In this document: piece by piece, positions 1-64,000 of the stretch
Layout of the letters: each line of letters begins with the position of its first letter
Position numbering within the stretch: the first letter of the stretch is position 1
Origin: an uncultured Chloroflexia bacterium
Lineage (GTDB): Bacteria; Chloroflexota; Limnocylindria; Limnocylindrales; CSP1-4
Assembly (NCBI GenBank): GCA_963813535.1
Contig: CAWEZH010000003.1
Span: 736,001-800,000, forward strand
Direction: 5' to 3'
DNA length: 64,000 nt
Translations under genes and position numbers: made by a program
The notes under the pieces: generated by a model
The model's database searches: none
What the model saw: the letters and a program-made list of their open reading frames with translations, nothing else
What the model was told of the DNA's origin: nothing

Positions 1-75
1 TGGGGGGATGAGGGTGAACGTCTCCTCATCGACGACGTCGACGATCGTGACCGAGCGGGGATCAGGGGTCTCCAT
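1..75 (-). CDS. N-terminus of a protein running off the left edge (METPDPRSVTIVDVVDEETFTLIPP...)
   Basis: ATG at 75 (minus strand), open to the window edge; TAGACT -10-like hexamer at 92-87. Confidence 0.5.
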   Translation of the reverse strand, partial: METPDPRSVTIVDVVDEETFTLIPP

Positions 76-182
76 GGCCGTTCGAAAGTCTACGGTGCGT
101 GGACGCCACGAACCGGCGAATCGGCGTTGTAGAGTCCGCGCATGGCAGTGCTCGGGGTGCTGCCCATCGGGGGACCCACCAC

Positions 183-665
183 ATGCTCGAACGAGTCGAG
201 GGCGACGCATATGTCGTCCTGGGCATCGCGCGCGACGCCGACGACAAGGCCATCGCGATGGCGCATCGTCGTCTTGCGCGCCGCCACCACCCGGACGTGG
301 CCGGCGAGGAGGCGAACACCCGGATGATGCGGATCAATGCCGCATACGACGCGATCCGGACACCCCAACGCCGCGCCGAGTACGACCGCGCCCGACGCCA
401 CGCCGCGTTCCGTGACGGCACCGGCGGCGCCGGTCGACCGCCCGGGCGTCCATCTGGCAGCGTCCTCGATTTCGGCCGCCACGTCGGCTGGTCGATCGGC
501 GAGATCGCCCGCGTCGACCCTGGCTACCTCCAGTGGCTGGCGGATCGCGCCGAGGGGCAGCCCTATCGCAAGGAGATCGATCCGATCCTGGATCGCATGG
601 GACTGAAGACGACCAAGGCGGATCCGACCCTCCCGCCCTGGCGCCGCGGCCTTGCCTTTCGCTGA
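183..665 (+). CDS. DnaJ (J-domain) protein with a short C-terminal FGxxxG...PxYLxW domain
   Basis: DAYVVLG...LARRHHPD...INAAYDAI J-domain with the HPD motif; start codon uncertain (ORF opens at 99). Confidence 0.8.
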   Translation: MLERVEGDAYVVLGIARDADDKAIAMAHRRLARRHHPDVAGEEANTRMMRINAAYDAIRTPQRRAEYDRARRHAAFRDGTGGAGRPPGRPSGSVLDFGRHVGWSIGEIARVDPGYLQWLADRAEGQPYRKEIDPILDRMGLKTTKADPTLPPWRRGLAFR

Positions 666-718
666 GCCCCGGTCGATCCGCCACTGACCCGCGGCCGTTC
701 GCCGCTCGGGACGCTCGA

Positions 719-2308
719 TCAGTCGCCGGGTCTGGCGAGGTCGGCCAACGCACCGTCCCGGACGAGCTCCAGGGCGGCTGCCAGATCGGGACCCGGTTCA
801 CGATCGCGATCGAGGTGCGCGATCCGTTCGCGGATGCGCCCGCGCGCCTCGGCGACACCCGCCCCGGGCTGAGGCGACGATCCGTCCTCCGCGCCTACGG
901 CGTCGAGCCGCAGGTCAAGGGCCTGGGCGCCCACCACGAGCTCGATCGCGATGATGCGCTCGACGCCAGCGAGCACGGCGCGTGCGTGGCGCGCCGAGAT
1001 CGAGCCCATCGAGACGTGGTCCTCCTGGTTCGCCGACGTCGGGATGGAGTCGGCGGACGCGGGATGCGCAAGGACCTTGTGCTCGGAGACCAGGGCCGCC
1101 GCGGTGTACTGGTAGATCATCATCCCCGACTCGATGCCGGACGAGGTCGTCAGGAACGGCGGTAGCCCCCCGTTGAGCCGCGCATCGACGAGGAGCGCCG
1201 TCCGGCGCTCGCTGATCGAACCGAGCTCGGCGACCGCGAGCTTGGCGTAATCGAGGACCAGCGCGAGTGGCTCGCCGTGGAAGTTGCCGCCGCTGATGAC
1301 GCGTCCGCCGCCCGTCGCGAGCACGTCACCCTCGGCCACGCCGCCGCCCGGGAAGACGAGCGGGTTGTCCGTCGCCGAGTTCAGTTCGATGTCGAGGACG
1401 CGCCTGAGCTGATCGAGCGCGTCGCGCACCGCACCATGCACCTGCGGGACGCAACGCAGCGAGTACGGGTCCTGGACCTTGTGGGCCGACCCGTGATGCG
1501 CTCGTTGCAGGCCGCTGTCGCGCAGCAGGTGGCGCAGCTCGGCCGCCACGGCGATCTGGCCGGGATGCGGCCGTGCCAGCTGGTACGCCGCAGCGAAGGC
1601 GACATCCGTGCCCAACAGGGCCTCGACCGACTGCGCGGCCGCGACGCTGGCGGTGCGGACCAGGCGATCGGCATCCGCCAGGAACAGCGCGGCGAGGGCG
1701 CTCATCATCTGCGTGCCGTTGAGCAGGGCAAGCCCTTCCTTCGCTTCGAGCTGGAGCGGCTCGAGGCCCGCGGCGGCGAGGGCGTCGGCGGCGGGCGCGA
1801 CCTGCCCGTCGATCTCGACGTCGCCCTTGCCGATCAACGGCAGCGCGAGGTGTGCGAGCGGCGCAAGGTCGCCCGACGCGCCCAGGCTGCCTTGCTCCGG
1901 CACGACCGGGTGGATACCGCGATCGAGGAAGGCCAGGAGGCGATCGACGAGGAGCGGCCGGCAGCCACTGTGACCGAGCGCAAGCGTGTTGGCCCGCAGC
2001 AGCAGCATGGCCCGGACGACCTCGCGCGGGAGCGCCGTGCCGACACCGGTCGCGTGGCTCATCAGGAGGTTCGCCTGGAGGCGTCCGGCCTGATCGGCCG
2101 GGATGGACGTCGTCGCGAGGTCGCCGAAACCCGTCGTCACGCCATAGACCACGGCGCCGGCGTCGACCAGCTCCTCGATGACATCGCGCGCGTCCTGCAT
2201 CCGGCGGCGGGCCATGTCGTCGAGTCGGGCGCCCACCCCCAGCCGCGCGACGGCCTCGACATCCGCGATCGAAAGATCCGCGCCCGTCAGGACGATGGGG
2301 TCGGTCAC
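719..2308 (-). CDS. hutH: Histidine ammonia-lyase
   Basis: VYGVTTGFG, GSLGASGDLAPL (MIO ASG), KEGLALLNGT, QDPYSLRC, NQEDHVSMG. Confidence 0.95.
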   Translation of the reverse strand: MTDPIVLTGADLSIADVEAVARLGVGARLDDMARRRMQDARDVIEELVDAGAVVYGVTTGFGDLATTSIPADQAGRLQANLLMSHATGVGTALPREVVRAMLLLRANTLALGHSGCRPLLVDRLLAFLDRGIHPVVPEQGSLGASGDLAPLAHLALPLIGKGDVEIDGQVAPAADALAAAGLEPLQLEAKEGLALLNGTQMMSALAALFLADADRLVRTASVAAAQSVEALLGTDVAFAAAYQLARPHPGQIAVAAELRHLLRDSGLQRAHHGSAHKVQDPYSLRCVPQVHGAVRDALDQLRRVLDIELNSATDNPLVFPGGGVAEGDVLATGGGRVISGGNFHGEPLALVLDYAKLAVAELGSISERRTALLVDARLNGGLPPFLTTSSGIESGMMIYQYTAAALVSEHKVLAHPASADSIPTSANQEDHVSMGSISARHARAVLAGVERIIAIELVVGAQALDLRLDAVGAEDGSSPQPGAGVAEARGRIRERIAHLDRDREPGPDLAAALELVRDGALADLARPGD

Positions 2309-2328
2309 GACGCCGAGGATAGTCGGCT

Positions 2329-3003
2329 ATGCTCCCCGCCGTGTTCGACTTCCTGAACGGGCCGGTACGGGACCTGGTCACCCAGATCTACGACGCGGTG
2401 GGGTATGTCGGGGTCGCGCTGTGGGTGGCCATCGAGAGCGTGATCATCCCCATCCCGTCCGAGCTGGTGCTCCCGTTCGCCGGGTTCCTCGTCGGGACGG
2501 GCGACGCCATCGAGCCGCTCACCGGGCAGCCGTGGTCGTTCTGGCTGGTCGTGCTCGCTGGCACGCTCGGGGCGACGGTCGGCGCCCTCATCGCGTACGC
2601 GATCGGCGCGTGGGGCGGTCGGCCGTTGATCGAGCGCTGGGGCCGCTATGTCGGCATCAAGGCGGCCGACCTCGACCGCGCCGAGACGTTCTTCGCCCGC
2701 TATGGCGAGGCCGCCAGCTTCTTCGGCCGGATGGTGCCCGTCATCCGCTCGCTGGTCTCGTTCGCGGCGGGTGTCGCCCGGATGCCGCTCGGGCGCTTCG
2801 TCATCTTCTCGTTCCTCGGGTCGCTGCCGTTCACGGCGGTCCTCGTGTTCGCGGGCGTGCAACTCGGGTCGAACTGGGAGTCGGTGGGAGCCGTCCTCAA
2901 GCGCTTCGAGTACGCGATCGTGGCGGTGCTCGTGCTCGTCGTGCTGGCCTGGATCTGGTTCCGGATCATCAAGCCGCGCAGGTCCGCCCGCGCCAACGCC
3001 TGA
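2329..3003 (+). CDS. DedA family membrane protein
   Basis: IESVIIPIPSELVLPFAG and FFGRMVPVIRSLVSFAAG DedA motifs. Confidence 0.9.
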   Translation: MLPAVFDFLNGPVRDLVTQIYDAVGYVGVALWVAIESVIIPIPSELVLPFAGFLVGTGDAIEPLTGQPWSFWLVVLAGTLGATVGALIAYAIGAWGGRPLIERWGRYVGIKAADLDRAETFFARYGEAASFFGRMVPVIRSLVSFAAGVARMPLGRFVIFSFLGSLPFTAVLVFAGVQLGSNWESVGAVLKRFEYAIVAVLVLVVLAWIWFRIIKPRRSARANA

Positions 3004-3007
3004 CGCA

Positions 3008-4282
3008 TCAGCGGTCCCCCGCGACGGCCACCTCCTCCGGCGGCCGGACGGACTTGAAGTCGCGGTAGATCAGCAGGTCGTAGACGATCTTGAGGCTCCC
3101 CGCCAGGAAGAACGGGAGGGCCACGGTGCCGGCGCTGGCCATCAGCACGCTCGAGAAGGAGGGCGAGACCGCCGCGCCGACCGTCCGGGCGATCCCGGTC
3201 ACGCCGGCCGCCGCGGAGCGCTCATCGGGGTCGACCACCGCCATCACGTAGGACTGCCGCGTCGGCACGTCCATCTGGCTGAGGCTGAACCGCAAGAGCA
3301 GGACCGCGACAGCGAGGGGCAACGTCGGCATGAGCGGGACGAGGATCAGCAGCACGTTCGATGGCAGGTGGGTGAACACCATCGTCTCGATGAGGCCGAT
3401 GCGCGCTGCGATCCGTGCTGCGGACAGCGACGACACGGCGGCGAGGAGATTGGCGGCGAAGAAGATCAGCCCCAGGGTGCCCGGGCTCACGCCGAACTGG
3501 ACCGTGAACCAGAACGCCATCAGGCTCTGTGGGATGAAGCCCCCCGCGAAGGCGTCGAGTGAGAACAGGGCCGACAGGCGAAGGACCACCGAGCGCGATC
3601 GTCCCAGCCCCAGTCGACGGGCGATGCCGTCATCGGCCGCTGCCGATGGCGTTGGGACCTCGATGCCGGAGCCGAGGCGCCACGCGAGGACCGCCATGAC
3701 TACGCCGATCAGGGCATAGCCGACGACCACCGCCCGGTACGCGTCGACGGCCTGCCATCCCGCACCGATCAGCGCCTGGCCGAGCAGTCCGGCGGCCAGC
3801 GCGCCGGTCGCGGTCGCCACGTAGCCGACGACGTTGTACCAGGCGAACGTGGCGGTCCTGCGCCGGTCCGGCACGATCTGCGTCAACGAGGACTGCTCGA
3901 CCGCGAGGAACGGCCCGACCTCGTTGCCGGTCGGCGAGATGACGCCGACGATGCCGGCCAGGATCAGCAGCGGCAGCCAGTCGGTGAGCGCGAACACGAT
4001 GCCCGCGATGACCACCAGCAGGCTGCTGACGATCAGGACGCGACGCCGGCCGAGACGGTCCGCATGGGTCGTGAGCCACAGCGACACGAGCGTGTCACCG
4101 ATGAGGGTCAGCGTCAGGACGGCACCGATGGCCAGCGGGTCGAGGCCGCTCGCATCGAGGTACAGGACGAGGACGACCGCGAGGAACCCGTACCCGAACA
4201 TCCGAACGGTCCGCAGGGCGAACAGTGCGCGACCATCGGGACCGAGGCCGCGCAGGCTCGAGACGAGGGACGCGTCGGTCAT
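3008..4282 (-). CDS. MFS transporter
   Basis: ~12 TM segments, motif A ADRLGRR, SQMDVPTRQSY; start placed at the ATG downstream of TAGACT. Confidence 0.9.
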   Translation of the reverse strand: MTDASLVSSLRGLGPDGRALFALRTVRMFGYGFLAVVLVLYLDASGLDPLAIGAVLTLTLIGDTLVSLWLTTHADRLGRRRVLIVSSLLVVIAGIVFALTDWLPLLILAGIVGVISPTGNEVGPFLAVEQSSLTQIVPDRRRTATFAWYNVVGYVATATGALAAGLLGQALIGAGWQAVDAYRAVVVGYALIGVVMAVLAWRLGSGIEVPTPSAAADDGIARRLGLGRSRSVVLRLSALFSLDAFAGGFIPQSLMAFWFTVQFGVSPGTLGLIFFAANLLAAVSSLSAARIAARIGLIETMVFTHLPSNVLLILVPLMPTLPLAVAVLLLRFSLSQMDVPTRQSYVMAVVDPDERSAAAGVTGIARTVGAAVSPSFSSVLMASAGTVALPFFLAGSLKIVYDLLIYRDFKSVRPPEEVAVAGDR

Positions 4283-4337
4283 ATCGGCGTCGAGTCTAGG
4301 AGTCGTCGCCACGTCAGGCTCTGCCACAATGGCCGCG

Positions 4338-4562
4338 ATGACCACATCGCCACACGACAGCGACCGACCGGGTCACGAAGGCGCTGTCGCCCATCACGCA
4401 GCGGACGACCACGGCGAGGACCACGGTCACGACGACCACGCCCACGACGAGGCCATGCCCCTCGGCCCGGTCGACGTCGTGGCCTGGGGCGTGGGTGCGA
4501 TCGGGGTCGTCCTCGGGCTCGCGGTGGCCGCAGCCTTCGCGCTCTCGGTCGGGGCGATCTAG
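4338..4562 (+). CDS. Small His/Asp-rich single-TM protein
   Basis: HHAADDHGEDHGHDDHAHDE followed by a hydrophobic helix; CACAAT 7 nt upstream of the ATG. Confidence 0.7.
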   Translation: MTTSPHDSDRPGHEGAVAHHAADDHGEDHGHDDHAHDEAMPLGPVDVVAWGVGAIGVVLGLAVAAAFALSVGAI

Positions 4563-4628
4563 ACCGGCGATCGAGACCCGCTGACGTCGGCCGGTCAGGG
4601 CGCGAGGGCGCCCGCGAGGGACCTCGAG

Positions 4629-6335
4629 CTAGAACAGCCCGACGACGTTGCCCTCAGCATCGATGTCGATCTTCTCGCCGCCCGGCTTCGACGGCAGTCC
4701 CGGCATGGTCCGCATCTCCCCGCAGAGCGGCGTGATGAACCCCGCGCCGGCCGAGAGGCGGATCTCGCGGATCGGCACGGTGAACCCCGAGGGTGCGCCC
4801 TTGAGCGCGGCATCGTGGCTGATCGAGTACTGGGTCTTGGCCATGCAGATCGGTAGATGGCCGAAGCCCATCGACTCGTAGAGCTTCAGGGACTTCTGTG
4901 CGGCGGGTGTCAGCTCGATGCCATTGCCGCCGTAGATCTCCTTGACGATCGTGAGGATCTTCTCGCCGAGCGGTGCCTCGTCCGGGTAGAGCAGCTTGAA
5001 CGAACGGGACGGATCCTCTGCCGCCGCCCAGACCGCCTCGGCGAGGTCCGTGGCGCCGGCGCCACCGTCCGTGAAATGGGTCGCGACGACCGCGTCACGA
5101 GCACCGGCGGCCAGGGCGACCTCGCGGATCGCCTCGACCTCGGCCGGGGTGTCGGTCGGGAACGCGTTGATCGCCACGACCGCCGGGATGCCGAACCGCC
5201 GGACGATCCCGATGTGCGCGGCGAGGTTCGACGCGCCGGTCCGGACCGCCTCGACGTTCTCCTCCAGCAGGGCCGGGTCCAGCGGCTTGCCCGCGACGAT
5301 CTTGCCGACGCCACCGTGCATCTTGAGCGCCCGGACCGTGGCGACGACCACGGCCGCGTCGGGGGCGAGCCCGGACGCGCGGCACTTGATATCGAAGAAC
5401 TTCTCGGCTCCCATGTCGGAGCCGAAGCCGGCTTCGGTGCAGACGATGTCGTTGGTCACCAATGCCACGCGGTCGGCGATGATCGAGTTGTTGCCGTGGG
5501 CGATGTTGCCGAACGGCCCGCAATGGACGAACGCCGGCCCGCCTTCCAGGGTCTGGAGCAGGTTCGGCTTGATCGCATCGCGGAGCAGCACGGTCATCGA
5601 GCCCGCCACGCCCAGGTCCTCGGCCGTGACCGGCGATCCATCGACCCGCGTCGCGAGGACCATTCGACCGAGCCGATCGCGCAGGTCGAACAGGTCGGTC
5701 GCGAGGGCAAGGACGGCCATGACCTCGGAGGCGACCGTGATGACGAACTCGGTCTCGCGGGGCACGCCGTCCTCGCGTCCGCCGAGCCCGATCACCGCGT
5801 GGCGAAGCGCACGGTCACTGATATCGAGGACGCGCGGCCACAGGATCCCGTGTGGATCGATCCCGAGCGGGTTCTTGTGATGGAGGCTGTTGTCGATGAA
5901 CGCCGCGGCGAGGTTGTGCGCGGCTCCGATCGCGTGGACGTCGCCGGTCAGGTGGAGGTTGAAGTCCTCCATCGGGATGACCTGGCTGTACCCACCACCC
6001 GCGGCCCCGCCCTTGATCCCGAACACCGGGCCGAGGGACGGCTGGCGGATGTTGACCGATGCCTTGCGGCCGATCCGGTTCAATCCCTGGGCGAGGCCTA
6101 CGGTCGTCGTCGACTTGCCCTCGCCGAGTGGCGTCGGGGTGATGGCGGTGACCACGACGTACTTGCCGCGGGGCCGCTCGGCTTCGAGGCGGGTGATGGC
6201 TTCGAGTCGGACCTTCGCCTTCGTCGGGCCGTAGAGCTCGAGCTCATCGTCGCGGATGCCGAGGTCGGCGGCGATGTCGACGATCGGTCGCGGGGTGACG
6301 GAACGCGCGATCTCGAGGTCTGACGGAAAGCTCAT
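4629..6335 (-). CDS. fhs: Formate--tetrahydrofolate ligase
   Basis: TPTPLGEGKSTT, GIKGGAAGGGYSQ, EAGFGSDMGAEKFFDIKCR, TMPGLP. Confidence 0.97.
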   Translation of the reverse strand: MSFPSDLEIARSVTPRPIVDIAADLGIRDDELELYGPTKAKVRLEAITRLEAERPRGKYVVVTAITPTPLGEGKSTTTVGLAQGLNRIGRKASVNIRQPSLGPVFGIKGGAAGGGYSQVIPMEDFNLHLTGDVHAIGAAHNLAAAFIDNSLHHKNPLGIDPHGILWPRVLDISDRALRHAVIGLGGREDGVPRETEFVITVASEVMAVLALATDLFDLRDRLGRMVLATRVDGSPVTAEDLGVAGSMTVLLRDAIKPNLLQTLEGGPAFVHCGPFGNIAHGNNSIIADRVALVTNDIVCTEAGFGSDMGAEKFFDIKCRASGLAPDAAVVVATVRALKMHGGVGKIVAGKPLDPALLEENVEAVRTGASNLAAHIGIVRRFGIPAVVAINAFPTDTPAEVEAIREVALAAGARDAVVATHFTDGGAGATDLAEAVWAAAEDPSRSFKLLYPDEAPLGEKILTIVKEIYGGNGIELTPAAQKSLKLYESMGFGHLPICMAKTQYSISHDAALKGAPSGFTVPIREIRLSAGAGFITPLCGEMRTMPGLPSKPGGEKIDIDAEGNVVGLF

Positions 6336-6351
6336 CGAGTCTCCTGGTCGA

Positions 6352-7228
6352 TCACCGCGCGGCGACCTGGCGCTCGGCCGCGCGGATGAGGTGGGTGAGC
6401 AACAGGGCGTTGGTCAATGGTCCGACGCCGCCGGGTACGGGGGTGATCGCGGAGGCCACCCGGCGCGCCGACTCGAACTCGACGTCGCCGCGGATGTGGC
6501 CATCGACGACGTTGATGCCGACATCGACGACGACGGCTCCCGGCTTGAGCATCGCGCCGGTCACCAGGCCCGGGTGCCCGGCGGCGACGACCACGATGTC
6601 GGCCCTACCGATGTGGCCGCGAAGGTCCCGTGTCCGCGAGTGGGACACCGTCACCGTGGCGTCCTCCTTGACGAGCAGGAACGCGGCAGGCATGCCCACC
6701 ACCGCCGAGCGGCCGATGACCAGCGCATCCTTGCCCGCGATCTCGATCCCCGATCGGCGCAGGATCTCGACGGCGGCATGCGCGGTGGCAGGCAGGAACC
6801 CGTCATATCCCAGCCGGAGCAGCCCGGCGTTCAGCGGGTGGATGCCATCGATGTCCTTGGCCGGGTCGATCGCATCGATGACCGACCTGAGGCGGATCGT
6901 GCGCGGCAGCGGCATCTGCACGATGACGCCGTCGACGGTCGGGTCGCTGTTGAGGGTCCTGATCGCCTCGACCACGGACGATTCCGTCGCCTCGCCCTCG
7001 AGCTCGGCGAAGCGGGCGTCGATGCCGACCTTGGCGCAGCCACGCAGGATCTGTTCCAGGTAGACGGTCGAGGGCGCATCGCGCCCGATGATCACGACGG
7101 CCAGGCCCGGCGGGCGTCCCTGGGCCGCGGTGAAGGTCTGCGACATCCTCCGCGACGGCCGCGCGGATCTCGGCGGCGATCGGCCCGCCTTCGAGGAGCC
7201 GGGCCGTGCCGGTCGAAGCGTCGATCAC
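6352..7228 (-). CDS. folD: Bifunctional methylene-THF dehydrogenase/cyclohydrolase (one frameshift near 7141)
   Basis: VQMPLP, KDIDGIHP, GRSAVVGMP, TPVPGGVGPLT; the N-terminus (LLEGGPIAAEIRAAV) is in another frame; GTG overlaps the fchA stop. Confidence 0.9.
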
Positions 7229-7905
7229 GCCGGCTCGGTCGGCGCGACGGGATCGCGTCGGTCGCCCGAGGCAACGACCTTGTGCGCCTCTGCCGCGAGG
7301 TCCTCGATCGCTGCGAGGAGCTCGGAGACACGGGCCATGGTCTCGCCTTCGAACGAGGGGTCGCCCGTCGACGGGAGATTGATCAGGACGTTCGCGGCGG
7401 CACCGCGGGCGGCCGCCTCGCCGAGCATCGCTGCGACGTCGACGTCGCTCGCCGCGTTCGGATTGCTCCTGCCGGCCAGCACCTCGGCGGCCCCGACCAG
7501 ATCGAGGCAGGCCTCGAGGCACTCCAGCGGGACCTCCGATGCGCGTCTGGCGGCGGTCCGCATCGCCGTCGATCGAGCTTCGATCTCGGCGTCGGTGTCG
7601 CGCGGCAGCTTCAGGGCAGCCGCGAAGCCGGCGTATGCGTGGGCGTCGTCGTCGGCGATCGTGAGGAACCGATCCGACAGGCGACGGCCGGTCTCGAGTG
7701 CCCACGCGAGCATCGGCTCATGGTCGACGTACTTGGGACGGCCCGTGGTGAGCGAGGCCACCATCGTCACGAGACTCGCCGCGAGGCCTGCGGCGACCGC
7801 CGAGGCACTGCCGCCGCCTGGCACCGGTTCGGACGACGCGAGCCGGGACGCGAACTCGTCGATCGTGACGTCGCGGAATCGGCCTTCGGGTCCACTGGGG
7901 TGCAC
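7225..7905 (-). CDS. fchA: Cyclodeaminase/cyclohydrolase family protein (FchA-like, FTCD C-terminal domain)
   Basis: LASSEPVPGGGSASA, NPNAASD, NVLINL. Confidence 0.85.
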   Translation of the reverse strand: MHPSGPEGRFRDVTIDEFASRLASSEPVPGGGSASAVAAGLAASLVTMVASLTTGRPKYVDHEPMLAWALETGRRLSDRFLTIADDDAHAYAGFAAALKLPRDTDAEIEARSTAMRTAARRASEVPLECLEACLDLVGAAEVLAGRSNPNAASDVDVAAMLGEAAARGAAANVLINLPSTGDPSFEGETMARVSELLAAIEDLAAEAHKVVASGDRRDPVAPTEPA

Positions 7906-7986
7906 CGCGCGATTGTAGGTTGCCGCCCGCACCGTTCGTACGCGCGAGTGCGCGCGCCGGTCCGCTCGGTGTCGAGACGCGTCGAA

Positions 7987-8017
7987 GGGGCGGGTGCGGT
8001 ACCGGCGCACCCGCCCC
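7987..8017 (-). terminator. GC-rich hairpin downstream of the small SOS gene
   Basis: GGGGCGGGTGCG / CGCACCCGCCCC perfect 12-bp stem; poor U-tract. Confidence 0.5.
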
Positions 8018-8073
8018 CACTCGACAATTCGCCAGCGGCGTCAGGGAGGGACGACCCCGCTGGCCTTCGGTGG

Positions 8074-8343
8074 TCAGGCCGCGGTGCGCGCCTCGTCGAG
8101 CGCGGTCACGGTCCAGCGCTTGGATCGATGCTGATAGGACAACGCGAGTCGTGCCCGCGGTGTCTGGACCTCGAACAATGTGCGAGGGCCGGTGATGACC
8201 GGATAGGCCGCCGCCTCCTCGCGGATGACGGCGAGATCGGTGATCGGTAGTCGTTCGGCGCCCCAGGTGATCTCCCTGGGCCGTCCGCTGAACCAGTCGG
8301 TCCGGACGTGGACTGCGACCGGCGCGACACGGGTGAATGCCAT
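8074..8343 (-). CDS. Small SOS-regulated protein, DUF6504/ImuB-C-terminal-like
   Basis: 89 aa, GRPREITW...FEV...L.Y....RW pattern; AAGGAGG SD; two SOS boxes upstream. Confidence 0.7.
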   Translation of the reverse strand: MAFTRVAPVAVHVRTDWFSGRPREITWGAERLPITDLAVIREEAAAYPVITGPRTLFEVQTPRARLALSYQHRSKRWTVTALDEARTAA

Positions 8344-8398
8344 GTCAGCCTCCTTCAGGGGGCGATACGGACCCGTCGTCCGGAGCACTCGGCCGACA

Positions 8399-8449
8399 GA
8401 ACATCTGTTCGATGTGGTGACACTAGACCGAACACTTGTTCGATGTCAA
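8399..8449 (-). promoter_or_regulatory. sigma70 promoter (TTGACA-N18-TAGTGT) with two LexA boxes
   Basis: GAACATCTGTTC at 8399-8410 and GAACACTTGTTC at 8430-8441; -35 at 8449-8444, -10 at 8425-8420. Confidence 0.9.
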
Positions 8450-9753
8450 GGGTCATCGGGTGGAATGTCGTCGAGCTCCGTGTCAGCTAGGTTGTCACGA
8501 GCTGCGCGCGCGTCCGGATCCTCGTCCACGTTCTCCGTCGGCAGACCGCGCGCACGGCGGTCCAGCGGATTGCGCGGGTCCCGCTCGAACGGCGCCGGCA
8601 GGTCGGATCCCACGAGCCGTCCACGCGTCACCGCTCGAGATCCGTACCGACGTCGGACCGCATCCGCCGCCTCGACCACCTTCCTCCGGCGCGGATCGTC
8701 CCCCGCGAACAGCTCGAGCTGCTCGCGCTCGCCGAGGTTCGACGCGCTCACCCCGAGCAACCGGACGCGTATGCCACGGACCTGTGGCCGGGTCAGCTCC
8801 AACGCCGTCCGGTAGATCGGCTCGGTCAGATCGGTCGGTTCCGCGAGGGTCCGCTGGCGAGTGATGGTCTTGAACGAGGAGTCGCGGATCTTCACCGTGA
8901 TCGTCGATGCTCGGACGCTGGCGGACCGCAGGCGCCCGGCGACCCCCTCGCTCAGGGCCAGCAGGGTGCGCTCGATCACCTCGGGGTCGGAGCTGTCGGT
9001 GTCGAACGTGGTCTCGTGGCCGACGGACTTCGCGGGGTCGCCCTCGTGGACGGGGTCGTCGTCCATGCCCAGTGCTCGCGTCCCCAGCGACGCACCGTGC
9101 TTCCCGAATCGACGCACGAGCAGATCGGGCGACAACGCCGCCAGGTCGCCGATCGTCTTGACGCCGTATTCCTCGAGGACCGTCGCCGTCTTCTGGCCGA
9201 CCCCCCACAGGCGCGAGATCGGGAGCGGCGCGAGGAACGCCGCCTCCTCTCCGGCCGGGACGACGACGAGGCCGTCGGGCTTGCGGAGATCGGACGCGAT
9301 CTTGGCGACGAGCTTCGTCGTCGCTACCCCGACCGACGCCGTCAGCCCGACGTCGTCCCGCACCGCCGACTTGATCGCCGCCGCGATCGCCGGTCCTTCA
9401 CCGAAGAGTGGCCGCGAACCGGTCACGTCGAGGAACGCCTCGTCGATCGAGATCGGCTCGACCTGCGGCGTGAACCGGCGGAGGATCGCCATCACGTCCC
9501 GTGACGCCTGCTGGTAGCGGCGCCCGTCGACGGGCAGGAAGACACCATGCGGGCATCGGCGGAATGCCTCGGTGACGGACATCGCCGAGTGGACGCCGTA
9601 TGCCCGCGCCTCATAACTCGCGGCCGAGACGACGCCACGTCCGGGCGGCACGCCCCCGACGATGACCGGCTTCCCGCGCAGTTCCGGATGGTCGCGCTGC
9701 TCGACCGCGGCGAAGAACGCGTCGAGGTCGACGTGGAGGATCGTCCGGTCCAT
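8446..9753 (-). CDS. dinB: DNA polymerase IV
   Basis: HVDLDAFFAAVEQ, SYEARAYGVHSAM, SIDEAFLD, KIASDLRKPDG. Confidence 0.95.
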   Translation of the reverse strand: MDRTILHVDLDAFFAAVEQRDHPELRGKPVIVGGVPPGRGVVSAASYEARAYGVHSAMSVTEAFRRCPHGVFLPVDGRRYQQASRDVMAILRRFTPQVEPISIDEAFLDVTGSRPLFGEGPAIAAAIKSAVRDDVGLTASVGVATTKLVAKIASDLRKPDGLVVVPAGEEAAFLAPLPISRLWGVGQKTATVLEEYGVKTIGDLAALSPDLLVRRFGKHGASLGTRALGMDDDPVHEGDPAKSVGHETTFDTDSSDPEVIERTLLALSEGVAGRLRSASVRASTITVKIRDSSFKTITRQRTLAEPTDLTEPIYRTALELTRPQVRGIRVRLLGVSASNLGEREQLELFAGDDPRRRKVVEAADAVRRRYGSRAVTRGRLVGSDLPAPFERDPRNPLDRRARGLPTENVDEDPDARAARDNLADTELDDIPPDDP

Positions 9754-9821
9754 GGCGCGGGTATCATCGCGCCGCCGCGGACGACGCGGCCGGCCGGGCT
9801 ACGGCAGTGGGGACGAGGGTG

Positions 9822-11120
9822 ATGTCGACCGAGGCACAGGCGAGCACGGCACCCCGGGCACGTGACCGGGTCGCCGCGGACTGGGTCGACGAGCTCGCGA
9901 TCCCGGTCATCCTGTTCCTCGTCGCCTGGCCCGTCTATGCGTGGATCAACCACGGGCGCACGGCCGACCTGGACTACTTCGTGCCCCTTGCGGACGCCTT
10001 CCTGCACGGGCGACTCGGGCTGCTCGAGGGCGTGTCCTACCTCAACGAGCTGGTACCCAAGGACGGCCTGTTCTACGTCGTGTATCCACCGATGCCGGCA
10101 CTCATCCTGCTGCCGGCTGTGGCCCTGTTCGGCGTCGACTTCCACCAGGAGTGGGCGTCGATCCTCCTCGGTGCCGCGAGCGTCTCCATCATGGCGAGCA
10201 TCCTTCGCGCGATGGGCGTTCGGCGGATGCCGCTCATCGTGCTGTCACTGGTCTTCGCGTTCGGGACGATCGTCTGGTACTCCGCACAGGCGGGCTCGTC
10301 ATGGCACTTCGCCCACGTGGTCGCCACGTTCTTCATGCTGCTCGCGATCAGGGCCTGCCAGCTCGATGCCCGGACCGGGTTGATCGGTCTCCTGGTCGGG
10401 GCCGCCGTGCTCTCGCGATTGCCGTTGATCCTGGCAGCGCCGTACTTCATCGCGTACGTCATCGATCGAGCGGATCGGGAGGCGACCGGCGACCGGACGG
10501 TGTTCGGAGCACTCGGCGTCGAGCGGCCCATCGCCTGGCTGACCCGGATCGACGTTCCGCGGGTGGTCGACCTCGGCGGGCGCCTGGCCGTGAGCGTCGG
10601 CCTGATGGTCGTGTGGTACCTGGCCTATGACTTCATGCGCTTCGGAACGCCCTTCGAGAACGGCTACGCGCTGATCCCGGGCCTCCTCGCGGAAGACCAG
10701 TACCGCCACGGATTCTTCAGCCTCTTCAACATCCCCCACAAGGTCTACGCGTTGTTCCTCAGCGGCCCCATCGAGATCGGCGAGTTCCCTTGGATCCAGT
10801 CGCGCCAGCTGGGCGGCTTGTCGATCGTGCTCACGACGCCACTCTTCCTTTGGTCGTTCAAAGCACGCCGGCCCGACCTCTTCAATCTCGGCGCCTGGGC
10901 GACGGTCGTACTCACCCTGATCCCGATCGTGACCCACGCCGATCCAGGCGGCGCCCAGTTCGGCTTTCGCTACGCGCAGGACTTCTACCCCTTCCTGTTC
11001 CTGCTGACCGTCCGCGGGCTGGCTGGTCGCATCTCCTTCGAGGCGTGGATCGCGATCGCCATCGGCGGCCTCGTGAATCTGTGGGGAATGGGCTCGACGT
11101 ACTTCGATTGGTGGGCGTGA
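9822..11120 (+). CDS. Polytopic membrane protein, probable GT-C glycosyltransferase; paralog of 47371-48606
   Basis: LADAFLHGR...YVVYPPMPA...QFGFRY motifs shared with the paralog. Confidence 0.7.
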   Translation: MSTEAQASTAPRARDRVAADWVDELAIPVILFLVAWPVYAWINHGRTADLDYFVPLADAFLHGRLGLLEGVSYLNELVPKDGLFYVVYPPMPALILLPAVALFGVDFHQEWASILLGAASVSIMASILRAMGVRRMPLIVLSLVFAFGTIVWYSAQAGSSWHFAHVVATFFMLLAIRACQLDARTGLIGLLVGAAVLSRLPLILAAPYFIAYVIDRADREATGDRTVFGALGVERPIAWLTRIDVPRVVDLGGRLAVSVGLMVVWYLAYDFMRFGTPFENGYALIPGLLAEDQYRHGFFSLFNIPHKVYALFLSGPIEIGEFPWIQSRQLGGLSIVLTTPLFLWSFKARRPDLFNLGAWATVVLTLIPIVTHADPGGAQFGFRYAQDFYPFLFLLTVRGLAGRISFEAWIAIAIGGLVNLWGMGSTYFDWWA

Positions 11121-13372
11121 GCCGGTCCGGCGTCATCTCGACCGCGCTGAGCGCGACCGTCCCGTCCCTGCTCGTCATCGCCCTCATCGAGGCCCTCATC
11201 GCGACCCGCCTGCCGATGCCGCCGGGCATGACGCTCTGGAACCTCGACCTGCCGAAGATCGACGCCCCGCTGGCGGTCTTCATGTCGGAGGCGCTGGACC
11301 AGGGTCGGCTGCCGTTATGGAACGACCGACTGGGCCTCGGCTTCCCGCTGTACGCAGAGGGCCAGATCGGGGCGTTCTACCCGCCCAACTGGGCCCTGTT
11401 CCAGCTCGACCCGCTCGACGCGCTCGCCGCCTCGCGGGTCGTGCACCTCGTCGCGGCCGGCTTGGGGACGGGGCTCCTTGCGCTCCGGATCACCGGGTCT
11501 CGACCGGGCGCCGTCGTGGCGACCTCGGTCGCCGTCCTCGGCGGTGCCATCGCGACCAAGCTCGAGTGGACCAACATGGTCGCCGCCTATGCCTGGCTGC
11601 CTTGGGTCCTGCTGCCCCTGTCGCGCAGGCCCACCCCCACACGCGTCGGTCTGCTCATGGCCGGTATCGCGTGGGGCCTGCAGGCGCTCGCCGGTCACCC
11701 CAACACGTGGCTGCTGACCGGGATCGCTGCAGCGACACTCCTCATCGCGACGCACCACGATCGCGGTCTCGTGCCGCGGTTGCTCGTCTTCGGCGGCGTC
11801 GGCGTCGCGATCGGTGCCATCCAACTGCTCCCGACGCTGCTACTGACGACGCTCTCGGTTCGGAGCCTGGGCCTGAGTCCGGACGATGTCTTCGCCTCCG
11901 CGGCGACCCCGTTCGACGTGCTCGGTTTCGGCTTCGCGCAGCCGTTCATCAGGGCCGGGCGGGACGGCTGGGACATCTTCACCAACTGGTACCCGGACGG
12001 GATCTTCGCGCTGCTCGAGGCGAGCGCCTTCGTGGGTCTGCCGGTCATCGCCCTCGCAGCAGCCAGCGTCACGTCCCGACGTGCCCGGCGCTGGCTCGTC
12101 GTTGCGGCGGTGATGCTGGCGATCCCCGTCGTCGCGGCATTCCGACCGACCGTCTGGCTGGACCTGCCACTGCTGAACGGACTTCGGTCGCCGGTCCGGT
12201 CCTACGTCGTCGTCGCCCTGGTGCTCGGGCTCCTCGCGGCCATCGCGATCGCCAGGGCGCGCCACGGGACCTCGGCCTGGCCGGTTCGCCTGGCCGCGGT
12301 CGCGGTCGGGCTCACGATGGTCGCCTACATCGGAACGCTGGCGATGGCCGGTCTCGCGCCGGAGGCGTTCGCGACGCTCTACGGCGCAGCCGTGAACCAC
12401 CCATCGCCCGAAGCCACCGAGGCTGCCCGATCGGCCGCCGTGGCCGCGCTGGCATCGCCGCTTCCGATCGTCCTCGAGATCGCGGCCGGGGTCGTCATGG
12501 TCGCCCTGCTCGCACCGCGCCACGGCTGGGCCATGACCACCGCGCGGGTGCTGCTCGTGATCGTGCCACTCGCCCTGCTCGCACCGATGGCGAACCAGAT
12601 CCGGCCGACTTCGGACGCCCTCGTGTCAGGCGGCGAACTCGCGACGGCATTGCGCGAGTACGCGCCGAACCGTGTCCTGACGATCGACCCGCCGGGCTTC
12701 GCTCCGCCGTCCCCGGACCGCCTCGCCGCCGCCGGCGTCCCCGACCTCGCCATGTTCAGTTCGCTTGATCTGCTGGCCAGCGACAGGCTGCTCGATCAGG
12801 TCCGCAACGGTCCGGACGCGGACGCCGTGCGTGCCCTGACCGGGATCGACGTGCTGGTCACGTTCGACCGGCCCTGCCCGGGTCACGACGTTCGCCAGTT
12901 GACGCAGGACGCGGCGGTCGTGTGCCGGATCGACGCGGTGAACGCGCCGTACTGGCTGCCCGCCGACGTGGTCACCGTCGGGGACCCCGCGACCTCGCCG
13001 ATCTCGCCGCGTGACGCGACGATCGATCCCGTCAAGGCCCTCGCCGCGGTGCGTCCAGGCGACGTGTCGGTGGAAGGACCGGACGACCTGGTCGCGCAGG
13101 TCGATGCCCCGGCCGCTGGGTACGTGTGGATCGATCGCGCGTGGTGGCCCGGCTGGAACGTGACCGTCGACGGCGTGCGGGTGCGACCGCTCCGCGCGCT
13201 GGCCGGACAGCTGGTGCCCGTGGACGCGGGCAGCCACGAGATCCGGCTGCACCTCGTGCCGTGGGATGCCCTTGTGGGACTCGGAGCTGCGGTCGTCGCG
13301 ACGCTCCTCGCGGCCAGCTGGGTCCTCCGTGGCCGGCAGGCCCGGGAGGATGATGAAGGTCCCCGCTCCTAG
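11117..13372 (+). CDS. YfhO-like membrane glycosyltransferase (GT-C)
   Basis: LPLWNDRLGLGFPLYAEGQ..FYP; C-terminal WWPGW.VTVDG...VPV..GSHEI. Confidence 0.8.
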   Translation: MSRSGVISTALSATVPSLLVIALIEALIATRLPMPPGMTLWNLDLPKIDAPLAVFMSEALDQGRLPLWNDRLGLGFPLYAEGQIGAFYPPNWALFQLDPLDALAASRVVHLVAAGLGTGLLALRITGSRPGAVVATSVAVLGGAIATKLEWTNMVAAYAWLPWVLLPLSRRPTPTRVGLLMAGIAWGLQALAGHPNTWLLTGIAAATLLIATHHDRGLVPRLLVFGGVGVAIGAIQLLPTLLLTTLSVRSLGLSPDDVFASAATPFDVLGFGFAQPFIRAGRDGWDIFTNWYPDGIFALLEASAFVGLPVIALAAASVTSRRARRWLVVAAVMLAIPVVAAFRPTVWLDLPLLNGLRSPVRSYVVVALVLGLLAAIAIARARHGTSAWPVRLAAVAVGLTMVAYIGTLAMAGLAPEAFATLYGAAVNHPSPEATEAARSAAVAALASPLPIVLEIAAGVVMVALLAPRHGWAMTTARVLLVIVPLALLAPMANQIRPTSDALVSGGELATALREYAPNRVLTIDPPGFAPPSPDRLAAAGVPDLAMFSSLDLLASDRLLDQVRNGPDADAVRALTGIDVLVTFDRPCPGHDVRQLTQDAAVVCRIDAVNAPYWLPADVVTVGDPATSPISPRDATIDPVKALAAVRPGDVSVEGPDDLVAQVDAPAAGYVWIDRAWWPGWNVTVDGVRVRPLRALAGQLVPVDAGSHEIRLHLVPWDALVGLGAAVVATLLAASWVLRGRQAREDDEGPRS

Positions 13373-13815
13373 CCCTTCGGCTCGACGACGATCGTGACCT
13401 CGGGCGTCATGCCCGTGAACACCTTGATCGCGACCTTGTACGTGCCGAGCGACTTGAGCGGCTCCTCGAGGTCGATCTTGTGCCGGTCGATCTCGATCCC
13501 GCGGCGCGCGAGCGCATCGGCGATGTCCTTGGACGTGATCGAGCCGTAGAGCTTGCCGCCCTCACCGACCTTGACGCCCATCGTCAGCGTCGTCGAGGAG
13601 ATGCGGGTCGTGGCGATCTCGGCTTCCTCGCGCTCCTTGCGGCGCTTGTCCTCGCGGCTCGCGATGTCGTGCTGCCACGCGCGGTACGCGCCGCCGGCGG
13701 CGGGCACCGCCAACGAGTGCGGGATCAGGTAGTTGGTCGCGTAGCCGTCCGCGACCTGCTTCAGGTCGCCGCTCTTGCCGAGCTTCGGAACGTCCGTGGT
13801 CAGGATGACCTTCAA
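13369..13815 (-). CDS. rplI: 50S ribosomal protein L9
   Basis: MKVILTTDVPKLGKSG..VADGYATNYLIP, GKLYGSITSKDI. Confidence 0.97.
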   Translation of the reverse strand: MKVILTTDVPKLGKSGDLKQVADGYATNYLIPHSLAVPAAGGAYRAWQHDIASREDKRRKEREEAEIATTRISSTTLTMGVKVGEGGKLYGSITSKDIADALARRGIEIDRHKIDLEEPLKSLGTYKVAIKVFTGMTPEVTIVVEPKG

Positions 13816-14309
13816 GTGCTGGGCTCCTCCTTGGTGATCCAGGCTCGCGCACGCGGCACGATCCCGGACCGTTCGATGGCGCGACCGGCGGCCGTGACGA
13901 GGCCGGGGATGCGGCGGATGGTCCGTCGCACGGGACCGGGCGTCAAGCGTCGGATCTGGGCGATATCGCGGTCGAACGACACGCGATCGATGGCGAGGTC
14001 GTCGAGCTTCTCCTGGAGGAGCTCGGGTGGTACGCCATCGATGAACAGGTCGACCGCGAGGACGACGACGACGAAGTCGTCGAGGCCACCGATGACCGGG
14101 ATGTTGTCGGGGATCAGGTCACGGCCCAGGACGAGGTAGCCCGCCGCCGCGCCGAGCAGCACCTTGCGATCGGCCGGCATCCGCTCGTCGACGACGAGCG
14201 CTCCGATCAGCCGGGCGTAGTCCGGTACGCGACTGGCGACCGGCAAGAACGCGAGCAGCGACACGAATCGACCGATGCTCGCTCGTCCCGCATTCCGCTT
14301 GCTGGCCAC
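13812..14309 (-). CDS. YkvA/DUF1232 family protein
   Basis: YLV..RDLIPDNIPVIGGLDD; AGGAGG SD. Confidence 0.85.
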   Translation of the reverse strand: MASKRNAGRASIGRFVSLLAFLPVASRVPDYARLIGALVVDERMPADRKVLLGAAAGYLVLGRDLIPDNIPVIGGLDDFVVVVLAVDLFIDGVPPELLQEKLDDLAIDRVSFDRDIAQIRRLTPGPVRRTIRRIPGLVTAAGRAIERSGIVPRARAWITKEEPST

Positions 14310-14382
14310 GCCGTCGCACCTCCTGATCGCCTGGGGATCGGGAGTCTACCAGCGATCCGGTCCCGATCCGTTCCGGCCAGCC

Positions 14383-14410
14383 TTGACATCGAACGTACGT
14401 TCGGTATGAT
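14383..14410 (+). promoter_or_regulatory. lexA promoter with an SOS box between -35 and -10
   Basis: TTGACA 14383-88, GAACGTACGTTC 14391-402, TATGAT 14405-10. Confidence 0.92.
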
Positions 14411-14430
14411 GCGCGGCGAAGGAGGCGCGA

Positions 14431-15081
14431 GTGACGAAGCACGACGCCGAACGCAAGCTCAGGATCCTCGACTTCATCGCCGCCACCCTTCGCGCGCGCG
14501 GGTATCCGCCGTCGGTGCGCGAGATCATGCAGGCCGTCGGCCTCGCGTCGACCTCGGCCGTCCACCACCATCTCCAGATGCTCGTCCGAGAGGGCTACCT
14601 CGAGCGAGGCGAGGGCCAGAGTCGCGCCATCCGGCTCACGCCGACCTCGGCGATCCGGCTCGGCCTCTCGAGCGAGCTCGTGCCGCAGGCCACGACGGCT
14701 GACGCGCGCGTCGTCCCGATCATCGGCGAGATCGCCGCCGGTGGGCCGATCGAGGCCTACCAGGACGCATCGGAGACGCTGGCCGTGCCGGACATGCTCG
14801 CTCCCAGCGGCGACGCGTATGTGCTCAGGGTGCGCGGCGACTCGATGATCGAGGCCCACATCGCCGATGGCGACTTCGTGCTCATCCGGCCGCAGTCCAC
14901 CGCTCGCAACGGGGACATCGTCGTCGCCCAGGTCGAGGAGAACGCGGTCACGCTGAAGCGCTTCTTCAAGGAGAAGGACAAGATCCGTCTCCAGCCCGCC
15001 AATCCGGAGTATCCGCCCCAGTTCTACGACGACGTCCGGATCCAGGGCAAGCTCATCGGTGTCATCCGCAAGCTCGACTAG
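14431..15081 (+). CDS. lexA: SOS repressor LexA
   Basis: GYPPSVREI, IAAG cleavage site, GDSM serine, TLK lysine. Confidence 0.97.
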   Translation: MTKHDAERKLRILDFIAATLRARGYPPSVREIMQAVGLASTSAVHHHLQMLVREGYLERGEGQSRAIRLTPTSAIRLGLSSELVPQATTADARVVPIIGEIAAGGPIEAYQDASETLAVPDMLAPSGDAYVLRVRGDSMIEAHIADGDFVLIRPQSTARNGDIVVAQVEENAVTLKRFFKEKDKIRLQPANPEYPPQFYDDVRIQGKLIGVIRKLD

Positions 15082-15248
15082 AAGCGGGTCGTTGGACGCC
15101 CGACTGCCGGCGTTGACGACCTCCGCGCCTCGCTCACGCACTTTGAGTGCGTTCGCTCCGGTGCTCGATCGTCGCCTTGGCCTCGGACGCCCAACGACCC
15201 GATTCTCAGGTCGTCACCGCCCTCCGCGCCGATCCTCGATTCGATGGA

Positions 15249-15316
15249 CTGTCCACAGGTTTCCCACAGGGCGCTAACCGGGGACGCGAAAGTCGTGGAC
15301 GCGGTTCGGGGATAAG
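15249..15316. promoter_or_regulatory. Possible DnaA-box cluster upstream of dnaB
   Basis: CTGTCCACA 15249-57, TTTCCCACA 15260-68, and reverse-strand CTTATCCCC 15308-16; all imperfect. Confidence 0.45.
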
Positions 15317-15383
15317 GGCCTATCGGCCGGAGGGCCACTCCGCGAGAGTGGGGACTTCATCCCAGCAGTCATCTCGGGGACAC

Positions 15384-16734
15384 ATGATCGACCGCCTTCC
15401 GCCACAGAGTCTCGAAGCCGAGCAGTCCGTTCTCGGCGCCATCCTCATCGACCGCGATGCCGTCGTCGAGGTCGCCGAGTTCCTGCGGCCCGAGGATTTC
15501 TACCGTCAGGCCAACAGCCGCATCTATGCCGCGATCCTCGACCTGTTCGAGCGCCGCGAGCCGATCGACATCGTCACCGTGGCGGAGGCGCTCGAGCGCC
15601 GCGAGGACCTCGAAGCCGTGGGCGGCCGGGCCTACCTGTCGAGCCTGAGCAACGAGACGCCGACCGCCGTCCACGCAGCGCAGTACGCCCGGATCGTCGA
15701 ACGCAAGGCCGTGCTGCGGAACCTCATCGGTGCCGCCGGCCGCATCGCCGGCATCGGCTACGAGGATCCGGCCGAGATCCAGGAGGCGATCGACCGGGCC
15801 GAGTCGGAGCTGTTCGCCGTCAGCCAGAAGCGCATCGACGCCGGCTTCAGCCCGCTCAAGTCGCTGCTCCACGATGCGTACGACCGTCTCGACTACCTGC
15901 ACACCCACCGCGGTGAGATCTCGGGCGTCCGGAGCGGCTTCACCGACCTCGATGCGCTCACGACGGGACTCCAGCCGAGCGACCTGATCGTGGTCGCAGC
16001 GCGTCCCTCGGTCGGCAAGACGTCGTTCGCCCTCAACGTCGCCGAGCACGCCGCCGTGCGCGAGGGCAAGAGCGTCGGTGTCTTCAGCCTGGAGATGAGC
16101 AAGGAGCAGCTGGTCCTGCGCCTGCTCTCGAGCGTCGCCAACATCGACTCGCAGAAGCTCCGCTCCGGTTTCCTGGACGAGCTCGACTTCACCCGCATCG
16201 CGCCGGCGATGAACTCGCTGTCCGAGGCGCCGATGTACATCGACGACACGCCGAACATCAGCGCCATGGAGCTGCGCACCAAGGCCCGCCGGCTGCAGGC
16301 CGAGGCCGGTCTCGATCTCGTGATCGTCGACTACCTGCAGCTCGATGCAGGCGACGACGACCAACAGGGACGCCAACCGCGTCCAGGAAGTCTCCGAGAT
16401 CTCCCGCGGCCTCAAGGCCCTCGCGCGCGAGCTGTCCGTGCCGGTCATCGCCCTCTCGCAGCTATCACGCCAGCCGGAGATGCGCGAGTCGAAGGAACCG
16501 CGCCTGTCCGACCTGCGCGAGTCGGGGGCGATCGAGCAGGACGCCGACCTCGTGCTCTTCCTGTGGCGCGACAAGGAGCGCGGCAGCGACGATCAGGAGA
16601 CGGACGGCGAGGTCATCAACCTCAAGCTGGCCAAGCATCGCAACGGCCCGACCGGCGAGGTGCAGCTCTGGTTCAAGAAGCGCCAGACGCGCTTCGTGTC
16701 GTACGCGGGCGAGCGCTACGCAGAGGTGAGCTAG
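15384..16734 (+). CDS. dnaB: Replicative DNA helicase (extra G at ~16344 splits the ORF)
   Basis: [29 protein letters not shown]|[24 protein letters not shown]. Confidence 0.95.
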
Positions 16735-16742
16735 CTCGCGGA

Positions 16743-16781
16743 CATGCCACGAGGCCGACCCCTCACCGGGTCGACCTCGTC
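16743..16781 (-). repeat. Hairpin element, copy 1 (terminator/REP-like)
   Basis: ACGAGG-CCGACCC...GGGTCG-A-CCTCGT; 19 bp identical to the reverse complement of 18309-18327. Confidence 0.7.
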
Positions 16782-16803
16782 GAGGTCGCGATGGGCTGCT
16801 GGC

Positions 16804-17109
16804 TCAGACGTGGGCGGGCGTCTCCAGGGTGCCTGCTCGGACCTTGTCGAAGCAGGAGCTGCAGTACACCGGCCGATCGTTCCGCGGCGCGAACGGCACG
16901 ACGGCCTGACCCCCACATGAGCCGCAGATCGCCGCGTGGAACTCGCGGGGCCCTTCGTTGTTGCGCGCCCGCTTCGCTGCCGCGCGGCATGACGGACAGC
17001 GCTGCGGGTCGTTGACCAGGCTCTTGCTGGCATAGAAGGCCTGCTCGCCAGCGGAGAAGGTGAACTCCTCGCTGCAGTCGCGACAGGTCAGTGTTCGATC
17101 CTGGTACAC
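16804..17109 (-). CDS. Zinc-ribbon / CxxC-x17-CxxC domain protein
   Basis: YQDRTLTCRDC..FTFSAGEQAFY...RCPSCR; C..CG...VPF.P..DRPVYCSSCF. Confidence 0.9.
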   Translation of the reverse strand: MYQDRTLTCRDCSEEFTFSAGEQAFYASKSLVNDPQRCPSCRAAAKRARNNEGPREFHAAICGSCGGQAVVPFAPRNDRPVYCSSCFDKVRAGTLETPAHV

Positions 17110-17338
17110 GATCTCCGGACCCTCCCTACGCTCGGACGCCGTGACGATCGGCCCGGCGCGCTGCCGCACGGCACTGGGCCGAGTGCGCTGGGGGCAGATA
17201 GGGGGGTACTGCGCGCTCGGTCCGGTCCGGGCGGAGCCCGGGTCATAGCGGTGAAGATACGCGCGCCGTCAAGAGGTGTGGATAGGTGTAGTGACCGATG
17301 TCGCGGAACCTTGGCCGGCCTCGCGACGTCCCGCAGCC

Positions 17339-18262
17339 ATGTCATACCGCACACGCCGTCTGGCGACCCTCACCCTGACCCCGTTCCTCATCGTGTCGTT
17401 CGTCGCCTGCAGCAGCGGCGCGGCCCCGTCGGCGCCCCCGAGCGCGGCCCCGTCCGGGGCCCCCGCAAGTGAGGCTCCGAGCCCTTCCAGCGCAGGCGCT
17501 GTGGAGCACAAGACCGGGGCCACCGATGTGCTCCTGCGGTACGAGGAGGGCGGCGGTTTCATGATGGCCGGCTACGCGGCCTCCCAGGCCCCGATCTTCA
17601 CGCTGTACGGCGATGGCACGGTGATCTTCCGCAACCCGATGCTGGACGTGCCGCCGGCGCAGGGCTCGACGATGACCTTCAACCCGCTCCGGACTGCGAA
17701 GCTCAGCGAGGAGCAGATCGGCGAGCTGCTGACACTCGCGCTCGGCGAAGGTGGCCTCGCCGCGGCCCGTCCGAAGTACGACAACATGATGGTCTCCGAC
17801 GCCAGCACCGCGGTCTTCACGATCGATGCGGGCGGCATCAAGAAGGCCGTCTCGGTCTACGCGCTCGGTATGGAGCCCCAGGCGGGCGACCCGGACACGA
17901 TCGCCAAGACGGCATTCAAGAAACTGGCCGATCGGCTGTCCGACTTCGACCAGGGCGGCTCGATCACGACGGCGGTGTACGAGCCCGAGGCCTACCGCGC
18001 GTCGATCATCGAGAGCCCCGGCATGGTCGCCCCGGACATCATCGACTGGCCGTGGGCCGACCTGACCGTCGCGGACTTCAGATCGGACGCGGATCCCAAC
18101 GGGCTGTCCTTCCCGCACCACACCCTGACGACCGACGAAGTCGCGAAGCTCGGGGTCAAGGACTTCGAGGGCGGTTTCAACGGGCTCGTCCTCCGAGGAT
18201 CGGACGACAAGCTCTACACCCTCGCGCTTCGCCCTCTCCTCGCCGACGACAAGGACGCCTAG
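17339..18262 (+). CDS. Putative lipoprotein with an S/A/P-rich linker
   Basis: Signal peptide with lipobox FVAC; P.FTLYGDG.VI motif. Confidence 0.8.
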   Translation: MSYRTRRLATLTLTPFLIVSFVACSSGAAPSAPPSAAPSGAPASEAPSPSSAGAVEHKTGATDVLLRYEEGGGFMMAGYAASQAPIFTLYGDGTVIFRNPMLDVPPAQGSTMTFNPLRTAKLSEEQIGELLTLALGEGGLAAARPKYDNMMVSDASTAVFTIDAGGIKKAVSVYALGMEPQAGDPDTIAKTAFKKLADRLSDFDQGGSITTAVYEPEAYRASIIESPGMVAPDIIDWPWADLTVADFRSDADPNGLSFPHHTLTTDEVAKLGVKDFEGGFNGLVLRGSDDKLYTLALRPLLADDKDA

Positions 18263-18288
18263 GAGCCGACACGCACTCCCAAGCGTCT

Positions 18289-18327
18289 CACGAGGCCGGC
18301 CCGGCAACGGGTCGGCCTCGTGGCATG
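18289..18327 (+). terminator. Hairpin element, copy 2 (15-bp stem, GCAA loop)
   Basis: CACGAGGCCGGCCCG-GCAA-CGGGTCGGCCTCGTG just after the lipoprotein stop. Confidence 0.7.
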
Positions 18328-18371
18328 ATGGCCGCGCCGGACCGTGATCGATGGACCTGGGAGGTGCAACC

Positions 18372-18575
18372 GTGGGCGTGATCATCATCCGAGAGATGGT
18401 CGGGACCAGCCCGCGGTCGTGGAGCGATGCCGCCCGTCAGGCCGTCGCCACCGCGTCCAAGACGGTCCGCAACATCCAGACGGTCGAGGTCGTGAAATCG
18501 AGCGCCGTCGTCGAGGACGGCGAGATCGTCGAGTACCGGGTCGAGCTCAAGATCGGCTTCGAATACGAGGGCTGA
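18372..18575 (+). CDS. Dodecin family flavin-binding protein
   Basis: EMVGTSPRSWSDAARQAV..ASKTVRNI...EYRVELKIGF; GGAGG SD. Confidence 0.9.
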   Translation: MGVIIIREMVGTSPRSWSDAARQAVATASKTVRNIQTVEVVKSSAVVEDGEIVEYRVELKIGFEYEG

Positions 18576-18787
18576 CCCCGCAGCTAATCGTCGGTTGAGC
18601 GCGTGGCGCCACCATGGCGCCCATGCCCGACCGCCCCTCGCTCGGCTCCGTTGACACGGCGCGCGAGCGGTCGATATCGTTCGCGCCTCCCGAACCGCGT
18701 CAAGCATCGAGCCAATTCATCAGCCGTCATCCGGTTCCGGTCGGTCCGGGCCGCGCGGTCGAGGCGACCTCGTCCAGGAGTGCCCAC

Positions 18788-21700
18788 CTGAGCGACGACG
18801 GTAGCGGTTATCCGATCCAGTTCGCGAAGGTGCAGCGTCCCGCACTCCGCGATGAGACGCTCGAGCGCCCCCGGCTCCTCGACTGGCTGCGCGCCAAGGT
18901 CCACGGGAGGGTCGTCCTGATCCTCGCCGACGCGGGTTACGGCAAGACGACCCTCCTCGCCGACTTTTCGCGCCGGACCCGGATGCGCACGCTCTGGTAC
19001 CGGCTCGATCCCGACGATCGCGACTGGGTCACGTTGCTTCACCACCTCGTCGCCGCCGGTCGGGAGCATGACCCGACCTTCGCTCCGGCGACCGCCGCGT
19101 GCCTCGCCGAGGTCGGAACGGCCGGAACGACACGCGAATTCGCGGTCTCGACCTTCGTCGGGGAGCTCCCGACCATCGCCTCGTCGGGAGCCGTGCTGAT
19201 CTTCGACGACTTCCACCTCGTCGACGACGCACCTGACGTGCGCTACATTGCGCGCGAGCTCGTGGCTCGTGCACCCGAGCGCCTCACGATCGCGTTCGCG
19301 AGCAGACGGGCACCGACGGTGCCGCTATCCAGGTTGCGAACCGTGGGTGACGTGGCCGAGCTCGGCACCGACGACCTGCGATTCGACGCCACCGAAACGG
19401 CGCAACTGTTCACCGAGACGTACGGCCGACAGCTGGATCCCGACGTCCTCGAGGACCTCGCCGCGCGGACGGAAGGGTGGATCGCGTCACTCCAACTCGT
19501 GCAGGCGGCACTCCGGGACCGCACGCCGGGCGAGATCCGTCGCTTCGTGCGAACCCTGAACGGAGCGGACCACGACCTCTACGACTACCTGGCAGAGGAG
19601 GTCGTCGGCGACCTCGACGACGAGCTCCAACGGTTCCTGATGGAGACGTCGATCCTCCAGGTCGTGACACCCGAGTTGGCTGAGGTCGTGTCGGGTCGCG
19701 ACGCGGTCGACGTCGCTCGGCTGACGACCGTGGCCGAGCGGCTCACCCTGCTTGGACGGCTGTCTGGCGCTCCGCGGACCCATCAGCGGTATCACCCCCT
19801 GGTCCGCGGCTTCCTCGAGGCAAGACTTCGGTCGACCGACGGTCCCGAGGCGGTCGCAGGGCTTCACCGTCGTGCTGCGGCAGCCGCGGCCGGGACGGAC
19901 TGGAAGGTGGCGGCCCACCACTACCGGGAGGCCGGCGACACCGAGGCGATGCTCGGCGTCGTGGCGGGCGCGATCCCGACGATCATGGGCAATGGACAAT
20001 ACGCCCTCGCCGAGGGCTTCATCGGCCCGATCTCGGCCGACCGCCGCCCGCTGGGCTTCGACCTGATCCTGAGCCGCGTCGACATGCAGCAGGGCGACTA
20101 CGAGGCGGCGATCGCTGCGAGCCAAGCGGTCCTCGACTCGGGCATCACCGACCCAGTCCAACGCGATCACGCACTGCTCAACCTACGTGACACTCGCCAC
20201 CAACTATGGCGACGGTGATCGAGCCATGGCCTTGGCAAAGGAGTTGAGCGCAACTGCTTCTGATCCGAACCTTCGGGCAATTGCAGACGTGTCAGCCCGC
20301 ATCCTGTCGGTCCAAACGGAGAGTGATCTGAGGCGGTTAACAGGCGGTTGAGAACGATGGCCCAGGCGCAACGTGAGACGAGATCGCATCACTTCGGGGT
20401 CACGATGCTCAATCTTGCGCTGAATTCCCTCGTGCAGGACCGCGTCTACGACTCTTTGGCAGAAGCGACTGAAGCCTTGGAGGCATTGGGTTCGACATCG
20501 GGCCTCGTCGAGCAGTCTGCCGCCCGAGTACTCCTCGCATCTATCTGCCTACGACTTGGGCGGCCATGAGGCGGCCGAGAAATACATCGACGAACTCGGA
20601 TATGGCGCGAAGACATACATTCCAAATGAGGCCTTCGCCGATGCGGCTGGCGCATGCGACTCGTACGGATCCCGACTGTTGGCCACGAGATGCCTCGGTC
20701 GAATCGGCGATTCCTCCATTCACACTCGTGCTGACAGGCGAAATCCTGGCAATCACGCGTGCCCGGATGGCCATTCGTAGCCGTGACGCCGCAGCCGCGG
20801 AGCATGAACTCGAGGGGTATCCGGACGGTGTCCCCACCACGGTCGGCGCCATCGCTGAACTTCAACAGGTGCGCGCCCACCTCGGATTGATCGCGCGGCG
20901 ATCCGAGAGCCGGGAGGTTGTTGGAAGAGGCGTCGTCGACGGCCATCGGCCAAGGCGCCACCGCGATGCGCCGCGTGTGTGACCTTCTCATCGCCGCAAG
21001 TCACGGAGCTGAGGAACTATCCAAAGCCTGTGTTGTCATTGGCCAGTCCACGCCGTGGCATCTGAGCTTTGTCGCGGAGGACATCGTCCCGTCCCTCGAG
21101 CAACTGACAGCGGAAGCGCGATTGGTAGTCGAAGGAGCCGCAAACCTACATCGTGAGCGGTGGCGGACCGCGCTGCGGCAAAGCCTTGACTTCGACATAT
21201 CGACCCAATATCGAGGCAGCGCGCTTGTTGGAGCAGGTGGGCGATCGCTCGGATATCTCGCGACTCCGAGGGATCGCGAGGTCGGCGAGAAGGCGGCCCG
21301 ATGCGGCAGGTCTTGGACGACAGTTGTCGCGGCGACTCGCTGACCGCGTGTATGTCGAGGACCAGGGTCGGATTGCGATCGAAATCGGGGGCCGCGCCGT
21401 CCTGGGTTCGACGGTTCGCCGCAAGGTTCTCGCGATGCTGTCGTACCTAATTACCCGCCCTGAACTCTCAGCCACTCGAGATCAAGTACTCGACGCCATG
21501 TGGCCGGAGCTCGACCCGGAGGTCGCGGTCAACTCTCTCAATCAGACGATCTATTTCCTGCGGAGGGTGCTGGAAGAGAATTACTCGGACGACTTGTCGC
21601 CAGGCTACGTTCACCACGACTCCGACGTGGTGTGGCTCGATGCTGAACTCGTCTCCAGCCGGAGCGTGGAATGCCGGCGAGCTAATTCGGGAGTTTCCGG

Positions 21701-22059
21701 CACGGCCGACTCCGGACGACGTGGAGCGGCTCACGCTCCTCTATCGCGGCCGCTTTGCGCTCGACTTCGAGTACGAGGAGTGGGCTGCCGCGTATCGCGA
21801 CAACCTCCACGCGACATACCTAGAGATAGTCGAGAGGTCCGTGCTGGATGACTTCAGATCGGGCCACTACGACCGAGGGATCACGATCGCGCGGCGAGCC
21901 CTCGAGGTCGACCCAAGCGCAGAGCAAATCGAGGCATGCCTGCTTCGTCTGTACCGCGTAACGGGAGCTCATGCGGCGGCCGCGGAGCAGTACGCCCACT
22001 ACGCAGCGGTGATGCGCGAAGAGGTCGGAGTTGAGCCTCCGCCGCTCGAGACCCTATAG
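18788..22059 (+). CDS. MalT-like STAND ATPase-TPR regulator with C-terminal wHTH/BTAD, broken by ~7 frameshifts (error or pseudogene)
   Basis: ADAGYGKTTLL, LIFDDFH, TEGW, YHPL in 18614-20218; DAMWPELD...NSLNQTIYFLRRVL, LYRGRFA...EEW, ALEVDPSAE, VGVEP in downstream frames; start uncertain. Confidence 0.8.
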
Positions 22060-22079
22060 GGGATAGGTAAGGTGCCGTA

Positions 22080-22109
22080 TTGACCGGTTTACTTAGCCAT
22101 CCCTACAGT
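22080..22109 (+). promoter_or_regulatory. sigma70-type promoter for the riboswitch-peptide operon
   Basis: TTGACC-N18-TACAGT. Confidence 0.6.
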
Positions 22110-22153
22110 CCGGGCACTTGCTAGTACCCCAGTACTAGGAAGAAACGTCAAGA

Positions 22154-22228
22154 CGCTCGGACGCGGCGATGTCTCACCTGAAATGGGCACTTAGGGTGAG
22201 GCGGAGCGACTAGTGCAACCGACCGACT
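22154..22228 (+). ncRNA. Cyclic di-GMP-II riboswitch
   Basis: TCGGA...GATG-stem(GTCTCACCTG/TAGGGTGAGGC)-AAATGGGCACTT loop-GGAGC-TAGTGCAACCGACCGA; GCAC/GTGC pseudoknot; matches the class-II consensus as recalled. Confidence 0.9.
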
Positions 22229-22247
22229 TTCAGTCAGGTCGGTTTTC
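22217..22247 (+). terminator. Riboswitch expression-platform terminator
   Basis: AACCGACC-GAC-TTTCA-GTC-A-GGTCGGTT-TT; the 5' arm overlaps the aptamer 3' strand. Confidence 0.75.
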
Positions 22248-22343
22248 GTGTTCCCCAGAGCACGAAGGCCGCGAAGGAGGAACGCCCGTGGCTCCCGAGT
22301 CCGCCAAGGCCTGGTAGGCGAGTCCCAGCGATGAGGGACCGAA

Positions 22344-22421
22344 TTGGTGCGCATCCTCGTTGCGCTCTCGAGCGTGGCGATGATCGCCCTGGCTGGAGGG
22401 GCTTCTCTTAGAGGCTTCTAG
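22344..22421 (+). CDS. Unannotated small peptide precursor MVRILVALSSVAMIALAGGASLRGF
   Basis: TTG/GTG start after GAGGGA, TAG at 22419-21; hydrophobic leader + GGA + short core; lies between the riboswitch and the HD-GYP gene. Confidence 0.75.
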   Translation: MVRILVALSSVAMIALAGGASLRGF

Positions 22422-22489
22422 TACTGATGGCCCATTACCTCACTCGCGGCGCTGGCCGTAGAGTGAGGAAAGAGGCCGATCAGGTAACG

Positions 22490-23896
22490 ATGCCCAAGTC
22501 CCTCAAGCTTTACGTCGCAGTTGTCGTGGTCATCGGCGCCTTGGCGCTGGTGGCCGCGACTTTCGTGTTCCCGCCGAAACCCGGCATCGCGATCGATCTG
22601 CCGGGTTCTACTGGCAGCCCGACGACGCCTGAATACGCGCTGGGCGTGCTGTATTGGATCGCGCTCACGCTAATCGGATCTGCATTTCCAGTTCAGCTTC
22701 CCCGGGGCACCCAACAGGCGGTCGGAATCGCCCCGATCATGGGGTCGCTGTTCCTCGGCGGACCCGCGGTGGCCGGCTGGGTGGCTGCGATCGGGACGAC
22801 AGAGCTTCGCGAACTCAGAGGTCGTATTCCCTGGTACGGGACCCTGGCAAATCATGCGGCGCTGGTGCTGCCGGCAATCGTCGCGGGCAGCGTTCGCGAA
22901 GGACTGCTTGTGCTCGGTGCGCGGCGTGGCGTGGGACTTCGCTGTCCGGAATGGTCGCCGCTTTTGTGTTTATCGCCGGGAACCTCGCGCTGGTCTCATC
23001 TGGCACTTGGCCTTCGGACCGGACAGTCACCGAGGGCCGTACTCCTTGGGGACATCCGCGGAATCACAGGCGGGGTTATTGCCCTTGCGCCTCTCTCCTG
23101 GCTAATGACTGTCGTCTATGCCGTCCAGTGGTGGGCCACCGCCCTGTTCGCCGTTCCCCTGTATTCGACCCGGCTGGCGTACGCGCGCTTCATCGAGATG
23201 CGCGAGATGTTCACCCAGACGATCGGTGCGCTCGCCGAGGCCGTCGACAAGCGCGACCCGTTCACGGCCAAGCACAGCCATCGGGTGAAGGAGATCGCGG
23301 TCGACATCGGCCGCGTGATGCACGTGACCGACGCGGAGCTGGAAGCGCTCGAGTGGGGCGGCCTGCTGCACGACGTCGGCAAGATCGGCGTCCCGGATCG
23401 CGTCCTGCTCAAGCAGGAGCGCCTGAACAAGGACGAGCGGATGATCATGAACGCGCACCCGGTCCTCGGTGCGCAGATCATCGCCCCGGTCACGAAGCTC
23501 GCTCCGGAGCTTCCGATCATCCGCCACCACCACGAGTGGTACAACGGCTCGGGCTATCCGGACCGCCTGATCGGCGACGAGATCCCCAAGCTCGCCCGCA
23601 TCCTCCACGTGGCCGACGCATTCGAGGCGATGACCGCCGCCCGCCCCTACCGGATGACCCCGCTGACGGCGGAGCAGGCGCTCGCCGAGCTGCGCAAGTT
23701 CGCCGGCATCCAGTTCGACCCGGTCGTGGTCGACGCCTTCGTCAACACCCACCACGTCGAGGGCGTCCAGGATCCGGGCCGCACCGTCCAGCCGCGGCCG
23801 ATCCCGCTCCTCGGCCAGGCTGCCGCCACCCGGCTGGCCGACCCACCCGCCACCGGCACGATGCCGTCCACCGCCAAGGCACCCGAGCAAGTCTGA
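22490..23896 (+). CDS. Membrane-sensor HD-GYP cyclic-di-GMP phosphodiesterase
   Basis: N-terminal multi-TM region; HS.RV, HDVGKIG, HHHEWYNGSGYP, ADAFEAMT..RPYR; probable compensating indels at 22920-23000. Confidence 0.92.
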   Translation: MPKSLKLYVAVVVVIGALALVAATFVFPPKPGIAIDLPGSTGSPTTPEYALGVLYWIALTLIGSAFPVQLPRGTQQAVGIAPIMGSLFLGGPAVAGWVAAIGTTELRELRGRIPWYGTLANHAALVLPAIVAGSVREGLLVLGARRGVGLRCPEWSPLLCLSPGTSRWSHLALGLRTGQSPRAVLLGDIRGITGGVIALAPLSWLMTVVYAVQWWATALFAVPLYSTRLAYARFIEMREMFTQTIGALAEAVDKRDPFTAKHSHRVKEIAVDIGRVMHVTDAELEALEWGGLLHDVGKIGVPDRVLLKQERLNKDERMIMNAHPVLGAQIIAPVTKLAPELPIIRHHHEWYNGSGYPDRLIGDEIPKLARILHVADAFEAMTAARPYRMTPLTAEQALAELRKFAGIQFDPVVVDAFVNTHHVEGVQDPGRTVQPRPIPLLGQAAATRLADPPATGTMPSTAKAPEQV

Positions 23897-23929
23897 CGAA
23901 GCGGGAGCCCGCTCCAGCATCATGACGCG

Positions 23930-25957
23930 ATGCTGATCGGCGGGATCCTCCTCGGCCTGCTCCTCGGCCTTCTCGCCGGCGGAAGCCTCCGGAACCTCGC
24001 CGAGATCCGGCTCCGCTGGACCGGGCTGCTCGTCGCCGCCGTGGTCATCCGGTTCGCGACCGAAGCCGCGCTCGACGCCCAGATCGGTGCCGTCGAGGCG
24101 CTCCGGCTGCCGCTGCTCGCCAGCGCGTTCGGGATGCTGCTCGTCACGCTCTGGGTCAACCGGTCGTACCCGGGCCTGAGCCTGGCGTTCCTGGGCGTCC
24201 TGGCGAACGCGCTCGTGATCCTCGCGAACGGCGGGTACATGCCGATCTGGGCGCCGGCGCTTGCCGCCGCCGGTCTGACCGAGGCGGACGTCAACCGCGC
24301 GTTCCACACGATCGTCGACGCCGGAGCGTCCGACTTCCTCGGTCGATTGCTGATCCTCGGGGACGTCATCCCGGTGCCGGTCGACGTCATCCGAAACGTC
24401 TACTCGCTTGGCGACCTGTTCCTGACACTCGGCCTCGCATTCTTCCTGTTCGCCGGGGTCGTGCGCGTCCCGTCGGTCATCGAGGAGGAGGAAGACGCGG
24501 AGCTCCGGCGTCGCCTCGCCGCCGAGCAGGCGGGACAGGGGAGTCGATCGGGCCTCGCCCCGGGTCTGGAACGGACCGCGGCGCTCCAGCGGCCGACCGT
24601 GCTCGGCGCCGGCCGTCCGCGGCTGGCCGGACCGAGCGCCAACCCGGTCGCGGAGACGCCACCGCCGCGCGGCGCGATCGCGATCCCGGGGCTCACCCCG
24701 GATGTCCTCGCTCGCCTCCGACGCCATCCGTATGTCCGCCTCGCGCTCAACGGGTCGTTCAGCGCACTGTGGTCCGGCCAGCTGATCTCGTTGTTCGGCG
24801 ACCGGGTCCACCAGGTGGCGATCGCGGCGATCGTGTTCGTCCTGACCGACTCGCCGATCGCGGTCGCCCTGGTGTTCGTCGCGGCGACGCTCCCCAACCT
24901 GGTGTTCGGGCCGATCGCGGGGACCTTCGTCGATCGCTGGGACCACCGCGAGGTCCTGGTCGTGAGCGACATCCTGCGTGCCGCGGTCGTCTTCGTGATG
25001 CCGATCGTAGCCTCGCTGAACATCTGGCTGGTCTATCCGCTCGCGTTCCTCCTGACCACGATCTCGATCTTCTTCCGGCCCGCGCGGGTCGCGATCCTGC
25101 CCCGGCTCGTGCGGGAGGACGAGCTGCTCACCGCGAACTCGGCGCTCTGGATCGGGGAGACGTTGGTGGACGTCATCGGCTTCCCGCTGGCCGGGCTGTT
25201 CGTGGCGCTCGTCGCCGACGCAGTGTCGATCGCGTTCTGGTTCGACGGCGCAACCTACCTCGCCTCGGCGCTCCTGCTGAGCACGCTCATCCCGCGGCCG
25301 GTCCGTACCGAGGCTCCGACTGGTGCGACCGCCGGCGCGACGACGGGCGGGTTCCGTGCGGAACTCATGGAGGGCTGGCGGTTCCTGCGCAACGACGCCG
25401 TGCTGCTCGCGAATACGCTCCAGGCCGTGGTCGCCCAGCTCACGATCGGCGTCCTCTTCGGTCAGACGATCGTCTACGCGGAACGGGTGTTCGGGCCGCA
25501 GGGCTACAACGGGCTCGCCGTCTACGGCTTCATCGAGGGCAGCCAGGGCGCCGGCAACCTCATCGGCGGGTTCGTGATCGGTCTGGTCGGCGCCGGACTG
25601 GCGAAGGGCAAGTTGATCATCGCCGGCTACACGGTCTTCGGCCTGTTGACCACCGCGATGGCGCTGTCAGGCGACCTCGCCGTCGTCCTGGCCATGGCCT
25701 TCGGCATCGGCATCGCCAACATGGTCTTCATCATCCCGAGCCAGACGCTGTTCCAGGAGCGCACACCGGGCAATCTCATCGGCCGGGTCGTGAGCTTCCG
25801 GTTCTCGCTGGTGTCCGGCGCGATGACGCTGTCGATCGGGCTCGGCGGCGTGCTTTCCGAAGCCATCGGCGTGACAACGACCATCGCGGCGTTCGGCATC
25901 GTCACCGCGGTGGCCGGCATCGCCGGCTGGTTCGTGCCGGCAGTCCGCGAAGCGTGA
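23930..25957 (+). CDS. DUF5317-like membrane domain fused to an MFS (DHA3/EntS-like) transporter
   Basis: GGSLRNL..IRLRW, N..VILANGGYMP, LGDVIP, YSLGD in aa 1-180; LWSGQLISLFGD, GTFVDRWD, VVSDILRA in the MFS part. Confidence 0.85.
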   Translation: MLIGGILLGLLLGLLAGGSLRNLAEIRLRWTGLLVAAVVIRFATEAALDAQIGAVEALRLPLLASAFGMLLVTLWVNRSYPGLSLAFLGVLANALVILANGGYMPIWAPALAAAGLTEADVNRAFHTIVDAGASDFLGRLLILGDVIPVPVDVIRNVYSLGDLFLTLGLAFFLFAGVVRVPSVIEEEEDAELRRRLAAEQAGQGSRSGLAPGLERTAALQRPTVLGAGRPRLAGPSANPVAETPPPRGAIAIPGLTPDVLARLRRHPYVRLALNGSFSALWSGQLISLFGDRVHQVAIAAIVFVLTDSPIAVALVFVAATLPNLVFGPIAGTFVDRWDHREVLVVSDILRAAVVFVMPIVASLNIWLVYPLAFLLTTISIFFRPARVAILPRLVREDELLTANSALWIGETLVDVIGFPLAGLFVALVADAVSIAFWFDGATYLASALLLSTLIPRPVRTEAPTGATAGATTGGFRAELMEGWRFLRNDAVLLANTLQAVVAQLTIGVLFGQTIVYAERVFGPQGYNGLAVYGFIEGSQGAGNLIGGFVIGLVGAGLAKGKLIIAGYTVFGLLTTAMALSGDLAVVLAMAFGIGIANMVFIIPSQTLFQERTPGNLIGRVVSFRFSLVSGAMTLSIGLGGVLSEAIGVTTTIAAFGIVTAVAGIAGWFVPAVREA

Positions 25958-26039
25958 CCGGCTATCGGGTATCCTGTCGGCCGCCCCACGGCGCGCGATC
26001 CGACGGCGCGCGACCAGCTCCAGGAGCGATGACACTTCC

Positions 26040-26675
26040 GTGACCGAGCCCCGTGACCGCTCGCCCGACGAGCCGCTCGAGCCGACCGATGACGAGGCAC
26101 CCGAGGAGGCCGTCGCGGCCGACGCGCCCGACGATCGGGCGCCGAGCGACGCTAGCGACATCGACGCCGAAACGAGCGACGCCGACGTCGACAAGATCGA
26201 CGACGAGCTGCTCGACGATGCCGAGGCTGACGCCGAGAGCGACGCCATCGAGGTCGACGATTACGAAGCGGCCCTCCGTGAGGTCGCAGGCGAGGCGCCG
26301 CCGGTCGCCGACGCCCCACGGCCGTCGTCCACGAAGCGACGCGGCGAGACGAAGGCACCAGCTCGCGCACCGACACCGTCCGAGGTCGCGGTCCACATCC
26401 GGGAGGACGTCTCGAAGGTGTACGTCCTGGTCGCGGTCGGCGTCTTCGTGCTGATCCTGCTCAACGCCTTGCTCTTCGGAACGGGCGGGTTGCTGCGGCC
26501 GCTACCGACTCCGACACCGAGCGCCAGCGAGAGCCCCAGCGCCAGCCCGGGCGCATCGGCGTCCGGGAGCCCGGGCGCATCCCCGTCGGACAGCGCCGCA
26601 CCGTCGCCGAGCGCCGCCCCGTCGCCCAGCGCAGCACCGTCGCCCAGCGCCGCACCGTCGCCCAGCGCCTCGTAG
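26040..26675 (+). CDS. Acidic single-TM protein with a Ser/Pro/Ala-rich C-terminal tail
   Basis: D/E-rich N-terminus, TM helix, (SAAPSP)4. Confidence 0.75.
   Translation: MTEPRDRSPDEPLEPTDDEAPEEAVAADAPDDRAPSDASDIDAETSDADVDKIDDELLDDAEADAESDAIEVDDYEAALREVAGEAPPVADAPRPSSTKRRGETKAPARAPTPSEVAVHIREDVSKVYVLVAVGVFVLILLNALLFGTGGLLRPLPTPTPSASESPSASPGASASGSPGASPSDSAAPSPSAAPSPSAAPSPSAAPSPSAS
26592..26663 (+). repeat. 4 x 18-bp coding tandem repeat (SAAPSP)
   Basis: AGCGCNGCNCCGTCGCCS x4. Confidence 0.9.
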
Positions 26676-26718
26676 CGGGGCAATCCCCGGGCTGGCACCG
26701 GCGGCTACTCTCTGCCCC

Positions 26719-27402
26719 ATGGGCGCTGACGAGGATCGGCGGCGCATGGTCCAGGACCAGCTGCGGGATCGAGGCATCCGCGACGAGCGGGTGCTCACCG
26801 CGATGACCGACGTGCCCCGCGAGCAGTTCCTGGACGTGGGCCACCAGAACCGTGCGTACGCCGACGAGGCTGTGCCGATCGATGCCGGCCAGACGATCAG
26901 CCAGCCGTGGGTCGTCGCGCGGATGACCGAGCTCCTGGCGCCGCAGCCGGGCGAGCGCATCCTCGAGCTGGGCACGGGCTCCGGATATCAGGCTGCCATC
27001 CTCGCCGCGCTCGGCGCAGACGTGACGAGCCTGGAGCGACACGCCGTGCTGGCCTCGACGGCGCGCGACCGGATCGACCGGCTCGAGTTGCCGGGCACGG
27101 TCACGATCCGGACGACCGACGGCAGCCTCGGTGATCCGGCCGGCGGACCGTGGGACGGGATCATCGTCACGGCCGCCGCCCCGTCCATCCCGACGGAGCT
27201 GCGGGAGCAGCTGGCGGAGGGCGGTCGCCTCGTCATCCCGGTCGGGCCCCGCGACCATCAGGTCCTGACGCTCGTGGTCCGTCGGGGCGACGACTGGCGC
27301 GACACACCGCATGGCGCCGTCGTCTTCGTGCCCCTCATCGGCGAGGGCGGCTTCCCCGACGACGGACGGTCGGGACGCAACGGATTCCGTCGCTGGTTCT
27401 GA
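26719..27402 (+). CDS. pcm: Protein-L-isoaspartate O-methyltransferase
   Basis: GQTISQP, LELGTGSGYQAA, GGRLVIPVG, FVPLIG. Confidence 0.95.
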   Translation: MGADEDRRRMVQDQLRDRGIRDERVLTAMTDVPREQFLDVGHQNRAYADEAVPIDAGQTISQPWVVARMTELLAPQPGERILELGTGSGYQAAILAALGADVTSLERHAVLASTARDRIDRLELPGTVTIRTTDGSLGDPAGGPWDGIIVTAAAPSIPTELREQLAEGGRLVIPVGPRDHQVLTLVVRRGDDWRDTPHGAVVFVPLIGEGGFPDDGRSGRNGFRRWF

Positions 27403-27439
27403 GTCCGGGCGGGGTGACGCTCGGTATACTCGGCCGGCC

Positions 27440-28516
27440 ATGACCCACGTCTTCGTCGCGCCGCATCCGGACGACGTCGCCCTGTCGTGTGGCGGCCTCA
27501 TCGCCAATCTGCGCGAGCTCGGCCAGGTCGTCACGATCATCACGGTCTTCTCGGGCGACGACGTCGAGGGCGGCATCGGGGGCGGGCTCGGCACCTACCA
27601 GCGCGAGGCGCTCGGCTTCGGGAGCAAGACCATGTGGCCGTCGACCGAGGCGTTCAACCGGAGCTCGATCCTGCCCGACTTCCCGATCGTGCCGGCATGG
27701 GAAGCCGGTGAGGAAGGCCTCGAGGCGACGCAGTCGGAGGCCGACGCATCCGCCAAGCGCTTCTGGCAGCGAGCGTCGTGGTATCGGCGGGCGAGCATCC
27801 GGAACGAACCACTCGCCGGCCAGGCCGTCATCGACGATGTGCCGACGCAGGGCCCGGTCCTCACCGATGAGGTCGTGGATGCTGCGGCGGCCGGCGACCT
27901 CATGGCCCGCCGACGCATCGAGGATGAGCGGTACGCCTACTTCTCCGAGGCGTCGATCGTCTTCCTGGACCAGCCGGACGCGGTCTTCCGTGGGTATGCG
28001 ACCGACGACGAGCTGCTCGGGACACCGCGCGAGGGCGACGTTCGCCTCGAGGGTCTCCTGCGCCGGGAGATCGACCGGCTCGAGCCCCAGCAGCTCTACC
28101 TCCCCCTCGGCGTCGGGGGCCACGTCGACCACCAGCTCTGCCGGCAGGCCGGCATCGACCTGCTCCTGTCGGGCGACCGCTGGGTGATGCCCGGTCCCGA
28201 TTACGCGGGGACCATCGTCTTCTACGAGGACTTCCCGTACTCGCTCTGGAACGACTTCAGGACGCTCGACCAACTGGGACCGGACGCGCTGGCCGGCATG
28301 CCGTCCGACGTGAGCCTGTTCCCCGCGTACACCGATATCAGCGACCAGATCGAGAAGAAGATCACCGGCATCACCATCTACGAGAGCCAGATCGAGCGCC
28401 TGTTCGACGACACGCGCCAGATGGCCGATGCGGTGCGATCGTACGGCGCGGCGCTCGGGGTCCTGGGCGACGTCGCCGGCCCGGCCGAGCGGTACTGGCG
28501 GACGAGCCGCGTCTGA
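27440..28516 (+). CDS. PIG-L family de-N-acetylase
   Basis: APHPDDVALSCGG, GGHVDH, YEDFPY, YESQ. Confidence 0.88.
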   Translation: MTHVFVAPHPDDVALSCGGLIANLRELGQVVTIITVFSGDDVEGGIGGGLGTYQREALGFGSKTMWPSTEAFNRSSILPDFPIVPAWEAGEEGLEATQSEADASAKRFWQRASWYRRASIRNEPLAGQAVIDDVPTQGPVLTDEVVDAAAAGDLMARRRIEDERYAYFSEASIVFLDQPDAVFRGYATDDELLGTPREGDVRLEGLLRREIDRLEPQQLYLPLGVGGHVDHQLCRQAGIDLLLSGDRWVMPGPDYAGTIVFYEDFPYSLWNDFRTLDQLGPDALAGMPSDVSLFPAYTDISDQIEKKITGITIYESQIERLFDDTRQMADAVRSYGAALGVLGDVAGPAERYWRTSRV

Positions 28517-28520
28517 ACCC

Positions 28521-29768
28521 GTGCCAGCCGGCTGGCGTCGCGCCGACTGGCTGATCGTCCTCGTTGCCATCGTGGCGGGGACAGCCATCCGCCTCTGGCT
28601 GCTCCCGATGGACGGGCTGCGCGCGGACCTGGATCAGTTCATCGGCTGGGTCCATCACATCACGACCCGCGGCCTGGGGACGCTGTACGGCCCGACCGAC
28701 GCCGGCCCGGTGAGCTTCGGGCCCGTGATGGCCTACGTCTGGACGGTGCTGGCCGCCGTCCAGCCAGCATTCGCGATCGTCACCGACGGCACCGATCCGG
28801 CGATCCGGGCGCTCATGAAGGTCCCCGCGATCCTCGCCGACTACGGGCTTGCGGCGCTCGTCGCCTATGCGCTGCGCGACCGGCCGCGCTGGGCGGCGAT
28901 CGGTGTGGCCGCGGTCCTGCTCCACCCCGTCGTCTACTACGTGAGCGCGTGGTGGGGGCAGTACGACTCGATCTACGCGCTCAGCGGCTTGGCCGCCGCG
29001 GTCGCGGCGATCAACCGTCGAAACGGCCTGGCCGCGGCGCTCCTCGCCGTCGCGTTGATGACCAAGCCACAGGCGATCCCCTTCGTCGTGCCGTTCGTCG
29101 CCTGGTTCTGGGCGACCGGCGGGGTCCGCGAACTGGCGCGGGCCGCGGTCATCGGCGCGGCAGTGGTGGTCGTCCTCTGGCTGCCGTTCGCCCCGGCGGA
29201 CGGTCCGGCGTATTACCTGCAGTCCGTGCGCGAGTACTCGAGCGGGGTCTTCGCGATCCTGTCGCTGCGGGCGTGGAACCCGTGGTGGATCGTCCAGGAG
29301 ATCGCCGGGCGGGCGGACTTCATCCGCGACGATGTCGCCTTCCTCGGCCCACTCACGCTCAGGCACGTCGGGTACGCCATCACGGGCGTCCTATCTGTGA
29401 TCATCGCGCTCGCGATCGTGCGCGACCCGTCCCCGCGCCGCCTGATCCTCGGTCTGGCGGCGTCGAGCCTGGTGTTCTTCACGTTCATGACCCAGATGCA
29501 CGAGCGCTATGCGTTCGCGGCGTTCATCTTCCTCATCCTGCTGCTCGATGAACGCCCGACGCGGTGGGTATGGATCGTCTTCGGGACGGTGCTGATGTTC
29601 GACCTGTTCAGCGCCGCGCCGGCGACCGTCGTGATGCAGCAGGTCCTGCCGAACAGCGGGCCGGTCGCCATCGTGGGGTCTGTCGTGGTGACGCTCTCGA
29701 CGCTCGCCCTGGTCGTGATCGCGACACGGCGGACGCAGCCGGGGCGCGCCGCACACATCACGGCGTGA
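28521..29768 (+). CDS. GT-C membrane glycosyltransferase (Alg6/PIG-M-like)
   Basis: KVPAILAD, SAWWGQYDS, TKPQ, QMHERY. Confidence 0.8.
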   Translation: MPAGWRRADWLIVLVAIVAGTAIRLWLLPMDGLRADLDQFIGWVHHITTRGLGTLYGPTDAGPVSFGPVMAYVWTVLAAVQPAFAIVTDGTDPAIRALMKVPAILADYGLAALVAYALRDRPRWAAIGVAAVLLHPVVYYVSAWWGQYDSIYALSGLAAAVAAINRRNGLAAALLAVALMTKPQAIPFVVPFVAWFWATGGVRELARAAVIGAAVVVVLWLPFAPADGPAYYLQSVREYSSGVFAILSLRAWNPWWIVQEIAGRADFIRDDVAFLGPLTLRHVGYAITGVLSVIIALAIVRDPSPRRLILGLAASSLVFFTFMTQMHERYAFAAFIFLILLLDERPTRWVWIVFGTVLMFDLFSAAPATVVMQQVLPNSGPVAIVGSVVVTLSTLALVVIATRRTQPGRAAHITA

Positions 29769-31141
29769 TGGACGAGGTGTCCGGATCCGCCACCAGTCGG
29801 GCGCCGCGACCGGCGACGGTGGCATTCGGCATCATCGCGATCATCGCCTTCGCAGCCCTGCTGTGGCTCGGCCGGGGCATGACGTTCTTTGCGGACGAGT
29901 GGGCGTTCATCCAGACCCGCTCGCTGGGCGATCCGAGATCCTGGTTCGTGCCGCACAACGAGCACTGGGTCACGATCCCGGTGCTGCTCTATCGGACCGT
30001 GGTCGAGACGGTGGGGATCGGGTCGTACGTGCCGTACCTCGTCGTCCTGCTGGTACTCCATGTGGCCGTTGCGACGCTCGTGTACCGGCTGACCTTGCGG
30101 TCGGCTGGTCCACGGTTCGCGCTCGTGGCGGCGACGATCGCGCTCTTCCTCGGCGGAGGCTTCGAGAACCTGTACTGGGGGTTCCAGATCTCCTTCGTCG
30201 GCTCGACGCTGTTCGGCCTGATCGCAATGGAGGTGTCCGATGGCGAGCCTGACTCACGCCGGGCGTGGCTGGTCGCCGCGCTGCTCCTCGCCTCCCTGGC
30301 GACCTCCGGGATCGGGGTCGTGGTCTCCTTCGCCATCGGGATCGAATGGCTCGCCGACCGGCGTTGGCGGCCGTACGTGCCCTACCTCGTGGTCCCGGCC
30401 GGGGTCTTCCTCGTCTGGTACCTGGCCTTCGGCCGCTACGGTCTCAGCCCGGACCGGGATCCCATCTCAGCGGAGGCCATCGCGTCGATCCCGCGCTTCG
30501 TCGCGGATGGACTCGGCACCGTGCTCGGCGTCGTGGCGGGCGTGCCAGCGGAGGCGGGGCTTCTGGTGCTGGCCGCGGTCTTGATCGCCGTCGGGATCCG
30601 CCACCCCCGCCGCCTGCGATCGCCACGGGTGATCGGCATCGCCATGGCCATCGTCGCCCAGTACGCGCTGGCGGCGTTGGTCCGAGCGCACCTGTTCGAG
30701 GGCCAGGCGGAGTACACGCGCTACGTGTACACGCCGGCCATCCTGGCGCTCGTCGCCGCGGGGGTGCTCGTGCGCGGGATCAAGCGCACGTCCGAGGGTC
30801 GGAAGCGCCTCTACACGACCGTCGGGCTGGCGGTCTGGGCGACCACCGCCCTGATCCTCAACGGACGATTTCTGATCGCGGGTCGCGAGCTGTTCCTGGC
30901 CCGCGCCGACATGACGCGCGCGCTCGTGACCGTCGCCCTTGCACCGGACCGCCCATCGGGCGTCGACACGACCCGCTCCCTGGTCCTGGTCCCGTCACCG
31001 GATTCGCTCGGGCTGATCGTCGAGCGCTATGGGGATCCCCGCACCGATTCGCTCATCCCCGGGTCAGTGCGCCCCATCCCGCCCGAGATCCTCACCGAGG
31101 CGCGGCGCCGGCTCATCGAGGGCGCCCCGCTCCCGCGCTAG
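29768..31141 (+). CDS. Polytopic membrane protein, possible GT-C
   Basis: TM1 followed by FFADEW and PHNEHW; ~11 TM segments. Confidence 0.65.
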   Translation: MDEVSGSATSRAPRPATVAFGIIAIIAFAALLWLGRGMTFFADEWAFIQTRSLGDPRSWFVPHNEHWVTIPVLLYRTVVETVGIGSYVPYLVVLLVLHVAVATLVYRLTLRSAGPRFALVAATIALFLGGGFENLYWGFQISFVGSTLFGLIAMEVSDGEPDSRRAWLVAALLLASLATSGIGVVVSFAIGIEWLADRRWRPYVPYLVVPAGVFLVWYLAFGRYGLSPDRDPISAEAIASIPRFVADGLGTVLGVVAGVPAEAGLLVLAAVLIAVGIRHPRRLRSPRVIGIAMAIVAQYALAALVRAHLFEGQAEYTRYVYTPAILALVAAGVLVRGIKRTSEGRKRLYTTVGLAVWATTALILNGRFLIAGRELFLARADMTRALVTVALAPDRPSGVDTTRSLVLVPSPDSLGLIVERYGDPRTDSLIPGSVRPIPPEILTEARRRLIEGAPLPR

Positions 31142-31988
31142 CATCGGCAGCCGGTCGGGACCGAGTACCTGGATGACGGCGAGGGCCATCACGACCAGGG
31201 GAGCCATCAGGACCATCGGCAGGGCGAGGAACGCCGCGACGATCGGTCGACCGACCAAGCGCCGGCAGCGCCATCGCCACGTAGTAGAACTGCGTCGCGG
31301 GGAAGACGGCCGGGACCGCGAACCACTCGGCGCCCTGCCGACGCAGGACCCACAGCGCCGCGAGGGTGGGGACCACGAGGATCGGGAACCGCCACGCGCT
31401 GCCGTTCCACGCCGTCTCCAGGTGGCTGCCGACGCCGAGGCCTCGATCCAGGTAGAGCTGCCAGGGCAGGACCAGGGTCACGACGGCCAGGACGGCACCG
31501 GCGACGACGAGGTGCCGCCAGCGCGTGACCAGCGGGATCGCGGCATAGAGCTTCAGACCGACCGCCGCGACCGCGCCGACGAGGCTGCCCTGGACGAGCA
31601 GGGCGAGCGCGATGGTCTGCGGGTTGCCGTTCCAGACGCCATGCAGCAGCGGCGGGAAGGCCAGATACCACCAGGGAAGCTCGAGCTTTCGGATGAGCCA
31701 CACCGCGGCGACGGCACCGGCCGCCAGCCAGAGCCATGTCGAGACCGTGACCGGCAGGACGCTCGTCGGTGCGTAGAACAGCAGCGTGTGCGGGCCTGCC
31801 GCGTAGGGGATGCCCGACTCCGTCACCGACCACGGGTCGCCACCGGCGAGCCAGGTCGTCGCCGCGTTCTGGTAGTGGCGGGCATCGATCCCGAGCGCGT
31901 CCGGCTTGGCGATCCACAGGAGGTCGATGACCACGAACCAGGCCGGCAGGCCGATCCGCTCCAGGGCGAGCCGAAGGCGCTCGATCAT
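31064..31988 (-). CDS. GT87-like membrane glycosyltransferase (frameshift near 31255)
   Basis: IDARHY..A...WLAGGDPW, GN, LKLY; the C-terminus continues in ORF 31064-31258. Confidence 0.65.
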
Positions 31989-32716
31989 CTGGCGGGTCGT
32001 CGCTCCGGACGGCGCAATCGCCCGACGAATGCGCGCCGGTACCAATGCAGGTAGTGCGGCAGCCACTTGCGAAGCCGGAAGTTGCTCTGGCCGGCCGTCC
32101 GATCCCGCCAGGTCGTGGGGACCTCGGCCACCGTCCGGCGATCGAGGGTCGCCTTGACGGTCAGCTCGAGAGCCAGCTCGAAACCGGCGGTGCTCTCGAT
32201 GACGACCGTGTCGAGGAACCGGCGCGCGTAGAGCTTGAAGTTGTTGGTCGGATCGTGGGTCGGCACGCCGGCGAACCAATGGAGCGTCAGGCCCGCGGTT
32301 CGGCTCATGATCCGCTTGAGCAGCGGTCCACCGACCTGTCGGCCCCCGCGCATGTAGCGCGACGCCGCGACGACGTCGGCGCCGTCCCGGGCGAGCCCGA
32401 CCATCCGGTCGACGATGGCCGGCTCGTCCGAGCCGTCGGCCATCGTGATGAGCACGTAGTCCCCACGGCCCGCGGCGATGCCCGCCTTCATCGCGTTGAG
32501 CACGCCCCGACCCAGGTCGTTGCGGAGGCCGCGGACCTGTGGCAGCTCGGCCGCCAACCTGGCGATGACCGGGACGGTCGGGTCCTCGTCGAAGTCGTAC
32601 ACGACGAGGATCTCGTGGGGCGTGGCGATGTCCCGGGCGATCGCCCGGAGCGCCGGCTCGACGGCCTCGCCTTCCTTGAAGACCGGCATGACGATCGAGA
32701 GCTCGGGGCCGGTCAT
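31985..32716 (-). CDS. GT2 polyprenyl-phosphate glycosyltransferase (DPM synthase-like)
   Basis: SIVMPVFKE, MADGSD, ASRYMRGG, DPTNNFKLY, EVP.TWRDR..GQS. Confidence 0.88.
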   Translation of the reverse strand: MTGPELSIVMPVFKEGEAVEPALRAIARDIATPHEILVVYDFDEDPTVPVIARLAAELPQVRGLRNDLGRGVLNAMKAGIAAGRGDYVLITMADGSDEPAIVDRMVGLARDGADVVAASRYMRGGRQVGGPLLKRIMSRTAGLTLHWFAGVPTHDPTNNFKLYARRFLDTVVIESTAGFELALELTVKATLDRRTVAEVPTTWRDRTAGQSNFRLRKWLPHYLHWYRRAFVGRLRRPERRPAR

Positions 32717-33372
32717 GGCCGGGCCTCGCCCACGAAGAGCGTTTGCCGGCCCAGCAGCCACCAGGCCGGCCGGAACCCGAGGTACGCACGGACCAGGCGC
32801 GCGTCGGTCGGGAGCCGACCCTTTGTCGAGTAGGGCAGGAACCGGGTGACGAGCTCGACCGTATGGAGCTGCGCGAGCTCGGCCGCCTCGAGCAGGCTGC
32901 GCTCGGTAAGGGCGACCTTGTGGTCGATGAAGTCCCAGTAGCGCGGCCCCACGAGCCGGATGTTGGGCTGCAGGATGATCGCCCGTCCGCCGGGTCGGAG
33001 CAGTTGCCGCGCGACCCGCAGCTGGTCGATGACGGCTTCGCTCGACTCCAGGTGCTCGAGGTAGTTGCTCATGAAGACCGTGCCGAAGTAGCCGTTCGGG
33101 ACCACGTCCGCAAGCGCGAGACCGGAGGACTGCACGAAACGGACGCGTTCGGGCAGAGCGTCCCGCATATCACGGATGTCCGTGGCCCAATGCTCCGAGG
33201 CCTGGGTCCAGCGGATGAAATGTCCGCGGTCGCACCCGATGTCGAGCACCGGAGCGTCGGGGTCGACCCAGCGCTGCAGGTAGCCGACGATCTCGCGCCA
33301 CACCGCGTCCTTGGCGCTGACCTCCCGTTCGTCGAACCGGGAGTCATACAGCTCCGGCAGGAGCCGGCTCAC
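32713..33372 (-). CDS. Class I SAM-dependent methyltransferase
   Basis: VLDIGCDRG, SNYLEHL, LRPGG. Confidence 0.88.
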   Translation of the reverse strand: MSRLLPELYDSRFDEREVSAKDAVWREIVGYLQRWVDPDAPVLDIGCDRGHFIRWTQASEHWATDIRDMRDALPERVRFVQSSGLALADVVPNGYFGTVFMSNYLEHLESSEAVIDQLRVARQLLRPGGRAIILQPNIRLVGPRYWDFIDHKVALTERSLLEAAELAQLHTVELVTRFLPYSTKGRLPTDARLVRAYLGFRPAWWLLGRQTLFVGEARP

Positions 33373-34391
33373 AGCCGGCCGGCCTCCACCTCACCGCGGA
33401 TCCAGGGGATGACCTCGTCGAGCATCTCGTCGAGCGTGGTCGTGGCCTCGAAGTCCAGCACGTCCCGCGCCTTGCGGACGTCCGGGACGCGCATCTGCAC
33501 GTCGTGATCGAAGGGCGGGTCGGACACGGTCCGGAACTCGCGATCGGGGCCATGGACCTTCCGCCAGATCGCTTCGGCGAGCTCGAGCACGGTCGTCGAC
33601 CGCGCCGTCGACAGGTTCACGTCCTCGTTGACCATCCGGTCCGATTCCAGCGCGAGCCGGATGCCGTGGGCAAGGTCGCCACCGTACGTGTAGTGGCGGA
33701 CCTGCGTCCCGTCGCCCAGGATGTGGAGCGGGTCCTGGCCGCGGAGGACCTTGAGCGCGAGGTCGGGCACCACGTGGGACAGCGCCAGCTTGACGTTGCC
33801 CGACATGACGTCCGTGTCGCGCAGCGCGCGGCGCTCCCCGATGCCGACGCAGTTGAACGGTCGGACGATCGTGTACGGCAGCTGGTATTGCTCCCAGGCT
33901 CCCTTCGCGAAGTACTCGGACGCGAGCTTCTGGAAGCCGTAGGTGGACACCGGCGGGGGCGACGAGAGCTCCGCGCCCTCGGGGGTCGGGAAGACCGTCG
34001 CCGACTCGTACACCATCGATGACGACATCACCACGATCCGCTGCAGGTGGCCGTCCCGATGCGCGGCGATGGCGGCGTCGAACGTCGAGGCGAGGATCCG
34101 CTCGTTTTCGGCGATCAGGTCGTAGGCGAACTCGTGGAAGTAGCTGATCCCGCCGATCATCGCGGCCGACGCGACGACCTGATCGACATCCGCGGCGAGC
34201 TCGCGCATCAGGCGCGCGTCCTTGGCATCACCCTCGACGAAGCGGTAGCACGGGTGGCTGTCGTACGACTTGGCGATGCGGCCGTACTTGGAGAAATCGT
34301 CGAGCCCGACGACGTCGTGACCCGCCTCGAGCAGCTCGGGGACGAGGTAGCCGTTGATGAACCCGGCCGCCCCGGTCACGAGGATCCGCAT
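33369..34391 (-). CDS. NAD-dependent nucleotide-sugar epimerase/dehydratase
   Basis: MRILVTGAAGFING, SSSMVY, YGFQK. Confidence 0.92.
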   Translation of the reverse strand: MRILVTGAAGFINGYLVPELLEAGHDVVGLDDFSKYGRIAKSYDSHPCYRFVEGDAKDARLMRELAADVDQVVASAAMIGGISYFHEFAYDLIAENERILASTFDAAIAAHRDGHLQRIVVMSSSMVYESATVFPTPEGAELSSPPPVSTYGFQKLASEYFAKGAWEQYQLPYTIVRPFNCVGIGERRALRDTDVMSGNVKLALSHVVPDLALKVLRGQDPLHILGDGTQVRHYTYGGDLAHGIRLALESDRMVNEDVNLSTARSTTVLELAEAIWRKVHGPDREFRTVSDPPFDHDVQMRVPDVRKARDVLDFEATTTLDEMLDEVIPWIRGEVEAGRL

Positions 34392-35596
34392 CAGAGCCGG
34401 ATCCCGCCGCCGAGCACGCCCCACACGTCGACGACGTCCTTGCCGCCGACGTCGAGACCGCGGTACGCCCGATGCGGCGCCCCCAGCACCAGGATGTCGC
34501 TTTCGCCGAGCACGCAGTCGAGCGTCACGAGGCGATCGTCGTCGACGAACGGGTCGGTCCCGAGGACACGGGCGCCGGACCACGACAGCAGCTTGCGCAG
34601 CTTGTACGAGAGCGAGGCACGGGTATCGTCGGACTCCGCCTTGAACGCCATGCCGAGGATCCCGACGGTCTTCCCGTTCAGGCCGCCGTACCGGCGCTCG
34701 AGCGCCGCCACGATGTAGGCCGGCAGGCCCTCGTTGACCTGCATCGCGGCCTGCCCCATCGGGAAGTGGTCGGTCGTGAACGCGGCGAGCTGCATCGCGT
34801 CCTTGAACAGGCAAGGGCCAGCGGCGAAGCCCGGGCCGGGCAGGTCGGCAGCACGCGGATAGTCCTCGCGGATGGCCCGCAGGACGTTCGTGTAATCGAC
34901 CCCCGCCTGGTCGGCGATCATGAAGAACTGGTTCGCCACCGCGAATTTCATATAGCGCCAGGTGTTGGTGAAGAGCTTCGCGAGCTCGGCCTCCTTGGTC
35001 GAGGTGCGGATGGTCTTGGCGACGAGGTGCTGGAACAGGGCGCTCGCCCGTTCTGCCGAACGGTCGTCGTCGGCACCGATGATCTGCGGCAGCGTCCGCA
35101 GCTCCTCCAGGGCGTGGCCCTCGGCGATGCGCTCGGGGCAGAACGCGACGTCCACGGTGCAGCCGGCCTCGGCAAGGTGCTGGGTGACGTAGGCCGTTGT
35201 GCCCGGGTAGACGGTGCTCCGCAGGACGACCAGCGCGCCCTCCCGGAGGTGCGGGGCGATCTGGTTCACGACCTTCTCGAAGACGGTCATCGATGGCCCG
35301 AGGAACTCGTCGACCGGCGTCCCGACCACGACGATGAGGGCGTCGGTCCGCTCGATCATGTCACCCGACGTGCCCAACTCGAGCCGGCCGGTCCGCAGGA
35401 CCGACCGGAGCAGCTCGTCGGCACCGGTCTCGAGGAACGGCATCTCCCCTGCGCCGATCCGGTCGAGCGTCGACTGGTTGGTGTCGTAGACGCCCACGCG
35501 CAGCCCGGCGTCGGCCAGGGTCAGACTCAGGGGCAGCCCGACGTGGCCGCCGCCGCCGAGGACGACGACGTCGAGATCCGTCTGATCGTGGGTCAT
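34391..35596 (-). CDS. UDP-glucose/GDP-mannose family nucleotide-sugar dehydrogenase
   Basis: GGGHVGLP, RSTVYPGTT, FCPERI, AELAKL, GPCLFKD, GMAFK. Confidence 0.93.
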   Translation of the reverse strand: MTHDQTDLDVVVLGGGGHVGLPLSLTLADAGLRVGVYDTNQSTLDRIGAGEMPFLETGADELLRSVLRTGRLELGTSGDMIERTDALIVVVGTPVDEFLGPSMTVFEKVVNQIAPHLREGALVVLRSTVYPGTTAYVTQHLAEAGCTVDVAFCPERIAEGHALEELRTLPQIIGADDDRSAERASALFQHLVAKTIRTSTKEAELAKLFTNTWRYMKFAVANQFFMIADQAGVDYTNVLRAIREDYPRAADLPGPGFAAGPCLFKDAMQLAAFTTDHFPMGQAAMQVNEGLPAYIVAALERRYGGLNGKTVGILGMAFKAESDDTRASLSYKLRKLLSWSGARVLGTDPFVDDDRLVTLDCVLGESDILVLGAPHRAYRGLDVGGKDVVDVWGVLGGGIRL

Positions 35597-35644
35597 GAAC
35601 GCGAGTCTAGTCGCGCGGTGCGCGACGTCACCGCACCGATGGTC

Positions 35645-37054
35645 CTAGCCGTTCGTGTACACGGCTCCCTCTGCGTCGCGATGCAGCTCACGCCAGCCGG
35701 CCGCGACGAGCCGCTCCGCGAATGCCGTGTCGCGCGCCAGGGTCACCACGAACGCCACGTCCCAGGCCTCGAGCTGGTCATCCCAGTCGCCGACGCCCGC
35801 CGCGACCTCCTCATACCGCTGCCAGATCTCGGGCGTGAAGAGCTCGATCCGGGAATCGACCGCGACCAGCTGGTCCGGGAGGGCGTACTCGAACCACGAC
35901 CCCCACGACTGGGGATTGAAGATCCGGTCGCCTGGGCGGGCCAGGTCGCGAAGCGTCGCCGTCACTCCGGCGGGCGCCGGCGTCACCAGCTCGGCTGGCA
36001 CCCCTGCGCCCGGGACCGGCTGGCGGGCGGACGGTAGTGCGAGGAGGCAGGCGAGGACGAGAACGCCCGCCAAGAGCCCGTTCACCCGGCGCATCGAGAC
36101 GGTCTCGGTGCGTACCCTGGCCACGCCGGGTCGGACCAGCGTCCCGGAGATGGCGGTCACGGCCGCGATCGGCCACCAGGCCACCCCGCGCTGGGCGTAC
36201 ACCCCGATCAGGAAGAAGGCGCCGAGCCAGGCAAGGGTCGGCCAGTCGACGCGCCGACCGGACCGGGCGATCAGCGTCACGATCGCCAGGGCCGATCCGA
36301 AGAAGAGCAGCCCGGGCACGTCCCGGAGCGAGGTCGGTTGCCACTCCGTGATCTGCGAGGTGACCGCAGCGTTGGTCGTCAGCCCGGCCGCATACACCCA
36401 CACGAACGGCCCGAGCGGTGTGAGACACGCGGCGGCTGCGCTGACGATCGTCACGACGAGGGTCTGCCGGGCCACGGGCACGCGGTCGTGAAGGTCCTCG
36501 AGCCATGCGAGGCCGAGCACCAGCGGACCGAGGAAGAACGAGCCGTGGAGGTTGGCCCAGATGGCCACGATGACCGGGGCGAGCCAGAGGCGCTGCGGGT
36601 GGTCGCGGCGATCGACGACGAGCAGCAGCACCGCGACGAAGCACACCATGCCGAGCAGCTGCGGGCGGAGGGCGAGAGCCGGGGCGGCGACCACGAACGC
36701 GATCAGCGACAGGACCGCCGCGGTCCGGATGTCGAGTCCCCGTCGGACGGCGATCAACGCGGTGCCGCCGAAGATCACGCCGACCAGCACCGCGCGGAAC
36801 ACGGCCAGCCCGACCCAACCCCCGACCGACTCCACGAGGCGGAGCACCACCTGGGCACCCCACTGCTGGTCCAGCCACGGCTGCCCCTGCACGGTGAACG
36901 TCCACGTATCCACGGTCGCGATGCGGCCGGTCGCGAGGATCTCGGCGCCGGCCCGCAGCTGGTACGCGAGGTCCACGGTGGAGATCCGAGCGATCAGGGA
37001 GGCGAGGACCGGCAGCAGCACTGCCAGCGCGACCCACAGGCGGGCGAGCGTCAC
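35645..37054 (-). CDS. Polytopic membrane protein, probable GT-C; paralog of 44964-46454
   Basis: DLAYQLRAG...DTWTFT, RPQ, WANLHGSF, ITEWQP. Confidence 0.7.
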   Translation of the reverse strand: MTLARLWVALAVLLPVLASLIARISTVDLAYQLRAGAEILATGRIATVDTWTFTVQGQPWLDQQWGAQVVLRLVESVGGWVGLAVFRAVLVGVIFGGTALIAVRRGLDIRTAAVLSLIAFVVAAPALALRPQLLGMVCFVAVLLLVVDRRDHPQRLWLAPVIVAIWANLHGSFFLGPLVLGLAWLEDLHDRVPVARQTLVVTIVSAAAACLTPLGPFVWVYAAGLTTNAAVTSQITEWQPTSLRDVPGLLFFGSALAIVTLIARSGRRVDWPTLAWLGAFFLIGVYAQRGVAWWPIAAVTAISGTLVRPGVARVRTETVSMRRVNGLLAGVLVLACLLALPSARQPVPGAGVPAELVTPAPAGVTATLRDLARPGDRIFNPQSWGSWFEYALPDQLVAVDSRIELFTPEIWQRYEEVAAGVGDWDDQLEAWDVAFVVTLARDTAFAERLVAAGWRELHRDAEGAVYTNG

Positions 37055-37066
37055 GGGCTCCCCGCG

Positions 37067-37903
37067 TCAGCGTCGCTGCATGCGCTCGACGAAGAGCGGC
37101 AGGCCGATGATCATCGCCAGGTTGGCGGGCCACAGCGTGGGGATGGCCAGCGTGGTCCCGACGATGAGGGTCCACCGCCGATCGGTCCGCGCGCCCCACG
37201 CGATCAGGGCGACGGCGGCGACGAGCCGAACGGCAAGGGGGACCGGGAAGAGCGGGTACGGCCACTGCTGGCGGGCATTCCCGACGAGGCTGTCGACCCA
37301 GTCGATCCAGTGGCCCGGCACGATCGCGAACGACACGGCGACGATCAGCGCCGTCGCGCCGAGCGCGATGGCCAGGGATCGCCATTCACGCCGGACGGCG
37401 AACCAGACGAGACCGACGCCGGGCGTCACCTTCGTGAGCAGCACGAATGCCCACGCTGCCGGATGCCGCAGCCCGACGTAGACCGCCGCCGCGAGCAGGA
37501 AGTGGATGTTGCCGACCTCGAGCTCGATCAGCGTGATCGGGATCAGCATCGCGATCAACAGCCAGTGGCGCGTGATGGCCATCAGGGTGACCGCGGTGAG
37601 GACGACCCACGCCGCCCCGAACCACTCGTAGGGCAGGGCCCTGAGCGGGGCGATCAGTTGCAGGAATGCCGGCGAGTAGAGATACGCGTTGGTCTCGCCC
37701 TCGCCGGACACGGCGTAAGGGTCGGCCCAGTCGGCCAGCCAATACGCTCGGGCGTCGTACAGCGGCATCGGTTGTCTCGTGAGGAAGAACACGAGATACG
37801 CGACGCCGAGGCCCAGGAAGATCAGGCGCCAATCCAGCACAGCCCGGACGCGTTCAAGCGTCCAGGCCTGACGCCAGGTGCGCGTTGCCGAGCCGGTCCC
37901 CAC
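37067..37903 (-). CDS. GT87 (DUF2029)-like glycosyltransferase
   Basis: DARAYW, YLYSP, GNI, LTKVTPG. Confidence 0.8.
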   Translation of the reverse strand: MGTGSATRTWRQAWTLERVRAVLDWRLIFLGLGVAYLVFFLTRQPMPLYDARAYWLADWADPYAVSGEGETNAYLYSPAFLQLIAPLRALPYEWFGAAWVVLTAVTLMAITRHWLLIAMLIPITLIELEVGNIHFLLAAAVYVGLRHPAAWAFVLLTKVTPGVGLVWFAVRREWRSLAIALGATALIVAVSFAIVPGHWIDWVDSLVGNARQQWPYPLFPVPLAVRLVAAVALIAWGARTDRRWTLIVGTTLAIPTLWPANLAMIIGLPLFVERMQRR

Positions 37904-37966
37904 GGCGCGGATGGTAGCGGTCCCTACCAAGGGCCCGCAGTCGCACGATGGTCCCACCCGCCCGGG

Positions 37967-39184
37967 TCAGACCGCGGCGGCGACCTCCGGCAGCGTGGAC
38001 GGCCGGACGACCCGGGCCCCTTCCTCGTAGATCCCCTGCACGGCCTCGACCATCAGGTCGATGCAGAAGCGATCGTGGACCATGTCGTGGCCCGCCCGGC
38101 CGAGGATGTCCGCGAACTGGTGGTCGCGCAGCAGCCGGACGATCGCCACCGCCAACGCGTCGGCGTCGTGCGGCGGCACGAGGAGGCCGTTCACGCCGTC
38201 GGTGATCATCTCCGGGATGCCGCCCACGTTCGAAGCGACCACGGGCCGTGACAGGGCCAGCGCCTCGAGGATCGACAAGCCCTGGGCCTCGCGATACGAC
38301 GGGAGCACCGCGACATCGAGTGCGGCGGTGACGGATGGCACGTCATCGCGCCGGCCGGTGAACACGACGCGGTGCGCGATCCGCAACTCGCGCGTGAGCG
38401 TCTCGAGTGCCTCGCGTCTGGAGCCCTCGCCTACGATCAGCAGGTACGCATCCGGAACGGCGCGGAGCACCTGCGGCCAGGCCTCGAGGAGCGTCGGGTG
38501 GCCCTTCTCGGGCTCCAGGCGAGCCACGACCCCCACGATCTGGGAACCCGGCTCCATGCCGTACTCCTCGGGGAGCGTGCAGCACGGCTCGGTGTGGTCG
38601 TAGCGCGACAGGTCGACGCCGTTGGAGATGCGCCGCACCGGTGCGCCCGTCCGACCTTCCTGAACGAGCTTGTCCTCGATCATGGAGGACACCGCGATGA
38701 GCTGGTCCATCTGCGGTGTGAGCAGCCGCAGCATCTCGCGGTCCTCCTCGGACCGGACGCGACTCGAATGGACCGTCGAGACGATGTAGGGCCGCCGGTG
38801 ACCCGCCTCGGCGAGGCCGATGGCCGCCCGCGTCCCCACCAGCTCGGCGCGGTACATGTGGTTGTGCAGGATGTCGGGCCGGACATCGACGAAGTGGGCG
38901 GCGAGTGCCCCCACCGCGATCGCGTCGTCGGGCTCGTCGATGACCAGGACGTCGAACCCCGCCCGCTGGAGCTTGCGCACCGCGCTGCCCGATGAGAGCG
39001 ACACCACGGACACGTCGAACCGATCGGGGTCCATCCGGCTGACGAGTCCGAAGACGTGCTCCTGCGCGCCGCCGGTGGTGCCGGTCGCCAGCAGCTCCAC
39101 GACGCGGATGCGGTTCGTGCCCGTGGACGTGGGGCGCGGCACCGTCTCGAGGCACGGATCGTGGCGCAGGTGTCCGTTGCCCAT
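37967..39184 (-). CDS. GT4 glycosyltransferase
   Basis: NGVD, ARLEPEKGH, EAQGLSILEA, SNVGGIPE. Confidence 0.92.
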   Translation of the reverse strand: MGNGHLRHDPCLETVPRPTSTGTNRIRVVELLATGTTGGAQEHVFGLVSRMDPDRFDVSVVSLSSGSAVRKLQRAGFDVLVIDEPDDAIAVGALAAHFVDVRPDILHNHMYRAELVGTRAAIGLAEAGHRRPYIVSTVHSSRVRSEEDREMLRLLTPQMDQLIAVSSMIEDKLVQEGRTGAPVRRISNGVDLSRYDHTEPCCTLPEEYGMEPGSQIVGVVARLEPEKGHPTLLEAWPQVLRAVPDAYLLIVGEGSRREALETLTRELRIAHRVVFTGRRDDVPSVTAALDVAVLPSYREAQGLSILEALALSRPVVASNVGGIPEMITDGVNGLLVPPHDADALAVAIVRLLRDHQFADILGRAGHDMVHDRFCIDLMVEAVQGIYEEGARVVRPSTLPEVAAAV

Positions 39185-40368
39185 CAGGCCGTCTGCCGGA
39201 GCAGGACGCGCTGGATCGGCTCGTCGACGGCGCCCCATTCGTACTTGTACGGCTCGTTGCCGCGCAGGAAATCCATCCGTCGGATGCCGCGCTCGAGGGC
39301 CCGCCGCACGAAGGCGTAGATCATCAGCACCCCGGGCGACAGGTCGCGTGCATCGGGGTCGATGCCGGCGTTGTAGTACAGGAGATCGGTCTCGGTCTCG
39401 AAGTGGACCCCGGCGGCGATCGGCTTGTCGCCGACGGTCAGGATCGTCAGCCGGAACGGCCCGTCGGGACCGAACAGCTCGAACATCCGTCGGAACAGGA
39501 CGCGACTCTGTTCGCCACCCCGTGTCGATGGGAACAGGCCGCGCTCGCCCCAGCGCTTCTGATGGAGCTCGATGAACAGCTCGAGGTCGGCCTGCGGGTC
39601 GCGCGAGTCGTCGAGCCGGATCTCACCGGTCGACTCGGCTCGGCGGACCTTGCGCCGGATCTCGTGCCGCTCCTTCTTGCCGAGCGTCGACAGGTAGCCC
39701 TCGATATCGACGCCATCGGGGAACGTGACGACCGGACAGACGTCCTCGCGCTCGACGGTCAGCGACCAGCCGTTCGCCACCTCGAGCGATCCGAAGGCGG
39801 CCGCCAGCTGGCCACCGGCCGGGTCCTGGCAGCGCAACCGGCGCAGGTCGACGACGTCCCACTCGCCGCTCGCCATGCTGGCGACATAGCCGGCGACTGC
39901 GCTCGCCACCCCCGGCAAGGACGCCGGCTCGGTCAGGATCGTCGCGTAGTCGGCGTGATACGAGGCACCGAACAGGATCGCCGTCGCTGTCGGCGGAACG
40001 GAGGTGAGCCCGCCGTCCGCCGCGTGGCGCATCGTCGTGTGTGTCGCCGCGTCGGTCGGCTCGACCTCGTGCCGGTGCATCAAGGGGACGATGGCGACGG
40101 GATCGGATCCATCATCGCGGCAGACGACGAGGGTCTCGTCGTGGGCGTTGTCGCCATATGCGTCCCACCACGCCCGCTGGAATGCCCATGACGAGAACGG
40201 CGACGCCGACGGCGTGCCGGCCGCGAGCGCGTCCCAGGCGGAGCGTGGGATCGAGTCGAACGGCCGCCGCTCCGCGTGCAGCGCGATCGTCGATCCGGCC
40301 GAAGGTGTCGGAAGGCCCTCGAGGGGCCCGGGACAGGCGGGCTCCGCGTCGAGCGTGGGAGCGGTCAT
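39184..40368 (-). CDS. GNAT acetyltransferase (CelD/BcsL, FemAB-like)
   Basis: YNAGIDP...LSPG, DFLRGNEPYKYEWG. Confidence 0.88.
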   Translation of the reverse strand: MTAPTLDAEPACPGPLEGLPTPSAGSTIALHAERRPFDSIPRSAWDALAAGTPSASPFSSWAFQRAWWDAYGDNAHDETLVVCRDDGSDPVAIVPLMHRHEVEPTDAATHTTMRHAADGGLTSVPPTATAILFGASYHADYATILTEPASLPGVASAVAGYVASMASGEWDVVDLRRLRCQDPAGGQLAAAFGSLEVANGWSLTVEREDVCPVVTFPDGVDIEGYLSTLGKKERHEIRRKVRRAESTGEIRLDDSRDPQADLELFIELHQKRWGERGLFPSTRGGEQSRVLFRRMFELFGPDGPFRLTILTVGDKPIAAGVHFETETDLLYYNAGIDPDARDLSPGVLMIYAFVRRALERGIRRMDFLRGNEPYKYEWGAVDEPIQRVLLRQTA

Positions 40369-40497
40369 CGGGCCGAGGATAGCATCGGGTGACCGATATG
40401 GTTGCGGGCGCAACGGAGCTGCCTAGTACGTTCGGCGACCACCGGTGGAGCGAAAGGCGGTCGGTGACATCACGCACCGGGCTGCTACGGTCGCGAC

Positions 40498-42639
40498 ATG
40501 GCACGAACCCTCCCGGATCCGCGACGCCCGATCGCCCCATTCGGACCGCTCGCCAGCGCTCCCGTTCGACTCCTGCTGACCAGCGCCACGGTCCTGTTCG
40601 TCGAGCTGCTGCTGATCCGGTGGATCCCGGCGAACGTCCGATACGTGGGGTTCTTCAGCAACTTCCTGTTGATGGCGAGCTTCCTCGGCATCGGCCTTGG
40701 CATCCTGCTCGGCCGGCGCGGCGTCCGTCTGCCGATCTCGCCCTTCCCGATCCTGCTGCTCGTGACGGTCCTGCTCGTGTACGGCGCGCAGCTCAACATC
40801 CAGGCCCGCGACCCGAACGAGTTCTTCTTCGGGCTCGAGCAGTCCTCCAGTGCGGACACCAACTTCATCGTCCTGCCGCTGCTCGTCGTGCTGGTCACGG
40901 CCCTCATCGCGACCCTGGCGCTGCCCCTCGGCCCGCTGTTTCGGGCGATGCCGCCGCTGAAGGCGTACGCGATCGACATCGCCGGCTCGATGCTCGGGAT
41001 CGCGGCGTTCGCGGCACTCGCGTTGCTGGGGACCGACCCCGCCATCTGGTTCGTCGTCACCGGCGTCCTGCTCCTGCTCCTCGCGCTCGGCTCGGGGATC
41101 ACCCCGTGGTCGGCGATCGGGGGTGCCGCGATCGTGGTCGTGATCGCGTCGACGGCGATGGTCGCCGTCGCGTCGGGCGACGTGTGGTCACCGTATTACC
41201 GGGTCTCGGCATGGACGTCCCAGGAGGAGCGGACGTCGCTCGTCGATCCGGCGAGTCGACCGTTCAGCCTGTCGGTCGATGGCATCCCGCACCAGAACAT
41301 CCTCGATGGCGAGGCAGCCTCACGGAGCCAGGTCCACGATCAGGTCTACCGCTGGTTCCCGGAGCGGACGTTCGGCAAGGTCCTGGTGATCGGTGCCGGG
41401 TCGGGCTCGGACGTGGCGCTCGCGCTGGCGCGCGGCGCCGGCCATGTCGACGCGGTGGAGATCGACCCGGGGCTGGCCGCGATCGGCCGTCGGTATCACC
41501 CGGAAAAGGTCTACGACGACCCGCGGGTCACGGTCCACGTCAACGACGGGCGCGCGTTCCTCAACGCCACGACCGAGCGATACGACCTCGTCGTCTACGC
41601 CCTGACCGACTCCCTGACCCTGGCCAGCTCTGCCGCGAATGTCCGCCTGGAGTCATTCCTCTTCACCGAGCAGTCGTTCGCCGCGGCCAGGGATCATCTT
41701 GCGCCGGACGGCCTGTTCATCATGTACAACCTCTACCGCGAGCCATGGATCGTGGCCAAGCTGGACTCGATGCTCGGCACGGTCTTCGGTGACGATCGGA
41801 TGGTCCGGCTCGTCGGCCGCGTCGAGGCCGTGCTCGCCGCAGGGCCTGCGGTCACGGCTCTGGCTGGCGGACCGCCTCCCGGCGATCGCGTGGACGCCGT
41901 CCCGAGCGTCGGCCAGCCGACGCCACAGCACGCCACGGACGACTGGCCGTTCCTGTACCTCCGGACGGCGACGATCGCGCCGTACTACGTCGCGGCGCTC
42001 GTGTTCATCCTGGTCTTCGGTCTCATCGCCGTCCTGACCGCGGCTCGGGTGACGTCGACGCCGATCCGCCGCTTCAGTCCGCACTTCTTCGTGCTCGGCG
42101 TTGCGTTCATGCTGCTCGAGACGAAGAGCCTCGTGTCCTTCAGTCTCCTGTTCGGGACGACGTGGATCGTCAATGCTCTGGCCTTCTTCGCGATCCTGGC
42201 GAGCGTCCTGCTGGCGATCGGCATCAATGCGCGATTCGGGCCGCTGAAGCCCGCGTACCTGTACGCCGGGTTGTTCACGGCGATCGCCCTCGCCTACCTG
42301 TTGCCGCCGGACCGCTTGCTCATCGAGCCCGCCGCACTCCGCTACCTCGTCGCCGGCACCATCGCCTTCGCGCCCGTGTTCTTCGCGAACCTCGTCTTCA
42401 CGCATTCATTCCGTGATACCGAAGCGGCCGACATGGCGTTCGCGTCCAACCTGCTCGGGGCGATGGTGGGTGGCGCCCTGGAGTACGTCGCGCTCGTGAC
42501 CGGCTTCCAGGCCCTCCTGCTCGTCGTGGTGGCGCTGTACGTGTCCGCCTACGTGTTGTCCCATCGCTACCGACTCCTGGCCGACCGCGACCTCGTCTAC
42601 GAGCGACCGGGCGGTCTCGAGAGCGCGCCGAGCGGCTGA
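40498..42639 (+). CDS. Membrane protein with a central spermidine-synthase-like SAM-binding domain
   Basis: VIGAGSGSD, VEIDP, DGRAFL, YDLV, TDDWPFLY flanked by TM blocks. Confidence 0.82.
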   Translation: MARTLPDPRRPIAPFGPLASAPVRLLLTSATVLFVELLLIRWIPANVRYVGFFSNFLLMASFLGIGLGILLGRRGVRLPISPFPILLLVTVLLVYGAQLNIQARDPNEFFFGLEQSSSADTNFIVLPLLVVLVTALIATLALPLGPLFRAMPPLKAYAIDIAGSMLGIAAFAALALLGTDPAIWFVVTGVLLLLLALGSGITPWSAIGGAAIVVVIASTAMVAVASGDVWSPYYRVSAWTSQEERTSLVDPASRPFSLSVDGIPHQNILDGEAASRSQVHDQVYRWFPERTFGKVLVIGAGSGSDVALALARGAGHVDAVEIDPGLAAIGRRYHPEKVYDDPRVTVHVNDGRAFLNATTERYDLVVYALTDSLTLASSAANVRLESFLFTEQSFAAARDHLAPDGLFIMYNLYREPWIVAKLDSMLGTVFGDDRMVRLVGRVEAVLAAGPAVTALAGGPPPGDRVDAVPSVGQPTPQHATDDWPFLYLRTATIAPYYVAALVFILVFGLIAVLTAARVTSTPIRRFSPHFFVLGVAFMLLETKSLVSFSLLFGTTWIVNALAFFAILASVLLAIGINARFGPLKPAYLYAGLFTAIALAYLLPPDRLLIEPAALRYLVAGTIAFAPVFFANLVFTHSFRDTEAADMAFASNLLGAMVGGALEYVALVTGFQALLLVVVALYVSAYVLSHRYRLLADRDLVYERPGGLESAPSG

Positions 42640-42649
42640 CCGGCGGCGA

Positions 42650-44908
42650 CTACGGCTGCGTCGCGTCCCCGAAGAGACGGCGCAGGAGGAAGTACTCGGG
42701 CCGTGGGCGGTCATCGGTGATCAACGCGCCCGGCCCGACGTACTCGCGAACCGCAGCGCCGGCCAGCCACGTCTGCCGATCGATGACGTCGATCCAGGCG
42801 TCGATGTCGGACGCCGGCGAGTCATACGCCGACGAGATGTCCTCGAGCACCCCCGGGCGAGCCAGGACCGCTCTCGCCACCTCCGGATCGAGCTCGATCG
42901 GCGCGTCGGAGCCCATCATGTAGAAGCCGTAGCCGCCCGCGCCGCGCACGATCAGCACCTCGGGATACACCTCGGCGAAGGTCCGGATGTGCTCCTTGAG
43001 CTCCGACTCCCTGGCCCCGAACGGGACCCATTGCATCATCACGCCGTCCTGGGTGAGGTGGGCGTGCCCGGCCTGGTAATACTCGAGCGACGAGATGACC
43101 GAGGCACCCGAGCTCTCGATCGGTGGCGGCGGGTCGGTCACGATGATGTCGAAGCGCTCCGTCTCGAGCTCCAGGTGGTTGCGACCGTCGGCCACGACCA
43201 GGTGCCCGTCCGGGTCGGCCAGGACGGCCTCGGCGTCCGGGTAGTACCAGCCGAACATCCGCGGCACGGAGGGCACGAGCTCGACCACGTCGGTCCGCAT
43301 GCCGGTGATGAGCGACGACCGGAACGCGGTGCCCATGCCGAACGCGACGACCAACGCCCGGTCGGACTCCGGACGGGCGATGAGCGGCAGGACCGGCATC
43401 AGCTTCGCGTCGACGGTGAGGAGCGTCATCGACGTTCCCGCCACCCACAGCTCCGGCGTTGACGACTTCTGCCCGGCCTGGACCGAGGCGATCTCGTCCT
43501 CGCTCGACGCGAAGATCCGGCCGCCCAGTGACTCGATCAGGGCGACGTTCGGCTGGACGATCGCGCCGGGCCGCGTCGACACGAAGATCGTCACCACGAT
43601 CATGCCGACGGCTGCCGATGACAACCACGCCGATCGTCGGCCGGCGAGGATCGCGAGCACCGCCCCGAGGGCTGCGTTCGTGATCGCCAGCACGATGATG
43701 ATCGCGGGCGACCCGATCGTCGGCATGAGCACGAACGGGATCACGACGCTACCGATGATCGCGCCGCTCGTGTTCGACGCCAGGAGGGCGCCCGATTCCG
43801 ATCCGGCTTCACCGAGCTCGTCGCGGAGCAGCGCCGAGGCCGTCGGGAAGGCGATGCCGAGGATGGTCGCCACCGGCAGCACCACCACGATCGCGGCGAC
43901 GACGAGGGCACGTACGGACGCGACCGGGTCGCCCGGGTCGAGCGGTCGAGGCGAGCTGATGACGGTGAACAGGCCCACGATGGCGAGGGCCGCCACGGCG
44001 ACCTGCGAGAACGCGAGGACCCGCAGCGGACTGCGGATCCGCGGTCGCAGCCAGGTGAACAGGACGGCGCCGATGGCGATCCCCGTGAGGAACAACGCGA
44101 GGACCGCGGTGAAGACGTACGTGTAGCCCCCGGTGCCGGAGGTCAGCAAGCGCGTCCAGGTGACCTGGTAGCCGAGCGAGGTCAGGCCGGACAGGAAGGC
44201 GATCGCGAGCGCCAGGGCGATCGATGGTCGGCGCCCCGGACCGCTCTCGACGGCAGCGGGAGCCGCGGTCGTCCGCCGCTCCGGAGATCCGACCGGGCGG
44301 TCGTCGCGCGCCAGCCACAGGGCGATCAGGCCGGCGATCGCTGAGCATGTCGCGCCGACGAGCAGCGCGCCCGAGAGGCCCAGCAGCTCGATCAGGACGA
44401 GGCCGGCCACGAGCGTGCCCAGCACGGCGCCGATGGTGTTCGCCGAGTACAGCCGCCCAAAGGCCTCGCTCAGGGCCTCGTCGCGGGCGAAATGCCGGAC
44501 GAGCGCCGGGAACGTCGCGCCCATCATCACCGTGGCCGGAGCCAGCGCCAGGACGGCGAGCGCAAGCCGGACGAGGACGAGCATCGGCGTGCCCTCGATC
44601 GACGGATACACGGCGCGATACGCCTCGTGGATCAGCCGGAACGACAGCGGCGTGGCGATGACGACGACGACCAGCAGCAGCTCGAGCACGCCGTACATGC
44701 GAAGCGGTGACCGGACGCGATCGGCGATCCGCCCGCCGAGCACCGCGCCGATCGCCATGCCTCCGAAGAAGCCGGCGAGGATGGCCGACACGGCCTGGGT
44801 CGTGTTGCCGAACACGAGGACGAGCTGGCGGGACCAGACGATCTCGTAGATGAGGCCCGCGGCCCCCGACAGCACGAAGATACCCACGATGGGGGCGGTT
44901 CGGCGCAT
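42650..44908 (-). CDS. Fused MFS-like/spermidine-synthase-like protein
   Basis: SGAAGLIYEIVW (repeated), YSANTIGA, VELVP, DGRNHL, FDIIVTDPPPP, TDDRP. Confidence 0.85.
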   Translation of the reverse strand: MRRTAPIVGIFVLSGAAGLIYEIVWSRQLVLVFGNTTQAVSAILAGFFGGMAIGAVLGGRIADRVRSPLRMYGVLELLLVVVVIATPLSFRLIHEAYRAVYPSIEGTPMLVLVRLALAVLALAPATVMMGATFPALVRHFARDEALSEAFGRLYSANTIGAVLGTLVAGLVLIELLGLSGALLVGATCSAIAGLIALWLARDDRPVGSPERRTTAAPAAVESGPGRRPSIALALAIAFLSGLTSLGYQVTWTRLLTSGTGGYTYVFTAVLALFLTGIAIGAVLFTWLRPRIRSPLRVLAFSQVAVAALAIVGLFTVISSPRPLDPGDPVASVRALVVAAIVVVLPVATILGIAFPTASALLRDELGEAGSESGALLASNTSGAIIGSVVIPFVLMPTIGSPAIIIVLAITNAALGAVLAILAGRRSAWLSSAAVGMIVVTIFVSTRPGAIVQPNVALIESLGGRIFASSEDEIASVQAGQKSSTPELWVAGTSMTLLTVDAKLMPVLPLIARPESDRALVVAFGMGTAFRSSLITGMRTDVVELVPSVPRMFGWYYPDAEAVLADPDGHLVVADGRNHLELETERFDIIVTDPPPPIESSGASVISSLEYYQAGHAHLTQDGVMMQWVPFGARESELKEHIRTFAEVYPEVLIVRGAGGYGFYMMGSDAPIELDPEVARAVLARPGVLEDISSAYDSPASDIDAWIDVIDRQTWLAGAAVREYVGPGALITDDRPRPEYFLLRRLFGDATQP

Positions 44909-44963
44909 CGGCGCAGTCTCGCATGCCGTCTCGCCAGACGTCGGTTCACCTACCATCGCGGGG

Positions 44964-46454
44964 ATGTCCACCGGGATGTGGCGGCTCCTGAGCGACCGAG
45001 GACCGATGGGCCGGTCGATCTCGGCGGTCATCCTGGCCGGGGCCTGGGTGTCGTCCTGGCGTCCGCAGATCGACGAGGACGCCTGGTGGCATGTCGCCTA
45101 CGGTCGGGTCATCGTCGAGAGCGGAGCGATCCCGCCCGTCGAACGTTTCAGCTGGCTGACCGAGGGCTCGCCACTGTTCCTGCACAGCTGGGCGTGGGAC
45201 GTGCTGCTGTCCTGGGCGGATCGGCTCGGAGGACCGACCGGGATGAGCATCCTCGGCCTGCCGTTCCTGGCCGCCGTGGTCGGGCTGCTGTGGCTGGTCA
45301 TCGGATCGGTGGCGCCGGATATCCCGCCGATCCCGCGCGCGTCGCTGGTGCTCATCGGCATGCTCGCCGGCCTAGGGTTCTGGGGCGCCAGGGGCCTCAC
45401 GCTCGATGTCGTGTTCGTGCTCGCGACCGTCCTCGTCATCTCGACCTACCTCGCGCGGGGCTCGAGGACCGGGCTCTACGTGCTGCCGGTGATCGGCCTG
45501 CTCTGGGCGAACCTCCACGGCAGCGGCGTGCCGGCCCTCGGCGTGTGCCTCGCGACGGCGCTTGTCGCGATCCCGCTCGCGCGACGACTCGGGTCATGGC
45601 CGGATCGATCGGTGGGGCCGCTCGCCGTGGCATCGGGGGTCGCGCTCGCCGCGACCCTCGTCAACCCATACCTGTTCCGCCTCTGGACGTATCCGCTCGA
45701 TCGAGGCGTGGCGAGCGCATTCTCGCCGGCGATCGTCGAGTGGCGACCGCCCGATCTCGCGGCACCGGAGCTGTTCGTCGCCAGGCTGCTCCTCCCGCTC
45801 GCTGTAGTGGTGCTCTGGCGGACGCGTGCGTCGGTGGCGCACCCCTTCGTCATCCTGATGGCGGCGGGCTGGACGTTCGCTGCGCTCGGGGCGGCCCGGT
45901 TCGTCCCGATCGCGGCCGCGATTCTCGTGGTCGTCGTCGCGGCGTCGGCGAGCGCGACCTCGTCCGAGGCCGGCGAGGAGAACGAGGCTGGTTCACAGCC
46001 GGCACCCGGAGGGCTGGCGGTGGCCGTCGTCACGGCAGCGATCGTCGCCGTCCTCGTTGTCATCGGCGCGAGCTACATCACGCCGGCGGCTCAGACGGCC
46101 GCGATCGCCCACCGCGAGCCTGTCGCGGCCGTCGAGGCGCTCCGCGCCGCGAACTGCCCAGGGCGTCTGCTCGCGGCGTACGGCTGGGGCGGCTATGTCA
46201 TCCGTCTCGCCGACCGGCCCGTGGCCGCGTACGGGAACTCGCCCGAACGCGCCCTGACCGAGCAGACCGCGGTAGAGCTCGTGACGAGCGATCCCCGGCC
46301 CTGGCTGGAGGAGCATGCCGTCGATGTCGTGCTGGTCCATGCCGGCGGTCCGCTGTCGCGATGGCTCGACGAGGCGGACGACTGGGACCGGGGCTACGAG
46401 GATGCCCAGGCCACCATCCACGTTCGGGGCGACACCCCCGGCTGCGCGTTCTGA
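44964..46454 (+). CDS. Polytopic membrane protein, probable GT-C
   Basis: DAWWHVAYG...FSW, LWANLHGS, IVEWRP, YGWGGY. Confidence 0.7.
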   Translation: MSTGMWRLLSDRGPMGRSISAVILAGAWVSSWRPQIDEDAWWHVAYGRVIVESGAIPPVERFSWLTEGSPLFLHSWAWDVLLSWADRLGGPTGMSILGLPFLAAVVGLLWLVIGSVAPDIPPIPRASLVLIGMLAGLGFWGARGLTLDVVFVLATVLVISTYLARGSRTGLYVLPVIGLLWANLHGSGVPALGVCLATALVAIPLARRLGSWPDRSVGPLAVASGVALAATLVNPYLFRLWTYPLDRGVASAFSPAIVEWRPPDLAAPELFVARLLLPLAVVVLWRTRASVAHPFVILMAAGWTFAALGAARFVPIAAAILVVVVAASASATSSEAGEENEAGSQPAPGGLAVAVVTAAIVAVLVVIGASYITPAAQTAAIAHREPVAAVEALRAANCPGRLLAAYGWGGYVIRLADRPVAAYGNSPERALTEQTAVELVTSDPRPWLEEHAVDVVLVHAGGPLSRWLDEADDWDRGYEDAQATIHVRGDTPGCAF

Positions 46455-46456
46455 GG

Positions 46457-47362
46457 TCAGGCCGGCGCTGCGGCGTCCCTAGCGACGCTCCGCGGTGGGT
46501 TGCGCCACAGGGGCACGAGCGCCACCAGCAGGCTCAATGACGTCACCCAGAACGTCGGGTTGGCGATGATCAGCGCGACCACGAAGAGCGTCTCGCCGAC
46601 CCGCTCGTCCTTCGTCCAGCCGCCCTGTCCACCGGCGTCTGCCGCCCGCCGCGCGACCATCCCGGCGGCCACGATGACGCCGACGGCCACGACTGCGCGA
46701 ACCGCGAACGGGACCGGGATGATGCTCGCGCCCACACCGGCGGCGTCGGCCACGATGACGTCCAGGAACTGGCGCCATGCCTCGGGCGAGATGGCGACGC
46801 TGACGGCGAGCATGGCGAGGCCCAGTCCGCCCATCACGATCGCATCGCGGTAACGCCGCGCGATGAGGAAATACACGAGTCCGAGCGCTGGTGCGCCTTT
46901 GATCGCCGCCGCGACCGCGAGCCACGCCGAGGACCGGCGCAGGCCGAGCACGATCAGCACCGCCAGGACCAGGTGGATGTTGCGGTACCAGAGCTCGACG
47001 GCGACCGGGATGAATGCGACGAGGGCCAGCATCACGAGCGGCTGTCGCCCGGCGAGCCACCACAGGCAGACCAGCAGCAGCGCCGTCCAGGCCGCGACGT
47101 AGACCGCATCGGGGACGAATGCCGTGAACGGCGCGAGCACCTGGGCCAGCGGTGGCGGATAGAAGTAGGCGTACGGCGTGCCCGGCTGCGCGGTCGGGTC
47201 ATACAGGGGCTCGCCGGCCAGCAGGCGCTTCGCGGCCAGCCAGTAGGCGTACTCGTCGGACGGTGTACCCCAGCGGGTCACCGCCACGATGAGCAGCAGG
47301 CAGCCGCCGATGACGGCAAGGACCAGCAACCAGACAGGCGGCCGCGGCGCACGGAGCGTCAT
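46457..47362 (-). CDS. GT87-like glycosyltransferase
   Basis: DEYAYWLAA..L..GEPLY, YFYPP, NI, IK..P. Confidence 0.8.
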   Translation of the reverse strand: MTLRAPRPPVWLLVLAVIGGCLLLIVAVTRWGTPSDEYAYWLAAKRLLAGEPLYDPTAQPGTPYAYFYPPPLAQVLAPFTAFVPDAVYVAAWTALLLVCLWWLAGRQPLVMLALVAFIPVAVELWYRNIHLVLAVLIVLGLRRSSAWLAVAAAIKGAPALGLVYFLIARRYRDAIVMGGLGLAMLAVSVAISPEAWRQFLDVIVADAAGVGASIIPVPFAVRAVVAVGVIVAAGMVARRAADAGGQGGWTKDERVGETLFVVALIIANPTFWVTSLSLLVALVPLWRNPPRSVARDAAAPA

Positions 47363-47370
47363 GCCGTCGC

Positions 47371-48606
47371 TCACAGGTTGTACGCCCAGTACACGCCGAT
47401 CGCCATGACCGCGATCCCGAATGCGATCAGGATCTTCCAGCCCCAGCCGATCCCGCCCCGCGCCACCGCCGCCAGGCCGCACAGCGCGATGACGAACGGC
47501 ACCGAATCGAGGAAGTAGCGGTACCCGTACTGGAGCCAGCCGCCGCCGTAGTAGAGGAGCGTCGGGACCAGGACGAGGACCGCGGCGGCGGCCAGGAGCC
47601 AGGACTGCGGGCGTCGCCGATCCGCACGGAGCGCGAAGAGCAAGCCCGGGCTGGTGATGAGCACCGACATGCCGAGGCCGTCCGGCCGCAGGAACGGCCA
47701 GCCGGCGATGACGCGCGGGACATGCAGCAGGAAGTAGTCGATGTTCATCGGGATGTGGCGGATCGAGAAGAGCCCGATGTCCCGCTGCCGGGCCAGCCAC
47801 TCTGGCAGCGTCGCCAGCGCATACCCGGATTCCAGTGGACTGCCGAAGCGCACGTGGTTGTAGGCGAAGAAGAAGAGGATCGAGGGCGCGACGCCGGCCG
47901 CCAGCTCCAGCCAGGGTCGCCACGGGATGACGTTCCGCGCTCGCTCGACATAGGCGCCTGCCTGCGTCGCCTCCGACCAGCGAACCGGTCGCTCAGCGAA
48001 CCAGCCCAGCCATATCGCGTAGACCGGGATCGCGAACGCGACCGGGGCGCGCGTCAGGAAGGCCGCGCCGGCACACAGTCCGATGAGCCACGCCCGTTGC
48101 CGACCGAAGAGCTCGAGAAGGCACACGAAGGTGAGGATGGTCGCGATGAGCTGACCGGTGTGCCAGACGCCGCCACGCGTCGTGACCCACAGGATCTGCG
48201 TCGAGAACCCGAACAGCGCGGTCAGCCAGGCCCGATCGGTCAGTCGAGCGACGCCGACCCGACCGAGCGTCCACCAGCACATCCCGACCGAGATGGCGGC
48301 AAGCAGCGCGTTGACGCCGGATTCGACCTGGTCCGCCCGGAGGGGACCCAGGACGGCGACGAGGGGCATGAGCACGATCGCCGGGAATGGGGCGAAGGGG
48401 ACGTAATAGCGGCCGTCGACGGGGATGACGTCGTTCGGGCCCAACGGGAATGTCAGCCACGTCCGACCGTGGAGGAAGGCGTCGGCCAGGAAGAAGAAGT
48501 CGCCGCGCCCGGCGTCGAACTGCCGGTTCGCCAGCCAGTACAGGACGGCGGCGACGCCGACGAGTCCCAGGCCGATCAGCGTCGGTCGGTCAGGTCGACC
48601 CCTCAC
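47371..48606 (-). CDS. Polytopic membrane protein, probable GT-C
   Basis: LADAFLHGR, YYVPFAPFPA, RFGSPLESGY, QYGYRYFLD. Confidence 0.7.
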   Translation of the reverse strand: MRGRPDRPTLIGLGLVGVAAVLYWLANRQFDAGRGDFFFLADAFLHGRTWLTFPLGPNDVIPVDGRYYVPFAPFPAIVLMPLVAVLGPLRADQVESGVNALLAAISVGMCWWTLGRVGVARLTDRAWLTALFGFSTQILWVTTRGGVWHTGQLIATILTFVCLLELFGRQRAWLIGLCAGAAFLTRAPVAFAIPVYAIWLGWFAERPVRWSEATQAGAYVERARNVIPWRPWLELAAGVAPSILFFFAYNHVRFGSPLESGYALATLPEWLARQRDIGLFSIRHIPMNIDYFLLHVPRVIAGWPFLRPDGLGMSVLITSPGLLFALRADRRRPQSWLLAAAAVLVLVPTLLYYGGGWLQYGYRYFLDSVPFVIALCGLAAVARGGIGWGWKILIAFGIAVMAIGVYWAYNL

Positions 48607-49704
48607 CTCGCGAGCGCCTCACCGATGCTCTGGCGGGGATCCCTGGCCGCGTGGCCGACGAGGAACACCACGACCAGCGTGAGCCAGAAGATCGCCGGGA
48701 TAGAGGAACGCGGGCGTGATCCCCACGAGGGGCCACGCCGTGGCGAGCGGGATCGCGATCGCCCACCACCGACCGGCGGACAGCAGGTACGCGACGGGTA
48801 GCAACAGGAGCATCGCGTAGTGGTCCCACAGGATCGGTGACACCAACTGGCTGACCACGACGGCGACCATGTACGACGCTTCGTCGGTCGCCAGGCGGAT
48901 GGCGGCGACGAGGGCGACCCCGGCCGCGATGGTGCTCGCGAGCTGGATCGGGCCGGCCAGCTCGGCGGAGATGCCCGCAGCGAACGCGACGGCGCCCGGC
49001 GTCAGGTTGTGTTCGGTCCGGATCGGGTCGCTCACCGTGCGGATCAGGGTCAGGAAATCGGCCCAGGCCGTGGGGCCCGCGATCACGGTCGCGATCAGCG
49101 CGAGCGCGACGAGCGTGACGCCACCCGCCACGACTGCGCGGAAACGCGAGGTCAACAGGGCCCAGACAAGGAGGATGCCCGGCTGGATCTTGATCGCGGC
49201 GCCGAGCGCAGCGGCGACGCCGAACGCGATCGGCCGATCCAGCCAGCGCCAGCCGAGCGCGAAGAGGCAGAAGAGCACGGGCCCGACCTGCCCCAGCTTC
49301 ACCGCGTACACGAACGGGAACGACCAGCCCGCCAGGAGGATCGTCCACCAGCGGACCGCCATCGATACCGGCATCGCGGCCACGCCGACGATGAACGCCG
49401 CGATCGAGATGGCGATCCACGCCCACGTCGCGGTCGACGCACTCAGGAACCCGAACGGCAGCAGCAGAGGCGCGAACGTGGGCGGGTAGTAGAACAGTCC
49501 GAAGCCACCCGTCTCCGTGTACGACATGTCGTACAGCGGCTGACCCGTCAGCAGCCGCTCCGCGGCCTGGTGGTAGGCGAGGAAGTCATAGCCGAGCGTG
49601 TCGCCCGCGACCGCCAGGGTCGCGCCGAGGCCGGCAACGAAGGAGAGGATGGCCACGACGGGCAGGGCAGCCCGTGCGAGGCGACTGATGGCCTGGCGGT
49701 CCAT
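48603..49704 (-). CDS. GT87-like glycosyltransferase (frameshift near 48697)
   Basis: DFLAYH.AA..L..GQPLY, FYYPP, LGQ, IKIQP, SPILWDHY. Confidence 0.8.
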
Positions 49705-50501
49705 CACGCACGTTCGGCGGCGCGGCGGCGACTGCCTCGGTGCAGGAAGGGGATACGGAACAGGTCCCAGGCCACGCGCAGCGCAAGCGCCGGCCGCGCC
49801 CGCATCCTCGATCCGCGCTTGTCGAACCAGCGGATCGGCACGATCGCCAGCCGATACCCGCGTCGACGCGCGAGATAGATCAGCTCGACGTCGAACACGA
49901 TGCTCGTGACGCGCTGGCGCTCGAACAGGTCCCGGGCGACGTCGCGGGTGAACCCCTTGAAGCCGCACTGCGTGTCCTGCACTGGGCCGACGACCCAGAG
50001 CGACGCCAGCAGGTGGAACGCCTTCCCGAGGAGTCGTCGATAGCCGGGCTGCGATGCGCGCATGTCGGAGCCATCGGCCTGGATCCGCGACCCAAGGGCG
50101 ACGTCGTGGTCGCCGAGCGCGGCCACGAGGAGCGGGATCTGGTCCGGCGGCGTCGCCATGTCGGCATCGGCGAAGAGCACGAGGTCACCCTCTGCGGCGA
50201 GCATCCCCGCCCGGACCGCCGCGCCCTTGCCACCGTGGGGCACGCGTAGCACATGCAGCCGGACGCCGGGTACGGAGCCGGCGGCCTCCGGGCGGCTCTG
50301 GACCTTGGCGACCGTGTCGTCCGTGCTGCCGTCGTCGACGACAAGGACATCGATCGACCCGGGCAGAGCTGCAGCGCCGGGCGCGCCGTCGCGGCCGTGC
50401 TGATCGCGCCGCGCGAGATACCCGAACAGCTCGTCGAGCGCCGGACCGATCCGGTCACCCTCATCGAACGCCGGCAGGATGAGGGTCAGGCCGGTCGTCA
50501 C
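49704..50501 (-). CDS. Dolichyl/polyprenyl-phosphate glucosyltransferase-like GT2 (Alg5-like)
   Basis: VDDGSTD, GKGAAVRAG, DADMAT, DTQCGFK, FDVE. Confidence 0.9.
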   Translation of the reverse strand: MTTGLTLILPAFDEGDRIGPALDELFGYLARRDQHGRDGAPGAAALPGSIDVLVVDDGSTDDTVAKVQSRPEAAGSVPGVRLHVLRVPHGGKGAAVRAGMLAAEGDLVLFADADMATPPDQIPLLVAALGDHDVALGSRIQADGSDMRASQPGYRRLLGKAFHLLASLWVVGPVQDTQCGFKGFTRDVARDLFERQRVTSIVFDVELIYLARRRGYRLAIVPIRWFDKRGSRMRARPALALRVAWDLFRIPFLHRGSRRRAAERA

Positions 50502-51661
50502 GGCACCCAGTACCCGCCGAACGACAGGACCGCGATGATCGCGAACAAGCCGACCGAGACCATCGGCCAACCTCGCCGTATCGCGATCGATCGTCGGTTG
50601 GCCAGGATCCAGAACAGCGGGAAGCCAGCCATCGTGATCCGCCCGACCGCCTCGAGCGACCCGCTCGAGAGCTCGGCGGCGATGAACAGCACCGGCACAA
50701 GCGCGTACTCGATCGGTATGCGGTCGGTGCGGACGAACACGAGCAGGAAGACCGTGGCGAGCAGCGTCAGCAGCAACGCACCCTGATACGGGCTGAAGCC
50801 GGTCGCGATGGTCTTGCCCGGTTCAGCGCTCCCGATACCGGTGCGCCCCCACGCCTGCTGCGCGTCCAGGAATGCCGTCGTGCTGCCGGTGACGGTCGCG
50901 ATGTAGCCGAGGAAGGCGAGCGCCGCCAGCGGCCCCAGCGCGAGCCACAGCATCGATGGCTTCGGCCGCCAGCCGTCCTGTCGCAGCATCAGGATCGCGA
51001 GCGGGATGATCAGCGCCGCGCCCTGTAGTCGACACGCGACGGTCAGCGCGAAGAACACCCCGGCCCAGGCCCGGTGACCGCGCTCCGCCGCCAGGAAGGT
51101 CGCGAGCATCACCAGGAGGAAGAGACTTTCCGTGTAGGCCATCGCGAACGCCGACGCGAACGGATAGATGACCAGGAGACCGGCCGCCAGCGTCGCCCGG
51201 CGCCGTCCGATATAGCGGGTCCCGAGACGGACCATCAGGCCCATGGCGAGGAGGAACGCGACGTTCGAGACGATGACCGCCACGACCCCGGCGTATGCCG
51301 GGAATGGCGCTGACAGAAGCGCGATCAACGCCGGGTAGAGCGGCGGGAAGGCCACGTTCGTATAGGCACCCGCGACCGGCGCGGCCTGGTACCCGTCCGC
51401 GACGATGCCGAGGTAGTACCAGCCGTCCCAGCTCGTCAGGCTGCGCAGGATGGGGCCGTCGGCTCCCGGCGTGAGGGCCGGGTTGCGGGGGATGAGGTAC
51501 TCGGCCACGACTGCGGCCGCCACGATGACGATCCGCGACGCGATGAAGATCGCGATCAGTCCGGCGTCCAGCCGGAAGTCGGCGGCGAGGGCGCGTCCGG
51601 CCGCGCGCCATCGATCCAGGAGCGGGACGGACGCGGCCGCCGCGATCGTCGGGCTCGACAT
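50498..51661 (-). CDS. Mannosyltransferase family protein (PIG-V-like GT-C)
   Basis: WDGWYYLGI..DGY, AFPPLYP, AYTESLF, AQQAW. Confidence 0.85.
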   Translation of the reverse strand: MSSPTIAAAASVPLLDRWRAAGRALAADFRLDAGLIAIFIASRIVIVAAAVVAEYLIPRNPALTPGADGPILRSLTSWDGWYYLGIVADGYQAAPVAGAYTNVAFPPLYPALIALLSAPFPAYAGVVAVIVSNVAFLLAMGLMVRLGTRYIGRRRATLAAGLLVIYPFASAFAMAYTESLFLLVMLATFLAAERGHRAWAGVFFALTVACRLQGAALIIPLAILMLRQDGWRPKPSMLWLALGPLAALAFLGYIATVTGSTTAFLDAQQAWGRTGIGSAEPGKTIATGFSPYQGALLLTLLATVFLLVFVRTDRIPIEYALVPVLFIAAELSSGSLEAVGRITMAGFPLFWILANRRSIAIRRGWPMVSVGLFAIIAVLSFGGYWVP

Positions 51662-51775
51662 CTGGGGCAGTCTACGCGGTGCGGCACCGGTGCCCGGATG
51701 CACCGAAGGTCATGGGGTTCCGTGGGACCGGCAGCGCGTGGATGGGCTTGTGCTGTCGGCGTACGCTCCAGCGCG

Positions 51776-52492
51776 ATGGAGTCCGTCCCCACTGTCGCAC
51801 ACACGCCCGTCCTGAGCCGCGTCGCTCGCATCCCGTCGTACGTCCGCGCGATGGTCAGGATGCTGCGGCCGAGTTTCATCACCTTCTTCGGGGTCTGGAT
51901 GCGGCACGCCCGACAGACGCGTGGGTGGCTCAGGATCCCGGATGGCTACCTGCTCTACAGGCTTGCCCGAGACGCGACGTCAAGCGGCGACATCGTCGAG
52001 ATCGGATCTGCATGGGGCAGATCGACCATCTGCCTCGCGGCCGGTTCGCGATCCGTGGACGGAGGTCCGGTCATCGCGATCGACCCCCACACCGGCGACA
52101 CGTGGTTCCTCGAAGAGTCGGGTCTGGATCGGATCGACTCGTTCACGGAGTTCAGCTCCAACATCGCTCGAGCCGGGCTGTCTGACTGGGTCGCCCCGAT
52201 GGTGATGACCTCGGAGGCGGCCGCAGCCGAGTTCCCGGACCGGCCGATCCGACTCCTGTTCATCGACGGTCTCCACACGCTCGAAGGCGTCGAGCAGGAC
52301 ATCGACGACTGGGTTCCGCGCGTCGCTGCAGGTGGCGTCATCGCCTTCGACGACTACGACAACGTGGCCGACGGCGTGGGCGTGCGCGAGGCAGTCGATC
52401 GGCTGCTGGCGTCGGGCTTGGTCGATCCGCACCTGCGTCGGGCGTTCAACCTCGTGTGGACGTATCGCCTGCCCGGACCCGCTAGCGCGTAG
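51776..52492 (+). CDS. Class I SAM methyltransferase (Methyltransf_24-like)
   Basis: VEIGSAWGRST, LLFIDGLH, GGVIAFDD. Confidence 0.88.
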   Translation: MESVPTVAHTPVLSRVARIPSYVRAMVRMLRPSFITFFGVWMRHARQTRGWLRIPDGYLLYRLARDATSSGDIVEIGSAWGRSTICLAAGSRSVDGGPVIAIDPHTGDTWFLEESGLDRIDSFTEFSSNIARAGLSDWVAPMVMTSEAAAAEFPDRPIRLLFIDGLHTLEGVEQDIDDWVPRVAAGGVIAFDDYDNVADGVGVREAVDRLLASGLVDPHLRRAFNLVWTYRLPGPASA

Positions 52493-53933
52493 TGGGTGGC
52501 GGGTCCCGCAGGCCGCGCACGGCTGCGGGCAGGGTGCCTTCCAGCCAGACGAGAACCACCATCAACGCCAACAGGCCCATCCGCGACCAGAGCGGTGGTT
52601 CCCAGGCGACAGCGCTGCCGATCGCCAGCGCGAATGTCGCCACGACGATCGCGTAGACCCCGGCACCGAGACCCGGGGGTCGGGGATGCCGGCGTGCGAA
52701 CGCGGCTGCTGCCGCCGCGGCGACGACCTGGCCCATCAGCATCGCTCCAGCCGTCCCGGCAGATCCGTAGGACTGCACCAGGACGAGGTTGGCCACGATC
52801 GCGACGGCGACACCGACGATCGCCGACCATGCGAGCTGGGTCGTGGCGCGAGCCATCGCGATCGGCAGGGTGCTCACGACGTAGAGGCACGCGCCAAGCG
52901 TGGCACCGAGCGCGAGTGCGGCCGCGTGACCAGCCGGTGCGTAGCGGCTTCCACCGATCAGGGCGACGATCTCCGGCAGGAACGCCAGGAGCACGACGAC
53001 AACGAGCGCGATCGCCACGACGATCCGACGTCCCTCGCGAGCGAGCTGCGCCAGCGTCGCGGTCGACGTTCCGAGCCGGTATGCATGCGGCTGCCAGGCC
53101 AGTTGGGTCGCGGCGACGAACAGGCCGGCAAGGGATGCGATCCGGATGCCGATGGACAGGAAGCCTGCCTCGTCGGCGCCACCGACCCCGAGCAGGACGG
53201 ACCGGTTGAAGAAGTCCCCAATGAGCACCGCCGCGACCGCTGGGGCCAGGGGTAGGCCCAGGGCAAGCAATCTCGAGACGGCATCCGTCGACGGCCGGGC
53301 CGAGATCGCGGGACGGACCAGCGCGAGGCCGATGATCGTCGCCAGGCCCCAGCTGATGGCGAGTGCCAGCATCACTGCGGTCGCGTCCTGCCGCCACACG
53401 AGCAGCAATCCGATCGCGATCACGGCGTTCAGGATCAGCGCGGCGCCCTCAAGCAGCCCATAGGCGCGCGCGCGACCCAGCGTCCGGAGCGTCGTCAGCA
53501 CCGCAGCGTGCAGGAGACCGACCAACATGACGACGCCGACCAACGACACGGCCAGCGTGTAGTCGGCCGAGCCGAACAGGGCTGCACTGATGGAGCTCGC
53601 CCCGATGATCAGGAGGATGGCCACGGGTGTCGCGACCGCAGCGATGAACGCGACCCAGCTGCCCAACAATCGCTGCCGGTCCCGAGGCGAGTCGGCATCG
53701 AAGTACAGCCGGGTCACGGCCACGTCGGTCCCGAGCATGAATGCGGCGAGTCCTGCGCTGATGAGGGCGTTCAGGACGTCGAGTCGGCCGAATTCGGCAG
53801 GACTCAGCAGGCGAGCGAAGATCGGAAGCGAGATGAGCGCGACAGCCTTCCCGGCGATCGTCCCCGTGGCGAACCAGACCGTGTCGCGCGAGAGACTCCG
53901 ACCCGCCGGTGGCCGCAATACGCCTTCCTGCAC
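52482..53933 (-). CDS. Polysaccharide flippase (Wzx/MOP family)
   Basis: LPIFARLLSPAEFG, ~12-14 TM segments; start uncertain. Confidence 0.85.
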   Translation of the reverse strand: MQEGVLRPPAGRSLSRDTVWFATGTIAGKAVALISLPIFARLLSPAEFGRLDVLNALISAGLAAFMLGTDVAVTRLYFDADSPRDRQRLLGSWVAFIAAVATPVAILLIIGASSISAALFGSADYTLAVSLVGVVMLVGLLHAAVLTTLRTLGRARAYGLLEGAALILNAVIAIGLLLVWRQDATAVMLALAISWGLATIIGLALVRPAISARPSTDAVSRLLALGLPLAPAVAAVLIGDFFNRSVLLGVGGADEAGFLSIGIRIASLAGLFVAATQLAWQPHAYRLGTSTATLAQLAREGRRIVVAIALVVVVLLAFLPEIVALIGGSRYAPAGHAAALALGATLGACLYVVSTLPIAMARATTQLAWSAIVGVAVAIVANLVLVQSYGSAGTAGAMLMGQVVAAAAAAAFARRHPRPPGLGAGVYAIVVATFALAIGSAVAWEPPLWSRMGLLALMVVLVWLEGTLPAAVRGLRDPPPTTR

Positions 53934-54066
53934 GGGTATGTCGATACCGGGATCCACGTGGGAATGATGGTCCTCGCGCCTGGGTCCGGTACGGCCCCGA
54001 TGTACCTCGCGGCGGGGGACTCCCAGCCGCGTGGTCGAGCGGCAGCCAAAAGCGTTCAATGTCCCC

Positions 54067-55039
54067 GTGACTAGGATCGATGTCATCGTTCCGCTGCGCG
54101 ACGCCGCGGCGATGCTGCCCGGATGCCTCGACGCCATCCAGGAGCAGTCGCTGCCACCCGGGCGAATCCATCTCGTCGTCGGGCCATCGAGCGATGCCAC
54201 ACCGGCCATCGCGCGCGCTGCGTGGTCCCGCGACCCACGGGTGCTCGTGAGCGAGAACCCGGCCGGTGACCGGGGCTCCGCGCTGAACGTCGCGCTCGAC
54301 CTCCTGGACCCCGAGACCGACGCGGTCGCGATGGTCGATGCGCAGTCCCGCCTTGCGCCGGACTATCTCGAGCGAAGCGCCGCGATCCTCGACCAGACCG
54401 GCGCGGCCGTGGTCGGTGGGCCGATGCGGCCGGTCGGGATGAGCGTGATCGGACGGGCCATCGCCGCCGCCCTCGGATCGCGCGTCGGCGTGGGCGACTC
54501 GGCCTTCCACTTCGACGGGCGCTCGAGCGATGTGGACTCCGTCTACCTTGGTGTCTATCGCCGAACCGTCCTCGATGCGGTCGGCCGGTACGACCCGAGG
54601 TCTGCTGCGCACCGAGGATGACGACATGAATGCGCGCATCCGCGCCACGGGCGGCCGGATCCGCCTGGATCCATCGATCCGCTCGACATACCTCGGCCGC
54701 CAGACGCTGGCCGCCCTCTTCCGCCAATACCACGGCTACGGCTACTGGAAGGTCGCGCTGGCGGCGAAGCGACCCGATGCGATCAGGTGGCGCCATCTCG
54801 CGCCGGCGGCATTCGTCGCCGCGCTGGTCATCGCCGCCATCGTGTCACTGGCGTGGTGGCCGCCGGCACTGCCGGCCCTCGTCGGCCTCTACCTGGCGAC
54901 GCTTCTCGTGGTCGGACTCACGACGACGGACACGCCATTCGTCTCGCGAGTCGTGTTCCCGTTCGCGGTCGCGACGATGCACCTCGGGTACGGCGTCGGA
55001 TCGTGGCAGGCCATCCTCCAGGGCCGGTGGCGCGGGTGA
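54067..55039 (+). CDS. GT2 glycosyltransferase, ExoA-like (frameshift near 54598)
   Basis: VDAQS....DY, VGGP, VDSVYLG|RTED..MN.RI, QY.GYG.W across two frames. Confidence 0.85.
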
Positions 55040-55719
55040 CCGAGGAGCAGCGCATCCGCGACGTCTATCGCTCGTATGAGACCGAGAGACGCGATCGACT
55101 GTGGGACCTGCGTAACCGCGGCTTCGCGCGACTCAGCCAGGACCGTGACATCCGGATCCGGGACCTGGTGGCACGGAGCCTGCCCGGTTCCGGTGGAGCG
55201 CTGCTCGACGTCGGCTGCGGCGATGGCTCACTGATCGCGTCGATCTGCGGCCGATGGCCGGATGTCACGTGCACGGGACTCGACCTGCAGCCCGAACGGA
55301 TCGATGAAGCCCGCGCGACGGTGCCCGACGCGACGTTCGTCGTCGGTTCGGCCGACGCGCTGCCATTCGGCGACGCCGCGTTCGACGTGGTCACCGCCAT
55401 CACCCTGATGAGCTCCCTTCCGAGCGACACGATGGAGGTCGACGCTGCCGAAGAGATCGCCCGGGTCATCCGGCCCGGTGGCTGGCTGATCTGGTTCGAC
55501 CTGCGCTACGACAACCCGACGAATCCAGCTGTCCATGGGATCGACACTCGACGCCTGGATCGGCTGTTCCCCGAATGGACCAAGGAGCTGCGCTCGTCCA
55601 CGGTGATCCCGCCGATCGCCAGGAGACTCGGACCGACGACCCCGGTCCTCTACCCCATCCTTGAGGCGATCCCACCACTGCGCTCACACCTCGTCGGCCG
55701 ACTTCGATGCCCTACCTGA
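55036..55719 (+). CDS. Class I SAM methyltransferase
   Basis: [25 protein letters not shown]. Confidence 0.88.
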
Positions 55720-56351
55720 TCCAGCGCGCGATCGCGCTCGTCGGACTGATCCTTCTGGGACCGCTGATCCTCGCGCTGGGTCTGGCCGTGAGGATGTCCT
55801 CGCGTGGGCCGGCCTTCCATCGTGCGACCCGCGTGCGTCCGGGCGGCACGTTCACGCTCTTCAAGCTGCGAACGATGCGGGTCGGAGCGGTCGGTTCCGG
55901 TCCTGGCATCACGGCGACTGGCGACCCACGCGTGACACGGCTGGGTCGTCGTCTGCGGAGGACCAAGCTCGACGAGCTGCCGCAGCTGTGGAACGTGGTC
56001 CGCGGCGACATGGCGCTCGTGGGACCGCGGCCCGAGGACCCACGCTACGTCGACCTGGCGGATCCCCTCCATGCCACGGTCTTCGGGGCGCTGCCGGGCA
56101 TCACCGGCCCGACCGCCATCGAATATCGATACGAGGAAACGGTCCTGGCCGATGCCGCCCGGGCGATCGCGAACGGCGACGGCCGTGATCGTCCGACCGA
56201 CGCGGACCTCGACCGCGCGTATCGCGAGGTCATCCTGCCCGCGAAACTGCGGATCGACGCCGGCTACCTCAGCTCGCGGTCGTTCCGTGGAGACCTGCGG
56301 GTGCTGTTGGCGACGGTTGCACCGGGCGCGTCCGCGCCAGCCACGCGATGA
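55707..56351 (+). CDS. Monotopic phosphoglycosyl transferase (bacterial sugar transferase, PglC-like)
   Basis: [38 protein letters not shown]. Confidence 0.93.
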
Positions 56352-57099
56352 GCGGGATGGCGATGAACGGGATGTCCTGCACGCTGTAGTCCAACCCCGG
56401 GAAGGACCCGACGTTGTTGCGAAGCGCGGCGATGTAGTCGAGCAGCATCGGCAACGAGACGACGGCAAGTGCCATGGCAACGACCCACCAACCGCGTGAC
56501 CGGATGTCGAAGAGCGCCAATGGCGCGAGCGAGGGCTTGATCAGGATCAGCGCGCCGGGCCATCGGTAGCGGAGTGCCAGCGCCAGGAAGGCCGCTATCC
56601 ACATGCCGGTATTGCCCCAGACGATGATGCTCTGGGTCCGTGGCCACCACAGCATCAATGCGAGGAACGGCCACACCCACAGGGCAGGGCGCCAGCGGAC
56701 GACGAAGAACGCGATCGTCCCGAGCGGGATCGCCCACCACAGGACGGCCGGCAACCAGACGAACGGCAGGAAGAGGAAGAGCGCGGCCGGCGGATAGAGC
56801 GTATCCACGTTGATCGCGGCTTCGTAGGGACCGGCGAGCTGATGGGCGGCATAGAACTCGCCGCTCGTCAGCCAGCGGTTGGCGACCATCAGGAAGAAGT
56901 CGAGGTCGGCCCCCCATGCGTCGACGATCAGGGGCCATGCGTCGATCCACGAGCGGATCGCCGCGTACAGGACCACGACCGTCGCGGCCAGCACGATCGC
57001 CCGAAAGACCGGTCCGCGCGTCGACAACGGCTGCGGACCGACCCATGTCGATCGCGGCCTTCGCCACGGAAGCGCCCCGAGCGGGCGGCCGACGTGCAT
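56269..57099 (-). CDS. GT87-like membrane glycosyltransferase
   Basis: D..F......W...G.FY, LYPP, WGN, IKP; start uncertain. Confidence 0.7.
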   Translation of the reverse strand: MHVGRPLGALPWRRPRSTWVGPQPLSTRGPVFRAIVLAATVVVLYAAIRSWIDAWPLIVDAWGADLDFFLMVANRWLTSGEFYAAHQLAGPYEAAINVDTLYPPAALFLFLPFVWLPAVLWWAIPLGTIAFFVVRWRPALWVWPFLALMLWWPRTQSIIVWGNTGMWIAAFLALALRYRWPGALILIKPSLAPLALFDIRSRGWWVVAMALAVVSLPMLLDYIAALRNNVGSFPGLDYSVQDIPFIAIPLIAWLARTRPVQPSPTAPAGLHGTTAS

Positions 57100-57256
57100 C
57101 TCCACCCCCAGTCCTGCGGGCCCTCGACAACGCCATTCCACAGCGCTCGACTGACCGCCAAGGTAGCAGGGCCTCCCGATGGCCGACCACGGCCCGTCGG
57201 TGGCATGACCTTCGGGCAGGTGCTTCGACGCAACGGTCGCCCCTAGACTGGCCGCC

Positions 57257-59221
57257 ATGCCCGCGCTGGGCGGCGTTCGCGGCCGTCACCTGTTCGTCAT
57301 CGACCTCATCGTCATCGGGCTCTCGATCGTGGGCTCGATGGTGCTGCGATTTGATTCGCTGCGGTTCGCCGAAGAGGCGCTCATCTATTTCCCCGCGGCG
57401 CTCTTCCCGTTCGTCGTGCGACCGCCGATCAACGTCATCGGCGGGCTCTATGCGCGAGCGTGGGCCTACGCCAGCGTCGGTGAGCTGTTCCGCGTGGCAG
57501 TCGTCGTCCTGGCGGGCTCGATCGCCGGGATCGTCTTCTTCTACGGCGTCCTCGTCCCGCTCGGCGTGCCGGGCACGACGACCCCCCTCGGTCATTTCCC
57601 ACGCTCGTTCTTCATCCTCGAGGGCCTGCTCACCCTGGCCGGGATGGGTGGCGCGCGGTTCCTGGTCCGGGCATCGACGGAGTGGAAGGGCTGGCGGCCC
57701 GGTGATCCCGATCGGCGCCGCAGGAAGGCCGACGCCGGGGCGGTCGGACCGATGCCCACGCTCGTCTACGGTGCGGGTGACATCGGCGCGACCGTCCTGC
57801 GAACGGTCGCCGCCGCGAGCGACGGGCTGGGCATGCGCATCGTCGGTCTGCTCGATGACGACGCGCGCAAGCGGAATCAGATCCTCCGCGGACAGAAGGT
57901 GCTCGGCTCACTCGACGACCTCGCCGAGGTCGCGCGAGTCACCGGCGCACGGCGGCTCCTGATCGCCATCCCATCGGCATCAGGTGACGTCGTGCGGCGC
58001 GCCGTGCGCGACGCGACGGAGCTCGGGCTCGAGACCCGGACGGTCCCGTCGCTCGATGAGCTCGTGTCGGGTCGGCTGGGCGCCGCGGCGATCCGCGAGG
58101 TCCAGGTCGACGACCTGCTGCGACGCGAGCCTGTCGTCATCGATGAACCGGGCCTTCGTGACCTCGTCCACGGCGAGACCGTGCTGGTGACCGGCGCGGG
58201 TGGATCGATCGGTTCGGAGCTCGCCCGGCAGGTGTACGACCTCGACCCCGCGGCGCTGATCCTGCTCGACCGCGCCGAGGGACCGCTCTATGACATCGAC
58301 CGCGAGCTGATCCTGCTCGGGGAGCGCGATTCGGGCACCGCCGCCCGTGGCGGACAGGACCGCGCCCGACTGGAGACGCGCCTCGCGAACGTGGCATCGC
58401 TCGACGTGATGCGCAGGGTCATCGCGGACGATCGGCCGGTCATGGTCCTGCACGCCGCGGCGTACAAGCACGTGCCGATGATGGAGCACCACCCAGCCGA
58501 CGCCGTGTACACGAACGTCGGGGGTACGCTCGCGGCGCTCCGCGCCTCACTCGACGGCGGGGTCGAGCGCTTCGTCCTCGTCTCGACCGACAAGGCGGTG
58601 GAGCCGTCCTCGGTGATGGGTGCGACGAAGCGGCTGGCCGAGGTCGCCGTCGCTGCGGCAGCTCGCCAGTCGGGTCGACGCTTCGTGTCGGTCCGGTTCG
58701 GGAACGTCCTCGGGTCGTCGGGCAGCGTCGTCCCGCTGTTCCAGCGCCAACTTCGCGAAGGCGTGCCGCTGACCATCACCGACGCCGAGATGACTCGCTA
58801 TTTCATGACCATCCCGGAGGCGTCCCGGCTGATCCTCCAGGCGTCGCTGTTCGGCGGCGCCGGGGACCTGTTCGTGCTCGACATGGGCGAACCGGTCCGG
58901 ATCGTCGACCTGGCGCGAGACCTTGCCCGGCTCGCGGGCCGCGATCCCGACTCGGTCCCGTTCCGCTATATCGGCCTGCGGCCGGGCGAGAAGCTCCACG
59001 AGTCGCTCTTCTACGACGTCGAGGCGATCGAAGCCACCGCCCATCCCAAGGTGCTCCGGGTCCGCCGTGCCGACGACGTCGCCATCGACCCAGCCGTGGT
59101 GTTCGGCGCGCTCGACGAACTGGTGGCGATCGGGGCGAGCGGCGATCATGCGGCCAGCCGAGCGGCGCTCCAGGACGCCCTCGCCCGCCTCGACCCGGCT
59201 CCCGCGCGGGCGACCGCGTGA
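57257..59221 (+). CDS. Membrane-bound UDP-GlcNAc 4,6-dehydratase (PglF/CapD/WbpM-like)
   Basis: VTGAGGSIGSEL, HAAAYKHVP, STDKAV, MGATK, RFGNVLGS, RPGEKL. Confidence 0.95.
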   Translation: MPALGGVRGRHLFVIDLIVIGLSIVGSMVLRFDSLRFAEEALIYFPAALFPFVVRPPINVIGGLYARAWAYASVGELFRVAVVVLAGSIAGIVFFYGVLVPLGVPGTTTPLGHFPRSFFILEGLLTLAGMGGARFLVRASTEWKGWRPGDPDRRRRKADAGAVGPMPTLVYGAGDIGATVLRTVAAASDGLGMRIVGLLDDDARKRNQILRGQKVLGSLDDLAEVARVTGARRLLIAIPSASGDVVRRAVRDATELGLETRTVPSLDELVSGRLGAAAIREVQVDDLLRREPVVIDEPGLRDLVHGETVLVTGAGGSIGSELARQVYDLDPAALILLDRAEGPLYDIDRELILLGERDSGTAARGGQDRARLETRLANVASLDVMRRVIADDRPVMVLHAAAYKHVPMMEHHPADAVYTNVGGTLAALRASLDGGVERFVLVSTDKAVEPSSVMGATKRLAEVAVAAAARQSGRRFVSVRFGNVLGSSGSVVPLFQRQLREGVPLTITDAEMTRYFMTIPEASRLILQASLFGGAGDLFVLDMGEPVRIVDLARDLARLAGRDPDSVPFRYIGLRPGEKLHESLFYDVEAIEATAHPKVLRVRRADDVAIDPAVVFGALDELVAIGASGDHAASRAALQDALARLDPAPARATA

Positions 59222-60438
59222 GCGACGACCGGATCCCGTTCCACCGACCCAGCCTCGGCGGCGCGGAGCGCGACGCCGCGATCGAGGTCCTCGACTCTGG
59301 CTGGCTGACGACGGGCGCGCGCGCTGCGGCCTTCGAGGAGGCCTTCGCAACATTCGTCGGTGTCGAGCATGCCGTCGCCGTGAACAGCGCCACCGCCGCG
59401 TTGCACCTGGCCCTCGAAGGGCTCGGGATCGGCGAAGGCGACGAGGTGATCGTGCCGACGTACACGTTCGCGGCGTCTGCCGAAGTGGCGCTCTACCTGC
59501 GCGCGACCCCGGTCTTGGTCGACGTGGATCCGCGCACCGCCAACGTGACGGCGTCGGCCGTGCAGGACGCGATCACCGACGAGACCGGCGCGATCGAGGT
59601 CGTCCACATCGGCGGCCTGCCCGCGGACCTTCGCGGCGTCCTGGACGTGGCAGACGACATCCCGATCGTCGAGGACACGGCCCACGCGTTTCCCTCGGCG
59701 ATCGCCGCGTTCGACGGACGCTTCGCGGGGACGATCGGCCGCGCCGGGGCGTTCAGCTTCTATGCCACCAAGACGATCACGACCGGCGAAGGCGGGATGC
59801 TGGCCACCGACGACGCCGCGCTGGCCGATCGAGCACGCACGATGCGACTCCACGGCATCGGCCGCGATGCGTGGAAGCGGTACACGGCGTCTGGCTCGTG
59901 GTACTACGAGATCGAGGCACCGGGCTTCAAGGACAACCTCACCGATATCGCGGCCGCGATCGGGCTGGTCCAGCTCGACCGCGCTGCAGAGCTCCGCGCC
60001 AGTCGAGCGACGATCGCGCGCGCATACCTCGAGGGTCTCGCGCCGCTCGCCGATGCCGGCCGATTGATGCTCCCCGCTGGAGCCGACGATCCCGCGCACG
60101 CCTGGCACCTCTTCGTCATCCGTCTCGGACCTGAGGCGCATGGTGACGGCGCTGTCGATACGGACCTGCCAGGTGTCGCTGGTCTGCCCACCCCGCTCCA
60201 GGGAACCGCGTCACGCCGGGCACGCGCGATCGATGCGCTCGGAGCGGCGGGCATCGGGGTCAGCGTCCACTTCATCCCGCTCCACCTCCACCCGCTGTAT
60301 CAGCGGATGGGGTACCGGCCGGGCCAGTTCCCGCATGCCGAGGCGGCCTACGCCGGGGCGATCAGCCTGCCGATCTGGCCCGGTATGACGGAGACGCAGA
60401 TCGAACGGGTCGTCGCGGCGGTGACGGCGGCGGTCTGA
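59218..60438 (+). CDS. DegT/DnrJ/EryC1 sugar aminotransferase
   Basis: SGWLTTG, NSATAALHLAL, SFYATK.ITTGEGG, SLPIWP. Confidence 0.95.
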   Translation: MSDDRIPFHRPSLGGAERDAAIEVLDSGWLTTGARAAAFEEAFATFVGVEHAVAVNSATAALHLALEGLGIGEGDEVIVPTYTFAASAEVALYLRATPVLVDVDPRTANVTASAVQDAITDETGAIEVVHIGGLPADLRGVLDVADDIPIVEDTAHAFPSAIAAFDGRFAGTIGRAGAFSFYATKTITTGEGGMLATDDAALADRARTMRLHGIGRDAWKRYTASGSWYYEIEAPGFKDNLTDIAAAIGLVQLDRAAELRASRATIARAYLEGLAPLADAGRLMLPAGADDPAHAWHLFVIRLGPEAHGDGAVDTDLPGVAGLPTPLQGTASRRARAIDALGAAGIGVSVHFIPLHLHPLYQRMGYRPGQFPHAEAAYAGAISLPIWPGMTETQIERVVAAVTAAV

Positions 60439-60447
60439 TCGGCCCCG

Positions 60448-62682
60448 CTACGGCTTCGGTCGGAACACCGGCTCGATCGTGATGAACCCACTCAGGTACG
60501 GCCGTTTCGGCCCGTTGCGACCGGCCGAAGCCTGTGGCCAGCGGGGCAGGCGCACCGAGTAATCGGCGTCGATCCGGCCGTCGGTGACGAGCTCCATCGG
60601 GACGGTCGGCACGTTGAACGTCAGCGGCACCGATACGGCGCTGACCGCGTCGAGGAGCGGCTGCGATCCGATCTCGAACCCGAGCTGCCACAGCACGAAC
60701 TGGACGCCGAGCGAGTCAGGTGCTGCCCGAAGGATCGACATGGCGGTGTCGAGGTCGACCTCCGTCCCGGTCGCAGCGGCGTCGAGCAGGATGAGGGCGT
60801 CGGCCTCAGGGCCGGCGGGTATGCGGGATCGCTGGGCCGCCGCGTCGTCGGACCGTCCGGCGAGGATGGCGACGGCCGCCGCCGTCACGGGGTCCGCCTC
60901 ACCGATCCGCGGGATCGCGTTCGCCTGCGCTGCGGCCCACGTCGCCTCGTCGAAGAGCGCGCTCGGGCGCTCCGAGAACACGAGCGTCGGGACCTGGACC
61001 ATCGCATCGGCGAGCGCCTGTGCTGCGGTCGCTGCATCGGACTCGAAGCGCTGCGCGGCCAGGTTCACGCTGGCGGTGGCGTCGTACGGGCCAGAGGCGT
61101 CGGCTCGTGCCCACAGGGCCTCGGGCTCGGAGGCCAGGGCGGCCCGCTGCGCGATCACGAACGTGAACGGCTCGGCCCTGTCCATCGCTTCCAGCGACGC
61201 CGCGGCCCCGGCATCATCGCCGAGCGACCGTCGGGCGAGGGCCTGCCCGAGTCGATACGCGGGCAGGTCGTGGAGCGCCACCGCGGCGTCGAAGTCCCGC
61301 GCCGCGGCGCTCGGATCGCCTCGGTCGAGTGCCTGGTTCCCGGCGGCCGCGTAGACCATCCCGGTGTCGATCGGCACGAGCAGGGCAGCCCCGACCAGCA
61401 CGAGTGCGCCGGCCACGGCGGTGACGGCCGTCGGTCGACGGCTTGCCGGCGCTCCCTCGGGTAATCCCGCCGCAAGCTCGAGCCGGGCGACGAGGTGCAG
61501 GACGAGCAGGACGACCGCAGGGAGGTGGAATTGGGTGTCCACGATCGAGTGCACGCCGACGGCCACCAGGCTCGCCGTCACCACGATGGCAAGCCGACGA
61601 TCGGCGGCAGGACGGTCGACCCCCAGAGCCCTCCAGGCGATCCGGGCGATCGTCGCGATCAGCCACGCGGCGGCCAGCGCACCGATGAGTCCGGCGTCCG
61701 TGAGGACCTGCAGGATGCTGTTGTGGCTCGTTGCGAGCACCGCAAGGTTGTCATCCGAGATGGGCGTGGATGCGCGGAGCCCCGGCCATGCCCCCGGCCC
61801 GACACCGACGAGTGGCGAGCTGGTGAACATCGACCAGGCGGCCGACCACAGCTCGAGCCGACCGGCATCGCCGCTGAGCATCCGCTCGACGACGAGCGGT
61901 AGCAGCACGACCCCGAGCACGACCGCACCGATCGCGACGACGCGGCGCGACGTCGTGGACAGGACGGCCCGCACCGAGAGCCCGCTCGACCGCCAGACGA
62001 GCAGCAGCGCGACCGCCGTGCCGGCCGCCGCCCCGAGCCATGCCCCGCGTGAGCCGGTCACGAGCATCGCGAACGCGGCGAGCGCTGCGAGCCCGAGCGT
62101 GAACCCTCGAGAGTGCCAGCGCACCCACGCCAGCCAGATCGCGATCGGAGCGAGGAGCTCGAGGTACAGGGCCACGGCGTTGACGGTCCCGACAGTCAGG
62201 CCAACGTCGCCGGGTCGGAGCGGTGGGATCGATGGCCCGGCGATCGACCACCACGAGATCCACTGTGTCAGCGCCTGGATGAGGTACGCGACGATGAAGA
62301 CCGACGTCGCCAGGATGATCAGCCAGTCGACGCGCGGCCGTAGTCGCTCGTCCGCAAGCGCGGCCCGGACGACGAAGTAGGCCGGAGCGCTGATGAGCAG
62401 CAGCGCGAGCGCCTCGAGGCTGGCCGCCTGCCGTTGGCTCGTGACCGTCGCGATCGCCGTGACCGCGACCCATGCTGCGCCGGGCAGGAGCAGCGGCGAG
62501 CGGACGTCCAGGCGACCGCGCAGCGCGACGATCCCGCCACAGATGACGACGCCGAGAACGAGGACCTGGTTGAGGATCCTCGACTGGGGCGAGGCGAGGA
62601 AATTCGACGCTCCGCTGAAGAACGTCAGGTCGACGAAGAGGAGGGCGACGACGAGCCAGATGACCGTGTCGCGGGCTCTCAC
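60448..62682 (-). CDS. O-antigen ligase / O-oligosaccharyltransferase-like protein with a helical C-terminal region
   Basis: TGSRGAW, R..LW..A, GVGPG, HNSILQ....GLIG, H..VD. Confidence 0.82.
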   Translation of the reverse strand: MRARDTVIWLVVALLFVDLTFFSGASNFLASPQSRILNQVLVLGVVICGGIVALRGRLDVRSPLLLPGAAWVAVTAIATVTSQRQAASLEALALLLISAPAYFVVRAALADERLRPRVDWLIILATSVFIVAYLIQALTQWISWWSIAGPSIPPLRPGDVGLTVGTVNAVALYLELLAPIAIWLAWVRWHSRGFTLGLAALAAFAMLVTGSRGAWLGAAAGTAVALLLVWRSSGLSVRAVLSTTSRRVVAIGAVVLGVVLLPLVVERMLSGDAGRLELWSAAWSMFTSSPLVGVGPGAWPGLRASTPISDDNLAVLATSHNSILQVLTDAGLIGALAAAWLIATIARIAWRALGVDRPAADRRLAIVVTASLVAVGVHSIVDTQFHLPAVVLLVLHLVARLELAAGLPEGAPASRRPTAVTAVAGALVLVGAALLVPIDTGMVYAAAGNQALDRGDPSAAARDFDAAVALHDLPAYRLGQALARRSLGDDAGAAASLEAMDRAEPFTFVIAQRAALASEPEALWARADASGPYDATASVNLAAQRFESDAATAAQALADAMVQVPTLVFSERPSALFDEATWAAAQANAIPRIGEADPVTAAAVAILAGRSDDAAAQRSRIPAGPEADALILLDAAATGTEVDLDTAMSILRAAPDSLGVQFVLWQLGFEIGSQPLLDAVSAVSVPLTFNVPTVPMELVTDGRIDADYSVRLPRWPQASAGRNGPKRPYLSGFITIEPVFRPKP

Positions 62683-62722
62683 GGTCCCATCCTAGTCGGC
62701 GGCCGGGGTAGGACCCCGGCCA

Positions 62723-62863
62723 CTAGCGGCGGGCGCGTTGGAGTGGTCGTTCGACCTGGGCGCGGAAGCGACGGACGGCTCGCTCGTGACGGATGAGCCA
62801 CCACGTGGCGTACCCGACGACGATCGTCGAGCTCGCTACGGCGGCTGCGGTGAGGCCTTCCAT
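62723..62863 (-). CDS. Possible 46-aa membrane peptide MEGLTAAAVASSTIVVGYATWWLIRHERAVRRFRAQVERPLQRARR
   Basis: ATG 62863 to TAG 62723; hydrophobic N-terminus and Arg-rich tail; followed by hairpin 62701-62721. Confidence 0.45.
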   Translation of the reverse strand: MEGLTAAAVASSTIVVGYATWWLIRHERAVRRFRAQVERPLQRARR

Positions 62864-62987
62864 GGGGTCCGAGTCTCGGCTTCGGGGCAGGTCGCGTCGA
62901 GGCGCCAGAAGGGCTATCCGGGGGTTTCCCGATAGCCCGTTCGTACCGGTCGGAGGGACCAGGACCCGGTGCTACGCTGCACCGGCC

Positions 62988-64000
62988 GTGCGTATCCCGT
63001 TCGTCCTATACGCGCTTGCCCTGGTCGCGCGGGTCGTGCTCATCTGGCACTTCCCCGACCCGGCGTATCCCAATTCGTTCTACTACGTGGACGTCGCCCG
63101 GAACCTCGCCGACGGTCGTGGATTCACGACCGACCTGATCTGGATCTTCCCCGAGGTCGGCGGAACGATCCCGGCCGACCCGACCCTGCCGATCCCCTCG
63201 AATGCCCATTGGATGCCACTGGCGTCGCTGGTCCAGGTCCCGTTCATCGCCGTGCTCGGTCCGACGGCGTGGGCATCGGCGCTGCCGTTCGCCCTGTTCG
63301 GCTCCCTGGCCGCACCCCTCACCTGGGCGATGGCCCGCGATGCCGGCGCGTCGCGCATGGTCGCGCTCGGTGCCGGCGTCCTCGTCGCGATCCCCGTCAT
63401 GTCGGTCGTGTACATGGTCCAGCCGGACAACTTCTCCCTCTATCAGCCGCTCGTCCTGGCGGCCCTCTGGATGGGTGCCCGCGGGCTGAAGGGCTCCCCA
63501 CGTGCCTTCGCGGCGGCAGGCCTCCTGGCAGGCCTCGCGACCCTGTCGCGGAACGACGGGCTGCTCGTGCTCGTCGCCCTCGGGCTCGCATTCCTGTGGG
63601 ACCGCTGGCGCCGGAAAGCGATCCCGTGGTCGGCGGCGGTGGCGTGCGTCGGGCTCTTCGTGCTCGTCATGGCGCCGTGGTGGCTGCGCCAGCTCGCGGT
63701 CTTCGGATCCCTCTCCCCGTCGACCGCGTCCGGCAAGGTCCTGTTCATCCGCGATATCGGCGAATGGAACAGCATCACCACGCCCGCGACACTGGAGCAC
63801 CTCCTGGGCATGGGCGTCGGGCCGCTCCTCGCCACGCGCATCGCCGGGCTCCTGTCGGCGATCACCATCTACTCGGTCCTGGTGGGTGGAGTCGTGCTCG
63901 TGCCGTTCATGCTCATCGGGGCCTGGGCACGCCGGCGATCCCTCGACTTCGGTCCGTTCTTCCTGTATGCGGGCCTGCTCTTCGCGTTCTCGGCCCTGGT
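62988..64000 (+). CDS. ArnT/PMT-like (GT39/83) glycosyltransferase, truncated by the window edge
   Basis: Manual translation MRIPFVLYALALVARV...PAYPNSFYYVDVARNLADGRGF...HWMPL...TLSRNDG; absent from the ORF track. Confidence 0.8.
   Translation, partial: MRIPFVLYALALVARVVLIWHFPDPAYPNSFYYVDVARNLADGRGFTTDLIWIFPEVGGTIPADPTLPIPSNAHWMPLASLVQVPFIAVLGPTAWASALPFALFGSLAAPLTWAMARDAGASRMVALGAGVLVAIPVMSVVYMVQPDNFSLYQPLVLAALWMGARGLKGSPRAFAAAGLLAGLATLSRNDGLLVLVALGLAFLWDRWRRKAIPWSAAVACVGLFVLVMAPWWLRQLAVFGSLSPSTASGKVLFIRDIGEWNSITTPATLEHLLGMGVGPLLATRIAGLLSAITIYSVLVGGVVLVPFMLIGAWARRRSLDFGPFFLYAGLLFAFSAL

Follow-up and report, generated by a model that had tools for sequence, protein, structure and literature searches.

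A c-di-GMP-II riboswitch locus with two tiny peptide genes, an HD-GYP gene and a DUF5317 gene: a candidate membrane signaling module of the Chloroflexota

Organization of the locus and its leader

The window, a 64,000-nucleotide stretch of a soil Chloroflexota genome of 3.28 Mb, contains a c-di-GMP-II aptamer locus that heads an operon with two tiny peptide genes. The entire locus is kept in two families of the Limnocylindria, and all of its features described here lie on the forward (+) strand. The original prediction listed a promoter-like site, a riboswitch, a hydrophobic ORF, an HD-GYP gene and a DUF5317-MFS gene, and all five are present where it placed them. It overlooked a SARP-like transcription regulator (21153..22059; winged-helix Trans_reg_C, 28.9 bits, and BTAD, 52.8 bits, in Pfam) immediately 5' of the leader. 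By tblastn, 30 of 33 related loci have a homolog of this regulator immediately before the leader. In the window it occupies two frames, 21153-21851 and 21640-22059. The split is probably an assembly indel, because tblastn coordinates in relatives such as locus L027 show both parts to be contiguous in one frame.

Downstream of the operon, a co-oriented gene (26040..26675) encodes a product that matched no Pfam family; its N-terminus is acidic, its tail is rich in Pro and Ser, and it has a single hydrophobic span. Similar frames come after the fusion gene in relatives. tblastn finds a homolog in 10 of 33 loci, many with flanks too short to tell, and the gene may share the transcription unit of the operon. 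The proposed control of a ~37-kb surface-glycan region is not supported: among 10 downstream ORFs scanned, 2 have glycan-related Pfam matches (one to PIG-L and a weak one to Alg6/GT87). The 20 GGDEF matches in the genome indicate that c-di-GMP signaling is in use.

The leader begins with a promoter-like site, P1 (TTGACC-18 nt-TACAGT; 22080..22109), identified by consensus scan and leader alignment. It is the single such site in 21900-26300, against 0.2 expected from shuffles. Its hexamers are kept in all 14 aligned leaders, with an invariant -35, a -10 of the form TAnAGT and a variable spacer. Just 3' of the -10, the alignment reveals a conserved palindrome (CTAGTAC-CCCA-GTACTAG; 22121..22138), whose folding energy is -12.1 kcal/mol and which might serve as an operator or form a hairpin at the 5' end of the RNA. 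The aptamer follows at 22150..22233. It matches the full length of the RF01786 model with 64.4 bits (gathering score, 53.5; E = 4.5e-12) and is the only RF01786 copy in the genome. The aptamer lies 5' of the same operon in all 14 loci of the genus whose sequence reaches far enough upstream. In other genera, 16 of 20 loci have it, 11 with scores above the gathering score and 5 below; a regular expression for its core motif matches 51 of 54 loci. RNA-library contigs of three studies cover the aptamer, although they may include DNA or derive from relatives and show no transcript ends or levels. X17 and X18, also RNA libraries in which DNA or relatives are possible sources, each have one contig that links the aptamer to the second peptide gene.

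The terminator-like expression platform (22217..22267) is predicted by folding to form hairpin 1 (22217-22244; -16.2 kcal/mol), followed by UUUCGUGUU, and hairpin 2 (22244-22267; -11.8 kcal/mol). The 5' arm of hairpin 1 lies within the 3' part of the aptamer. Because hairpin 1 and the aptamer are mutually exclusive, this class II switch is tentatively predicted to be of the ON type; the U-tract of hairpin 1 is poor and is itself part of hairpin 2, so that another type or direction is conceivable. A candidate internal promoter, P2 (ATTACC-19 nt-TAGAGT; 22434..22464), is located 25 nt 5' of the HD-GYP start codon; it is absent from the original prediction, was missed by the consensus scan and was identified by conservation alone. 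Within the genus its TAGAGT-like hexamer and ATTACC-like box are kept while the spacer varies, and in the second family TGnTAGACT directly follows the stop codon of the second peptide gene. The enzyme genes may therefore not depend on the riboswitch alone.

Two small open reading frames

The first small ORF, sORF1 (22288..22317), has nine codons, a GTG start and the ending K-A-W-stop, and follows a strong AAGGAGG ribosome-binding site (22274-22280). It is the tail of a listed 34-aa frame and was overlooked in the original prediction. An intact ORF of 7-17 codons ending in [KR]-[GSA]-[WFY]-stop is present in 27 of 31 aptamer loci, always with its start 37-65 nt 3' of the aptamer (27/27), and further variants end in K-[PQ]-W. 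L028 and L030 carry an in-frame duplication of the 8-residue unit; two units are also present in L154, whose contig is the same as that of L028, and in L166. sORF1 was seen only in the two families in which DUF5317 is fused to an MFS exporter, and only at riboswitch-bearing loci.

The second, sORF2 (22344..22421), was defined by alignment of 25 sequences. It encodes a single-pass mini-protein whose N-terminus is basic and which, after a hydrophobic span of 17-20 residues, ends in AGGAS-LRGF-stop, the tail after the signal-peptide-like part being 4-5 residues long. Relatives have 29 aa from an ATG. The window copy has 25 aa from a TTG, one extra A (22342/22343) shifting the ATG at 22331 out of frame. 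The C-terminal half of sORF2 is almost invariant across the genus, where the neighboring proteins are 54-60% identical, and the tail is conserved across the class. In a calculation restricted to family f1 and to its 15 intact, indel-free sequences, pN/pS is 0.40 for sORF2 and 0.26 for its last 17 codons, versus 1.14 and 1.63 in the other two frames; the third codon position is variable in 28 of 29 columns. sORF2 evolves as a protein, under purifying selection at the amino-acid level. The conserved peptide ORF on which the original prediction depended is present in homologous loci, and the prediction survives on this point.

Both micro-ORFs could instead be cis-acting leader ORFs, with riboswitch-gated translation controlling downstream expression by coupling or Rho protection and the peptides being inert. 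The narrow spacing between aptamer and sORF1, the confinement of sORF1 to riboswitch loci and, in the second family, a hairpin that places the sORF1 ribosome-binding site and start together with a copy of the aptamer GGGCAC strand agree with such a role. The selection on sORF2 and the existence of its relatives without any riboswitch make it improbable. Furthermore, K-x-W-stop is kept while the preceding sORF1 codons change, the duplications preserve frame and motif, and none of 19 c-di-GMP-II leaders of other Chloroflexota families (one of them from the unpublished genome G184) contains a similar micro-ORF of 7-17 codons with a K-x-W end and a ribosome-binding site before it. That sORF2 is a c-di-GMP-induced toxin-like peptide is very improbable: its size and hydrophobicity resemble those of type I toxin-style peptides, but it heads an operon in sense orientation, its polar tail is conserved, and it is stably linked to DUF5317 and HD-GYP genes across families. 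Most simply, sORF1, as a soluble 9-mer with a K-x-W end like the sORF2 tail, would be a further ligand or mimic that tail.

The HD-GYP and DUF5317 proteins and their association with the peptides

The third gene of the operon encodes a predicted membrane HD-GYP phosphodiesterase (22490..23896; HD_5, 135.2 bits) with a multi-pass N-terminal domain. Its open frame spans 22427-23896, and the ATG at 22490 is the conserved start. The motifs HDVGK and HHHEWYNGSGYP are present. The closest solved relatives are 5z7c (E = 1.7e-31) and 4mcw, and the protein has N where the aligned 5z7c has D (HHEWYNGSGYP versus HHEKLDGTGYP). The best solved relative is a cGAMP-specific enzyme; the substrate could therefore differ. 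MASE9 is the sole Pfam match to the membrane domain, with 40.3 bits in an ortholog from the second family and 14.6-20.0 bits in the genus copies (cut-off, 24.3). The window copy, in which about 35 codons of the membrane domain are frame-scrambled with respect to relatives, has no MASE9 match at E ≤ 0.01. From these scores the membrane domain appears to be MASE9-like. Indel errors in this assembly are the probable origin of the scrambled stretch, the split regulator and the extra A in sORF2.

The next gene (23930..25957) encodes a fusion of DUF5317 (aa 25-173, 84.2 bits) to a DHA3-type MFS transporter (MFS_1 and MFS_3, aa 275-669). Genome sampling of families f1 and f3 showed the long fused form throughout, with DUF5317 matched in 23/23 and 16/16, and no mention of DUF5317 was found in the literature searched. 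An AF2 model of aa 1-190 (pLDDT 95.4) has five helices and a four-stranded sheet. The conserved sheet, with two conserved aspartates, D145 and D162 (in GD-IP-P and S-x-GD), is predicted to face outward.

Other Chloroflexota families also have sORF2-like single-pass peptides adjoining DUF5317 genes, HD-GYP genes or both, whether or not a riboswitch is present. The scan for short ORFs near these genes that the original prediction had suggested recovers single-pass ORFs with AGGA(S/P/D) plus a short tail in other Chloroflexota families, where the tails extend 5-16 residues beyond the G-A-[PSD] junction. Standalone DUF5317 loci of other families have an HD-GYP gene within 1.5 kb in 14 of 30 cases and none in 16; by reading, 14 of the 30 have an sORF2-like peptide directly 5' of DUF5317. 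Where the gene order is HD-GYP followed by DUF5317, such a peptide lies 5' of HD-GYP in 4 of 6 loci examined. At one of the four, in genome G117, the peptide is present in two identical copies and a c-di-GMP-II aptamer scores 52.7 bits. Locus L087 has peptide, HD-GYP and DUF5317-MFS genes without a riboswitch, and the peptide therefore goes with the proteins rather than with the RNA. The partnership is not obligatory, because the second DUF5317 copy of the genome has neither peptide nor HD-GYP gene nearby and 16 of the standalone loci lack HD-GYP within the distance given.

Co-folding, also suggested originally, gave a pass, and a weak one. DUF5317 aa 1-190 and a 32-aa sORF2, both of locus L083, scored 0.49, versus 0.02 for the best of three controls, with at least 98% contact agreement between runs and a partner pLDDT of at least 72. 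Of 80 solved complexes, 58 attained the pass mark, as did 2 of 110 mismatched pairs; scores of 0.60 or below among the passes came from 7 of those 80 and from both mismatches. By this calibration such a pass would, without a good prior, be more often wrong than right.

The original model, in refined form, is that a secreted peptide is sensed by the MASE9-HD-GYP protein, giving cell-cell signaling with a c-di-GMP output. Either DUF5317 would cut off the tail of sORF2 on the outer side of the membrane or the fused MFS domain would export the soluble sORF1 9-mer. sORF2 does resemble a signal peptide followed by a few residues, and the longer tails of other families, the aspartates predicted to face outward and the weak co-fold could be read in the same way. 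sORF1 shares the K-x-W end, its in-frame duplication in some genomes is reminiscent of multi-copy precursor peptides, and it was seen only in the families with the fused transporter. This reading seems doubtful. The confident DUF5317 model matched none of the solved structures, among them proteases (best E 2.2, TM ≤0.32), and no conserved His, Lys or D-[TS]-G/GxGD motif was seen in the domain, which argues against cleavage by DUF5317. A hydrophobic span of the length found in sORF2 suits a stable membrane anchor and needs no MFS exporter, and L087 carries the MFS fusion without sORF1. Pheromones typically diversify, whereas the sORF2 tail is nearly invariant.

The peptides could also be subunits or accessory factors of the DUF5317-MFS transporter, whose function would be transport, with HD-GYP a co-regulated feedback enzyme that has no physical link to them. 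Small single-pass subunits are commonly encoded at the heads of transporter operons, as with KdpF and AcrZ. Eight of the 14 standalone loci with a peptide have no HD-GYP gene within 1.5 kb, an MFS gene adjoins DUF5317 in L065 and L066, and the weak co-fold is again compatible. This is unlikely in view of the peptide-HD-GYP-DUF5317 triads found in several families and in two gene orders, which point to a functional link with the enzyme, and of four families in which the peptide gene is directly 5' of HD-GYP and not of DUF5317.

A proposed signaling module and its precedents

The preferred reading, to which we give a probability of about 0.45, is that small membrane peptides, turned on by c-di-GMP, associate with a DUF5317/MASE9-HD-GYP complex and feed back on c-di-GMP. 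It is grounded in the order of the parts, their conservation, the protein-level selection on sORF2 and the domain content of both large proteins. When c-di-GMP rises, the bound aptamer would withhold its 3' strand from hairpin 1. Transcription and translation would then extend to sORF1 and sORF2 and, by read-through, reach the HD-GYP and DUF5317-MFS genes, which probably also have a basal promoter (P2). sORF2 would insert N-in/C-out as a single-pass mini-protein, and its conserved tail, AGGAS-x-[KR]-G-[FW], would meet the DUF5317 sheet with its two aspartates, which is predicted to face outward. The peptide-DUF5317 unit would set HD-GYP activity through the MASE9-like membrane domain. sORF1 might act as second ligand or tail mimic either within the cell or once it has been exported by the fused MFS domain. 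The phosphodiesterase would lower c-di-GMP and close a negative feedback loop; the riboswitch-to-phosphodiesterase loop of the original prediction is consistent with the gene layout.

As a precedent, the small membrane proteins under riboswitch control in Clostridioides difficile come closest. The description of the CD1980.2 family (PMC13724677) is of small membrane-associated proteins of 58 aa, missed by annotation, multicopy and acting on sporulation, whose genes are directly controlled by class I OFF c-di-GMP riboswitches; it reports no homologs outside C. difficile. The direct control of genes for small membrane proteins that annotation had missed would be shared. Compared by description, the present locus differs in its class II switch, predicted to be ON, its 9- and 29-aa peptides and its HD-GYP and DUF5317 genes. 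The MASE9-HD-GYP phosphodiesterases T. maritima TM1467 and S. venezuelae HdgA likewise have a multi-pass N-terminal sensor domain followed by HD-GYP (10.1101/2021.11.05.467447), unlike the genus copies here in that the latter score below the Pfam cut-off. The authors, who defined the domain, proposed ligand binding within the membrane; the main text of their preprint mentions neither riboswitch nor DUF5317. MASE9 is not known to have a reported ligand or partner.

Other c-di-GMP-II switches of the same aptamer family precede genes for surface or secreted proteins, and in other Chloroflexota the aptamer precedes ORFs that start with signal-like sequences. Here, in contrast, the first regulated product is a nine-codon ORF, and an enzyme from the operon itself is expected to break down the ligand. 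Single-pass peptides of ~30-50 aa that bind and tune a larger membrane protein are known from MgrB-PhoQ, SafA-PhoQ, AcrZ-AcrB and KdpF, and MgrB also forms a negative feedback loop. sORF2 would act similarly, but on a c-di-GMP phosphodiesterase and a DUF5317 protein, with its expression set by a second-messenger riboswitch and not by the regulated system's own transcription factor. In the Gram-positive pheromone systems Agr, Phr/Rap and SHP/Rgg, a gene next to those for a membrane protein and a transporter encodes a short precursor in which a signal-like N-terminus precedes a short active C-terminal part. The locus shares the signal-like precursor and the adjoining membrane-protein and transporter genes. 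It differs in that the tail is conserved and not diversified, the output would be a phosphodiesterase, and Pfam finds no AgrB, Eep, ABC-exporter, histidine-kinase or RNPP homologs in the operon.

New here are sORF1, the protein-level selection on sORF2, the conservation of the locus in two families, the sORF2-like peptides beside DUF5317 and HD-GYP genes elsewhere in the Chloroflexota, the MASE9-like assignment and the DUF5317 model. The peptide, the HD-GYP enzyme and the DUF5317 protein travel together across the Chloroflexota, pointing to an undescribed signaling system. The best explanation is a conserved membrane signaling module of this phylum, which in the Limnocylindria is under a c-di-GMP-II riboswitch.

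Leader RNA and layout of the locus

All five elements named in the original prediction are present: a promoter-like site, a c-di-GMP-II aptamer, a hydrophobic ORF, a membrane HD-GYP protein and a DUF5317-MFS fusion. The promoter-like site P1 (TTGACC-18 nt-TACAGT, 22080-22109) is the sole such site in 21900-26300, where shuffled sequences give an expectation of 0.2. The aptamer (22150-22233) matches RF01786 over model positions 1-84 of 84 with 64.4 bits (E 4.5e-12; gathering score 53.5), and is the single copy in a 3.28-Mb, three-contig genome. The same genome has 20 GGDEF matches, which indicates that c-di-GMP signalling is in use. By the names given to close homologues, the organism belongs to "Candidatus Limnocylindrales" within Chloroflexota. 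A second promoter is a candidate between the hydrophobic ORF and the HD-GYP gene (P2, ATTACC-19 nt-TAGAGT, 22434-22464); it is conserved in the genus, and the second Limnocylindria family has TGnTAGACT at this place.

Hairpin 1 (22217-22244, -16.2 kcal/mol) has a 5' arm built from aptamer nucleotides and is followed by UUUCGUGUU. Its U-tract is poor, and hairpin 2 (22244-22267, -11.8 kcal/mol) takes up this U-run. Because the ligand-bound aptamer and hairpin 1 are mutually exclusive, an ON switch is predicted. A hairpin of the second family that repeats the aptamer GGGCAC strand contains the start codon of the first small ORF, sORF1, together with its ribosome-binding site, which suggests that translation of sORF1 is the gated step.

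In 30 of 33 loci the gene next to the leader on its 5' side encodes a SARP-like regulator (Trans_reg_C and BTAD domains, winged helix); in the window this gene (21153-22059) is split between two frames. It ends just before a conserved block, GGGATAGGTAAGGTGCCGTA, which abuts the -35 element of P1, and its product may activate this promoter. A palindrome, CTAGTAC-CCCA-GTACTAG (22121-22138), stands 3' of the P1 -10 element, and the half-site TAGTAC recurs at 22419-22424, exactly on the stop codon of the hydrophobic ORF, in most of the window's own family; the two could form an operator or a long-range RNA pairing. Downstream of the fusion gene, a co-oriented gene (26040-26675) encodes a product that matches no Pfam family and has an acidic N-terminus, a single hydrophobic span and a long tail rich in Pro, Ser and Ala; similar frames occur 3' of the fusion gene in relatives. 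Two more distant ORFs (40498-45031) encode spermine/spermidine-synthase-like domains, and in one of the two, a minus-strand ORF of 792 aa, an MFS domain is part of the same protein. Control of the neighbouring glycan region, also part of the original prediction, is unsupported by Pfam scans of 10 downstream ORFs.

RNA libraries from three studies contain contigs over the aptamer, and a contig of set X15 (record 2) matches the window without a difference across 22147-22265. In X17 one contig spans the aptamer and the hydrophobic ORF, with 89 letters of a relative in place of the sORF1 part, and in X18 one contig joins the aptamer to the hydrophobic ORF over the same gap. Each run covers a small share of the stretch (at most 0.16), most of the region encoding the HD-GYP membrane domain is uncovered, and depth is not comparable between parts; such libraries may contain DNA, and the contigs give neither transcript ends nor levels. 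Adapter-adjacent contig ends fall at 22135, 22147 and 22150.

Assembly indels are probable at three places in the window: the regulator, the hydrophobic ORF and the membrane domain of the HD-GYP protein. In the hydrophobic ORF one extra A shifts the frame away from the ATG at which relatives start. In the membrane domain about 35 codons (22900-23010, HD-GYP aa ~140-175) are frame-scrambled relative to three related loci (L036, L031 and L032): they are wholly unlike those of relatives, and the expected sequence is found in another frame of the window; the mismatch is probably due to two compensating assembly indels. Noise of the same type is common in related MAGs.

Two small ORFs and their distribution

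The aptamer is followed by two small ORFs that match no Pfam or NCBIfam family. sORF1 (22288-22317) begins with GTG, 7 nt past a ribosome-binding site (AAGGAGG); its 9-residue product has a K-A-W end. Of 31 loci, 27 have an intact ORF of 7-17 codons ending [KR]-[GSA]-[WFY]-stop at 37-65 nt past the aptamer; in three of the other four a single base seems to have been gained or lost, and the fourth is N-masked. Variant endings are K-P-W and K-Q-W. The 8-residue unit is duplicated in frame in two loci (L028 and L030), and two units are also present in L154, on the contig of L028, and in L166.

sORF2 (22344-22421), the hydrophobic ORF, has 25 codons in the window; most relatives encode 29 aa here, and members of the second family 31-36 aa. 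The sORF2 product has a basic N-terminus, a hydrophobic span of 17-20 residues and the ending AGGAS-[LF]-[KR]-G-[FW]-stop (alignment A4). It was found in 30 of 35 loci scanned, 26 with an in-frame canonical start and four with the motif and an upstream indel. Among the 15 intact sequences of the window's family, the set from which indel-bearing rows and the second family, with its different length, were left out, 28 of 29 codon columns vary at the third position. In this set pN/pS is 0.40 overall and 0.26 across the 17 C-terminal codons; the two other frames give 1.14 and 1.63. Together these values establish sORF2 as a protein-coding gene under purifying selection. A role of both ORFs purely in cis, as part of the leader, is improbable: the position of sORF1 behind the aptamer and the sORF1 hairpin of the second family would suit it, and the coding selection on sORF2 concerns the peptide itself.

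The DUF5317-MFS fusion is present throughout the genus (54-97% identity), and the aptamer in 14 of 14 genus loci with enough upstream sequence, the remaining six of the 20 sources being five short contigs and a paralogue locus. Among 20 loci from other genera the aptamer scores above the gathering score in 11 and below it in five more (E 5e-9 to 7e-5); in two of the four loci lacking a match the upstream region is not covered. One locus, L073, has a degenerate aptamer-like stretch, and L087, which belongs to a third family, lacks the riboswitch but encodes the peptide and both proteins. Of 54 loci in the collection with at least 2.9 kb upstream, 52 have the HD-GYP gene, 51 the aptamer-core motif, 47 sORF2 and 40 sORF1 by its strict motif; the misses inspected are mostly motif variants or indels. 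At L074 (G400:C5) about 3.1 kb, which may be an insertion, separates the HD-GYP and DUF5317-MFS genes, unlike every other locus. A search for related loci with a narrower alignment gave only close relatives among the best 80 of 455 loci.

DUF5317 itself is matched in 117 of 401 Chloroflexota genomes drawn, including one unpublished genome (G266). It is present in 23 of 23 and 16 of 16 sampled genomes of the window's family and the second family, with the long fused form throughout, and was not found in four small genomes of a further family. sORF1 was seen only in the two families that have the MFS fusion. No K-x-W micro-ORF of 7-17 codons behind a ribosome-binding site was present in 19 c-di-GMP-II leaders of other families, one of them from the unpublished genome G184, which the 43/151 tally also includes.

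At 30 loci in other families of Chloroflexota, standalone DUF5317 genes were sampled together with 1.5 kb of flanking sequence each. An HD-GYP gene is adjacent in 14 of the 30 and an MFS gene in two. By reading, a small single-pass ORF lies directly 5' of DUF5317 in 14, a count that leaves out one spurious ORF (L046) and two ends of a neighbouring MFS gene (L065 and L066). These peptides have a G-x-G-A-P or A-G-G-A-P junction followed by a short Gly-rich or aromatic tail; a 47-aa example from L049 has seven database homologues, every one unnamed or called "hypothetical protein". Where the HD-GYP gene precedes DUF5317, a peptide of about 30 aa ending L-A-[SA]-G-A-D-x-[KQR]-(x)-(G)-W-(x)-stop lies upstream of the HD-GYP gene in four of six loci. 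In one of these, from genome G117, two identical peptide copies stand behind a c-di-GMP-II aptamer of 52.7 bits; the other three have no riboswitch in the 0.85-1.2 kb available. Near standalone DUF5317 genes no riboswitch reached the gathering score in 20 loci scanned.

The original prediction proposed looking for short peptide ORFs in DUF5317 neighbourhoods, and single-pass peptides do recur beside DUF5317 and HD-GYP genes. This recurrence points to a conserved core of peptide, membrane HD-GYP protein and DUF5317, to which the riboswitch, sORF1 and the MFS fusion are seen as Limnocylindria additions, the riboswitch also occurring in G117. A toxin-like peptide, for which the size and hydrophobicity of sORF2 might be adduced, is highly improbable beside this repeated company. 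The second DUF5317 copy of the window's genome has neither a peptide nor an HD-GYP gene nearby, so the link is frequent and not obligatory. This paralogue (L004, G000:C2:1724000-1740000, at 7460-8194) stands alone, its neighbours being an HPPD-like dioxygenase, an S9 peptidase and a cupin-adenylate-cyclase gene.

Several other arrangements were seen in Chloroflexota. In six loci (L041, L045, L048, L049, L051 and L053) TTTGAAGCCTG occurs twice as a conserved direct repeat, some 150-240 nt before DUF5317 and 5' of genes for 47-48-aa peptides; the region has no Rfam match in the first five. L198 (G140:C31, 3037-3967, minus strand) has two tandem c-di-GMP-II aptamers followed by three small ORFs (40, 54 and ~55 aa) made of repeated units EIEWTEPK and SEHGVNW, two of the three with a W-stop end; by its layout it is a further riboswitch-controlled set of small ORFs, in a different family. 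The region G145:C1:276108-288628 is unusually dense, with four c-di-GMP-II aptamer matches in 12.5 kb and six genome-wide.

The HD-GYP and DUF5317-MFS proteins

The HD-GYP gene (22490-23896) starts, by comparison with relatives, at a conserved ATG at 22490 and not at 22427. Its product matches HD_5 with 135.2 bits and keeps the HDVGK and HHHEWYNGSGYP motifs, giving the HD/HHE/GYP set; within the HD-GYP motif an N replaces the D of the aligned solved relative 5z7c. By sequence, V-cGAP3 (5z7c, E 1.7e-31), a 3'3'-cGAMP-specific enzyme, is the nearest solved relative, with PmGH (4mcw) next. The protein belongs by sequence to the HD-GYP phosphodiesterase family, and c-di-GMP is its predicted substrate. 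To our knowledge, HD-GYP proteins are the least understood c-di-GMP phosphodiesterases.

The N-terminal multi-pass domain is MASE9-like, as judged from its relatives. Against a cut-off of 24.3 bits, MASE9 (PF20972) scores 40.3 in L083 and 27.1 in L054, and 20.0, 16.9 and 14.6 in genus copies. The window copy, frame-scrambled in this region, has no match at E <= 0.01, and its N-terminal domain is up to 44.5% identical to second-family copies. We know of no ligand for MASE9. The domain was defined on T. maritima TM1467, and the authors of the defining preprint suggested ligand binding within the membrane (10.1101/2021.11.05.467447). In the literature searched, only this preprint treats MASE9 as a sensor domain, the term otherwise appearing in a single paper, which concerns colorectal cancer.

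The fusion gene (23930-25957) encodes 675 aa. DUF5317 (PF17248) covers aa 25-173 with 84.2 bits against a threshold of 25 (profile positions 1-150 of 151), and MFS_1 and MFS_3 (80.5 and 78.1 bits, above their cut-offs) cover aa 275-669. The AF2 model of DUF5317 (pLDDT 95.4, pTM 0.87) has five long helices with a four-stranded sheet between helices 4 and 5, and conserved residues include N77, N93, N100, D145, S159 and D162. By the positive-inside rule the sheet would face outward and the linker to the MFS domain would be cytoplasmic, an arrangement in which the sheet and the sORF2 tail would share one side of the membrane.

DUF5317 had been proposed to cleave the peptide. Its model has no PDB match at E <= 0.001 among 65 weak matches (best E 2.2, TM <= 0.32), and sequence searches returned no peptidase family; a dedicated processing protease related to those of Agr-, Phr- or SHP-type peptide quorum sensing is therefore not supported, and the fold search gave neither a known protease fold nor any other functional lead. 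The ESM Atlas places DUF5317 only in DUF5317 clusters, from Actinomycetota, Bipolaricaulota and Chloroflexota. Fusion of DUF5317 to GGDEF or HD-GYP was also considered and rejected: the best 120 long proteins listed are DUF5317-MFS forms, 118 with MFS families, and among 34 representatives of at least 398 aa DUF5317 was matched in 33, MFS_1 in 22, a Metalloenzyme domain in one and GGDEF or HD in none.

Co-folding of the L083 DUF5317 domain with its 32-aa sORF2 product scored 0.49, the best of three controls 0.02, with at least 98% contact agreement between runs and partner pLDDT of at least 72. Of 80 solved complexes 58 reached the mark, as did two of 110 mismatched pairs; at scores of 0.60 or less it was reached by only seven of the 80 and by both of these mismatches. 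The result speaks weakly for binding.

The MFS part is of the DHA3/MFS_3 type, and database relatives of the fusion are named "DHA3 family macrolide efflux protein". The peptide could be a transporter subunit and the phosphodiesterase an unrelated feedback enzyme, a reading that is unlikely beside the recurrence of peptide, HD-GYP and DUF5317 genes together. A released peptide signal, with the MFS domain as a conceivable exporter, is doubtful; the protease once assigned to it is unsupported.

Possible function and significance

The reading we prefer, with a probability of about 0.45 for the whole, is that c-di-GMP turns on the two micro-peptides, that the sORF2 product is a membrane partner or ligand of the DUF5317/MASE9-HD-GYP unit, and that the phosphodiesterase would bring c-di-GMP down, in negative feedback. 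What is shown here is the build of the locus, its conservation and the selection on the coding sequence of sORF2; the direction of the switch, the topology of the parts, their binding and an influence on the enzyme are inferred.

sORF1 and the tails of the sORF2 family share a K-x-W end. This likeness and the restriction of sORF1 to families with the MFS fusion keep an exported mimic in play as a possibility. In such a two-peptide device, which as a whole is quite unlikely, sORF2 would be a membrane-tethered ligand with its K/R-G-W/F tail on the outward sheet of DUF5317. sORF1 would be the same tail as a free 9-mer, exported by the fused MFS domain and competing for the DUF5317 site on the producer and on neighbouring cells, and the MASE9-like domain of the HD-GYP enzyme would read the occupancy of the site. 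With the production of both peptides under a c-di-GMP riboswitch, each cell would advertise its own c-di-GMP level and match it to the level in the surrounding population; if true, this would be quorum sensing without a kinase or transcription factor.

The nearest precedent is a 2026 report from C. difficile (PMC13724677), in which class I c-di-GMP riboswitches precede genes for 58-aa membrane proteins; according to that paper these proteins have no homologues outside C. difficile. Compared by description, members of that CD1980.2 family have 58 aa and the peptides here 9 and 25-36 aa. Small membrane proteins under riboswitch control, and second-messenger feedback by way of a phosphodiesterase, are thus kinds already known; the triad of peptide, DUF5317 and HD-GYP protein is undescribed. 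The literature searched makes no mention of DUF5317 or PF17248 and does not combine Limnocylindria with c-di-GMP.

The genetic link between a membrane peptide of about 30 aa, DUF5317 and a membrane HD-GYP protein provides a testable partner for all three, and the riboswitch makes the peptides a predicted output of c-di-GMP. The locus is a second, independent case of riboswitch-controlled micro-proteins, here in an uncultured soil and freshwater lineage, and indicates that a riboswitch can have genes of 7-10 and 29 codons, overlooked by annotation, as its first regulated targets. Release of the peptides, if it occurs, would represent a new coupling of cell-cell signalling to a second messenger.

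Follow-up and report, generated by a model that had tools for sequence, protein, structure and literature searches.

The MASE9 domain was defined by Galperin and Chou, who left its ligand open and predicted that it binds within the membrane (bioRxiv 10.1101/2021.11.05.467447). Thermotoga maritima TM1467 and Streptomyces venezuelae HdgA are examples of MASE9–HD-GYP proteins (bioRxiv 10.1101/2021.11.05.467447; PMC6205966); hdgA and hdgB were described without a phenotype, and it was suggested that the activating signals were missing under the conditions used (Al-Bassam et al., PMC6205966). The available parts of the published description of these phosphodiesterases mention neither a peptide gene nor DUF5317, and the word ‘peptide’ does not occur in the main text of the preprint. 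The locus described here shares with them the pairing of a membrane domain with HD-GYP (MASE9 is also carried by GGDEF-EAL proteins), and differs in that its own membrane domain falls under the Pfam cut-off.

A further likeness concerns the RNA. According to the available part of PMC13724677, the CD1980.2 family of Clostridioides difficile (58 aa) is controlled by class I c-di-GMP OFF switches and affects sporulation, and class II switches activate expression in that organism. In both cases a gene for a small membrane-associated protein lies directly behind a c-di-GMP riboswitch with premature termination. Here, however, the product has 29 aa, the switch is of class II and a predicted ON switch, and the operon brings its own sensor and DUF5317; the comparison with PMC13724677 is by description, not by sequence. 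As for the riboswitch itself, it is a full-length member of RF01786 above the gathering score, distinguished by preceding two peptide genes and a predicted c-di-GMP phosphodiesterase.

DUF5317 is best set beside LspA (Peptidase_A8; 5DIR, 6RYP). Each is a small membrane protein with two aspartates about 18–19 residues apart near the last helix, and in each case the hydrophobic helix of the substrate, or proposed substrate, ends in small residues. However, the family peptide has Ala where the lipobox has the lipidated Cys, and DUF5317 has NGGxMP in place of the Peptidase_A8 motif GNxxDR, which is absent from its alignment. The genome retains a separate, true LspA.

Gram-positive peptide signalling operates via membrane receptors, as in agr AIP/AgrC and ComC/ComD, and the Rap/Phr-type peptides are penta- and hexapeptides. 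Our locus resembles these systems in placing a small precursor, a candidate processing enzyme and a candidate receptor in one operon, and in the lineage-variable, basic-aromatic C-terminal tail of 5–6 residues. It differs in having no homologous component by Pfam or NCBIfam, in a proposed output through c-di-GMP turnover rather than a response regulator or Rap/RRNPP protein, and in a tail that has, in the window, neither a ring-forming residue nor a follower. In the literature searched, whose coverage left most subscription journals outside, we found no description of a peptide–MASE9–DUF5317 module and no mention of DUF5317.

The window, the whole stretch of 64,000 nucleotides that was analysed, comes from an uncultured Chloroflexia bacterium whose assembly has 3 contigs and is 92.9% complete. 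Its relevant features are as follows.

18614..22059, + strand: MalT-like STAND ATPase with C-terminal winged-helix and BTAD output (NCBIfam MalT, E 9.5e-55; Pfam Trans_reg_C, BTAD)
22080..22109, + strand: sigma70-like promoter consensus, 9/12 (1 found against 0.2 expected; a consensus match alone)
22121..22138, + strand: short palindrome or hairpin, likely the 5' end of the leader (z -3.5; recurs in genus loci)
22150..22233, + strand: c-di-GMP-II riboswitch aptamer, RF01786 (64.4 bits against gathering 53.5, E 5.6e-14)
22217..22246, + strand: intrinsic-terminator-like stem with short U tract, from RNA folding
22288..22317, + strand: 9-codon uORF with GTG start, ending K-A-W (strong SD at 22274-22280; no hydrophobic stretch)
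22331..22421, + strand: 29-codon peptide precursor with basic N-region, hydrophobic helix, GG↓A (the arrow marks the candidate cut) and tail ASLRGF
22424..22483, + strand: long RNA hairpin between precursor stop and sensor start, no U tract (-39.2 kcal/mol, z -5.8)
22490..23896, + strand: membrane MASE9-like HD-GYP protein, predicted c-di-GMP phosphodiesterase (Pfam HD_5, E 2.5e-39)
23930..25957, + strand: DUF5317, a candidate aspartic peptidase, fused to an MFS transporter (Pfam DUF5317, E 1.2e-23; MFS_1, MFS_3)

The order in the operon is riboswitch with terminator, uORF, precursor, hairpin, MASE9-like HD-GYP gene and DUF5317–MFS gene; the STAND regulator gene, split into several frames in this assembly, is the upstream neighbour. 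GC content falls to 60–66% over 20000-23499, against 67–74% in the surroundings, and this stretch covers the C-terminal half of the regulator, the leader, the peptides and the sensor domain.

Is the precursor a gene at all? A sequence-only reading of the window had reported a basic residue, a hydrophobic helix, GGA and SLRGF-stop at 22331-22421, and all are present in the frame 22335-22421: the basic residue is Arg, the hydrophobic run is 14 residues long, and GGA, with an A-L-A motif immediately ahead of it, leads into SLRGF and the stop. ATG 22331 opens a frame that departs from the hydrophobic one, which also has in-frame starts at TTG 22344 and GTG 22347. These starts, like the riboswitch, the uORF, the MASE9-like sensor and DUF5317, all of which give the peptide its context, had no place in that reading. 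It had proposed one A too many near 22343, the removal of which gives 29 aa from ATG 22331, and this is borne out by four aligned relatives (L011, L016, L003, L014) that have one base fewer at 22342/22343. The HD-GYP segment of L011 is 93% identical to the window's, and the same shorter form recurs in single contigs of runs X7 and X18, which represent relatives, not the source sample. The assembly also carries frameshifts in dnaB (15147-16734) and the STAND regulator (18614-22059) and a local double frameshift in the HD-GYP membrane domain (~22900-23000); indel errors thus appear to be common in it. Given the shorter relatives and the breaks in dnaB and the flanking genes, the extra A at 22342/22343 is most likely an assembly indel.

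The ORF is also distinctive. A regular expression for its anatomy has 3 matches in the 3.28-Mb genome, 2 of them Gly-rich low-complexity stretches, and a family profile, built to include 9 same-genus relatives, picks out only this ORF (E 5e-9, next best 0.98). It falls into no Pfam or NCBIfam family. We rejected the view that the peptide is itself a lipoprotein and LspA substrate, since it has Ala at +1 and no Cys in the window's copy. The hexamer TAGTAC occurs both in the 5' leader palindrome (22122-22138) and at the precursor stop codon (22419-22424), and at the latter it is invariant in 21/21 aligned genus loci.

With the downstream HD-GYP protein as query, 61 related genomes yielded 30 loci, 6 of which stop short of the upstream region. 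The precursor is recognisable in 23 of the 24 informative same-genus loci, the remaining one being a run of N; 16 copies are intact 29-codon ORFs and 7 have frame breaks. For the 16 intact copies, a set that leaves out the window copy and the 6 other broken ones, the 29 codons together give a dN/dS of 0.133, with 0.36 for codons 1–11, 0.043 for codons 12–23 and 0.046 for the tail. In the +2 frame the value is 4.1, and none of the 16 copies is open in the +1 frame. The precursor ORF is a real, conserved gene under purifying selection, as the sequence-only reading had supposed. The tail is identical in 15/16 intact copies, among loci chosen by similarity to this allele.

What controls this gene? 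The TATTGACC hexamer region of the promoter-like site recurs in genus loci. The RF01786 match spans model positions 1–84 of 84, and a c-di-GMP-II riboswitch passes the gathering score in 12/20 family and class loci. The terminator uses the 3' strand of P1 (22223-22226) within its left arm, which makes the P1 and terminator folds mutually exclusive; the ligand-free minimum free energy is -41.9 kcal/mol with the terminator against -23.3 with P1 enforced. Without ligand the RNA should therefore fold into the terminator, which predicts an ON switch: high c-di-GMP would turn the operon on. In five RNA-library runs of relatives (X3, X16-X19), contigs extend over the riboswitch and take in parts of the peptide region; a single contig runs from the terminator through the uORF to the precursor. 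Read against no silent stretch, this coverage does not amount to proof of transcription, and its absence upstream of ~22135 carries no meaning.

The C-terminal end of the uORF echoes the precursor tail. Among 24 genus loci, 19 have a uORF of 9–17 codons ending K-G/A-W/Y, with an in-frame internal duplication in 2, and class-wide the endings are KGW, KGF, RVW and KSW. As its last 5 codons have a dN/dS of 0.74, selection on the protein is no more than suggested by the kept basic-x-aromatic ending. The uORF is likely either a leaderless copy of the precursor tail or a device that couples translation of the precursor. For the hairpin behind the precursor, z lies between -2.8 and -6.9 in 7 genus loci picked by hand and below -2 in 6/9 from an unselected run; RNAalifold on a MAFFT alignment returned no common structure. 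Outside the genus, intergenic stretches have z below -2 in only 10/36 cases (coding controls, 4/45), and this hairpin is therefore not family-wide.

The HD and HHExxNGxGYP motifs are intact in the window's HD-GYP protein, the local double frameshift being confined to the membrane part. Against a MASE9 (PF20972) cut-off of 24.3 bits, the intact relative L003 scores 19.7 bits (E 9e-4) and the frameshifted window protein gives no match; judged by sequence, the membrane domain is MASE9-like and its membership borderline. DUF5317 (PF17248) reaches 84.2 bits against a cut-off of 25, with both conserved Asp present. In a phylum sample, DUF5317 open frames above 600 aa occur only in this class. The genome's second DUF5317 is a stand-alone gene (L031:1426-2256; G000:C2:1731636-1732466), followed by a 33-codon peptide gene of another subtype, with tail EAARRWN.

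How widely is the peptide found with these partners? DUF5317 is present in 63/201 genomes of the window's phylum. For peptides we analysed the best 80 of 358 DUF5317 matches in GTDB species genomes, in records titled Bipolaricaulota, Thermotogae, Bacillota, Actinomycetota, Chloroflexota, Spirochaetaceae and Desulfobacteria. A filter for small ORFs that have a basic start, a hydrophobic helix and an aromatic tail found a match near 42 of these 80 loci (39 credible by eye), against 1/80 random 8.5-kb windows of this genome, a control that is GC-rich and so understates false matches in AT-rich loci. By eye, 3 of the 42 look spurious, and the filter missed 3 further true ones; all matches but one lie on DUF5317's strand. 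The family anatomy is a basic start, a hydrophobic helix and G↓A-x-x-K/R-W/F, and in 45/46 hand-assembled cases the peptide ends 19–262 nt 5' of a membrane HD-GYP gene. From 123 candidate neighbour genes of DUF5317, 60 were scanned: 31 are HD-GYP proteins, 16 of them with a MASE9 match (E up to 0.001), including 7 that pass the cut-off; another 17 are proteins of the GAF, GGDEF-EAL or kinase type, with membrane domains that align in 12 cases with the MASE9-type alignment at 99.4%. The linkage of this selected, riboswitch-led operon gene to MASE9-type sensors and DUF5317 is family-wide.

DUF5317 is not obligatory. Among 201 genomes of the phylum of G260, 57 have DUF5317 and MASE9, 18 DUF5317 alone, 28 MASE9 alone and 98 neither, kin among them not being independent and four of the genomes being flagged as unpublished; 28 of the 85 MASE9-positive genomes thus have no DUF5317 match. 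Each of the two families scores in two of 14 control genomes, and for both families these are T. thermophilus and T. maritima. A credible peptide accompanies 9/20 DUF5317 loci in the phylum of G260. In the converse test, judged by eye, it accompanies 12/20 MASE9 loci from genomes with no DUF5317 match, and it therefore tracks MASE9 as well as DUF5317. These counts include kin: 9/45 family peptides belong to one genus, and 7/12 DUF5317-less cases look like one lineage. An AT-rich Actinomycetota lineage with no DUF5317 match (L142, L143, L147, L149, L151, L155, L160) has a peptide that lacks G↓A, and 3' of its MASE9–HD-GYP gene lies a 171-aa SpoIIM-like membrane gene (recognised by Atlas features, below threshold), possibly a replacement for the processing enzyme and to be taken as a lead only. 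In L145, L146, L152, L153 and L154 a second, degenerate membrane HD-type gene follows MASE9–HD-GYP, as in Streptomyces hdgA–hdgB.

The tails vary by lineage (within the class, ASLRGF, ASFKGW, ASYRPF, AGVRPF and AGYGLF), and the gene is present in tandem copies in L080, L142, L149, L166 and L169. In 11/19 further Chloroflexota loci the first ORF after a class I c-di-GMP riboswitch encodes a paralogous peptide, with a tail of the AGIRW type; L089 has such a pair too, 1/20 in its set, which makes 12 loci altogether (L089, L092, L094, L106, L112, L119, L123, L128, L133, L138, L139, L141). These genes start ~33–40 nt behind class I c-di-GMP or c-di-GMP-I-GGC riboswitches, and a MASE9-like GAF-GGDEF-EAL gene is near most of the 12. 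Both peptide subtypes stand in tandem in L128 and L133, and L139 has two riboswitch–peptide units. With class II at loci of the window's type and class I at the paralogues, two riboswitch classes would control the family. Varied tails, tandem copies and riboswitch-only paralogues would fit a dosage-controlled product better than a fixed subunit. Many precursors of L062-L100 (Bipolaricaulota-type), L099 and L109 start M-K-W, repeating the K-W of the tail, and these starts resemble the uORF repeat in Limnocylindria.

If the peptide is cut, where, and by what? G↓A or A↓A, 4 or 5 residues before the tail aromatic, is present in 35/45 family peptides (residue -1 is Gly in 32 and Ala in 3), and the GG↓A site named in the sequence-only reading is the most constant register before the tail. 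By script, G↓A is kept in 30/34 peptides beside DUF5317, as against 2/12 in genomes with no DUF5317 match. The signal-peptide-like anatomy, the constant register and the short K/R-aromatic tail together suggest, at the level of sequence, that the precursor is cleaved. A cut at GG↓A specifically by DUF5317 has a competitor, since A-L-A before the GG would also allow signal peptidase I to cut there. On the other hand, signal peptidase I is not known to accept Pro at +1, and Pro directly follows the conserved Ala in 8 family peptides, so that a cut by this enzyme after that Ala is unlikely.

DUF5317 may be an enzyme of the LspA kind. The Asp of LxD is conserved in 252/253 alignment rows and that of SxGD in 240/240, together with several invariant Asn and a conserved Met-Pro. 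The two Asp align with the VxDF and FNxAD aspartates of LspA, at an hhalign probability of 3% (local) or 1% (global). The AlphaFold model of DUF5317 has pLDDT 93. In a structural search of 48,161 chains, LspA 5dir ranked 5th (Z 5.3, rmsd 2.9, 92 aligned, 22%) and 6ryp 17th (Z 4.8, rmsd 4.4, 96 aligned, 19%), the two LspA chains having the highest identities among the top matches; a Z of 5.3 lies in the range of unrelated helical bundles, and 4 unrelated chains rank above 5dir. Pfam Peptidase_A8 scores 10.5 bits on DUF5317 (E 0.69, cut-off 25). With the DUF5317 model, Foldseek gave nothing at E 0.001 or better, and LspA is missing from the 50 matches listed; an HMM search of PDB sequences gave chance-level matches only, and the ESM Atlas no usable match. 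Three weak signals agree and make homology a possibility, not more; by score and motif DUF5317 is no member of Peptidase_A8, but it may work like one. As to geometry, the N-terminus of an MFS domain is normally cytoplasmic, and the fusion would bring the second DUF5317 Asp to the outward-facing tip of the final helix, which is also the place expected for G↓A in an N-in peptide. A complex prediction for the sensor domain and peptide of L004 (ipSAE 0.02 and 0.07, mark 0.32) counts neither way.

How might these parts act together? We give somewhat better than an even chance to the view that DUF5317 cuts the precursor at G↓A and that the released hexapeptide, ASLRGF, tunes the MASE9 enzyme. High c-di-GMP would let transcription pass the terminator, and the 29-residue precursor would insert in the membrane, N-in/C-out. 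DUF5317 would cut it at GG↓A on the membrane's outer face, and the hexapeptide would bind to the adjacent HD-GYP protein at its MASE9-like domain, altering the hydrolysis of c-di-GMP by this protein. Peptide, peptidase and phosphodiesterase would then form a feedback loop, negative if the peptide activates. Against cleavage stand the tail, which is near-invariant in the genus, unlike hypervariable pheromones, and the third of MASE9-positive genomes in which DUF5317 was not found. The sensor step is opposed by the L031 DUF5317–peptide pair, as no MASE9-like gene besides the window's was detected in the assembly. L031 also has no riboswitch above gathering.

We extend this only tentatively, and with the chances somewhat against us, to a class of peptide signalling assembled over several phyla from orphan parts: a G↓A-x-x-K/R-W/F precursor; an LspA-like DUF5317 that cuts non-lipidated precursors; a MASE9 receptor wired to c-di-GMP phosphodiesterases, cyclases and kinases; a loop closed by two c-di-GMP riboswitch classes; and a second version of the tail, made without a leader, that acts inside the cell in Limnocylindria.

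What if the product is never cut? It would then be a single-pass small membrane protein that packs on the MASE9 sensor, or on a MASE9–DUF5317 complex, and sets its activity, with the riboswitch setting the dose. MgrB and SafA are small membrane proteins that act in this manner. Constraint on the helix equals that on the tail, which exceeds what a signal sequence that is thrown away would require, and the gene keeps its link to MASE9 sensors in genomes in which no DUF5317 was found. MASE9 ligand binding is predicted inside the membrane (in the available part of bioRxiv 10.1101/2021.11.05.467447), and the small membrane-associated proteins of C. difficile are likewise under c-di-GMP riboswitches (in the available part of PMC13724677). 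An uncut partner sits poorly, however, with a G↓A register of small residues that stays fixed ahead of a polar tail across many phyla, with the loss of G↓A where DUF5317 is not found, with the invariant paired Asp of DUF5317 and with a leaderless uORF that repeats the tail only. We regard it as improbable, yet deserving of real weight.

Decidedly less probable is a scheme in which a housekeeping signal peptidase makes the cut, the MFS domain exports the peptide or takes it up, the upstream STAND-BTAD protein reads it inside the cell in the manner of Rap/Phr or RRNPP, and DUF5317 has another role. The A-x-A motif before GG in this genus would suit such a peptidase, the operon is flanked here by the gene for the STAND-BTAD protein and by the MFS fusion, and the leaderless uORF product could act in the cytoplasm. 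However, the Pro after the conserved Ala in 8 relatives speaks against that peptidase, and BTAD homologues were found in 27 of the loci analysed, all from this genus or family; in the phylum sample, long DUF5317 frames likewise occur in this class only, whereas the peptide–MASE9 link crosses phyla. The STAND protein itself, a fragmented gene whose middle was scanned in part, matches MalT, Trans_reg_C and BTAD and no Rap/RRNPP family.

Could the window's copy, as distinct from the family, be a true pseudogene, or a 24–25 residue form made from TTG 22344 or GTG 22347? The extra base is present in the assembly and these in-frame starts exist, but dnaB and the neighbours are frameshifted too, the remainder of the ORF shows no decay, and 7/7 broken genus copies come from 3–20-contig assemblies whereas 4 copies from 60–430-contig assemblies are intact; we think this very unlikely. 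The AIP-like lactone that the sequence-only reading had entertained, closed through Ser, is scarcely credible: five residues from Ser fit the AIP ring, which has five, but Ser is at +2 in only 11/35 family members, a search of the genome, 92.9% complete, turned up no AgrB, neither NCBIfam nor Pfam gives an AgrD-type match, and no C-terminal follower is present, as that reading had itself remarked.

The module is thus a candidate for peptide-to-membrane-sensor signalling built from orphan parts. For MASE9, a widespread sensor domain without a known ligand, the locus offers a six-residue candidate ligand, ASLRGF, together with a candidate processing enzyme, DUF5317, whose two aspartates can be tested, and a predicted feedback switch. 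Since DUF5317 and MASE9 score in Thermus thermophilus and Thermotoga maritima, and HdgA is found in S. venezuelae, the idea is testable in cultured hosts. If true, it would extend the signal peptidase II fold to non-lipoprotein substrates, and c-di-GMP turnover would gain a direct peptide input in lineages for which the literature searched yielded no described peptide signalling.
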